Shown here piece after piece: positions 1 through 64,000 of a stretch of 64,000 bases of DNA. Source of the DNA: Macrostomum lignano (lineage: Eukaryota); assembly GCA_002269645.1 (NCBI GenBank), contig NIVC01003099.1, positions 1 through 64,000 on the forward strand, written 5' to 3'. Position numbers and translations under genes: made by a program. The stretch's first letter is position 1, and each line of letters begins with the position of its first letter. Below the pieces are notes generated by a model. That model was not told the origin of the DNA. It was given only the letters and a program-made list of their open reading frames with translations, and made no database searches.

Positions 1-1423
1 TCAGGCCCCATTTATATGTTGACTCGCAATTGCTAATTCCTCTATCTAGTGATTATTCTCAAAGTTTATATACTGACATTTAACTGTTGTTTAGCTGATT
101 GAATAAAAATTTAAAATTCACCTCGTGAGTTTTTAGAATCGCGCTATCATCAATTAGACCTAAAGCACTATCGTTTATCGAAAACGTATTATTTTAATAT
201 TGACTGTTCTATTACTTTTCCTTTGTGTTATTTATGATGAAATATCCTTGTGCATGCCCAGTAAACTTTTAGTGTAAACTTTGTTTAGCAATTTTTAATC
301 CCTACCAACATAAATAAATAGGTACTTATTTTCGAAAACTTAGGATTAAGGATTTTAAACTTTGATATCTAGTAGGGCCTACTATGTCTTTACTAGTAGG
401 TCTACATTAATCTTGTAATATAAGTTGAGGCCAAAATACAATTTTGACTAAGCCTAGGCTAAAGTACCTGGGTAAGGTTGGCTTGCAAAATCAAGACCAA
501 GACAATTTATGACCAATTTCCTAGGCCTGTTTTCTTAATGTTAGCTAATGCCAGTGCTACTAGGCCTATTGCTAGTGCTAGCCTTAGTGTACCTAGTTTT
601 TATCAAAATGCTGTTGACCCTTTATTATTTAGGTCTAAGTCAAGGCATTGTAATATGGCTATAGAATATTTAGGCCAACCTATAAAATATCAAGTTTTTT
701 AAGTTTATTATTAAACTATTTTTAATTGTTATATAATAATATATCAATATTAAACTATTTTTAATTGTTATATAATAATATATTAAAATGAATATAAAAA
801 TTATAGTGAGAATGCAAAACCAACCTAGTTTAAAAACATTATTTATATTTTATAGTTAGGTTTTAAAGAATAAGATCAAACCAAGACTCTAGAAGGTTAT
901 ATAGGCCCCTATATGCCAGAATCTAGGGTCCAGATCATATAATAGTGTATGCTGGAACATAAATCCTATCTCAGCTAAATGTATGCCAATGGCAATGTAT
1001 GCCAAAAAAGTATTCTAAATTATATGCCAGCATATCTTATAAAGTTTTTCGGTTTTCATAAATAGAGTTTCCTATGAAGGCTTTTGTATAAAACATCTTG
1101 AAAATATTTTAAGTATTTTCATTTTAAGCAAATTTAAACTATACCTATATGTATAGAATAATGCAAAATTTATATTTTTAGCAATAAGTTATACTATATT
1201 TATTGTTAATTTTAAAGAAGCAAAAAGGCTATCATTGACTTTTAAGACAATATCAATTTTTCTTTATTTTATATAAAAGCATTAATTTACATTACAGTTT
1301 TCAAGCATATAATAAATTTATTCACCAAAATTTATACGCAAAATATAGCATGAATTTGTATGCCTAAAAATTGTAAGAATTTGTATGCCAACTTTGAAAA
1401 GAATCATTTGTATACTGGAATTT

Positions 1424-3276
1424 TCTAGTGTCTGGGGTACTTGTACCAGTGCTCTAGTAGCTTTTCAATCCCTTCAGCAAAGAATTCTTTGGTGGTACTT
1501 CTAATATATTGGCTGACAGCAGAGGCTAGGGCCTGTATGCTATCATAATGGGGACCTCAGGGTAACTCCTTCATCTGCCCAAACAGCCAGTAGTCATTCA
1601 GTGCTAAGTCTATAGTGATAGATCAAAATTATTTTTCAAATCAAAATCAAAATCAAAATCTTCGGTTTTTTAGAATCAAAATCAAAATTGAAATTGAAAT
1701 CGAAATTTTTTGAGCTTAACAAATTTTTACTTTTTTGCTAATCATGCAAAAAGGTTAATACCTTGCCTCTGCATGTATGAGCTTACATGTTTTATAAAAA
1801 GTATCTTTGATATGTTTAAACCAGAATACTTAAGATTTAACTTACTTTAAAATGCAAAATAGAAAATGCTGGTGTATTATGTATTATACACTCGTATATA
1901 GAAATATAGTAGAAGTTGTATTATACTTCACCACTGTTTAAGCTGAAGATCTAGATACAAGTAGCCTATATCCATTTTATTAAGGCTTTAAGTCTTTAGG
2001 CCAATTAAAATCCATGTTGATGAGTTCAGCCAATAGGCTTGTGGAGGTTAAGGTGGGTGCAGCACAAGGCCTGGAACAGTGTGTACCCAGCATAATCTTT
2101 TCTTGTAGAAAAGGCAATACTCACCTCCCCACTGAGTCTTTGAACCGCACTTCCTTTCATTTCCTATAGATTTTCTTACTCGTGTAGCATGATCATCAAT
2201 GTCTAAATTGTTAAAATATAAACAAAATTTTGAAATGATTTTCAATGAATGGTGTCAAAATTCAAAATCAAAATCAGCAAATCAGCAATTATTTCAATGC
2301 AAAATTAGCTTCAAAAAAATTCAGAAAATTGAAATCGAATTTCAATCTATCACTATAAGTCTGGCAAGTAGTGTGGGTTGTTGTCCTATTGTCCCTGGTC
2401 AGCTTGCCTTGGTGCTTAGTCTTGATGGCTTGGTGCAAATTCTCTAGCACTTAGATGTAATAAGTATTGGTAATGGTAGTGCGACGTGGAAGCCAGTCAA
2501 TGAGCAGAATGCCTCCTTGTCCCAGAAGATGGTTGCCATCTGCTTTCTAGCCAATGGTGCAGCCAGGGCCTTCACTGGGGTGGGCTCTCCAGCTGCCTTC
2601 CAGACGTTGCTCTGCATCTTCGACTCTGGCTCATGTAATGGATCCACAACTCATCCCCAGTCACAATTTAATCCAAAAAGTTTGGGTTGTCGCGGTAGGC
2701 TTGCAGGAGCTGCTGACATACATAGACCCGCTTGTGCTGCTGATCATCTGTCAGAAGCTCCGGGACCCAATGAGCAACAACTCGCGACATCCCAAGCTTG
2801 GCTGTGAGAATTTTGTGAACTGCTGTATAAAAAATATACCCACAGTCTCTGCCAGTTCATGCATGGTGATCCGACAGTCAACATTAAGTGCCTGATGTAC
2901 ACACTTGATATTAGACCATGGTGGCTGGCCTTCCACTATGTGGTAGATCTTCAACTGTCTCCTAGCCATCCTCAAACTGCTGCACCACTTGCTGACCATC
3001 AACTTCAAAGGGGTCATCTTCACCATATCCTGCATGCAACTGGTGAACAATGTTGGCCTGTTGCTTCCCTTCTTTCTACAAGAACCAAATTATGCTTTGC
3101 TTGGCTTCTTCGTAACTTAAAATGACTGCTGTAAAAAATAACAAGCATACTTGTATTTGATTGCACTACCATTAAAAGTTATGGGACAAGTGCTGTCTAT
3201 GGCCTAAAGTATGGTGACTTAACTGCTTTTTGTTTGGAAAAATGTTTGTCCACAAACTTTTCAAACGACCCATGTA
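1424..3276 (-). mobile_element. Degenerate mariner (Tc1/mariner) DNA transposon, interrupted by a MITE
   Basis: Minus-strand translation gives mariner blocks in order, with stops and frameshifts: N-terminal HTH (IIWFL*KEGKQQANIVHQLHAGYG...EDLPHSGRP, ~3110-2920), IVTGDELWIHY (~2665-2633), EPESKMQS..WK...KQMATIFWDK, GILLIDWLP, then PDLALNDYWLFGQMKE...FFAEGIEKLLEHW (~1610-1445). Mariner-like TIR TACATGGGTCGTTTGAAAAGT on the minus strand at 3276-3256. The other TIR was not found. Confidence 0.9.
1613..2355. mobile_element. Non-autonomous hAT-like MITE (743 bp)
   Basis: Perfect 11-bp TIRs TAGTGATAGAT (1613-1623) / ATCTATCACTA (2345-2355). 8-bp flanking duplication TAAGTCTA (1605-1612) / TAAGTCTG (2356-2363). 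Subterminal AAAATC and GAAATT repeats at both ends. Confidence 0.85.
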
Positions 3277-4531
3277 TTATAAAAAGATTTTGTTTAAAAA
3301 GAATGTTTTCAAAAAATTTAAAACATTTTTAATAGCAGTTTTCAATCATTCAATCATTTCAATCAAAGTGGCATAACATTGGTGCCATAGTTTGAATTAT
3401 GTATCAGTGTACACTAGGACTAAAAATGTTTTCAACTATGTATACCAAAGTTGTATGCTATTTTTCATTTTTGCTTTTTATTAGTTGTGCAGATTAACAA
3501 ACTTAAATGTTATATACTTGCAACATGCACTGAAAAAAGACAATTTCTATAAAATAAATACTCTAAATATTTATAAAATAAAAATTAGGAAAAACAAGGT
3601 TTTTAACGCACAAAGTTTAAAAAAGTTTTTTATTATTCTTTGTTCCATGTTGATGGTGTTGCATATAGGATATTTTTATATAAAGTCACCTTTTTAATTT
3701 TAATTTATTGTTCCATCATAAGGGGGTCTATATGCTGTAGGCATAATCAAAACTATGGTTTATTCCAATTTTCTATATTCAATAGCCATGGGGACCCCAA
3801 TATTACCAGATTCCCATAATTCCTCTAGCTATAGTTTTAACAAAAAGTCTAGGAAACAAAATATTAATATTTTGTCATTAGACAATTTAAGGAATTTTCT
3901 ACCCATTTTATACTTAAGCTTATGCCATAGAAAAATAACTATTTTTAATTATTTTTAAATAACATGTTTTTTTAAACAACAGAAATTTTTTCATATAAAA
4001 ATTATGGTGATATTTAAATAAAATTTTACTAAATTTTTTCAATAAACACATTTGGTTTATATGTTGTTTAACCTTGTTTTAAATAATAAATATTATATTA
4101 TTCATTGTAATTTCATAGAACTAATAGCAATTAAATATATGCAACTATGTTAAAAGCATCTTCTTTTCGATTTTATGCCAATTTTTCTACAATTGTTTCT
4201 TAAGCTATGCATGTACACTAAGGCTGATTTTAGGACTAAGTTTTTGCTAGAAAATTCTAGCATAGACTAAGGCATTTTGTACCAACCCAAATTCGTGGTT
4301 AGATTAAAAATCTTTACTATATATCTGTTCTACTTTCTACTTCTGTTCTATATATATATGATAAGATAAAATATTTCATTAAAGTTTTTTATTTTATGGT
4401 TTATGGCACATTTTAGAAACATCTAGCATAAGTGAAACAAAATGAAGCATTGGGAACTTTTTTACCCCATGATCATTGTGCATTACACACTTTCCTAGCA
4501 AACTTAGCAGAACTGTCTGGATTCCACAATC

Positions 4532-7500
4532 ATGGCAGGCATGGAAGCTGAAATAGTCAAAGATGAAACTGGTCAAGAACTAGTCAAACTTGTCATTGTT
4601 GACGAGACCAATCAAGGCCAGCCATCTTATGCTTATGTCACGCCTCAAGATGCCCAGAGAATTCTATCTGGCGAAGCCACCTTGCAAATTGATGAGGAAG
4701 GCAATGCTGTTATTGTGGCTACAGAACAGCAGCAGGCTGGTGATGTGGAGACCACTGCTCAGAGTGAGCAGCAGCAAGTGAGTTCGAATTATTGTATTGA
4801 GAAAACTAAAATTGTGTTTAATTATATATATGCAGTGTACTGAGTTTTGCTAAATGATAATGTCCAAGTCTCAGAATTTAAATGCCTGGTCGCTGTACTA
4901 CTCCAATGCGCTCTCTATCAACCCCTGCCCCCAATGTGCACTCTATCAACCCCTACCCCCAATGTGCACTTATCTATCAACCCCTACCCCCAATGTGCAC
5001 TCGATCAACCCCTACCCACAATGTGCACTTATCTATCAACCCCTACCCCAATGTGCACTCTGAACCCCTACCCCAATGTGCACTCTGAACCCCTACCCCC
5101 AATGTGCACTCGATAAACCCCTTCCCACAATGTGCACTTATCTATCAACCCCTACCCCAATGTGCACTCTATCAACCCCTACCCCCAATGTGCACTCGAT
5201 CAACCCCTACCCACAATGTGCACTTATCTATCAACCCCTACCCACAATGTGCACTTATCTATCAACCCATACCCACAATGTGCACTTATCTATCAAACCC
5301 TACCCCCAATGTGCACTTATCTATCAACCCCTACCCACAATGTGCACTTATCTATCAACCCCTACCCACAATGTGCACTCTATCAACCCCTACCCCCAAT
5401 GTGCACTCTATCAACCCCTACCGCCAATTCGCACTCTATCAACCCCTACCCCCAAAGTGATCTCTATCAACCCATTGATCAACCCCTACCCCCAATGTAC
5501 ACTCGATCAACCCTTACCCAGTGTACACTCTTACAATCTAATTTTTTGTTTTAAAAGGCTGAGTCTGCCGAAACGAAGCCAGCGGGCTCTGCTGTTGCGT
5601 CCCAGCAGCAGCAACAGCAACAGCAAGAATCCGCAGGCGGCGAAGGTGATGAAGAACAATTGATCATCACGGAGGAACCTGGCAAAAATGGCGGCCCGCC
5701 AACCGTAATCCTCAGCGATTCCCATGGCAACGTGATCACTCGCAAGGAGGTTACAAATCCTGATGAGCCAGTTATGCTAGACTATGGCATTCACAAGATC
5801 CAATACGTAATGCAGTCAGCTCACGCTGCTGCCACAGCCGCGGCCGCATCTGCTGCTGCAGCCACTCCCGGTTCGTCATCAAGTGGTAAACTCGCGGCTT
5901 CCTCTACTGCGGCTGCTCAGCCACAACAGGCCGCCACAGTGCCAGTGGCTTATCGAAAACTTCCGCGGCTAATGTCACCGCTCAGTTCAGGAGCACCTAT
6001 CTGCAGCAGGAGCATCTGGATGCGCTGAAGGACGCTGTGGCGTTCCTGTTGAAGGGTTTGAAGGTAATGACTGTTTCTGTACCCTCGCATGAGTCAGTGA
6101 CTGTTTCTGTACCCTCCCATGAGTCAGTGACTGTTTCTGTACCCTCCCATGAGTCAGTGACTGTTTCTGTACCCTCCCATGAGTCAGTGACTGTTTCTGT
6201 ACCCTCCCATGAGTCAGTGACTGTGTTTCTGTACCCTCCCATGAGTCAGTGACTGTTTCCGTACCCTCCCATGAGTCAGTGACTGTTTCTGTACCCTCCC
6301 ATGAGTCAGTGACTGTTTCTGTACCCTCCCATGAGTCAGTGACTGTGTTTCTGTACCCTCCCATGAGTCTGTGACTGTTTCTGTACCCTCCCATGATTCA
6401 GTGACTGTTTCTGTACCCTCCCATGAGTCAGTGACTGTTTCTGTACCCTCCCATGAGTCAGTGACTGCTTCTGTACCCTCCCATGAGTCAGTGACTGTTT
6501 CTGTACCCTCCCATGAGTCAGTGACTGCGTTGCTATACCCTCCGTGCATCAATACTTTGTTGATCCCAGATCCCGTGTCTTCCTTGTTCAATACGCTAAC
6601 CCCAAGCCAATGAACACACTCAGGACCGAGTATTCTACCCCGAGCCCTATCACAAGCGCTTAGGCAGCTACCAAGCCTACCAAGAGATGGTCAGACTGCA
6701 GAGCATCAGCCCAGAGACCGCCACCGAGTCACAACTGGCGCTGCTGCGTCGTCACTCGATGCTATTCCGACCAAGCGGTCCCAACAGCCGGCCGCTGACT
6801 CTCTACGAGCTGTCAGTCAACGAAGCCGCCGCTCAGATCTGCGCCGCTCATCCTGCTCTACTGTTTCATCGACGGGATTTGGTCAGCTACGCTAGGCAGG
6901 CTGTGAAGTACACTGGCATTGATTTTCCAGTGTCTTCACCTGGGCCATCCATTGGAACTGTGAGTGGCTTGGTTGCTTAGATTGGCCTGCTCAAAAGTCA
7001 GATGATTTCAATCTTCCGAAATCCTCCCAGATCCCCAGTTGCTGGGCCACAGCCTCCCAGATCCTCAGTTGCTGGGCCAGCCTCCCAGATCCTCAGTTGC
7101 TGGGCCAGCCTCCCAGATCCCCAGTTGCTGGGCCAGCCTCCCAGAGTGTCAGTTGCTGGGCCAGCCTCCCATATCCTCATTTGCTGAGCCAGCCTCCCAG
7201 ATTATCAGTTGCTGGGCCAGCCTCCCAGATCCTCAGTTTCTGGGCCAGCCTCCCAGATCCCCAGTTGCTGGGCCAGCCTCCCAGATCCTCAGTTTCTGGG
7301 CCAGCCTCCCAGATCCCCAGTTGCTGGGCCAGCCTCCCAGAGTGTCAGTTGCTGGGCCAGCCTTCCAGATCCCCAGTTGCTGGGCCAGCCTCCCAGATCC
7401 TCAGTTGCTGGGCCTGCCTCCCAGATCCTCAGTTGCTGGGCCAGCCTCCCAGAGTGTCAGTTGCTGGGCCAGCCTTAAGCCAACTTGGATCCCACTAAGG

Positions 7501-10500
7501 TGATTCCTCCCCACCCGCAGGCCGGCATGCAGGCCATGGGCCACCGAGCTGCCTCAGCCTCCTCATACCAGAAGTCCGCACCAGCCGCAGCCTCCAGCCT
7601 TGCCGGTCGGTCATCTGTCGCCGGCAGCAGCCGACTAAACGAAGAGGAGCAGGCCCTGATCCGCCAGACTGTGCAAGCAATGCTCAGCGAAGTGGCCTCC
7701 GTGCGCAACAAAGACCGCTACTCTTGTTCCGCTATCGAGCGCTATCTCTACGACGATACTCGCCGACTACAAGAGTTGAAGCAAGCCGGCCAGTTGGACA
7801 AGAATCTGGCTTTCCTGCGTCAGCTGGCCGTTATACACGGCCGGTTCACCCTGGGCCACATCAACCCGCAGGCCGTGCTGACTCCATTCGAAGCCGCTTG
7901 CAACGAAGCCGCCGTCTGGTTTGCCTACGAGAATCCAGCCGTGCTAACGCACCGAAAGCTGCTCATTGAACTGTGCAAACGCGCTGTGAGATCAACTGGC
8001 AGGTATTTCCCACCGACTGGCGGCATGCCCAGCGATCCAGCTGGCGGTGCAGCCGCTCAGAACCTGACCATCACCTCGCGCGAGAATTCCTTTCACATAT
8101 CGTTTCAACCGAACAAGCCGGAGCCCGAGTTCACCTCCACTGAGTCTGTCGTGCTTGAAGATGGCGCTGAAGATGACAGGCTCCCAGCTGAGGTCAACGA
8201 AGAGGCTTGGGCTGTAATCACCGGGGATCAGGATACCGAGGCTGAAGCTCAGGTGAGGAAGTTTTTCCGGGTTTGTCTAGAAGAGTAACCATGAGCTTTA
8301 GAATCCCAAATTTTCAGAATGGGTGTTTTAGAATCCCAGATCCCTAGAACTGGTGTTTTAGAATCCCAGATCCTCACAATGGGAGTTTTAAAATCCCAAA
8401 TCCCCGCAATGGGTTTTAGAATCCCAGCTCTTCACTATGAAGTTTTAAATTCCCAGAAGATCGTCAGAATGGGTGTTTCAGTATCCTAGATTTCAAGAAT
8501 ACGAGTTTTAGAATCCCAGATCCCAAGAATGGATATTTCAGAATCCCAGATCCCAAGAATGGATATTTCAGAATCCCAGATCCCAAGAATGGGTATTTCA
8601 GAATCCCAGATCCCAAGAATAAGTATTTCAGAATCCCAGATCCCAAGAATGGGTATTTCAGAATCCCAGATCCCAAGAATGGGAGTTTTAGAATCCCAGA
8701 TCCCAAGAATGGGTTTTTCAGAATCCCAGATCCCAAGAATGGGTATTTCAGAATCCAAGATACCAAGAATGGGAGTCTTAGAATCCAAGATCCCAAGAAT
8801 GGGAGTTTTAGAATCCAAGATACCAAGAATGGAAGTTTTAGAATCCCAGATTTCAAGAATAAGAGTTTTAGAATCCCAGATCTCAAGAATGGGAGTTTTA
8901 GAATCCCAAATCCTCACTATGTTAGTTTTAAACACCGAAATCCTTAAACATAAATTTGAAATTTATACTGATTTTGTTTTCCACACAGGGCCGGACCCTG
9001 CGCATGACCTGCACCATAGAGGAGAACTGCCTCACCGATACCCAAATTCTCGTCGCCTCCGGCGCTCACGACATTCGTCACGTGACCTCGCTAAATCTGA
9101 GCGGCCTCGGCTTGACCTCAATTAACCCCGTTCACCTGTCCAAATGCGCTTTTCTACGTCAGCTAGATCTGAGCGAGAATGCGCTGCAGTTCTTGCCCAG
9201 GTGTCTGTATCTGCCCCGACTGACTGTGCTGGACATTTCTGGCAATAATTTTCAGCATGCACCTCTGGTGGAGCAGTTTCCTCTTCTAGAGGAGCTCAAG
9301 GTGAGTGATCTGCATGTAGATTCTCTAGTCCAGCTCTCATTGAGATTCCAGCGTCTCTAGTCCAGCTCTCATTGTGAGATTCCAGCGTCTCTAGTCCAGA
9401 TCTCATTGTGAGATTCCAGCGTCTCTAGTCCAGCTCTCATTGAGATTCCAGCGTCTCTAGTCCAGCTCTCATTGTGAGATTCCAGCGTCTCTAGTCCAGC
9501 TCTCATTGTGAGATTCCAGCGTCTCTAGTCCAGCTCTCATTGTGAGATTCCAGCGCGTCTCTAGTCCAGCTCTCATTGTGAGATTCCAGCGTCTCTAGTC
9601 CAGCTCTCATTGTGAGATTCCAGCGCGTCTCTAGTCCAGATCTCATTGTGAGATTCCAGCGTCTCTAGTCCAGATCTCATTGTGAGATTCCAGCGTCTCT
9701 AGTCCAGCTCTCATTGTGAGATTCCAGCGTCTCTAGTCCAGATCTCATTGTGAGATTCCAGCGTCTCTAGTCCAGATCTCATTGTGAGATTCCAGCGTCT
9801 CTAGTCCAGATCTCATTGTGAGATTCCAGCATCTCTAGTCAAGATCTCATATTAAGATTTTGATGTCTCTAATCCAGATCTCATACTGGAATTCCAGTGT
9901 CTCCAATCCAGATCTCATAGTGGGATTTCAGTGCCCCTTTTCAGCTCCCATTTTGAGATTCCAGTGTCTCCAATACAGATCTCATAGTGAAATTCCAGTG
10001 TCTCCAACCCAGATCTCAGTGAGATTCCAGATCTCATAGTGAGATTACAGATCTCATAGTGAGATTGCAGATCTCATAGTGAGATTACAGATCTCATAGT
10101 GAGATACCAGAGTTTCCAATCCAGATCTCATAGTGAGATTCCAGTGTCTCCAACCCAGATTCATAGTAAGATTCCAGATCTCATAGTAAGATTCCAGATC
10201 TCATAATGAGATTCCATACCTATAATGTTTCCCAATCGTCTCTATCCAGGTCGACGACAGCGTGCTGTGCAGCGACCTCACTCTGTCCTACTTCAACCCG
10301 CGCCTTCGCACCCTGAACGGCCGGCCATTCAACCCATCCGGCCGCCTCACCGACTCCATGCTGAACGCTCTGCAAAGATCACGTGACGCCATCGTGAAGC
10401 AGATCGGCTACAAGTGGAACGTGGACTACGCCGAGCACTACAAGAAAGGCGTACCGGAGCGCGACGCAAATAAAGTGATTGAAAGCTTCGTGTTGGCTTT

Positions 10501-13500
10501 GAAGTCTCGCCCGTTGCCGCTGGAAGAGCCTTGGTCCCAGTTGAAAGATGTACTCATCAGGCGCTATGTTGGCGACATGCTCAACAGTAAACTGATTCTT
10601 GACAAGTCAATCCCGGCCGAAGTTCGCGATATTGAAGATGGCGAAGGCGAGTCTTCTATTGATCCTCAGGAAGCCAACCGAGCCGTGCTAGAGCGAGCTG
10701 TCCGTCGGGGTATGGCAGTTGTGTACACCGTTGTCAAGTCTCAGGGCGTTGTTGGCAAGCCTACTGCCGACTTCCTGCCAAGCGAAATCTCATTGAGAGG
10801 CGCTGCTGCCGCCGCCGCAGCAGCCGCCGCAGCGGAGCGCAAGCGTGCTAGGCCGGGTCAGGACGACTGGGAGTCCGTGGGGGTGCGCACTCGACCGACT
10901 AATAAACGGAAACGCTACACCGAACTTGGCGTCTTCTCTGAGGAGGAGTATCGAACTTTGAAGACTATCGAAGAGGAGAAGGAGAATCAGAGGCGCGAGA
11001 TGACTGTACAGCAGCGTGAGTTGTGCATGTTGTAGCTTTTATTTTATAGCCTTCGTTTCTTAGAAACTGTCTTTAGGTCTTGGTTGGTTTGTTTCTAAGA
11101 ATCTGTCTCCTTTACTGTACAGGTTTATTTCGAAGAAACTCCTCTTTTTCGGTTAGTTTCTAAGAATCTGTCTAATAGTCTGGTTTGTTTCTAAGAATCT
11201 GTCTAGTAGTCTTTGGTTTGTTTCAAAGAATCTGTCTAATAGTCTGGTTTGTTTCTAAGAATCTGTCTAATAGTCTGGTTTGTTTCTAAGAATCTGTCTA
11301 ATAGTCTTTGGTTTGTTTCTAAGAATATGTCTAATAGTCTTTGGTTTGTTTCTAAGAATATGTCTAATAGTCTGGTTTGTTTCTAAGAATATGTCTAATA
11401 GTCTTTGGTTTGTTTCTAAGAATATGTCTAATAGTCTTTGGTTTGTTTCAAAGAATCTGTCTAATAGTCTGGTTTGTTTCTAAGAATCTGTCTAATAGTC
11501 TGGTTTGTTTCAAAGAATCTGTCTAATAGTCTGGTTTGTTTCTAAGAATCTGTCTAATAGTCTTTGGTTTGTTTCTAAGAATATGTCTAATAGTCTTTGG
11601 TTTGTTTCTAAGAATATGTCTAATAGTCTGGTTTGTTTCTAAGAATATGTCTAATAGTCTTTGGTTTGTTTCTAAGAATATGTCTAATAGTCTTTGGTTT
11701 GTTTCTAAGAATATGTCTAATAGTCTTTGGTTTGTTTCAAAGAATCTGTCTAATAGTCTGGTTTGTTTCTAAGAATCTGTCTAATAGTCTGGTTTGTTTC
11801 TAAGAATCTGTCTAATAGTCTTTAGTTTGTTTCTAAGAATCTGTCTAATAGTCTTTGGTTTGTTTCTAAGAATCTGTCTAATAGTCTTTAGTTTGTTTCT
11901 AAGAATCTGTCTAATAGTCTTTGGTTTGTTTCTAAGAATCTGTCTAATAGTCTTTGGTTTGTTTCTAAGAATCCTTCACTGTACAGGTTTATTTCTAATA
12001 AACTCCTATTTTTCGGTTAGTTTCTTAGAAACTGTCTTTAGGTCGAGGTGGGCTTGTTTCTAAGAATATGTCTCCTTTACTGTACAGGTTTATTTCTAAG
12101 AAACTCTTATTTTTCAGTTATTTCTTAGAAACCGTCTTTAGGCCTTGGCTGGTTTGTTTCCAAGAAGCAGTCCTAGTCTTGATTGTTTTGTTTCTAAGAA
12201 CCTGTCTCAGTCTTCGTTTATTTCCAAGAAACAATTGTCTAACATTTTTTATTTTATTTCTAACAAACAACTCATTGCAGGTATGTTTCTAAGAAACATT
12301 CTGCTTTGCTGGTTTTATTTCTTAGAAACGTTTTTGGAGTCTTCATTGTTTTTTTCTAATAATCTCTCCTAGTCTTGGTTTATTTCGAAAAATCACTTTC
12401 AGTCTGTTGCTTTGTTTCTAAGAATCTGTTTCCAAGTCTGTTAGTGTAGATTTGCGTTCAACTACAATGCCTCCCAACCCTGCCACACAGGCCTTCAATA
12501 CCAGGAGATCAAGACCAAGTCCAGCTATACCGAACCGGCCTCGGTTCCAGCGCTGCCGCAGTCTCTCACGGCGTCGGCTGCAGGCGCCACAGCTGCCAGC
12601 GCCTCCGGTCGCGCCCGGGTCAGCTTCCACGAAGAGCCGATGGACGAGTCTGTAGGCGGTAATCTGTCCGACTCGGATATCAACTTGGCCGGTTCGTCCA
12701 GCGGCGCCGTTGCCATCAGCGGCGGTGCCGGAGTGTCCGGTGGCGGCAACGAACTCCGACCCATCGTCACGGCCTACACCCGGTCACTGCGCGATGTCAG
12801 CGATAAATATCGCTACCAACCGGTGCACTTTATCCGCTGCCATTCCAAGGATAATAATCCTATGGATGCCGAGACCAAAGTCTGGCGTTGCGCATTCGAA
12901 CCGGCCATCGGTTCCAGCGGAGAAGCCATGCCGGACGGGACAACTACTCTTGTGGCCACCTGCGGCGGGGACAGCGTCTGTCTAATTGACTGCGACACTG
13001 GCAAAGTGGTGAAACGGTTCAAGCATTTGAGCGAGGAGTTCTATTGTCTGGCTTGGACCGTTATCCCCATTGAGGATAAGCCGACTAAGATTCTGGGTGA
13101 GTTGCTATGGGAATTTGTGTTTTTTATAACGCTTTTGGTGGGATTCTAACTCGTGGTGGGGGAGTTCGGGATTTCTAATTAGTGTGGGAGATTTTAAGGG
13201 GATTCTATGTAGTATGGGGATTTTTAGGGATTAGAATTCGTGTGGAGAATTTTGAGGGGATACTAATTAGTGTGGGATTATTATGGGGTTATAATTAGTA
13301 TAGGATTCTAATTAGCGTGTGATAAATATGAAATTCTAATTAGTGTGAGATTTAGGGATTCTAATTAGTGTGGGATTATTATGAGATTCTAATTAGTGTG
13401 GGATTATTATGAGATTCTAATTAGCGTGGGATTATTATAGGATTATTATGGAATTCTAATTAGTGTGGGATTATTGTGGGATTCTAATTAGTGTGGGATT

Positions 13501-15394
13501 ATTTAAGGATTGTAATTAGTGTGAGGACTTTCGGGGATTTCTAATAGGATTTTTATCTGAAGATTTATAGCATACGTATATGAGGATGCTTTCAGCAATC
13601 TTTAAAACTCCCCTTTGTTTTTATCCCATTCCCAACTATGATTTTCCCAACCAACCCCATTCGCAGCCGCCGCTGGCCGACTCCGCATGATCCGGCTGCT
13701 GTACCCCGACCAGATGGTCTGCTACAGCGAGATGCAGGGCCACCGGGACGAGATCGCCTGTCTGGCCTTCCACCCCAACCAGCCCACCGTGCTGTTCTCA
13801 GGCGACAGCAAAGCCGCCATCCTGGTCTGGGATATCGGCATCCCCATGCCGCCGGACTTCCAGGCCAGCTACACCCTGCTGGCTAAGCTGCGCTGTCCCC
13901 GTCCGGATGTGAATCCCGTGCTCAATCTGGTGTTCATGCCGACTCTGGACTGCCTCATTGCCGGCTGCGAAGATGGCATCTTCGTCTGGAAGATGGCCAG
14001 CGTGATGTCTGACAACAGCAAGGCGCTGCCTGAGCGGGAACCAGACGCTGAGATCAAAGTGCCAACTAATAAAGAGCCCTGCTTTGACGGCCTGTGCCTG
14101 CTGAATGACACAGTTCTAGTGAGCAAATGCGTTGAAGAGGGCCGACTGGTGATCTTCGACCTGTACTCTGTGTATGCCAAGATGACCGGCCATTTCAAGA
14201 CCATCTTTGTCGACATTCTCGGCTCGGTTCGGTGGAAAACTACTGACGAGATTTATATCAACTGCTCGGCCAGGCCCGGGTCCAGGCCGTCACCTGCGGC
14301 GACAATGAGGGCAACATCTGGATTTACGATTTTAGCCGGATTAACTGGGCCGGCGTAAGCCGCAAGAACAAGTTCCGCATGGAGGCTTCCAAGATTCTGC
14401 CCTGGCCGCAGTGCTCCGTTGGAGGCGACGGCAGGATGCCTGAGGTGAGCTGGTTTATTCTATTATAATCTAATAAGCCTCCCAGATCCTCAGTTGCTGG
14501 GCTGCCAGCCTCCCAGATCCTCAGTTGCTGGGCCAGCCTCCCAGATCCTCAGTTTCTGGGCCAGCCTTCCAGATCCTCAGTTGCTGGGCCAGCCTCCCAG
14601 ATCCCCAGTTGCTGGGCTGCCAGCCTCCCAGATCCTCAGTTGCTGGGCCAGCCTCCCAGATCCTCAGTTTCTGGGCCAGCCTCTCAGTCTCAGATCCTCA
14701 GTTGCTGGGCCAGCCTCCCAGATCCTCAGTTGCTGGGCTGCCAGCCTCCCAGATCCTCAGTTGCTGGGCTGCCAGCCTCCCAGATCCTCAGTTGCTGGGC
14801 CAGCCTCCCAGATCCTCAGTTTCTGGGCCAGCCTTCCAGATCCTCAGTTGCTGGGCCAGCCTTCCAGATCCCCAGTTGCTGGGCCAGCCTCCCAGATCCC
14901 CAGTTGCTGGGCCAGCCTTCCAGACCCCCAGTTGCTGGGCCAGCCTCCCAGATCCTCAGTTGCTGGGCCAGCCTTCCAGATCCCCAGTTGCTGGGCCAGC
15001 CTCCCAGATCCCCAGTTGCTGGGCCAGCCTCCCAGATCCTAGATCCAGCCACATCGGCAGCTCCCCCAACCCGCTCGCTACCCAGGAGAGCTCGGCAGGC
15101 AGCCGGGAGCACAGCCCAGTTGTGAACACCACAGACGCCAGCGGCGATGGCCAGTTCATCTGCGCAGTCACGGACAACAATCTGGTGTGCATCTGGAAGG
15201 CGTCAGCAGCGGAACCTGGCGCCGCTGGTCAGGGCGAGCTGGACCAGTCCGGCACCTCCACTGCCGTGGCTGCAGCCAGCAGCAGCGTCCAGCTGGCCTC
15301 CTCTGGCCAGCATGAGGTGGCGGACTTGGACGCTGAGCCGCGGTCTCGGGCGGCTGGCAGCGGCGGAGTCGGCCGGCCCAAGCGATCCACTTAG
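4532..15394 (+). CDS. LRWD1: LRWD1/ORCA-like LRR-WD40 protein with N-terminal extension carrying two NAB NCD2-like domains (~1510 aa)
   Basis: Exons 4532-4777, 5558-6063, 6624-6959, 7521-8252, 8989-9300, 10250-11015, 12551-13096, 13667-14444, 15086-15394. All introns GT-AG with matching phases (0,0,0,0,0,1,1,0). LRR block VTSLNLSGLGL...LRQLDLSENALQFLP...LTVLDISGN...QFPLLEELK...PRLRTLNG. WD40 blocks VWRCAFEP, LVATCGGDSVCLIDCDTG, EEFYCLAW, ILAAAG, GHRDEIACLAFHP, CGDNEGNIWIYD, AVTDNNLVCIW, which follow LRWD1 order. Needs +1 nt near 5930-5940 and +1 nt at GGG 14278-14280. Confidence 0.85.
4903..5525. repeat. Minisatellite, 25-32 bp units (CTATCAACCCCTACCCCCAATGTGCACT variants), intron 1 of LRWD1-like gene
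   Basis: Direct reading of tandem units. Confidence 0.95.
6068..6530. repeat. Minisatellite, 30-bp unit GTGACTGTTTCTGTACCCTCCCATGAGTCA, intron 2
   Basis: Direct reading; starts immediately after the GTAATG donor. Confidence 0.95.
7021..7475. repeat. Minisatellite, 28-bp unit CCTCCCAGATCCTCAGTTGCTGGGCCAG, intron 3
   Basis: Direct reading; same family at 14475-15040 and 18672-19640. Confidence 0.95.
8296..8925. repeat. Minisatellite, 30-bp unit (TCAGAATCCCAGATCCCAAGAATGGGTATT variants), intron 4
   Basis: Direct reading. Confidence 0.95.
9325..10210. repeat. Minisatellite, 34-bp unit GTCCAGCTCTCATTGTGAGATTCCAGCGTCTCTA decaying to ~20-bp units, intron 5
   Basis: Direct reading. Confidence 0.95.
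11050..12430. repeat. Minisatellite, 31/33-bp unit GGTTTGTTTCTAAGAATCTGTCTAATAGTCT(TT) with degenerate flanks, intron 6
   Basis: Direct reading. Confidence 0.95.
13140..13555. repeat. Degenerate ~20-30 bp minisatellite (ATTCTAATTAGTGTGGGATT core), intron 7
   Basis: Recurrent core motif. Confidence 0.85.
14475..15040. repeat. 28-bp minisatellite family, second array, intron 8
   Basis: Same unit as 7021-7475. Confidence 0.95.
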
Positions 15395-15470
15395 CTGTCC
15401 ATCAGGCACGGGTTTCATGCACCCAATTGAAGCAGAACTCTCTTAAACTTGTAAATAATCTTATTTAAAC

Positions 15471-15476
15471 AATAAA
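15471..15476 (+). terminator. Putative polyadenylation signal AATAAA of the LRWD1-like gene
   Basis: AATAAA 77 nt after the stop codon. Confidence 0.5.
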
Positions 15477-16169
15477 AACTACAGTAATATCTCTGTCGGC
15501 CTACTAACAATATAGCAAGTAAAAATAGTTAGTAGCATGAAGAGGGTTGTAATGTTATGTTATATATAATAATTGCGTCATTTAAATATTTGTTACTTAT
15601 CCATCATTGTGCAAAACTATATTCTTTTAATTTTTGTTGTTTTTTGTGTGGCATAAAATGGCAGCTGCTGAAAAAAAACATTTACGCCCCCGTAATGTTT
15701 ACACTCGCACTACTTTGCATTAGTAGTATCACGAATGCGTTTCTACTATATGTTACTAATTAGTAGTCTGATATCTAATCATGGTAAGTAATATTGTTGT
15801 AAAATTCTTGTACGAGACGCGTTAAAAATTCAAATTTGTGCAACGTAACTTATAATTTTTGGTTGATGTCTTGTAATTATTATTAATAGCTGTCTGGTTG
15901 GTTAATCTTGAAATAAATTATTAATTAAATAAATACAAACATTCATATTCTACTACTGTCGGCTTGGCAACCATTTGTACTTTTATTATCTATTTTTGGC
16001 CTGAAAAGATGATTTAATTAAATCTTCTCTGCAAACTGTTTTATTAGCAGTTATGATAATTATAATAATTAGTTTTTAATTAAAACATTAGATAAATTTG
16101 TATTAGTTGATCATGGGGTGAAAATCGTTTGAACAATCATTCAACAATACAACAATCATTTTGACATAA

Positions 16170-17330
16170 TGAGATTTGAGACTTGACTGATTGATTTTCA
16201 ATGGGATTTGAGAGTTGATCAATTGATTTTCCATGAGATTTGAGGGTTGATCAGTTTATTATCAATGGAATAAGAGAGTTGATCAATTGATTTTCCATGA
16301 GATTTGAGAGTTGATCAGTTTATTATCAATGGAATAAGAGAGTTGATCAATTGATTTTCTATGAGATTTGAGAGTTGATCAGTTTATTATCAATGGAATA
16401 AGAGAGTTGATCAATTGATTTTCTATGAGATTTGAGAGTTGATCAGTTCATTATCAATGGAATAAGAGAGTTGATCAATTGATTTTCTATGAGATTTGAG
16501 AGTTGATCAGTTTATTATCAATGGAATAAGAGAGTTGATCAATTGATTTCCTATGAGATTTGAGAGTTGATCAGTTTATTATCAATGGAATAAGAGAGTT
16601 GATCAATTGATTTTCTATGAGATTTGAGAGTTGATCAGTTTATTATCAATGGAATAAGAGAGTTGATCAATTGATTTTCTATGAGATTTGAGAGTTGATC
16701 AGTTTATTATCAATGGAATAAGAGAGTTGATCAATTGATTTTCTATGAGATTTGAGAGTTGATCAGTTTATTATCAATGGAATAAGAGAGTTGATCAATT
16801 GATTTTCTATGAGATTTGAGAGTTGATCAGTTTATTATCAATGGAATAAGAGAGTTGATCAATTGATTTTCCATGAGATTTGAGAGTTGATCAGTTTATT
16901 ATCAATGGGATTTGAGAGTTGATCAATTGATTTTCTATGAGATTTGAGGGTTGATCAGTTTATTATCAATGGAATAAGAGAGTTGATCAATTGATTTTCC
17001 ATGAGATTTGAGGGTTGATCAGTTTATTATCAATGGAATAAGAGAGTTGATCAATTGATTTTCTATGAGATTTGAGAGTTGATCAGTTTATTATCAATGG
17101 AATAAGAGAGTTGATCAATTGATTTTCTATGAGATTTGAGAGTTTATCAATTGGTTTTCCATGAGATTTGAGAGTTGATCAATTGATTTTCCATGAGATT
17201 TGAGGGTTGATCAGTTTATTATCAATGGAATAAGAGAGTTGATCAATTGATTTTCCATGAGATTTGTGAATTGATCAATTGATTTTCCATGAGATTTGAG
17301 AGTTGATCAGTTTATTATCAATGAGATTTG
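16170..17330. repeat. Intergenic minisatellite, 64-bp unit made of two related ~32-bp halves (GAGAGTTGATCA core)
   Basis: AGTTTATTATCAATGG recurs at 16381, 16445, 16509 (64-bp period). Confidence 0.95.
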
Positions 17331-17394
17331 ATCAATAGATCATCATTAATCAGTTGAAGTGGGTCAATATATCATCAATACGGTGTCGGATCTC

Positions 17395-20046
17395 TCAAAG
17401 TCCCTGCTCACAGAGCCGGTCGAGTTTCAGAAAATCCTCAACTTCCAAGGCCCTGGTACTCAGTCCGTAGCATCGCATCCAGCCTGCCAAGCAGCTCTCA
17501 GACGCGGGAGCGAATCCCAGTCTCAGACAGGAGAATCGGTCAGCTTCATCGCTAGATCCCATCTCTAATCCGAGTCCGATTTCGGTGCGGCTTAGAAAAG
17601 TCCCGTTCAAATAGAATCTTGGATTTCTGCTGGCGTTGTAATAGACAAATCCCAGTGACATTGTCTGCGGGATTAATGGCTTGGTCCCTGTGTTGGGGAA
17701 TGCATTGGCAACCGACTGGGAGTATGTGCCTCTGATGCCGTTCTCTGACCAGTAGGCATAGTTGTACATGTAGCTGCTGCCTTTGGCGAATGTATTGCCG
17801 CTGCTGCTGTTGTTGCATTGCTGGAATCGGTGGTAGAACTGGTACCTGCGTGATGTGGTGAAATGACATTGATGAAGGTAAGAGGTTTGGGGTGTTGGGG
17901 GTACGAGTTTGGAGGTTGTTGGGGGGAAGAATTTTGGATTGTTGGGGGTAGAGTTTTGGGGTGTTGGGGGTACGAATTTTGGGGGGTAAGAGTTTTGGGG
18001 TGGTGGGGGTAAGAGTTTTGGGTGTTGGGGGTAAGAGTTTTGGGGTGGTGGGGGTAAGAGTTTTGGGTGCTGGGGGTAAGAGTTTTGGGTGGTGGGGGTA
18101 AGAGTTTTGGGTGTTGAGGGTAAGAGTTTTTGGGTGGTGAGGGGTCGGAGGTCTGAGGTGGTGGGGGTAAGAGTTTGGAGTGGTGGGGAGTAACAGTTTG
18201 GGGTGGCGCAGGGGGTGCGCTCATTAGTTTTGTGTCGGGACAAGTGCGGATCATGGGAATTCTAATACCCTCCGTTAAGTCTTTGTGGGTTCCAATCAGT
18301 GTATCCAATTTGTAAATTTATGTTTGGCATTTTGTCAACTCATTTATCTGAGTGAGATAAATGACAAAAAACACACGCACGCACCTTTTGTCCAACAGGT
18401 GCTGCACCTTTGCGTATACAGAGAAAGAACCGTTGCGTTTGAGAATATTTTCGAATCCCGGTGTCTCCACGCTCAGATAGGATTCATTGTGGCCTCCGAG
18501 CTGCACTCCATCGGCGTCCAGGGTGGCATTGCGGGCTGACAGGCAGAACTGCCTAGGATCGACTTGGTTGATGAGGCCCGACTGACGGAAATTGTAGAAC
18601 AGCTTCATGCCGAGGCTGGTGAGGGCATCTGGAAGGTCAGGTGGGTGGGTGATTGCATAAGCTTGACATATACTCAGTTGCTGGGCCAGCCTCCCAGATC
18701 CTCAGTTTCTGGGCCAGCCTCCCAGATCCCCAGTTTCTTGGCCAGCCTCCCAGATCCCCAGTTGCTGGGCCAGCCTCCCAGATCCTCAGTTGCTGGGCAG
18801 CCTCCCAGATCCCCAGTTGCTGGGCCAGCCTCCCAGATCCTCAGTTGCTGGGCCAGCCTCCCAGATCCCCAGTTGCTGGGCCAGCCTCCCAGATCCTCAG
18901 TTGCTGGGCCAGCCTCCCAGATCCCCAGTTGCTGGGCCAGCCTCCCAGATCCTCAGTTGCTGGGCAGCCTCCCAGATCCCCAGTTGCTGGGCCAGCCTCC
19001 CAGATCCTCAGTTGCTGGGCCAGCCTCCCAGATCCCCAGTTGCTGGGCCAGCCTCCCAGATCCTCAGTTGCTGGACCAGCCTCCCAGATCCTCAGTTGCT
19101 GGGCCAGCCTCCCAGATCCCCAGTTGCTGGGCCAGCCTCCCAGATCCTCTGCAGTTGCTAGGTCAGCCTCCCAGATCCCCAGTTGCTGGGCCAGCCTCCC
19201 AGATCCTTATTTGCTGGGCAACCAGCCTCCCAGATCCTCAGTTGCTTGGCAACCAGCCTCCCAGATCCTCAGTTGCTGGGCAACCAGCCTCCCAGATCCT
19301 CAGTTGCTGGGCCAGCCTCCCAGATCCTCAGTTTCTGGGCCAGCCTCCCAGATCCTCAGTTTCTGGGCCAGCCTCCCAGATTCTCAGTTGCTGGACAGCC
19401 TCCCAGATCCTCAGTTGCTAGGCCAGCCTCCCAGATCCTCTGCAGTTGCTAGGTCAGCCTCCCAGATCCTCAGTTGCTAGGCCAGCCTCCCAGATCCTCT
19501 GCAGTTGCTAGGTCAGCCTCCCAGATCCTCAGTTGCTGGGTCAGCCTCCCAGATCCTCAGTTGCTGGGCCAGCCTCCCAGATCCTCAGTTGCTGGGCAGT
19601 CAGCCTCTCAGATCCCCATTTGCTAGGCCAGCCTCCCACCAGATTCTCAAGCTAAAACCGATCACCAAGTCCATTTGGCACTGCTAACCATCAGACGCGG
19701 TAGGCTCGCTAGCCGAGTGGAAAAACGAGCTGCAACCCCCATCCGGAATCCACTGCTGCGCAGTCGAGGCGCACGCTTTACCAAGGAAACAGATGCCGCT
19801 GCTAGAATTGAAATGAAAGCCGTTGCAGACAGACTTGCTGGAGCACAGGACGCTGCAGTCGGCCTCGCTCTCAGTTCTGACAATGAATTCCGAAAACTTC
19901 TCCGTTTGCAGACTCAAATTTGAGTAGTTGTAAATTGCTGGACACAGCTCAGTCTTTTTGAACGATAATCCAGAGGCTCGAACACTCAGATCCGGCCAGG
20001 CTGCTGTTATTGCTGCCACCAGAGTGATGAAGCTTCTAAAAGTCAT
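17395..20046 (-). CDS. Secreted protein: signal peptide + PAN/Apple domain + LamG/pentraxin-like (ConA-fold) domain, ~350 aa
   Basis: Exons 20046-19689, 18628-18385, 17845-17395; GT-AG, phases 1 and 2 match; no stops. Hydrophobic N-terminus MTFRSFITLVAAITAAW. PAN cysteine pattern CSVLCSSKSVCNGFHFNSSSGICFL. C-terminal GFVYYN...RFYLNG...LRLG...LAGWMRCYGLSTRAL resembles LamG/pentraxin. An upstream in-frame ATG exists at 20088. Confidence 0.8.
17880..18205. repeat. G-rich ~24-bp minisatellite (GTGGTGGGGGTAAGAGTTTTGGGG), intron 2 of PAN-LamG gene
   Basis: Direct reading; same family at 20895-21170. Confidence 0.9.
18672..19640. repeat. 28-bp minisatellite family, third array, intron 1 of PAN-LamG gene
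   Basis: Same unit as 7021-7475. Confidence 0.95.
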
Positions 20047-20105
20047 ACTTGTTCTTTCAAGTCCTTGAAATTTGAGGCCGATTTCCATATTGAACCTGCT
20101 GGGCC

Positions 20106-20153
20106 TTTAAATAGCCAGATTCATGCCGGAGTATGCATGACCTCAGATGACCT
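20106..20153 (-). promoter_or_regulatory. Candidate core promoter of the PAN-LamG gene: TATA-like TATTTAAA (20113-20106) and perfect DR4 AGGTCA-N4-AGGTCA (20153-20138)
   Basis: Motifs read directly; function inferred. Confidence 0.4.
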
Positions 20154-20894
20154 CAGCAGTAGCAGCAGCTAGCAGAAACAACAGAATTCACCTCAACCCC
20201 CACCCCAACCAGCAATTTATTGTGTCAACTAAACCACGAATCCTGCTTTCCCTACTGGCAGCTCAGCATGTTTGCTTTGGCAATTCAAATCTTGAGTTAA
20301 CGCTGTATGTATGGCAATCAGCCTCTTCTAGAAGAAGATTCGCATGCCTGCCTAAAAGCGTTAGGCCTGAGAAAGATTTCATCAATAAAAAAACTTTTTA
20401 AAAAAAATCTATCGGAGACATAAAAACGCAAAAGTTTGAAATTGTTTTTTCGATTATTCTGTCAAAATCAATCGATGAAAATAAATCAAATAGAATATTT
20501 CTATATAGCACAGTTTTATTTGTTAAAAAAATAATCAATATTATTTGAACAGCAAGATAGCTAAGTGCAATAAGCTTTATAAATATTTGAAAGCAATAAG
20601 TCTAGCTGAACAATTAACGGTAATAACGCCGTAAACTCGAATAAACATGCTGATATTTAATGCTCTGATATCTGTCTTGTCAGCGATCTGGTTAAAAATA
20701 ATCTACTTTAGGGTAAAAATTCTAAATATAAGTGGTTCGCAACAGGAGAAGAATAAAAAGGAAGCGAGGTTAAGGGTGCATTGCGACTGTGGCACTGTTA
20801 CTTGAATAATAATCGGTCTCATAGAAAACAAAAATAAATATGGCCACCTCGATCATTTTATCGATTTAGATTATTAAAGATTGTGTTTTTAGGC

Positions 20895-21170
20895 TGTGTT
20901 GGGGGTAAATAAGAGTCTTGGTGGTGGGGGTAGGAGTTTTGGGGTGATGGGAGAAAGAGTTTTGGAGTGGTGGGGTAAGAGTTTTGGGGTGGTGGGAGTA
21001 AGAGTTTTGGGGTGGTGGGAGTAAGAGTTTTGGGGTGGTGGGGGTAAGAGTTTTGGGGTGGTGGGGGTAAGAGTTTTGGGGTGGTGGGAGAAAGAGTTGT
21101 GGAGTGGTGGGAGTAAGAGTTTTGGGGTGGTGGGGGTAAGAGTTTTGGGGTGGTGGGTAAAAGAGTGTTT
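20895..21170. repeat. G-rich ~24-bp minisatellite, second array (intergenic)
   Basis: Same unit as 17880-18205. Confidence 0.9.
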
Positions 21171-21357
21171 TAGAACCTTAGATAGAAAGTTTTGGGGTAA
21201 TAACGCGTCGATGTCGTAACGTGAATTGTAACCTTCCGAAAGTTTTTGTTGAGCTACGCTGGTTTAGGGTCACACAATAAAAATGATCTTCCTTAAGCCA
21301 TAAACTTGGTGTGAGTCAGTTTTTAAATCGAAAGCCGGCAACTCAACAGAAACTTTG

Positions 21358-31475
<10,118 letters not shown>

Positions 31476-32996
31476 TTTGGATTTAATATCAGAAGTTTAG
31501 AGGAAGATAATTTATTTTACGCTTTGAAGTACAAAATATAATTGACTCGATAATCACTCGATTATTTCACTTTGAATAACAGGTAGCTACTGAAAATAAA
31601 AGGCATGATTAAAAATTTAGTTATATCTCACTTTTTTTCATATTGTGCGCATTATAAAATAAAATAGATTACTTCAAGGCTTGAATTTTACTGTAGCCCT
31701 AACTTATTATGTAAAATTAAGCGTCTTTGTTAATATGACTACGTCACGGATTGGTATTGTTACTAGAAAATGTAAATCAGTAAAGTGGTACATGCAAAGC
31801 ATAGATGTGGATAATCTACAAAATGTTAATTTTTCTATTTTATAAATTAGGTATATACATTACTGTAATAGTATTTCTTCTATTTACCAGTTGCCAGTAT
31901 AGTGCATTCATTTGGGCACTATAAATGGCATGATCAACATTTTCGGAGCAGGATAAGCTTGATTCGCTGGGGTTCGGGTTAAAATAATTAAATAAAAATA
32001 AAAATTCTTTTAAATTAGAGCTGAAACCGTTCTGCTATTAAAAATGACACCCGCCCTCTCAGTTATAACAACTGAGAAATGTAGAAGTGCTACATTTACA
32101 CATGCAGATTTATGTTTTACGTGGGCATATTACCTTGCATAATCTGTATGACATGCAGTCGTCGAGCAAGAGAAAATTTAATGTATCGCAAAATTTTTCA
32201 GTACACTTTGCACTAATCTTATTAATACTTTCTATCATGATCATGTATGACTATTATACAGACTCAAGCAGATGTATACATCTGTATATAAATACACCTA
32301 GCCTTACACTGCCCGACAGGAGCCAAGAGCTGCACGACTTTTAGTCCAAAGTCTCCATGCAATATGCATCGCAAATCATCCTCAACCTCACGCGCATTAT
32401 GTCCGTGATGAAGAATTCATTTTGCAGCTGCTGCCCGGCTGTGTGGGGTAGCAAAAAGGAAGACCATGCAAGAATAAACGGAATGGCCATTTTTTCACTT
32501 TGTTTTAATCTATTCATTATATTAAGCACACACTGCATGGCTCGTGCGGCAACTCTCTCATTATTTTTTGGCAAAGAAAATCGCGTGTTGGCAATTCTGC
32601 ACCGAATTCATCATATTGCAGCTGCTGCCGCGCTCCCTGAGGGATTTCTGCAACTTTCGATCCCTATAGCTCACAACGCGCGATTCTTGAATACAATTCC
32701 CGGTTGGCATTAGTAGGCGCACGTGCAGTAGCCATTATACTTGTGGAGTATATTTAATAAACTCCTGCTACTGCTGTTTAAGAATCTTATAGAGAAATGA
32801 TTGATTAAAATCAAACTAGAATTACAACGATTTCAATTAGATTATCCTTTCGATTGAAGTCACCGCGGTGATTTGGAATTCAGCTGCTGTCTCCCCAGGT
32901 AAAATTAATTTTGGCAATCAAACCTGATAAGGTCACTGGAGCAGAAACTCTGAGAAATACAGCAGCTCGAGAACTAATTTCGATCAAATGAATGCT

Positions 32997-33382
32997 TTAG
33001 CACCAAGGGGCGCCAGCACCAAGGGGCGCCAGCACCAAGGGGCGCCAGCACCAAGGGGCGCCAGCACCAAGGGGCGCCAGCACCAAGGGGCGCCAGCACC
33101 AAGGGGCGCCAGCACCAAGGGGCGCCAGCACCAAGGGGCGCCAGCACCAAGGGGCGCCAGCACCAAGGGGCGCCAGCACCAAGGGGCGCCAGCACCAAGG
33201 GGCGCCAGCACCAAGGGGCGCCAGCACCAAGGGGCGCCAGCACCAAGGGGCGCCAGCACCAAGGGGCGCCAGCACCAAGGGGCGCCAGCACCAAGGGGCG
33301 CCAGCACCAAGGGGCGCCAGCACCAAGGGGCGCCAGCACCAAGGGGCGCCAGCACCAAGGGGCGCCAGCACCAAGGGGCGCC
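32997..33382. repeat. 16-bp minisatellite CACCAAGGGGCGCCAG, highly homogeneous
   Basis: Direct reading. Confidence 0.97.
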
Positions 33383-33972
33383 ACAGCTTTTGCAGCCTAT
33401 GGCAGTCGTAAGCAACCAACAAAGGTGAAAATTAACCACACAAAATCTGTTATATTTGAATTATATAGTTGATAATTCCGCAAAATTTTTCACGTTTATT
33501 GAACAAATACAGTTTCGTTATTAATTTAATTTTTAATAGTTCAGCGTCCAGACAACAGTTGACCCGCAAGCAGTTAATTGCATATACTGAACAGTCACAA
33601 CAGCACAGGAAATTCAGAGTTTAAATTTACGACAGACAATTATTGACACAAGGTGCTGAGAAAATACACAGATATAATCGTAGAACAAAACACGCATAAA
33701 AAATCGCTGATATTTTTACAAAAAGTTTTACTTTATCTGTTTATCAAAAGCAAACATTAATTTGGACAGAGCAGACGCGACTGACACTCGGGCCTTGGTT
33801 CGATTCCGGGTGTCGGCCACTCGCCCTCATACACCCATGAGGGCCAACCCCCAAGGCGAAGAAGGTGTACATCCTCTCGACCAAGGCTTCACGCAGTGGG
33901 TGGCCCGCAGCTCTCCCGCTATTACAACAATACAACAAGACTCTGTTACTACACGCAGGTACAACAAGACTG

Positions 33973-35337
33973 TTAAGTTGGGTTTTGCCTTGGAGAGCCA
34001 TGAAACTTCCCAGAGCTGCTGCTATCTCTCGCCGCCTGCGGGCTGACGTTGGTGTGATGGAAGGTGGCGCACCCACCGCCAGTCAGGGTCAGGTGCGGGT
34101 TGCTGCCTGGGCTGCTCCGTGTGGCCTTGCGATAGGTGCAGACCCCGGTGCCAGGCGTGCCGCCCCGACGACAGAACTGCCTCAAGATGGAGGTGGTGCA
34201 GGTGTAAATGAAGAAGTTGCAGAGAGAGTCCAGCTCGACCAGAATGTTGACGACAAGCTCAGTCAGTGGCGCCTTGTTCTTCACGAAACCGAATATGTCA
34301 GTGGGACTCTCCAGAATCAGGCAGGTGAGAGACAGAGCTACGATGAGGCGGATGCTGGCTCGTTCGCGTTTCGCCTGTCGCTGACTGCTGAGGCCGGCGG
34401 CTCGCTGATTTTTGTCGGACACTACAGGCGGCTGCCGGCATCGGGACTGCCGAGTCTCCGGCGGCTCGACGGACACCTTGTCGATGTCGTCAATCAGACA
34501 GGCAGCCTGATCCGGCCCGCTGTGCGCCCTGGCAGCTGCATGCTCCACTGCTCTGTCCTCTGTGTGCTCTGTCCAGTTGGCGCTGGTGACCGATTTTTCA
34601 TGGGCTCGATATCGATAGCGGCCACGGATGCGCCTCGGAAGCGGCTGCTGACTGCCTCTCGATGCCGGGGCTGCTGGCGGCGAGCACAGGCGCTTTCTCA
34701 GCTGGCTGGCGTTCCTCAGCACCACCACAGTGATGATGGTGGCCACCAGGATGGACAAGATCGGCACCATGCCCTGGTAGGCGTAGAACACGATCTCGAT
34801 CGCATGCACCTGACCGCCGCTCCAGCCGAACCTCCCAGTCAGCCTGCCGTCCTGGGCCAGCACCATCAGCAAGCTCAGTACTAAGCCGATAATTGCTGCC
34901 CCAGTTTCCATAGCAACTAGGTAGGCCGGTTTGAAAGCTGTACTGCCCGATCTGCTGCTAACCGGGTTGAACACCGCTTCAACTCGAGACCAGGAGATCA
35001 GACCCATTGTCCAGTTCCTCATGGTCAGAGAGAATCTCAGCACGGTGTAGAGAACCAGCATCTCCACTGGAGTCTCCATGTCCGATTGGGCACTGTAGTG
35101 CAGCAGCTGGGTAGCGTAGGTGATAATCACGGACAGGTGAAACAGCAGCTCGAACACGGACATTGTCACCACCAGGCGCCGGAGCACCGGGTGCACAGCT
35201 TTGTCTTTCACCAGAAAGAACAGAGCCGAGAAGGCGGACAGAATGGCATTCAAAGTTGACAGCGGAATGTACACAAACGGCTCGGCTGGGTGACGACCGC
35301 TGCTGGACGCGGAGGCATCAGCGATGGACGAGTTCAT
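33973..35337 (-). CDS. Orphan rhodopsin-like (class A) 7TM receptor, intronless ORF, 454 aa
   Basis: Seven hydrophobic segments. TM3 ends RNWTMGLISWSRVEAVFNP, TM5 has YQGMVPILSIL, long ICL3, TM6 SIRLIVALSLTCLILESP, TM7 LDSLCNFFIY. First ATG at 35337 (MNSS sequon). Confidence 0.88.
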   Translation of the reverse strand: MNSSIADASASSSGRHPAEPFVYIPLSTLNAILSAFSALFFLVKDKAVHPVLRRLVVTMSVFELLFHLSVIITYATQLLHYSAQSDMETPVEMLVLYTVLRFSLTMRNWTMGLISWSRVEAVFNPVSSRSGSTAFKPAYLVAMETGAAIIGLVLSLLMVLAQDGRLTGRFGWSGGQVHAIEIVFYAYQGMVPILSILVATIITVVVLRNASQLRKRLCSPPAAPASRGSQQPLPRRIRGRYRYRAHEKSVTSANWTEHTEDRAVEHAAARAHSGPDQAACLIDDIDKVSVEPPETRQSRCRQPPVVSDKNQRAAGLSSQRQAKRERASIRLIVALSLTCLILESPTDIFGFVKNKAPLTELVVNILVELDSLCNFFIYTCTTSILRQFCRRGGTPGTGVCTYRKATRSSPGSNPHLTLTGGGCATFHHTNVSPQAARDSSSSGKFHGSPRQNPT

Positions 35338-35760
35338 GCTTCCCGTAGGCGTTGACAAGGACGCAAATCTTTGCTGTCAATAATAGTACAAACTACTCAG
35401 CTCTCTTTAATCAAGCCGTTTTTTGAAGCAAACCAACCTAAAACCTAAGGCTTATAAATGCAACTCTTGAGAGAGTACTCTGCTCTGCGTGAGCACAGTT
35501 TTAGATCCTGCTTACCCAGCCAATGGCAGGTCAGTTCTAAGCTCCAACCTCCCGTAGTAAGCAGACTCTGTCAGGGATGTGATTAGTGCTGAACAGGGAT
35601 GGCTGACACACGTTAATGCTTGCCAAGTCACTTCGAAGGGAAAATGCTACTTCTATAAGCCAGCAGTTGACAGCACGACTGTTGAAGACCTTCGGTGGAA
35701 CCGTTCTGCAATCTAATATTTCCTAGCATCGGGGGCGCTTAACTGGAGGGCTCCACTGTC

Positions 35761-36100
35761 TCTTGGTAGGCGCCCCTGTCTCTTGGTTGGCGCCCCGTCT
35801 CTTGGTTGGCGCCCCTGTCTCTTGGTGGGCGCCCCTGTCTCTTAATAGGCGCCCCTGTCTCTTGGTTGGCGCCCCTGTCTCCTTATAGGCGCCCCTGTCT
35901 CTTATTAGGCGCCCCTGTCTCTTATTAGGCGCCCCTGTCTCTTGGTTGGCGCCCCTGTCTCTTGGTTGGCGCCCCCGTCACTTGGTTGGCGCCCCCGTCT
36001 CTTGGTTGGCGCCCCTGTCTCTTGGTTGGCGCCCCTGTCTCTTGGTTGGCGCCCCCGTCACTTGGTTGGCGCCCCCGTCACTTAGTTGGCGCCCCTGTCT
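35761..36100. repeat. 20-bp minisatellite GGCGCCCCTGTCTCTTGGTT
   Basis: Direct reading. Confidence 0.95.
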
Positions 36101-36509
36101 CTCATCCAAAAGAAGCAAAGTTTGTCGTGTTATTCTTATTGTACAGTAGAACGTGGTTACAGTGTTTAATGAGGAGGCAGCGCCCCCCCCCATCAGCGTA
36201 CGTACGCCACTGTATCAGGTAGGATTTAGTTCGCTTTTTAAATCCTTGATCTCGTGTTCACTTCGAAAAAAGTCAAAAACTAAGCCTTTCCCAGAAATAA
36301 ATTACACTCCAACACAGTCCTCTCGGACGCCTTTTTCCTGTCTGAGTTGAATCTCAATTGTGTAGAATTAGAAATAATGAAGCATGCAGAAGCGGATTAT
36401 CTACGCGCTGTTGGCTGTAGAAAGCTGTTTGTACGGAAACCGAGTAAATTGGTAACTATGCATGCGAGTAAATGCATAAAGTACTTATCTGTCGGGATAT
36501 TTTTCGCGC

Positions 36510-36900
36510 TGACACCCTACTCAAATGAAATGGCACCCTACTCAAATGAAATGACACCCTACTCAAATAAAATGGCACCCTACTCAAATGAAATGACACC
36601 CTACTCAAATGAAATGGCACCCTACTCAAATAAAACGGCACCTACTCAAATGAAACGGCACCTACTCAAATGAAACGGCACCTACTCAAATGAAATGGCA
36701 CCCTACTCAAATAAAATGGCACCCTACTCAAATGAAACGGCACCTAATCAAATGAAACGGCACCTACTCAAATGAAATGGCACCCTACTCAAATAAAATG
36801 GCACCCTACTCAAATGAAACGGCACCTACTCAAATGAAACGGCACCTACTCAAATGAAATGGCGGCTCTACTCAATTTAAATGGCACCCTACTCAAATGA
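36510..36900. repeat. 20/21-bp minisatellite GGCACCCTACTCAAATGAAAT
   Basis: Direct reading. Confidence 0.95.
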
Positions 36901-38069
36901 AATAAGTATGCCTCTTAATATGAAAGCTCTTGGCTTGTCCCAGGTGTCGCAGGCAAGTAATGGGCTAACTGAAACTTTCGTGGTTGAATGAATGTATCAA
37001 TAATTGATGCTGTTTGGTCAGTCAGCACAGAGAGGTGTTTAAATTTCTCAGAAACTGCAGGTGAAGTTGGGGTGAGGGCAGTGCAGGTAACTTGAGAGTT
37101 TGTAATCGAAAATATGTCCATTACATGTTGTGTTTTGTCCATAAAACGTTAATGTTATGTCTATAAGAGGTCAATATTTCCTGTCTATAAGATCCAAAAC
37201 TTGTTTAGAAAGCCTGTCTAATCAATACTAATCCTACGAATGTAAGACAAGAAGGTCATGTGTGTTTTCCGACAGATGGCGTAAGTGTGTGCTATTTATT
37301 TACTCATTTTCTTGTAGCAACATTGCACTTAATCCACAAAGAAAAGCATCAAATATGTTTCGCTTCTGTGTCTATCTACAATATTCTAAATAGAACTTGG
37401 TTTTTTTATTGTCTTAAATTTCAGACGAATCCTGTATGTATAATAGAATATTTACTGTATACAATCTGTAAGCCTAGCAACTGAAATAGTAACAGCGAGT
37501 CTGTAAGGCACCCGACAGCAGAAGGTGCATGCACCGAAGCGGATCAACTGCTGACTATAGAATCAGGAAAAAAATTTTAAAATACAGAATCATTCCGACT
37601 GACTGATTGACTGCATGTGCACTTCAATTAGAATGAAAATCTCCATCCTAGTTGGCAGGAGATACTTTGCCCTCTATACATAGCTCTATCTGCGTGTGCA
37701 GCGAATGGGAGACAGCAGGCAAGACTGCGGAGGCGGAGACGCTGTACCTACAATAAAAGTGCTAACGGATCGATGTAGGGATTCAATCTAAATTTATACA
37801 AAGCTAATCACCCTGCCGCCTACAAACAGCCATCTAACGATTAATTTGACAACAGCTGGACAAAGTGGCGGATCAACTTGAAATGGGAATTTATATCTAC
37901 TAGTAATTTGGAACAGTAGTATCCAACCGGAACTAAGCGCTTCGGGACCAGACTGATGGATATTTTTACTTGATTTTTTGTTTGATGCTCCGAGCATCTT
38001 GAACGATTTGTCGTATTTTATCCGTCCGGCAAGGGGCGGCCCTGGATGCTATGCTCGTATAACAGGCGA

Positions 38070-38730
38070 TCCTGTCTAACACAGAGGTGACACTGCTGTC
38101 TAACAGGAGAAACAACTATCTAACACACATGTGACACTGCTGTCTAACAGGTGACACTCCTGTCTAACACACATGTGACACTGCTGTCTAACAGGTGACA
38201 CTCCTGTCTAACACACAGGTGACACTCCTGTCCAACATACAGGTGACACTGCTGTCTAACACGGGTTACACTGCTGTCTAACACACAGGTGACACTGCTG
38301 TCTAAAACACAGGTGACACTGCTGTCTAACACACAGGTGACACTGCTGTCTAACACACAGGGGACACTGCTGTCTAACACACAGGTGACACTGCTGTCTA
38401 ACACACAGGGGACACTGCTGTCTAACACACAGGTGACACTGCTGTCTAACACACAGGGGACACTGCTGTCTAACACACAGGGGACACTGCTGTCTAACAC
38501 ACAGGTGACACTGCTGTCTAACACAGGTGACACTGCTGTCTAACACACAGGTGACACTGCTGTCTAACACACAGGTGACACTGCTGTCTAACACACAGGT
38601 GACACTGCTGTCTAAAACACAGGTGACACTGCTGTCTAACACACAGGTGACACTGCTGTCTAACACACAGGTGACACTGCTGTCTAACACACAGGTAACA
38701 CTGCTGTCTAACACACAGGTGACACTCCTA
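38070..38730. repeat. 24-bp minisatellite GTCTAACACACAGGTGACACTGCT
   Basis: Direct reading. Confidence 0.95.
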
Positions 38731-39489
38731 AAAGGTTGATAAACCCACATTTAAAAAATCAGAAGCACTTTTAAGCTCCTACAGTGCATTTCATTTCCTA
38801 CAGATCATCAATAAAAGTGTTGACTATTCTATAATACAGCAAACACGAAAGTAATAATCTCCGATTGTCGCCCATAATCTCCTTAAGAGATTTTAAGAAT
38901 TGAAAGCATCAAAGTACAGTGAGCCTAAGGATTTCGTTAAGACTTTAAGAATCCCAAGAGAGGATATGCACGGGGAGAAATACGCGGATTGAGAAAACTG
39001 AGCGGTCTCCTATAAATTATTTGAGCAGATGTCGCGACAGAACAGTGAAGGGGAGGAGAGGGGGAGGCCAATCAAGTCTGAACGATTCCACGAAACCAGA
39101 AAGTAGATAAGAGAGGGAGGGAGATAATTAGCTGGGTCCCAGGAAGTGCGGGACGTGAAGATGATGGAGGGCACAGAGAGATTGAGGATAATTGCGATGC
39201 CTGCTCAATTCAAGCGGCTTAAAATGGCACGAAGGAGTTTAAGAGATCGTTTCAAGATGAGGCGCATTAATGGTTATGGAAAACTAAACCAGGCTAAAAA
39301 ATCCTAAACATAATATAAGTGTACCGAGGGACCAAAACTCACTGAAAGTCGCTTAGAATTATAATAAAATGAGTATTAATAGTAAAGTAAGCTACATGTA
39401 AATTTGAGCGGCAAAATGTGTCAGACTTCGTGTCAGAAGTCTATCAGATTGAATATGAGGAGGTTAATGTGTCAGGAAGTGCCAAGCTG

Positions 39490-40925
39490 ACTGTCAAAGT
39501 GACTGTCAGATGGTGCCGAGCTGATTGTCAGATGGTGTCAAACTAACTGTCAGATGGTGTCAAACTGACTGCCAGATGGTGTCAAACTGACTGTCAGATG
39601 GTGTCAAACTGACTGTCAGATGATGTGTCAAACTGACTGTCAGATGGTGTCAAACTGATTGTCAGATGGTGTCAAACTGACTGTCAGATGGTGTCACACT
39701 GACTGTCAGATGATGTAAAACTGACTGTCAGATGGTGTCAAACTGTTAGATGTGTCAAACTGATTGTCAGGTGGTGTCAAACTGTCAGATGGTGTCAAAT
39801 GGACTGTCAGATGGTGTGTCAAACTGACTGTCAGATGGTGTCACACTGACTGTCAGATGGTGTCAAACTGTCAGATGTGTCAAACTGACTGTCAGATGGT
39901 GTCAAACTGTCAGATGTGTCAAACTGACTGTCAGATGGTGTCAAACTGTCAGATGATGTCAAACTGACTGTCAGATGGTGTCAAACGGACTGTCAGATGG
40001 TGTCACACTGACTGTCAGATGATGTCAAACTGACTGTCAGATGGTGTCAAACTGTCAGATGTGTCAAACGGACTGTCAGATGGTGTCACACTGACTGTCA
40101 GATGATGTCAAACTGACTGTCAGATGGTGTCAAACTGTCAGATGTGTCAAACTGACTGTCAGATGGTGTCAAACTGTCAGATGTGTCAAACTGACTGTCA
40201 GATGGTGTCAAACTGTCAGATGATGTCAAACTGACTGTCAGATGGTGTCAAACTGTCAGATGTGTCAAACTGACTGTCAGATGGTGTCAAACTGTCAGAT
40301 GTGTCAAACGGACTGTCAGATAGTGTCAAACTGTCAGATGTGTCAAACTGACTGTCAGATGGTGTCAAACTGTCAGATGTGTCAAACGGACTGTCAGATG
40401 GTGTCAAACTGTCAGATGTGTCAAACTGACTGTCAGATGGTGTCAAACTGTCAGATGTGTCAAACTGACTGTCAGATGTGTCAAACTGATTGTCAGATGT
40501 GTCAAACTGTCAGGTGGTGTCAAACCTCTTGTCAGATGTGTCACACTGACTGTCAGATGATGTCAAACTGACTGTCAGACGGTGTCAAAAAGACTGTCAG
40601 ATGGTGTCAAACTGACAGTCAGACGGTGTCAAACTGTCAGATGTGTCAAACTGTCAGATGTGTCAAACTGTCAGATGTGTCAAACTGATTGTCAGATGTG
40701 TCAAACTGTCAGGTGGTGTCAAACCTCTTGTCAGATGTGTCACACTGACTGTCAGATGATGTCAAACTGACTGTCAGACGGTGTCAAAAAGACTGTCAGA
40801 TGGAGTCAAACTGACAGTCAGACGGTGTCAAACTGACTGTCAGACGGTGTCAAACAGACTGTCAGATGGTGTCAAACAGACTGTCAGATGGTGTTAAACT
40901 GACTGTCAGATAGTGTCAAACTGAC
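39490..40925. repeat. 17-23 bp mixed minisatellite (CTGACTGTCAGATGGTGTCAAA / CTGTCAGATGTGTCAAA)
   Basis: Direct reading. Confidence 0.95.
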
Positions 40926-41564
40926 TCTCAAAAATGTTCTCAATCTGAACAAAACAAAATGATTTTAACATTGATTAAACAAAATGACAAAAACTTGATC
41001 TGCCTTATTAGCAATCGATGAAAACACACAGAGCAAGGCTTGCCTAGCGAAAACAGAGATAGTTTATTTAATCCAACTGAGTGGCAAAGAATTTTATTAT
41101 ATTCATAATCAAAACGGACAGAAGCAGCGAGCAAGAAGGGCAGCAAACTCTACACAGAATTAGCTTTAATTATTCTATATAATATGAATGGATGCATATG
41201 CATAATTTCATTGCAACAGTAGAAACAGAATTACAGAAATCTTCGCGTCCAACCAAATGTTCAAATCTGTGCAAACATTGTAAGGCATATTTAATAAGCA
41301 CATATCCAGTCTGTTTAATTAAAACTAGAGTTGAAATTGATGATGCAGAGGTACAGCTGCCAGTGTACAGAATTGTGCAAAGCATTGTAAAGGAGATCCA
41401 TTGTTAATAAAGGCACAACGCTACATAAAAGTTAAAGGGTAATATAAAATAATTGAAAAACGACACTAAATTTATATATAAATATTGGTACAATTTTGTT
41501 TTAACTGAAAAAAATTGTTTACCATAAATTCATAAATAAAATTGTCACATTGCACTTCACTATC

Positions 41565-43890
41565 AAGCCTGTAACACTCCTGTCTAACCTGTAACAGTCA
41601 TTTGTAACATGTAACACTCCTGTCTAACATGTAACACTCCTGTCTAACATGTAACAGTCATTTGTAACATGTAACAGTCATTTGTAACATGTAACACTCC
41701 TGTCTAACATGTAACAGTCATTTGTAACATGTAACACTCCTGTCTAACATGTAACACTCCTGTCTAACATGTAACACTCCTGTCTAACATGTAACACTCC
41801 TGTCTAACATGTAACACTCCTGTCTAACATGTAACAGTCATTTGTAACATGTAACACTCCTGTCTAACATGTAACAGTCATTTGTAACATGTAACACTCC
41901 TGTTTAACATGTAACAGTCATTTGTAACATGTAACACTCCCGTTTAACATGTAACACTCCTAGTCCTATCTAACCTGTAACACTCCTGTCTAACCTGTAA
42001 CACTCCTGTCTAATATGTAACACTCCTGTCTAATATGTAACACTCCTGTCTAACATGTAACACTCCTGTCTAACATGTAACACTCCTGTCTAATATGTAA
42101 CACTCCTGTCTAACATGTAACACTCCTGTCTAACATGTAACACTCCTGTCTAATATGTAACACTCCTGTCTAATATGTAACACTCCTGTCTAACATGTAA
42201 CACTCCTGTCTAACATGTAACACTCCTGTCTAATATGTAACAGTCATTTGTAACATGTAACACTCCTGTCTAACATGTAACAGTCATTTGTAACATGTAA
42301 CACTCCTGTTTAACATGTAACAGTCATTTGTAACATGTAACACTCCCGTTTAACATGTAACACTCCTAGTCCTATCTAACCTGTAACACTCCTGTCTAAC
42401 CTGTAACACTCCTGTCTAATATGTAACACTCCTGTCTAATATGTAACACTCCTGTCTAACATGTAACACTCCTGTCTAACATGTAACACTCCTGTCTAAT
42501 ATGTAACACTCCTGTCTAACATGTAACACTCCTGTCTAACATGTAACACTCCTGTCTAATATGTAACACTCCTGTCTAACATGTAACACTCCTGTCTAAT
42601 ATGTAACACTCCTGTCTAACATGTAACACTCCTGTCTAACATGTAACACTCCTGTCTAACATGTAACACTCCTGTCTAACATGTAACACTCCTGTCTAAC
42701 ATGTAACAGTCATTTGTAACATGTAACACTCCTGTTTAACATGTAACAGTCATTTGTAACATGTAACACTCCCGTTTAACATGTAACACTCCTAGTCCTA
42801 TCTAACCTGTAACACTCCTGTCTAACCTGTAACACTCCTGTCTAATATGTAACACTCCTGTCTAATATGTAACACTCCTGTCTAACCTGTAACACTCCTG
42901 TCTAACATGTAACACTCCTGTCTAATATGTAACACTCCTGTCTAACATGTAACACTCCTGTCTAACATGTAACACTCCTGTCTAATATGTAACACTCCTG
43001 TCTAACATGTAACACTCCTGTCTAACATGTAACACTCCTGTCTAACATGTAACACTCCTGTCTAACATGTAACACTCCTGTCTAACATGTAACACTCCTG
43101 TCTAACATGTAACACTCCTGTCTAACATGTAACAGTCATTTGTAACATGTAACACTCCTGTTTAACATGTAACAGTCATTTGTAACATGTAACACTCCCG
43201 TTTAACATGTAACACTCCTAGTCCTATCTAACCTGTAACACTCCTGTCTAACCTGTAACACTCCTGTCTAATATGTAACACTCCTGTCTAATATGTAACA
43301 CTCCTGTCTAACATGTAACACTCCTGTCTAACATGTAACACTCCTGTCTAATATGTAACACTCCTGTCTAACATGTAACACTCCTGTCTAACATGTAACA
43401 CTCCTGTCTAACATGTAACACTCCTGTATAACATGTAACACTCCTGTCTAACATGTAACACTCCTGTCTAATATGTAACACTCCTGTCTAACATGTAACA
43501 CTCCTGTCTAACATGTAACACTCCTGTCTAACATGTAACACTCCTGTCTAACATGTAACACTCCTGTGTAACATTTAACACTCCTGTCTACCATGTAACA
43601 CTCCTGTCTAACATGTAACACTCCTGTCTAACATGTAACACTCCTATCTAACCTGTAACACTCCTGTCTAACCTGTAACACTCCTGTCTAATATGTAACA
43701 CTCCTGTCTAATATGTAACACTCCTGTCTAACATGTAACACTCCTGTCTAACATGTAACACTCCTGTCTAATATGTAACACTCCTGCCTAACATGTAACA
43801 CTCCTGTCTAACATGTAACACTCCTGTCTAACATGTAACACTCCTGTCTAACATGTAACACTCCTGTCTAACATGTAACACTCTTGTATA
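41565..43890. repeat. 2.3-kb 20-bp satellite CATGTAACACTCCTGTCTAA with ~406-426 bp higher-order blocks
   Basis: Variant CGTTTAAC...CTAGTCCTATC recurs at 41941, 42347, 42773, 43199. Confidence 0.95.
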
Positions 43891-44594
43891 ACAATGATTT
43901 AGAAAATGCAGAAACAAGAAAAGTTGCACTTATAACATATCTTATAACAACAGAGGTTGACAGAAGAGACGAGCATACTATATAAGTACATGTACTCCAG
44001 AAGTCATCGAAACTGCTAAGATTAGTGTAACACATAAATTTACGTCAAAAAACGGTAAATCTTATTAAAATTAGAAACAGACCCCCACGTCAGCCAATTT
44101 AGAATCGCTTTCATTAAGTACTTGACTGAGAACAATGGCGCTTGGAAAAGTGGCAAACCCAAAATTACCTCGTCAAAAAAATTAAACTGAAAATTCCGAT
44201 TTTTGCATTGGTGCCATTAAGGAATAAAAAACTAGATTGGGTTCTTCATCTTTCATGGGAGCTTAACAATTCTAAAATGCTTACCCGGCGAGGCGGCTTT
44301 AGTATTTGTACTTTTCTCTGCTTAAGTCTTAAACATCTTCTGCATGGAAGCCACACAAGAGTTGAGTTTGAGTTCATTCCGGCAATACTATTGTCTTTTC
44401 CAAGTTCACGACGCGCGGCCATTGTTTTACAGCGTCACATTACTTTCTTGGGGTTTATAGAGGACCAGTCTGACAGCATTGCAGCACTCCTCTTCTCCTC
44501 AAGTAAATAGCAGTTTTTTGTTCCCGTTTTACTGGAATCATGCGCGTTTATACTACTTATGGAGTGACTTCTTGTTGTTATGAGGGGCGATAGA

Positions 44595-45380
44595 GTCAGC
44601 TGCTACCAGGGGTCTTTGTCGCGGTTGGGGAGGATCGGACAGATTCTCAGATAGAGTCAGCTTGTACCAGAGGTCTTTGTCGCGGTTGGGGAGGCTCTGA
44701 GAGATTCTCAGATAGAGTCAACTGCTACCAGAGGTCTTTGTCGCGGTTGGGGAGGATCGGACAGATTCTCAGATAGAGTCAGCTGCTACCAGAGGTCTTT
44801 GTCGCGGTTGGGGAGGATCGGACAGATTCTCAGATAGAGTCAGCTTGTACCAGAGGTCTTTTTCGCGGTTGGGGAGGATCTGAGAGATTCTCAGATAGAG
44901 TCAACTGCTACCAGAGGTCTTTGTCGCTGTTGTGGAGGATCTGAGAGATTCTCAGATAGAGTCAACTGCTACCAGAGGTCTTTTTCGCGGTTGGGGAGGA
45001 TCTGAGAGATTCTCAGATAGAGTCAGCTTGTACCAGAGGTCTTTGTCGCGGTTGGGGAGGATCTGAGAGATTCTCAGATAGAGTCAGCTGCTACCAGAGG
45101 TCTTTGTCGCGCTTGGGGAGGATCTGAGAGATTGTCAGATAGAGTCAGCTGCTACCAGAGGTCTTTGTCGCGGTTGGGGAGGATCTGAGAGATTGTCAGA
45201 TAGAGTCAGCTTGTACCAGAGGTCTTTGTCCCGGTTTGGGAGGATTGGACAGATTCTCAGATAGAGTCAGCTTGTACCAGAGGTCTTTGTCGCGCTTGGG
45301 GAGGATTTTACAGATTCTCAGATAGAGTCAGCTGGTATCAGAGGTCTTTGTCGCGCTTGGGGATCTGACAGATTCTCAGC
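44595..45380. repeat. 61-bp minisatellite (GAGATTCTCAGATAGAGTCAGCTGCTACCAGAGGTCTTTGTCGCGGTTGGGGAGGATCTGA) directly 3' of pirin
   Basis: Direct reading. Confidence 0.95.
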
Positions 45381-45390
45381 ACAAAAGTGA

Positions 45391-45873
45391 TCAATTGCCA
45401 TCAGAAGCAGAATCAGCGTTGGCTTTCTGCAAAGCCAGAGCCGCATTAATCTGCCGCTGCCGCTCCGCCGCACCGGGAGGTGGGCATTCGCCCATCAGGC
45501 CCTGGCGGTAGTCTTGCACCGCCTCGCGGATCTCCTGCTCTGTGCACATGGCGAACGGGCCGTACTTGACAACGGGTTCTCGCAAAGGCACACCGGCGCC
45601 AATCAACAGGTGGCAGGGCTCGCTGTCTGTGGACACTAAAAGAGATTCGCCTTGGCCGAGAGAGGCTCGCCAGTGCGGGGGCAGTGGCCGGCCGCCCACA
45701 ATGGCGCTTGAGCCGCTGAAGCAATAGGCGAATGCGCAGCCGTACTGGTCTGGGATCTGCGGGGAGCGAGGGGGACAGGTTTAGCGCGGTTTAGTGCAGT
45801 CATGCAGTGTATTATTGCCTTAGCATCTTTTTAGAATAATCTCATAGGTTGTCTGTCCCAGTGTGTCTGTCCG

Positions 45874-45950
<77 letters not shown>

Positions 45951-48900
45951 TGCCAGGACCTGCACCGGAGCGGTTACGAAAATTAGATTTCTCGGTAGTT
46001 GTACGCACTCTTTTGCACTACTTGAGTAGTCTGATTTTCGTTCGGCATGGCTGGTTCCAGCAGGTAGTTCCTCTGGATAAAAGCGCTTACCGCGCCCATT
46101 GGCTTTCCAGCTGCCTTAATCGTTTCCGGTGATCTTGTGTGCGTGCTTTTAGCTTGATTGGCTGCGGCAAGCAAGCTCGAAAGAGCTCGCTTCGCTCGCT
46201 CTTTCTCGCTATCTACTATCTATCTATCTATCTATCTATCCATCTATCTTCTGTCTGTCTGTCTGGCTGACCGTAACTGACCACCCTAACATTTCCAGCC
46301 CCCATGAGCTGAGATTGCAGTCTTACGCATGAAAACCCAATAATTGACAGCCGGAAAATGCCAGCAGGTAAACAGTCAGAGCAACTATGCACGCGTTTAA
46401 ATAGTAGCAATGCTTCGTCATCTTCCGAGTCAAAGCCTTGGCTATGGGCATACAGTATGTAGTTTATAAAAATTGCCAAATAGAGTCAGTCTTTAAATAT
46501 AGTTAATTATTCTCATAATTTCTACTCAATACTTCCAAACCAAAATAGAGTCAGTCTCTAAATATAGTTAATTATTCTCATAATTTCTACTCAATACTTC
46601 CGCACGTCCATTTTCAAGGACGTCAGGTAAATTCAAAGCTTGCACAGCTAAAAGTCTGGTAAAATAACAATTATATTTTCAATTATTTTAAAAAAGCGTT
46701 ATTTCCCATTTTAAATACTCTTAGTAGGCAATAAGCTTATTTTATAATTTTTTTCAATACTAATTTAATTTACTAATTTATAATTACATACAAAGTGTTT
46801 TTTGTTTTACTCTGTAAACCAATTTTCTTTAATAGATTGTCACACCTTAAACCATCACTCTTCAATATCTCTGTCACTCCTTAAACCATCACTCTTCAAT
46901 ATCTCTGTCACTTTTTAAACAATCACTTTTCAATATCTCTGTCACTCCCTAAACCATCACTCTTCAATATCTCTGTCACTTCTTAAACCCTTAAACCATC
47001 ACTCTTCAATATCTCTGTCACTTCTTAAACCCTTAAACCATCACTCTTCAATATCTCTGTCACTCCTTAAACCATCACTCTTCAATATCTCTGTCACTCC
47101 TTAAACCATCACTCTTCAATATCTCTGTCACTCCTTAAACCATCACTCTTCAATATCTTTGTCACTCCTTAAACAATCACTCTTCAATATCTCTGTCACT
47201 CCTTAAACCATCACTATTCAATATCTGTCACTCCTTAAACCATCACTCTTCAATATCTCTGTCACTCCTTAAACCATCACTCTTCAATATCTTTGTCACT
47301 CCTTAAACAATCACTCTTCAATATCTCTGTCACTCCTTAAACCATCACTCTTCAATATCTCTGTCACTCCTTAAACCATCACTCTTCAATATCTTTGTCA
47401 CTCCTTAAACAATCACTCTTCAATATCTCTGTCACTCCTTAAACCATCACTCTTCAATATCTCTGTCACTCCTTAAACCATCACTCTTCAATATCTTTGT
47501 CACTCCTTAAACAATCACTCTTCAATATCTCTGTCACTCCTTAAACCATCACTCTTCAATATCTGTCACTCCTTAAACCATCACTCTTCAATATCTTTGT
47601 CACTCCTTAAACCATCACTCTTCAATATCTTTGTCACTCCTTAAACAATCACTCTTCAATATCTCTGTCACTTTTTAAACAATCACTCTTCAATATCTCT
47701 GTCACTTCTTAAACCCTTAAACCATCACTCTTCAATATCTCTGTCACTCCTTAAACCATCACTCTTCAATATCTCTGTCACTCCTTAAACCATCATTCTT
47801 CAATATCTCTGTCACTCCTTAAACCATCACTCTTCAATATCTTTGTCACTCCTTAAACAATCACTCTTCAATATCTCTGTCACTCCTTAAACCATCACTC
47901 TTCAATATCTGTCACTCCTTAAACCATCACTCTTCAATATCTTTGTCACTCCTTAAACCATCACTCTTCAATATCTTTGTCACTCCTTAAACAATCACTC
48001 TTCAATATCTCTGTCACTTTTTAAACCATCACTCTTCAATATCTCTGTCACACCTTAAACCATCACAGTTCAATATTCGTCACTCATGAGACAGGTGTAA
48101 ACCCCAATAACCCATTAAACTTCCAGCCACTACAAAATCATCAAACGCACCTCCAGTTTAACGCTGGCATCTCGGCGGATCAATTGTACATCCAACAGCA
48201 GCACGGGTGTAACGCAGCTGACGGCACCTTCAACTCCGTGACTCGTACCGCTAATGACTCGAATCTCGGCGCCGCCGTCCTCAGTTCGAACTCGGGGCAA
48301 ATCGTCAGGCGCTACTTCTGTGTAGACAGGATTGCAGAGCTTGTCAGCTGGCGGCAGGTTTACCCAGATCTGGTAGCCTTCAAGAGTTCCCCCAGATTCC
48401 ACTAGAGCTGGACCGGGCATCTCAAAGTGCACCAGACCGCGGCCGAATCGAATGTGCTGCACGGTGCCCGCCGGCAGGACGCTGTCATGTCCCGCACTGT
48501 CGGCGTGATGCACGCTGCCCTGCAGCAGGACGCTGATCAGCTCCATGCCTCTGTTAGAAATCAGCGAGATTTATATTCTGACATATCCATTGTGAAAGCT
48601 GAGATAGGCCTACAGTACATATGACTTATTTCATAGAAAGTCAACGCCACATCTTTGAAAATTGAATATTTCTTGGAAACCGGAAACCATTTCTTAAAAT
48701 TTTCTAGGAAATTGGACTGTTTTGAAAGCTATTTCTAAGAAATTTGATGCTTTTGAAAGCTATTTCTAAGAATTTGGATTGTTTTGAAAGCTATTTCTAA
48801 GAAATTGGATTGTTTTGAAAGCTATTTCTAAGAAATTCGATTGCTTTGAAAACTGTTTCTAAGAAATTGAATGCTTTTGAAAGCTATTTTCAAGAAATTG

Positions 48901-49418
48901 GATTCTTCTGAAAGCTGCTTAAATGAATTTTGATTCTACTGAGAGCAATTTTTAAGAAAATTGATTCTGAGAGCGATTTCTAAGAAATTTGATTCTCCTG
49001 AAAGCTAACTTCAAGAATTTGGATTCTGGAAACTATGTCTAGAAAGTTGAAACGGCTGTACACCACGAACTGGAAAGCTAGTCACTCCTGTCATAATAAT
49101 TTTTTCATTTTCAAAATTCCATTAGAAGTTTTTGACTATTTCTTTTAAATCCTTTAAATCATTAATAACAATACTAAGTATTGTCTGAGCTATTAATGAA
49201 ATCATTTTAATTAAACAAGACAAGCATTACCTGTGCGGATGATCTGCAGCTCCCACAGCTTCCCCAGGCCGAAAAGTGACTGGGCCAATATGATCAAACA
49301 GTAGAAACGGGTCCGAAGCTTCAGTATCGTCAATAACTTTATACACTGGCAGGCCAGATTCCATTTGATATTGTGCGCATTGTTGCGAGTCTGACTGTGT
49401 GCGATCTTTTACTCGCAT
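45391..49418 (-). CDS. PIR: Pirin family bicupin protein, 317 aa
   Basis: Exons 49418-49231, 48550-48151, 45756-45391 (GT-AG, phases 2 and 0, no stops). Motifs DPFLLFDH, DHPHRG, HADSAG, GRGLVHFEMP, GYQIWVNLP, LREPVVKYGPFAM. All four iron ligands (H-x-H, H-x-E) are present. Confidence 0.95.
45872..46265. repeat. Two (TCTA)n tracts (45872-45950, 46210-46265) in pirin intron 2
   Basis: Direct reading. Confidence 0.9.
46845..48075. repeat. 34-bp minisatellite CCTTAAACCATCACTCTTCAATATCTCTGTCACT, pirin intron 2
   Basis: Direct reading. Confidence 0.95.
48700..49030. repeat. Degenerate ~30-33 bp repeat (GAAAGCTATTTCTAAGAAATT core), pirin intron 1
   Basis: Recurrent core motif. Confidence 0.85.
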
Positions 49419-51539
49419 TATAAGTAATATAAACTGTTAAGTTAAAAGATTTCTAATTTTTTTAATTATGTAGCAAAACCCAACTAGTAGGGCAAAGTGG
49501 CACAGACTGATTATCTGACAGAAAGAATAAATAAATAAGAAAATTATTATTAACAATCTTGTCTTACAAACATGGTCATAAAGTACAATAACTCACCATA
49601 ATACCATCTTTGAACACTAATATATACAAATCATTACAAAAAAGTAAAAAATGTTCATAATATACTACTTAGGAGGCAAATAGTAGCATGATCAGTTTAT
49701 ACATCATGACTAAAAATTATAGCAAGATTTTTTGAGATCATTATGGTGGTGGCAGCACTAAACTACTGATAGTAAGCCCTAATGCAAATCAGCATACATT
49801 GCATTCCGTGTAAGAGAACCTAAATGACTTGCGCTGCATTTTATAACCACTCTACTACAATTGAAACTACCCTCCTCTTGGAATTGAGGACCCCGGCAGA
49901 TGGAGTAACCCAGCTGGAACAGCAAACCGAAGCTCTCCAAGAGCAGTGCCGAATTCTAGATGCCAGATGCCCTGAGTAATGAGCAGCAAGAGTTCCACTT
50001 GCTGGGATCACAAATAATGATACCTAGGAGCCATGGGAACTGACTGACCATCAGCTGTGGGATTCCTGGGTCTTTTGGCACAACTGATTTCTTACGCCTT
50101 CAAGTCCTCGCTGCTACTAGCGTAGACGAAGACGCCCAAGTCACAAAACCTGGCACCTGCTATGTGCAGCATCATCAGTTCCATCAACTTCAGCAACTGC
50201 ACCACAAGACGGCAGCAATCTGCCGCCAAGGACACCGCCAGCAGTAGGTCAATGTAGACAACAGTAGCAGCAGCAGCAGAGTTCACGTCTGGCACTTACC
50301 ACCCTGGACTCATGCCAGATGACAGCGATGGAGAAGCTGGAGCGAGTAAGCCCCACCGTAGCCGACCTGGCAGCCAGCCTGAACGTTGTCTGGACAGATG
50401 GGTCCATCGGCAAAGGCTTGCGGAACGGCGGTGGAGCTCAAGAGGCTTAAGACACCCGCCACCAAGTGCCTGTCGGAGCCTGGTGCAGCAGCTTCAGGGC
50501 GGAGCTGGTCACCATCCATGAGGCTCTCCTTTTTCTTCCTGACAATGCCCCACCACACATTAGCCTGACTTAGCACTTGGCACTGACTATAGACTAGGAC
50601 AAGATACTGCCAGCCACTTTGATAGCCCTAAGATCAGCAGTTAACTGGACCACAGGATTCTTGTCGCACTATGTTGTATATGAAATGCCCTATCAATATT
50701 TAATCAATAACACCCTAGACTGACTGAATATTTAGCTGCTTACCTCCTAGAGTACATCGCGAAGCATCAGCAAAGACTGGCAAAGACGGAAAGGATTATA
50801 TAACAATGGCTACAAACATAGATCCAGTGCCAAGAAGAGAAGAGTCTGCTTAGCCATACATGCGCAACAGTCAGCTGAGTTGGCCGATCTGGCCAACCAA
50901 TTTGGTGGCCAACCAGGTAAGTCACAAAAATGCCCACCCAAATAAATACCAAAGTAGTACTAAGTAGATGACGAGGCATTTTGCCTTAATAAGACAGTTA
51001 TAATTATTCTTGCCATTTACTCAAAGTTGCATTAATTTTACTTTAGGGTGGGTTTCTTTTACATGTAAGTTGCATTTTTGGCCAAAAACTATATCACATT
51101 TTTGTAAAAGTCGCACGGCCGACCAAATTTTGGAGGTTGCGCATGCATGTGCTTAGCTAACCCTAAGCTTAAACTGGGAGAGCTGCTTAAATTTCATTGG
51201 CCCTAAAATAGCATGTACAAGGTCACCAAGAAAGTAGGAGAAGTGGCATACTAGATCAAGCCAAGCCAGCAACTGCCTAGCAAGGACACCCTGCCAAGAT
51301 GTTAGTGCACAATAGCATTATCAAGGTGCCGCAGATGATGGCTGATAGACTGCAAGAGCCATTGCGCCTAACTGAAAGACCAATGTTACCCTACAAGTCT
51401 AGCGAGGATAGCGACTTGGAACCAGCAGAGCAGCCTATTCCAGAACAACAACGTGCAGCTCAGTCTGACCTGCGAGGTAGCCAGCTATTCGAGCCAAGCT
51501 TGAGACATCCCAAGATGTCCAGATGAGACCCAGATCTAC

Positions 51540-51785
51540 CAGATAAAAGGAGAAATGAGAGATGAGAGAGCAAACAAGAGAGAAAAGAGGATAGAGAAGA
51601 GAAAAGAGAAGGAAAAACAAAAGAAGAAGGGGAGAGAGGAGAGAGGAGAGGAGAGAGAAAATAAGAAAAGATAAGAGAGATAAGAGAAGAGAGATAAGGG
51701 AAGATACAAGAGAAGAGGGGAGAAAAGAGAGAGAAAAGAGAAGGAAAGAAAGATGAAAGACAAGAGAGAAGAGAGGAAACAAAAT
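51540..51785. repeat. GA-rich low-complexity tract
   Basis: Composition. Confidence 0.9.
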
Positions 51786-52869
51786 GAGAATATTGAAACT
51801 TCAAAGGAGATGTAGGGAGAGTCAGAGACAGAGGCAAGAGTTTGCCAATATATGTTTTAAAGTCAGACAGACATTGCCTAATACAATTGTATTAGGAATG
51901 TATTCTGCTGCACCCCAGCCAACAAGATCAATGCTTGCCTCAAATTTTAATTTTACACAAATATGCTCTATTTTATGTTTACCTCTATCCTACTAACTAT
52001 TAACAAGTTTTTGTTTGCATGTGACTTTAGATTTTGTAATACATGCATTTAAAATAAATAATTCCAGGGGTTAGAATTCCCAGGGTTCAAAATCTGCGGG
52101 TTTCAACAGCTTGTAAAATAATATAAGTACTACCCCAATCTATAGAAAGAAAGGTATTGATAGACATTTCTATTGTATATTAGCCCTACTTATCTGGTAG
52201 GCCTAGCATAAATAGAAATTTATTGAAGGAGGCAGATTTTGCACAATAAATACCTAGGGAGGAGATAGAGACTAGAGAGGATGGCTTTGTGTCTATATTT
52301 TGGCAAAAATTTGCTTGTTCTTCCCCTTGAATTTTTGGTCTTTGCCTAAGAGAAGAGGCAATTGTTCCCCCTGGTTGTGCCACTATACTTCCCAGTGGAA
52401 AAAAATGGCTCAGGCCACCGGTGGCCATTCGATGGCCAGTTGGCCTTATGGTGGCCATTACAAAAACTTATGTATGCCCCTATTTGACATTATAACACCA
52501 TTATAGGTATCTGCTTTGTCAATTATCACATCGTTTAACATAAAAATGCGAGATAATTCAACCTCGGCAAATGCATGGCACTTCTTCGGCTTGGCCATAT
52601 AGGAGGCAAAGCGCTGGTCATGCCGCGGCCAAACTGTCTGCAAACCAGTCATACTACTCATAGTAGACAACTAGGTATGCGGAGATATTTGTATAAAATT
52701 TATTTATTTTAGAGAAATGAGAAAATAATAATTTTCTCAATTTGAGATTGTGGCAGCTGAGGCAAACATCCAAGTGGAGTGCTAATCTGGGCGGAGTGCT
52801 GGTAATCTGAGGGTGGGTGGTGCTAATCTGGGGGAGTAATGCTGGGGCTGGGGGGATGCTTGCTATCTG

Positions 52870-53205
52870 GGCTGGGCGGATGCTTGCTATCAGGGAATGC
52901 TTGCTATCAGGGGATGCTTGCTATCAGGGGATGCTTGCTATCAGGGAATGCTTGCTATCAGGGGATGCTTGCTATCAGGGAATGCTTGCTATCAGGGAAT
53001 GCTTGCTATCAGGGAATGCTTGCTATCAGGGAATGCTTGCTATCAGGGAATGCTTGCTATCAGGGAATGCTTGCTATCAGGGAATGCTTGCTATCAGGGA
53101 ATGCTTGCTATCAGGGAATGCTTGCTATCAGGGAATGCTTGCTATCAGGGGATGCTTGCTACGAGCTGTACCAGGAAATGCTTGCTATCAGGGGATGCTT
53201 GCTAT
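52870..53205. repeat. 17-bp minisatellite GGGAATGCTTGCTATCA inside the CACTA element
   Basis: Direct reading. Confidence 0.95.
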
Positions 53206-53421
53206 CTGCGCAGGGGTGTCAGAACCGGGGGAGGGGGCACAAGGGGGCTGAAGCCCCCCACTTTTTTGCATGATCCTCCAAATGCCCTTTTTGAATTTCA
53301 AGCAAATGTCATCCAGTTTTCGGCTTTGGCTTTAGTGAGTCTTGGAAGCAAAGGGTACCAGCTGATATAATAGTTCATGTTCAGTTTTTATCTAATGTGC
53401 CTAAGCCTAGTGCTTTTAGTG

Positions 53422-54053
53422 CAAGGATCAGCAAACTTTTTACCTCAAGGGCCAGATTGAGAACAGCGCATGACTGCCCTTCTGGGTCCGCTTTGCTGGG
53501 CCCCATAAGCAAAATGCGTGCCCAGGAGTCCCTGATGACTGCGGGCTATAGGGAGAGAGGATAGGGAATAGAGACGAGAAATACGAGCGCAGGAGAAAGG
53601 AGAAGTGAAAGAAAAAAAGAGAAGAGAGATAAAATAGGAGAGGAGAGAGGAGAGGGGCAATGAATGAGGAGAGGAGAGTTGAAATATATGAGAGAGGAGA
53701 GAAGGGAGAAGAGAATGGAGAGGAAATAGGAGATGAGAGGAGAGGAGAGAGGTGAGAGGAGAGGAGAGAGGTGAGAGGAGAGGAGAGAGTTGAGAGGAGA
53801 TAAGAGAGGTGAGAGGAGATGAGAGGACAGGAGAGAGGTGAGGAGAGAAGAGGAGAGGACAGGAGAATTGAGAAGACAGAGGTGAGAGAAGAGAGAGGTG
53901 AGAGAAGAGAGAGGTGAGGGAAGAGAGCTGAGAAGAGACAAAAACATTGAGTGGGCCGGATTGCTATTGTGAGGTTTCAAAGGACGGGCCAGATAGAGAG
54001 GCTTTGCGGGCCGGGCCACATTTGGCCCTCAGGCCGGAGTTTGTCAACCCCTG
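53422..54053. mobile_element. hAT-like MITE (632 bp) nested in the CACTA element, with a GA-rich core (53556-53940)
   Basis: Imperfect TIRs CAAGGATCAGCAAACT / CAGGGGTTGACAAACT (reverse complement of right end); 8-bp flanks TTTTAGTG (53414-53421) / TTTTAGTA (54054-54061). Confidence 0.8.
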
Positions 54054-55858
54054 TTTTAGTAGCTCGTAAAAGCACTAAAAAGCCGTCAGATAAAAGAATA
54101 AAGAGTCAGCGCCAAGAGGAACTGAGGAAGGCAGTCAAAAGATCCAGAAAATTACTGGTCTTGCCCTGGCAATTTTCATTCATTTGAGATATTTACTAAA
54201 TAAATTAATAGTGCAGTGCAGTTGCGTAATGTTTGAATTAATTGAAAATTCGAACATTTTTCAGACTTTTGGACACTTTCAATTCAACACAGAATTGAAT
54301 ATTGGCCTGGTTGTCACAATGTAACGAACTGACATAACAGCCAGAGTTTGTGTGCCCTTAGATTAAAAAAACCATGTGCAATGTGCCTTCCCACTAATAG
54401 CCCCCCACTTTGAAATATGTTCCGACACCGCTGTATCTGCGGTATGCTTGCTGTCTTGGGGATGTTTTCTATTTAGGGGGAATGTCTATTATTTTTGAGA
54501 AAGCTTTATTTCATTGTCTTTTTGTTCCTTTTAGAAAAAAGAGATTCAAAGCAAACATCTTTGTCCATGACAATTTCACTCAAATAAGGTGATTTATAAA
54601 GCTGAAGAAGGAATTGATTCTTAAGAAAATGCGCTTTGGATGGCTTTGCATGAATAATTTTTTGCTCCTTGCTTATTGGGCAACCCGAAGGGGGCACTAG
54701 ATTGCTAGTATATGTGAGCGTACATGTAGGTTAAAAATGTTAGTGACAATTTGATGCAAAAAGCCTTTAGCATCTGCTGGTCAGAAACTCCAAAACAAGT
54801 GCTTCAAGTTCCTATCTCTTTATCTGTCTCGTTCTGTTCCTCTATCGCTCTCCCCATCCATCTCTCCCTTCTCAAACTTTTCCAAATTTTTTGACATCTG
54901 CTCTGCCATATGTATCCATCTGCCCAATAAGTATGAGGGCCGAGTGGCAAAATTTATCAATGCAGAAGCTTTGAAACTCCAAGTCAGAGGCAGTCTAGTT
55001 GTATGCGCTATAAGCATAGAAATGGGGATACTAGGAGTGGGCCTGTCACCACTAGCCCTGTCCACAAAGTTAGTGAACAAAGGCAGACCGGGGAAGGGGG
55101 CATTGCAAATAAATTCTACTAAGGGTATCGGTATCCCCCATAGTATATTTTTTGCTGTTGGGCAGATGTTATCTCTAGACAAGCTTGCAAAAAGTGGAAG
55201 AATAATAATATTTAGCAAAATTTAGCAAAAAGCTTATTAATATTTATGCTGGTAGAAGGAGCATACACATAACAGACTAGGGACTGAGTGGGGGATTGTG
55301 GCCGGAGGCTTGAGAGAGAAGGGAAGGGAGGAAAGGAAGTAGGGGGAAAAACCACACTCGAACACAAACTTGTAAAAGAAACTTGCTTGGGCGTGATTGT
55401 ATCCAATACGAATGATTTATGTGATAACTTGAATATGAATTAAATGCCACAGTGTTTGTCAGTCCCAAATATGACTGCTCTGGTTCTTAGTCCCACCCCG
55501 ATTGAACCAACTTTGATTGAAGACTCTTGCCTTCGTAGATCGTTATTGCTCCCTTCTTTCTTTTCACAATAAAAAACAAACAACTGTTTATGCTTTTAGT
55601 TTAAGCTTTTCTTCCTCGTCTCTTATCTCCGCCCAGGGCATGTCTAGCCAACATACGGGCTTCCCCTATTTCATCGGTCCCTGATTTTGCTTACTGGTAC
55701 TCTTTCCAGATTGGATGGCCCTGAAAAGACTATACACCATCTCTCAATCCTTATATTTTTCTATCTAGCCTTGCTAGATTTGCCTAGAAAACCCATTTGC
55801 CACCTTTCTTAGGCTTTCCATACATCTAATAACCATTTGAAGCAGACTTAAGTTTACC

Positions 55859-57854
55859 ATGAACAGAAATAATCTAAACCGAAAGGTGAGAACAGAGATC
55901 CAGAGATCCATGGCAAGAGATATGGAAGAGTTGGAGCCAGCGAAACTGCCGAGCAAGATATTACAGCAGCACAGCTGAGCAATGCCACTGCTACTAGCAC
56001 ACCACTGCCACTGGATTCCGAGGCGATGGAGATCGACAACTTCGGCTAATGGAAGAAGCGGATTTCTGCGAAGCTTTGGCTCAAGATCAAGATGCCAAGG
56101 AGCCTGCATGCTGTTTTGATGAGGATCTGGATCTACTCAGACACCGATAGTGACTCGGACGAGCCTAAGAGAAAGGGCTTGGACACCCTAAACGACGCCC
56201 TGGTTCAATACATGCTCTTGTTTCAGGCCACTGAATTTCGCCTTTTTCTACTATTCGAGCAGGAATGAAATTTTTGCTTGATAAATTGCACTGCCATGGC
56301 CTTCCTATTGCTTCATCATTATACCGGCTTTTGAAGGGCGCTAATTTGTCCAGAGGGCTCAATATGCATCCATTGAGCCAAGGACAGTTTGCCTATCTGT
56401 CTATCAAGAAAAATCTGGCCGACTTAATAAAAAAGAACCTATTGGATCTGAAGAGCACAAAAACTCTATCTAATGGAGAAACTGTGCATACATTTGAAGT
56501 GACAGTTAACATAGATGGCATGCCTGTCTATAAGTCTTCCAACTTCCAAATTTGGCCCATTTTTATGAAGATCAGCGGTTTCACTTGGCCCTTCCTAGTG
56601 GCTGTGTTTGCCGGCTTGAGCAAACCACCGCTACATGAGTACTTCAGTGACTTCTGCAGCGAAATCAAAGGTTTTCTATCCACCTCTGTCGAAGTGCTTC
56701 ACTTAAACGTGCATTTCCACAGTATTAGGTTTGTCTGTGATGCTCCGGCCAGAGCCTTCATCTGCAAGGTCATGGGCCACAACTCACTTGTCGGATGCAA
56801 CTACTGCCGAGCCAGAGGAAAAGTGTGTGCAGAACAGTTGTTTACCCGACGCGAGCTAGTGACAGCTGCACCACTGAGGGGTATCTGAGCCAACAGGAGT
56901 CCAACATGAAGGAAGGACCAACATCTCCACTTCTGCATCTCCCAGGAGTCTGTTTCGTCAAAAATTTTCCTATTGACTATCAATATCTGGTCTGTCTGGG
57001 AATTCTTCGCCGTATCTTCCACTATCTGTTCTACTCCAATGAAGGCAGAAACTGCAAGCTTTGTGCTGCAGAGATCAAGGAGCTGTCGGACCAAATTCAA
57101 GAATGTGTGCCCTACACTCCGTCTAACTTTCAGCGTCAACCACAACGTCTAGACACAGAATTAAAGCACTTCAAGGCCACTGAATTTCGCCTTTTTCTAT
57201 ATACCTCAGACCCTACCTGTTTCGAAAATATCTTCCCACTAACATTTTCAAGCATTTCATGCTACTGCATTTTGCTATCTATGTATTTTGCACTGACAGG
57301 CTGTCTCACTTACATGTCATGCAAAAAGGTGCCTCGAAATTTTTGTTGAGCAGGCTAAATTAATTTATGGTGAAATGGCTACAACATATAACATGCATAT
57401 TTTGCTGCATTTGCATGAATTTGTCGCACAGTATGGTAATCTTTCGAATTTTTCTACCTTCCTATTTGAGAACTATTTGTCAAACATTAAAAGAAGGATA
57501 CGTGTAACACGTTTTGCATCAGCTCATATTTTAAATCAGATCTTGGTTGCAAGCGATACGCTAACCAGTGATCCAATTTGGCCTATGTACTACTCAAGCA
57601 TGAGACCTAATAACTGTTGTACTATTGGAAGTAATGTGGTCCGGATCCTTTCAATTGCTAATAATTCTGTTACTGGGGTGATTTTGAAGTTTCAACAGCC
57701 ATTGTATACTTTTCCATACTCATTTGACATTTTATCAATTGGCTTCTATAATGATACACATGTAGTGATTACTGGTGCACCCACAGGCAAATGTTTCCTA
57801 ATCCCACAGAATGGATCCTATGTTGTTATTCCTCTATGTGGCAATGATATCTAA
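55859..57854 (+). pseudogene. CACTA transposase, disrupted by frameshifts, stops and a short insertion
   Basis: Motifs across three frames: VNIDGMPVYKSSNFQIWPI, FVCDAPARAFI, GHNSLVGCNYC, FPIDYQYLVCLGI, FKATEFRLFL, FKHFMLLHFAI, YNMHILLHL, FLFENYLSNIK. Confidence 0.9.
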
Positions 57855-58244
57855 GCCCATATCTGCTCTTCGGTATGTGAACCCTTTTAAATGCTTGTTT
57901 TTGCTGTCGACTTGACTTAGCTACAGGGCGGTCCTTGCCTGTGGATAAGTTTGTCAAGAACTTTTGCCCTGACAGAGTCACCCGCCATCTGAATGGAGCA
58001 TGAGGGAGGAGAAGCAGAGCAAACTAGAAGAAAAGAAAATTTCAGACAAAGCCTTAGGGCTTAGGTAGAGGGAGGCCTTACGCTATTGGCTTTTGGATTG
58101 TGGAGAATTTTGCACCACCCCACTGGCTATTTAGATGCTGTTTTATAGGTCAGTTCATGCATTGCACCAAATTTGTCAGACTCTCACGTCATACTGTATC
58201 TGCCTACTCACTCAGGTGTTTCCAATCTGCTTTTATTGCTAGCC

Positions 58245-61200
58245 ATGAAGTACATAGTGATTTTCCACAATGACCTCAAAATCATCGAGGCAAATGCGGA
58301 AGATGTTTTTCTAGGACAATACCAGAATTGGACAGAAGAAGACTGGAAAAAGATCACACTTAGAAGTCCCACACTTATAGTGGTGCAAGTTCTGTATGAA
58401 GAAAACCGATACGAGGCGACACTGCTGCAGGCAAGTTGCAACACATTCTTAATTGTATTCTTTACATGATTGTTGACATCAGTTCTACTTAGGGCAATTT
58501 AACTGATTTTCTCATTGGTGTGTAGCTTGAGCTAACTGTTAATGACAGATGGTAAGACGTAAGTGAAATAAGAAAAGCAAGAGTGAGATAGAGGACTAGG
58601 AATGAGAGGGGAAGAATAGAATTAAAGAACTAAGTGGAGTAAAGAAGCAGGGTAGCGTGAGCTGGTTCAGTACGATGGAGAATAGGACAAGTCAAAGTGA
58701 TAGAATTAAGTTTAAAGATTTTAAGAGGGGAAGGACTAAAGTTTATATTACGGATAGAGACGTTCTGCACTTAAATATCAATTATAAAGGCTTTTAACTA
58801 ATTTCTGCGCGATGCCCGTCTCTGCAAAAAAGCGGATATCGACCTTTTTGCGCATGGTGGACAGAGTGTTAGGAGGCATGAAGAGACAACTGTTTCCGCG
58901 CATGGATGTAAGTAATTTAGTAAATAATTTAGTATTGAAAAGAATGATACTTTCAGTAAAATTAACTAGAAATAAATTACTTCAAAGCCTAAAGTTTTTT
59001 TTAAATCAATAAGGAATTATATCCACATTGCTAATGTCTGGCTCCAGTATAACATATTCACATCTGGAAAACTGAGTCTGCAAATGTGTAGAGCTATTCA
59101 TCAGATTAGTGTTTGAAACTGCTTTCCCTACTCAGGCCCTGGCCCTGGGAAAAGGACCCCAACCCCTTTGCTTTATCAAGTGGGACCATGCAGTGACCAC
59201 AGTTGCATTTAGTGTAAAAAAAGTCCATAGGCATAAGGGGATGAATAAGGCAGATTCCATACCCCCAAATTTGAAATTCAGGCTTGTCTAACATGCAGAC
59301 ACAATTGTAATTTACATGTACTACCGCTTCATTCCAGCTACTCAGCACCTCTAAAAGCGACGCTGAACCTCCACGAAGCCTTCACCAGAGACCCCATGGT
59401 GGGATTGATTTGGATTCTGCTGAGGGTGTAGAATCCGGTCTACAGCTGCTGCCGCCTCCTCAGCAGAAGGTGCTGCCGACTGCCACTTTAGGAGCCATGT
59501 CCGGAGCAACAGGCATGGATGGCGCTGACCTGCTGGATATGGATCACGACAGGGTCCACATGGCCGATGCGGCCATTACACCAGCATCTGCCGCTATTCC
59601 CGCCGCCGTGGATGGTACAAGATCCTGATTGTCAGCTCGCCTTGGATCAGCAGACTCTACCGCAGGCTCCGCCTTGTCTGGTGACACCCCACAGCTGTGC
59701 CGGGATCCACACGGTGTCAGCTTTCTCAATTTTGGCAACACCTGCATTCAGCAGACAAGGGAGGCAATGGAGGCAAAATCAGGCACCTCTATGGACACTT
59801 AAGAAGGCCAAACTTTTGCCCTCATCAGCATCTTCCGGCAGCTGCACATCACCCGAGTAGAGCTGAAGTCTTAGATGGAGCAACAAGTGCAGCAGATAAG
59901 GGCAGAAATGCAGCGCCTGCGTCGCAATCTCCTGGCTGCGATTGGAGGGCATGGTGGGCAAGCCGTTGCAGCTGAGACCAAGCCGGTGCCAGTAGGGTCA
60001 TGGAGGGAGTACGCGAACTTCGTCACATCTTCTGAGGCGATGATGGCGCAGGTAAGGGACAATCTGGACTGAACAATATTTTTGTAGCTCAGAAGTTCCC
60101 TCTCCTTATTCACAACTCAACAGTGTACAATTTGACAAGGCTACCGATTTGACAGAGTTGTATCTTAGTGCAGTGCTCACTCTGCAGTTGGCAGAGTGTA
60201 ATCTCTATTTTATGCTTTATCCGCTCCATTGCTTCTGAGCATGCATTGGGAAGGACAAAATTCGGATTACTTTCAGACTTATATGTGCAACTGTTTGCTA
60301 CTGTTAGTAAATCAAAAGCACTGTGGAAGGATTTTTCAAACATAATTATAAAATCTTTACTTTTTCGCACGTCTAGCCTGTTGTACAAGTCAGCCTTAAC
60401 CTTCTAAGTTTAAGGAGACAAACTTGACTTTTGACAATTCGATCAGTTTGTATTTTTGTGGGAATAGCCCAGTGGGTATAGCTGTTATGTATGATTTGAC
60501 TGCTCTACTCAAAGCAAATAGAGAAAATAAAAAATCTTACAATAACATAGCATGCTAATTCAACATGACTGTACATGAAGGCACTTTTTTATATCTTTTT
60601 CTAAACAATTGCTATATCGCTCCTTTTCATTCAGGTGCCATATCTCTTAGCCTGCAAATTGGCTACCACATATAACACCGTCTCTCAAATGGTGGACAAA
60701 TGCCTCACAGTCGAGATGCAGAAGCAGGTGAACTACAGCGGCCGAGATCTCCAGAAGAGGAATCAGTTGGAGCTCTCCGACACCCTTCTGGCATTCCACA
60801 ATGCCCTGCCTGCTTTCCAAGGTGAGAATGTTTCTTTTGGATCATAGCCATCAGTCAGTTGGTACACCAAATTATGCACAAGTCTTCGTCTTGCTTTCAT
60901 TATCACCGGCCACTCTCTTTATTAAACGTTCATGCTTCAGTAGGGAGTCCTATCTTAGTGCAGTGCTTAGTGCTGTCGGCAGAGTGTAATCTCTTTATCT
61001 TATGCTTAATCCACTCCATTGTTTTTGGGCATGCATTGGAAGGACAAAATTCGGATTTCTTTTAGGACTTATATGTTCAATTGTTTGCTACTGTTAGTAG
61101 ACCAAAAGCACTGTAGAAGCATTTTTCCAACATAATTATAGAATATTTACTTTTTCGTACGCCTAGCCCATTGTACAAGTGATGCAATATTCCTACACTT

Positions 61201-61382
61201 ATTTTGCTTCAGCTGCCATCTCAAAGATGCACGGAGGTCAGAGGCCTGCCGAGCGCGATGTGGAGATAGCAGTCATCTCCGTCCTGAAAAACGCGCATGA
61301 CAGAGTGGGAGGCCGTCAAAAGCGTCGTGATTCCTCAGCGGCGGCGGCTGTAGTGGCGCAGGCAAACAACAACCAGCAATGA
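58245..61382 (+). CDS. CACTA second (accessory) ORF, spliced, with C-terminal DUF4806/BEN-like domain; 5' part possibly disrupted
   Basis: Last three exons splice cleanly (..60051 | 60635-60821 | 61213-61382) and encode VSQMVDKCLTVEMQKQVNYSGR...VISVLKNAHDRVGGRQKR. Probable first exon starts at ATG 58245; next exon 59338 onward has a stop at 59626-59628. Confidence 0.6.
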
Positions 61383-64000
61383 GGAAGACAAACTGCAGAT
61401 GCGGACTATCCTCGGAAGCGAACGCGGGAAAGCAGTTCCGAGGACGATTCTCTCATATTTGAGTGATTCAGCCCTTTGTAGCCTTAACTGCTTGCATGAG
61501 TTCCACTGACTTATTTACCACTGAATGTCTTGTATTTCCACTGATTTATTTTAACACTGAATGTCTTATATTTCCAATACCTTTTTAGCCAAAAATGTAT
61601 ACTGCAAGAAGAATGTAAAAATAAAAATACAATGCGTATATATTGTCCGCTTGACAATTCGTTCTCCGACAAACTTTAAATTGCCAAAAGTTACGTTTTG
61701 AATTTTGGCGCGAAATGTAAATGTTTGAGCCAAGTACATGTTTCCTGTACTTTTGTTGGTGCTATGCTGTGTGCACAGTGCACACTCACACAGTCTCTGA
61801 TGATTTATAGGCACAGTAGGTGGAACTATAATAGAATAAAATTACCAGTAGAATGGGGCAAAAATTAAAGACGCAAAAAATAGGAGGCAAAGCGCTGGCA
61901 CACTGGTGGCGGGCTAGCGTTGGGTCGAGCCAGATTTAGCTGTGCATTGCCACCCTCGGCCCGAGCCAGACACCCCTCTGGTGGCACGAGCCCCTTTTTT
62001 TCCACTGGGTTGTCCACTGTTATATTTGCACAATATATTAGTTATATTTATAACCACTTTAATTTGTCATATACCTTTGTCTACTCTCTACAACAATGAT
62101 TATTATATAATGTGATTCTAAATGCTTAGCCAACACATAGTTTATAATTTCCAAAAAGGCAGTATTAAAAATTTCTTATTATTGCATTTGGAAAATTTCT
62201 ATTTTTACAATAATTATACAGTCTATACTAGTCTACATTTAAAATTTGTAGTCTGTTAAAAATATTTAGTTTTAGATAACTTTAGCATCAATGTTGTATT
62301 ATTTGCAAAATTTAGGTGTTTTTCTAAAAAAGCAAAAGTAAAAATAGTATATAGGCCTAGGCCTAAGCACAATCTAAGTCAAGGAATACTTGAAGGCAAA
62401 ATGGTTTAGGGGCCATAGTCAAGAATGTGGCCTTTATGCCAGAAAATTCCAGCATATTTTGCCCTAGTTGACAATCTTGGTATACACTGGGCATATAGAA
62501 TTTTCAGGTTCAACATCAAGTATACACAGTTGATATATAAAAATAGCCAAGTTCAGGTCCTATGTATATTGTATAATAAAATATCAACAAACAATCTTGA
62601 AAGCTCTAGCTTAAAATAATTGGAAACAAAAAAATAAATGAGATGGGGCGGAGAAAGGTTTGGTAGTAGGTGGGATTGTCCGGTGGTCGCTTGATTTAAT
62701 GTCAAGTATGAGCAGCTCAGGCCTTTGAATTGGCGCCATCGTTAATTTGCACAGATTAAATCCAGAAAATTTGTGTGGACAAATCCCAATTGAAATGTCT
62801 CGTAGATACTCTGACTGCCGGGGTCCTCAATCCCGGGGAGAGGGTAGTTTTAGTTGTAGGCAAGCGGTCTTCGTTGGTACGAGCATTCAGAGCGGGTCCT
62901 CAGATACCGAATTTAATGTATCTCGTATGCTTGACGTAACTTGTTACTAACAGTAGAGTAGCGCTGCCACCATCGTAATTTGTGTATTATGGAACGTTGA
63001 AACCTCAGAGCTTGCTTTGAGATGAGATTGATGGGTTATTTTATGCCCCACAGGCAAATGACTCAATATAAAACTAGGCTTCAGGTTATCAGAGAGAGAT
63101 TAATGTCATATTAATTGTTTTATTAAGACTTCAGCGGCAATATACTAATTTACCTAGTAATTAAAGAATAAAAATTATTAACTAAGATTCACCAAATGTA
63201 TTAAAATAATCAAACAGGACCGTGACCACTCCAGCGGATGATTGGCTGGTGCCGCAGTGCACTAGCTACTGAATAGATAGACTGGGTGCAACTAAACTGG
63301 CGGACTTAAAAATATTAGAAATTAAATTAAAAGGTAGGAGGGAAACGGAAAGAAGAAAAGGGAATAAAAGGAAGGCAAGTAAGGAAAGGGGGATAAGAAA
63401 AATTAGGTGGCTCCAGAGGGCACCAATATATAGACAAAATATATGCAACAAGTGGTCAAAGGGGTCAAACACTGGTGGCAAAGGGTGGTCACATAGATCA
63501 AGTAAGGAACAGACAGAAAATAACATGGAAAATAGGGTGATAAACAAGGTTTCCAACAGAAGGATGCAAAAGACAAAACAAACCAGCCACTGGGGCACAA
63601 GGTGGGCACACAGGACCAAAACTGGGGATAGCGGGGAATGGGTCAAGGGTGGTTTATTATTAAGTCACAAAAAATTAAATTTCAAAATTAAAGTATTAAC
63701 GTTCATTAGATTGTCAGTGGCAGCCCCTAACTGCCACATAAAAATAATGAAATTTACAAGAAAAAATTAAATTAAAACAAAGAATAGGCCCTATTTGTTT
63801 TAGCAAAAAAAGTTATTTTAAAGTTCAGTAAAACTCTTATATTTTTAAAAATATACATTCTCTAAAAAGTTGGCATAGGCCTTATAAATAGGCCTAGAAT
63901 GTTTATATTCAACATTACAAACTATTTGGCCTATGGCCCTATCGCCTAGGCCTATATTAAATAAGTTAAAATATTTTTTAAATGTTAAATAAACCAATTG

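What the first reader, a model, noticed from the sequence alone, without database searches (positions are those of the whole stretch)
4532..15394. NAB corepressor NCD2-like domains fused in frame to an LRWD1/ORCA heterochromatin reader and ORC partner
Seen: exon 3 encodes RPLTLYELSVNEAAAQICAAHPALLFHRRDLVSYARQAVK and exon 4 encodes LRQLAVIHGRF...LTPFEAACNEAAVWFAYENPAVLTHRKLLIELCKRAVR. Exon 4 ends at a strong CAG|GTGAGG donor (8252) whose phase 0 matches the acceptor at 8988 that opens the LRR exon. Known: NAB1/NAB2, Drosophila Nab and C. elegans MAB-10 share NCD2 with the core L-[ST]-L-H-E-L-T-[VI]-N-E-A-A-A-Q, a transcriptional repression domain. LRWD1 is normally LRR+WD40 only (~650 aa); it binds ORC and repressive histone methyl marks. 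Inference: one ~1500-aa protein could couple a NAB-type repression module to origin licensing and heterochromatin reading, a combination I have not seen described.
Basis: partly seen in the sequence, partly recalled or inferred. Interest (0 to 1): 0.85.

Follow-up and report, generated by a model that had tools for sequence, protein, structure and literature searches.

The report
Flatworm LRWD1 carrying two NAB-type NCD2 domains
The window holds one Macrostomum lignano gene whose roughly 1530-residue product is the flatworm version of the replication and heterochromatin protein LRWD1/ORCA with two NAB-corepressor NCD2 domains added at its front; the combination is real, shared by parasitic flatworms, absent from the LRWD1 of the other animals sampled, already present unnamed in public annotation, and of unknown function.

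Summary
The window is Macrostomum lignano contig NIVC01003099.1, bases 1-64000.

- **Domains.** Nine GT/AG exons (4532-15394, + strand) encode two N-terminal beta-rich modules, two NCD2 domains, an LRWD1-type LRR and an LRWD1-type WD40 propeller. NCD2 (Pfam PF04905) scores 49.5 and 26.8 bits. The only structural match of the predicted NCD2 fold is the NAB1 NCD2 structure 2YUF.
- **Junction.** The GenBank protein for this locus (PAA53358.1), taken from an RNA-seq-based annotation, is reproduced exactly by splicing 8252 to 8989. Intact paralogues give 1530 residues.
- **Conservation.** The same architecture occurs in Dicrocoelium, Fasciola and Mesocestoides. Fragmentary models from Cichlidogyrus and Dibothriocephalus join NCD2 to the LRR. 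In one relative, a single uninterrupted reading frame covers the join.
- **Distribution.** Listed LRWD1 from an annelid, an oyster and birds (about 620-690 residues) shows no NCD2.
- **Caveats.** This copy has two 1-nt deletions that break the frame, probably assembly errors. The protein is not a NAB family member, because it lacks NCD1. In NAB2 the CHD4-binding domain is separate from NCD2, so no repression mechanism can be assumed. An LRWD1-only isoform made by trans-splicing is not excluded.

I rate it a new variant of a known kind, of moderate interest.

The parts
4532..4777 (+). Exon 1: start codon and a conserved N-terminal beta-rich motif (GQELVKL...YAYV...GEATLQ)
   Evidence: ATG 4532 follows an in-frame stop. 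GT donor after 4777. The motif is conserved in Mesocestoides and in Logan contig L002. AlphaFold gives strands with pLDDT about 60-82.
5558..6063 (+). Exon 2: poly-Q/A linker, a second beta-rich module, and the first helix of NCD2 domain 1 (from about 5992). This copy lacks one C after 5941, which causes a frameshift.
   Evidence: deletion relative to L001. Repeat module aligned.
6624..6959 (+). Exon 3: core of NCD2 domain 1 (protein residues about 228-354; window 5992-6063 plus 6624-6932)
   Evidence: Pfam NCD2 49.5 bits. phmmer to 2YUF NAB1 E 5.9e-06. AlphaFold pLDDT above 90, six helices.
7521..8252 (+). Exon 4: NCD2 domain 2 (residues about 400-530; window 7629-8021) and an acidic linker. 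Phase-0 donor after 8252.
   Evidence: Pfam NCD2 26.8 bits alone, 67.6 bits for both copies in the whole protein. Same helix pattern as domain 1. The two copies cross-hit in BLASTP.
8253..8988 (+). Intron 4, the disputed join. It is 736 nt, of which 617 nt (8297-8913) are a 30-bp minisatellite, like the other introns of this gene.
   Evidence: It is spliced out in PAA53358.1. Reading through the donor reaches a stop at 8286-8288.
8989..9300 (+). Exon 5: start of the LRWD1-homologous part (LRMTCTIEENCL... motif and the leucine-rich repeats)
   Evidence: LRR_LRWD1, LRR_4 and LRR_8. The motif is conserved across flatworms.
10250..11015 (+). Exon 6: end of the LRR_LRWD1 domain and the helical or charged middle region with a poly-A tract
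   Evidence: LRR_LRWD1 covers residues 637-791 of the full protein. Splice sites.
12491..13096 (+). Exon 7: linker and first blades of the LRWD1 WD40 propeller
   Evidence: WD_LRWD1 89.3 bits. PDB 8siy and 8siu LRWD1.
13667..14444 (+). Exon 8: middle blades of the WD40 propeller. This copy lacks one T after 14279, which causes a frameshift and a premature stop at 14356-14358.
15086..15394 (+). Exon 9: last WD blade and C-terminal tail, stop TAG 15392-15394. AATAAA at 15471-15476.
   Evidence: WD_LRWD1 runs to residue 1467 of 1530.

Best explanation
**Shown.**
- Window 4532-15394 is one gene, Macrostomum lignano Mlig008621 copy g3.
- It encodes the flatworm orthologue of LRWD1/ORCA.
- A lineage-specific extension of about 610 residues is spliced in frame onto the normal LRR plus WD40 body.
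- The extension holds two small beta-rich modules and a tandem pair of all-helical NCD2 domains, about 125 residues each. Outside flatworms this domain was seen only in proteins with the NAB layout.

**Inferred mechanism.**
- The WD40 propeller keeps the LRWD1 role of docking on repressive trimethyl-lysine chromatin and ORC.
- The NCD2 pair adds a protein-binding or repression surface to the same polypeptide.
- The protein would then both read and enforce silent, late-replicating chromatin.
- I put about 0.35 on this mechanism. The partner of NCD2 is unknown.

**Frameshifts.** The two 1-nt deletions in this copy are most likely long-read assembly errors rather than decay.
For: **Identity of the window.** It equals NIVC01003099.1:1-64000, and PAA53358.1 is rebuilt exactly from window exons that include the 8252-to-8989 join.

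**Same-species proteins.**
- Intact 1530-residue proteins come from paralogous loci g1 and g5.
- The g1 locus L001 is collinear with the window. Its exons differ at only three positions.
- The annotation is RNA-seq derived and was cut at mapped SL and poly(A) sites (PMC5730564).
- An independent older annotation (1506 residues) also joins the halves, using a donor 39 nt upstream.

**Orthologues.**
- NCD2 x2 + LRR_LRWD1 + WD_LRWD1 is found in Dicrocoelium (2092 residues), Mesocestoides (1950) and Fasciola gigantica (1605).
- NCD2 + LRR_LRWD1 is found in fragmentary models from Cichlidogyrus and Dibothriocephalus.
- Logan genomic contig L002 has one reading frame (2839-3594) covering NCD2 domain 2 and the conserved LRR-leader motif. 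A single tblastn match spans M. lignano residues 432-637, across the exon 4/5 boundary at 607/608.
- The join region aligns across seven flatworm sequences.

**NCD2 homology.** Pfam hits, phmmer to 2YUF, an AlphaFold model with pLDDT above 90 for both domains, and Foldseek top and only credible hit 2YUF.

**LRWD1 orthology.** PDB 8siy full-length LRWD1 matches at E 2.7e-68, and WD_LRWD1 scores 199 bits over model positions 11-387 of 388.

**Outside flatworms.** None of the 120 LRWD1 hits listed carries PF04905. The non-flatworm ones include Owenia (689 residues), Crassostrea (617) and about 100 birds.

**Assembly-error reading.** Between the g3 and g1 loci, 4.5 kb of upstream non-coding DNA shows 9 single-base gaps against 3 substitutions. 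That is the same indel-heavy pattern as in the exons.
Against: - No RNA reads were inspected directly. Support for the junction rests on the provenance of the annotation and on conservation.
- In M. lignano about 15% of genes lie in operons whose repeat-adjusted spacers are about 100 bp (PMC8629364). Interval 8253-8988 minus its minisatellite is about 119 bp.
- An ATG lies 16 nt after the acceptor.
- The spliced leader ends in ATG, which would be in frame at this phase-0 acceptor. An additional LRWD1-only mRNA is therefore possible.
- Nothing here tests any function of the NCD2 pair.
- NCD2's own mechanism in NAB proteins is undefined, and CHD4 binding maps to a different NAB2 domain.
- The model's pTM of 0.46 gives no reliable relative orientation of the two domains.
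Confidence: 0.85

Rival explanations
1. Two neighbouring genes, possibly an operon. An NCD2-only gene would end at the stop at 8286-8288. A separate LRWD1 gene would start at ATG 9004 or at an SL-donated ATG at acceptor 8988. The fusion would then be an annotation artefact from a polycistronic precursor.
For: - Operons are common in M. lignano, with repeat-adjusted spacers of about 100 bp, and their intergenic regions are often repeat-filled.
- The spacer here is about 119 bp after removing the minisatellite.
- Read-through gives a stop 11 codons after the donor, and an ATG follows the acceptor closely.
- About 7% of assembled transcripts are precursors.
Against: - The annotation pipeline cut transcripts at mapped SL and poly(A) peaks, yet left this gene whole at three loci.
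- The interval has a strong GTGAGG donor and looks like the other seven introns.
- The residues just after the acceptor belong to a motif conserved in all flatworm orthologues. The Met aligns with non-Met residues there.
- A relative encodes the join in one reading frame.
- Six genera share the architecture or the NCD2-LRR join.
- The acceptor context ACACAG does not fit the enriched trans-splice motif [T/C]TNCAG.
Confidence: 0.05
2. The copy in this window (g3) is a young pseudogene. The two frameshifting 1-nt deletions would be real, and only the paralogues g1 and g5 would make the full protein.
For: - Both deletions are in the deposited assembly, and the GenBank protein for g3 is truncated to 1126 residues.
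- M. lignano is a recent polyploid with redundant copies.
- The second deletion (T in GGTGTC) is not in a homopolymer.
Against: - Apart from the two deletions the 4.59-kb coding sequence differs from g1 by a single base.
- Non-coding DNA between the two loci shows three times more 1-nt gaps than substitutions. That points to residual long-read indel errors rather than divergence.
Confidence: 0.2
3. The NCD2 resemblance is a chance or convergent helical motif, not homology to the NAB domain.
For: - The first-copy Pfam match in M. lignano covers only model positions 72-117 of 125.
- The second copy scores just above the cut-off.
- The Foldseek E-value is only 6.5e-03.
Against: - The orthologues match nearly the whole model: positions 2-119 of 125 in Fasciola and Dibothriocephalus, 6-121 in Cichlidogyrus, at up to 80 bits.
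- The representative search with this region returns mainly proteins with the NAB layout once the flatworm LRWD1 hits are set aside.
- 2YUF is the only structural hit with probability 1.0.
- The core LTLxE(L/V)(S/T)VNEAAAQ(I/L)C...LL..R..L...ARQ is nearly identical to human NAB1.
Confidence: 0.02

Closest known systems
LRWD1/ORCA (human; PDB 8SIY full length, 8SIU WD40 domain)
   Same: N-terminal LRWD1-type leucine-rich repeats, a middle linker and a C-terminal LRWD1-type WD40 propeller. E 2.7e-68 to 8siy_A, and WD_LRWD1 matched almost end to end. From the literature, LRWD1 binds repressive histone marks through its WD40, stabilises ORC on chromatin and keeps repeats silent (PMC4442312, PMC9233303, PMC5389698).
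   Different: The flatworm protein is 1530-2092 residues, against about 620-690 in the annelid, oyster and bird proteins and 651 in the solved full-length chain 8siy_A. It carries about 610 or more extra N-terminal residues with two NCD2 domains and beta-rich modules, and a longer middle linker.
NAB1/NAB2 corepressors of EGR factors (NCD2 domain; PDB 2YUF)
   Same: The NCD2 domain itself. Both copies hit Pfam PF04905, the core motif is shared, and the predicted fold matches 2YUF.
   Different: There is no NCD1 (the EGR-binding domain) and no other NAB-family Pfam hit besides NCD2. NCD2 is present twice in tandem and is joined to LRWD1. In NAB2 the CHD4/NuRD contact is a separate C-terminal domain, so NuRD recruitment cannot be assumed here.
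EED (Polycomb WD40 reader of trimethyl-lysine)
   Same: After LRWD1 it is the next-best PDB sequence match to the propeller (E about 6e-09, residues 1115-1225).
   Different: The match is partial and far weaker than to LRWD1. The protein is not an EED orthologue.

Membership tests
LRWD1/ORCA | C-terminal WD40 propeller of the LRWD1 type | tested here: met
   PF23215 WD_LRWD1 at 199 bits, model positions 11-387 of 388. PDB 8siy/8siu LRWD1 at E 2.7e-68 and 1e-57.
LRWD1/ORCA | LRWD1-type leucine-rich repeats upstream of the propeller | tested here: met
   PF23211 LRR_LRWD1 at 45.1 bits against a cut-off of 28, residues 637-791.
LRWD1/ORCA | Binding to ORC and to H3K9me3/H3K27me3/H4K20me3 | not testable with these tools
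   Known for mammalian LRWD1 from the literature. There is no assay here, and the cage residues were not examined.
LRWD1/ORCA | Canonical size and architecture (LRR + WD40 only, about 650 residues) | tested here: not met
   1530 residues with two NCD2 domains ahead of the LRR. Non-flatworm LRWD1 of 617-689 residues lacks PF04905. It is therefore an orthologue with an added module.
NAB corepressors (NAB1/NAB2/Nab/MAB-10) | NCD2 domain | tested here: met
   PF04905 twice, 67.6 bits for the whole protein. 2YUF matched by sequence and by fold.
NAB corepressors (NAB1/NAB2/Nab/MAB-10) | NCD1 domain (EGR binding and multimerisation) | tested here: not met
   No NCD1 hit at E up to 1 on the exon translations or E up to 0.01 on full proteins of six flatworm species. 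The NAB-layout hits carry the NCD1-type sequence (ELQLYRVLQRANLL...), which is absent here.
NAB corepressors (NAB1/NAB2/Nab/MAB-10) | C-terminal CHD4-interacting domain | tested here: inconclusive
   No NAB-family Pfam hit other than NCD2 appears, but this region is poorly conserved and I did not search for it specifically.

The most novel reading that the evidence does not exclude
Rosetta-stone reading. The stable fusion of NCD2 to LRWD1 across flatworms could mean that the two act in one pathway in animals generally. The unexplained NCD2 repression activity of NAB1/NAB2 would then work by engaging LRWD1/ORC-linked heterochromatin machinery, such as the H3K9 methyltransferase assemblies that ORCA scaffolds. 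Flatworms would have hard-wired an interaction that is non-covalent elsewhere.
Probability: 0.08. Interest if true: 0.75.

Novelty: new variant of a known kind. Interest (0 to 1): 0.45.

Why it matters
- **NCD2 outside the NAB layout.** Outside flatworms, the hits I inspected from the NCD2 search have the NAB layout. NAB reviews treat NCD2 as a repression domain separate from the CHD4-binding domain, and nothing I retrieved explains how it represses.
- **A testable hint.** Finding NCD2 duplicated and fused to a chromatin reader and ORC partner throughout parasitic and free-living flatworms suggests what it might touch.
- **A different LRWD1.** Flatworm LRWD1 is a substantially different protein from the mammalian one.
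- **A tractable system.** M. lignano has RNAi and transgenesis, so the idea can be tested.
- **A parasite-specific feature.** The extension marks a replication and heterochromatin factor in trematodes and cestodes.
- **Limits.** It is a lineage-specific domain gain in an otherwise ordinary orthologue, and it is already present, unnamed, in public gene models.

Tried and rejected
- **Failed homology searches.** Two searches with the search for homologous proteins, using the N-terminal half and a junction-spanning query, returned nothing useful. The word index seems to have been swamped by poly-Q/A and LRR words. The exhaustive HMMER search gave the answer instead.
- **A tiny intron in exon 2.** I considered a 54-nt intron (GTAAAC...ACAG) to explain the frame change in exon 2. 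The phases do not fit, and the paralogue shows a 1-nt deletion instead.
- **Homopolymer patches.** My first patches (extra A at 5960, extra G at 14281) restored the frame but were placed wrongly. The true differences are a C after 5941 and a T after 14279.
- **Literature.** No paper mentions both LRWD1 and NCD2, and none mentions the locus name Mlig008621. A broad search combining LRWD1 with flatworm terms was uninformative.
- **N-terminal modules.** The AlphaFold model of residues 1-211 has mean pLDDT 59.6. Its fold search found no significant match, best E 0.39, so these modules stay unassigned.
- **CHD4/NuRD recruitment.** I rejected this as the mechanism, because CHD4 binding maps to a separate NAB2 domain.


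Full report
**1. What is in the sequence**

Stop-to-stop translation of 3500-16500 on the + strand shows a string of coding blocks separated by short repeat-filled gaps. A Pfam scan of these blocks gave the following hits.
- NCD2 (PF04905) in 6600-6977: 49.5 bits, E 5.5e-13.
- NCD2 in 7479-8285: 26.8 bits, cut-off 25.
- LRR_LRWD1 in 8932-9357.
- WD_LRWD1 in 12445-13146 and in 13642-14355.

Reading the splice sites gives nine GT/AG exons with matching phases: 4532-4777, 5558-6063, 6624-6959, 7521-8252, 8989-9300, 10250-11015, 12491-13096, 13667-14444 and 15086-15394. The stop is TAG 15392-15394 and AATAAA lies at 15471. The conceptual product is 1530 residues, but only if two frame changes are repaired, one in exon 2 and one in exon 8.

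**2. Where the window comes from and what is annotated there**

An exhaustive HMMER search with residues 252-607 found a 1530-residue protein that is 100% identical over the query. Cluster look-up identifies it as Macrostomum lignano hypothetical protein BOX15_Mlig008621, copies g1 and g5 (PAA87918.1 and PAA48055.1). Copy g3 (PAA53358.1) is 1126 residues.

The g3 contig, NIVC01003099.1, is identical to the window from base 1. PAA53358.1 is reproduced exactly by splicing window 6687-6959, 7521-8252, 8989-9300, 10250-11015, 12491-13096 and 13667-14358. The deposited annotation of this very locus therefore uses the disputed junction.

That annotation was not made by an ab initio predictor. It comes from a genome-guided RNA-seq assembly plus a de novo transcriptome. 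Transcripts were cut at experimentally mapped spliced-leader and poly(A) sites, and reading frames were then called (PMC5730564). An older independent annotation (UniProt A0A1I8J7L8, 1506 residues) also joins the halves, using an in-frame donor 39 nt upstream.

**3. The two frameshifts**

The paralogous g1 locus (L001, NIVC01000211.1) is collinear with the window at about 98-99% identity, introns included. Across 4.59 kb of coding sequence the window differs at three positions.
- A missing C after 5941.
- C>A at 12949.
- A missing T after 14279.

In 4.5 kb of upstream non-coding DNA the two loci differ by 9 single-base gaps and only 3 substitutions. This indel-heavy pattern is what residual long-read assembly errors look like. 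I therefore read the frameshifts as probable assembly errors, with about 0.2 on a real, very young pseudogene. Either way the species has intact copies.

**4. Is the fusion conserved?**

Yes. Full-length models carry NCD2 (two matched stretches) + LRR_LRWD1 + WD_LRWD1 in three species.
- Dicrocoelium dendriticum: 2092 residues.
- Mesocestoides corti: 1950 and 1992 residues.
- Fasciola gigantica: 1605 residues.

Fragmentary models from Fasciola hepatica, Cichlidogyrus casuarinus and Dibothriocephalus latus run from NCD2 into the LRR.

The strongest single item is Logan contig L002, from run DRR639055. It is genomic DNA of a related flatworm that I could not identify.
- One reading frame (2839-3594) encodes NCD2 domain 2 and the conserved leader of the LRR part.
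- A single tblastn match covers M. lignano residues 432-637, across the exon 4/5 boundary at 607/608.
- No splicing is needed there, so the join cannot be an artefact of gene prediction.

The region just after the M. lignano acceptor (LRMTCTIEENCLTDTQILVASGAHDIR) aligns with LSLTCEECNNVIDDVTIYTATGTDSLK in Dicrocoelium and its equivalents in the others. The Met at 9004 is not conserved as Met.

**5. Is it restricted to flatworms?**

A search with the WD40 domain listed LRWD1 from the following, all with LRR_LRWD1 and/or WD_LRWD1 and none with PF04905.
- The annelid Owenia: 689 residues.
- The oyster Crassostrea virginica: 617 residues.
- A hemichordate fragment.
- About a hundred birds: 640-690 residues.

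The solved full-length LRWD1 chain is 651 residues. In the other direction, apart from flatworm LRWD1 and its fragments, the sequences I inspected from the NCD2-region search have the NAB layout, with NCD1 followed by NCD2. On this sample the gain is specific to Platyhelminthes. It is present in Macrostomorpha and in all three neodermatan classes sampled, which suggests an origin before they diverged.

**6. Are the domains really NCD2?**

- **Sequence.** phmmer aligns residues 302-360 to human NAB1 NCD2 (2YUF) at E 5.9e-06, with the core LTL(Y/H)EL(S/T)VNEAAAQ(I/L)C...ALL..R..L...ARQ. The orthologues match nearly the whole 125-position Pfam model.
- **Structure.** AlphaFold2 was run on residues 225-545 with ten flatworm sequences. 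It gives two confident domains, with pLDDT mostly above 90. Both have the same six-helix pattern, and a disordered linker separates them. Foldseek against the PDB returns 2YUF as the only credible match, with probability 1.00 and target TM 0.61. Every other hit has E above 2.
- **Duplication.** The two copies cross-hit each other in BLASTP, so they are an internal duplication.
- **Not a NAB protein.** No NCD1 was found.

**7. The rest of the protein**

Residues 1-211 hold two short beta-rich modules that are conserved in cestode and trematode orthologues, which have two copies of the second module. The model has moderate confidence and no significant fold match.

**8. How it probably works**

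**Shown:** one polypeptide combines an LRWD1 body with two NCD2 domains.

**From the literature:** mammalian LRWD1/ORCA uses its WD40 to bind repressive histone marks. It stabilises ORC, scaffolds H3K9 methyltransferases and helps silence repeats (PMC4442312, PMC9233303, PMC5389698). In the NAB reviews retrieved, NCD2 is a domain of the repressor NAB2, and CHD4/NuRD binding maps to a separate C-terminal domain (PMC11554739).

**Inferred:**
- The NCD2 pair supplies an extra protein-binding or repression surface at sites chosen by the WD40 and ORC interactions.
- I give this about 0.35.
- The alternatives are a dimerisation or autoregulatory role, or a flatworm-specific partner.

**9. The operon question**

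M. lignano has many operons with short, often repeat-filled spacers, and its spliced leader ends in ATG. Interval 8253-8988 minus its minisatellite is about 119 bp. The acceptor is phase 0, so a trans-spliced LRWD1-only mRNA would be in frame.

I found no evidence for such an isoform. The annotation pipeline did not cut here at any of three loci, and the acceptor context does not fit the enriched trans-splice motif. Only reads can exclude it. As the sole explanation, two separate genes gets about 0.05.

**10. Verdict**

This is an LRWD1 orthologue with a flatworm-specific NCD2 x2 extension. It is already present in public gene models but, as far as my searches show, not described in the literature. 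I rate it a new variant of a known kind, of moderate interest.

Noticed in passing
window 4903-5473, 6068-6543, 7023-7475, 8297-8913, 9322-10216, 11151-11973, 13168-13545, 14476-15040: Every one of the eight introns is largely filled by a 28-34-bp minisatellite. Introns 3 and 8 share the same 28-bp unit, CCTCCCAGATCCTCAGTTGCTGGGCCAG, and matches to that array recur downstream at about 18657-19638. The arrays translate into long open frames that could mislead ORF-based scans.
   Followed up: partly
window 5941 and 14279: This copy has two 1-nt deletions relative to the paralogous locus. They truncate the GenBank protein PAA53358.1 at both ends. Between the two loci, 1-nt gaps outnumber substitutions 3 to 1 in non-coding DNA, which suggests residual long-read indel errors in the Mlig_3_7 assembly.
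   Followed up: partly
window 8213/8214: An alternative in-frame donor (GCT|GTAATC), 39 nt upstream of the main donor, is used in an older annotation (...EEAWA|GRTLRM...). It may be an alternative isoform or a prediction difference.
   Followed up: no
window 4532-4777 and 5558-5810: Two short beta-rich modules sit at the N-terminus. They are conserved in cestode and trematode LRWD1, which carry the second module twice. They have no Pfam family and no significant fold match.
   Followed up: partly
window about 21400-30016, - strand: A kinesin-3-like gene (Kinesin motor, Kinesin_assoc, KIF1B and C2-C2_1 hits) lies convergent with the LRWD1 gene. The same neighbour sits next to the paralogous locus.
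   Followed up: partly
window 19687-20106, - strand: [quoted passage not shown]
   Followed up: no
window 33976-35376, - strand: A 467-residue uninterrupted open reading frame in a GC-rich block has no Pfam hit. By eye its sequence has several hydrophobic stretches and could be a membrane receptor.
   Followed up: no
window 45394-45780 and 48133-48570, - strand: Exons of a pirin gene (Pirin and Pirin_C cupin domains).
   Followed up: no
window 56235-57851, + strand: Overlapping long open frames (217, 202 and 185 residues). The two that were scanned have no Pfam hit. They may be a degraded mobile element or an unannotated gene.
   Followed up: no
locus L002 (Logan DRR639055 contig, 4554 bp): An unidentified relative of M. 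lignano packs the N-terminal motif, both NCD2 domains, the LRR and the post-LRR region into 4.5 kb with much shorter introns. It has no intron at the position of M. lignano intron 4.
   Followed up: partly
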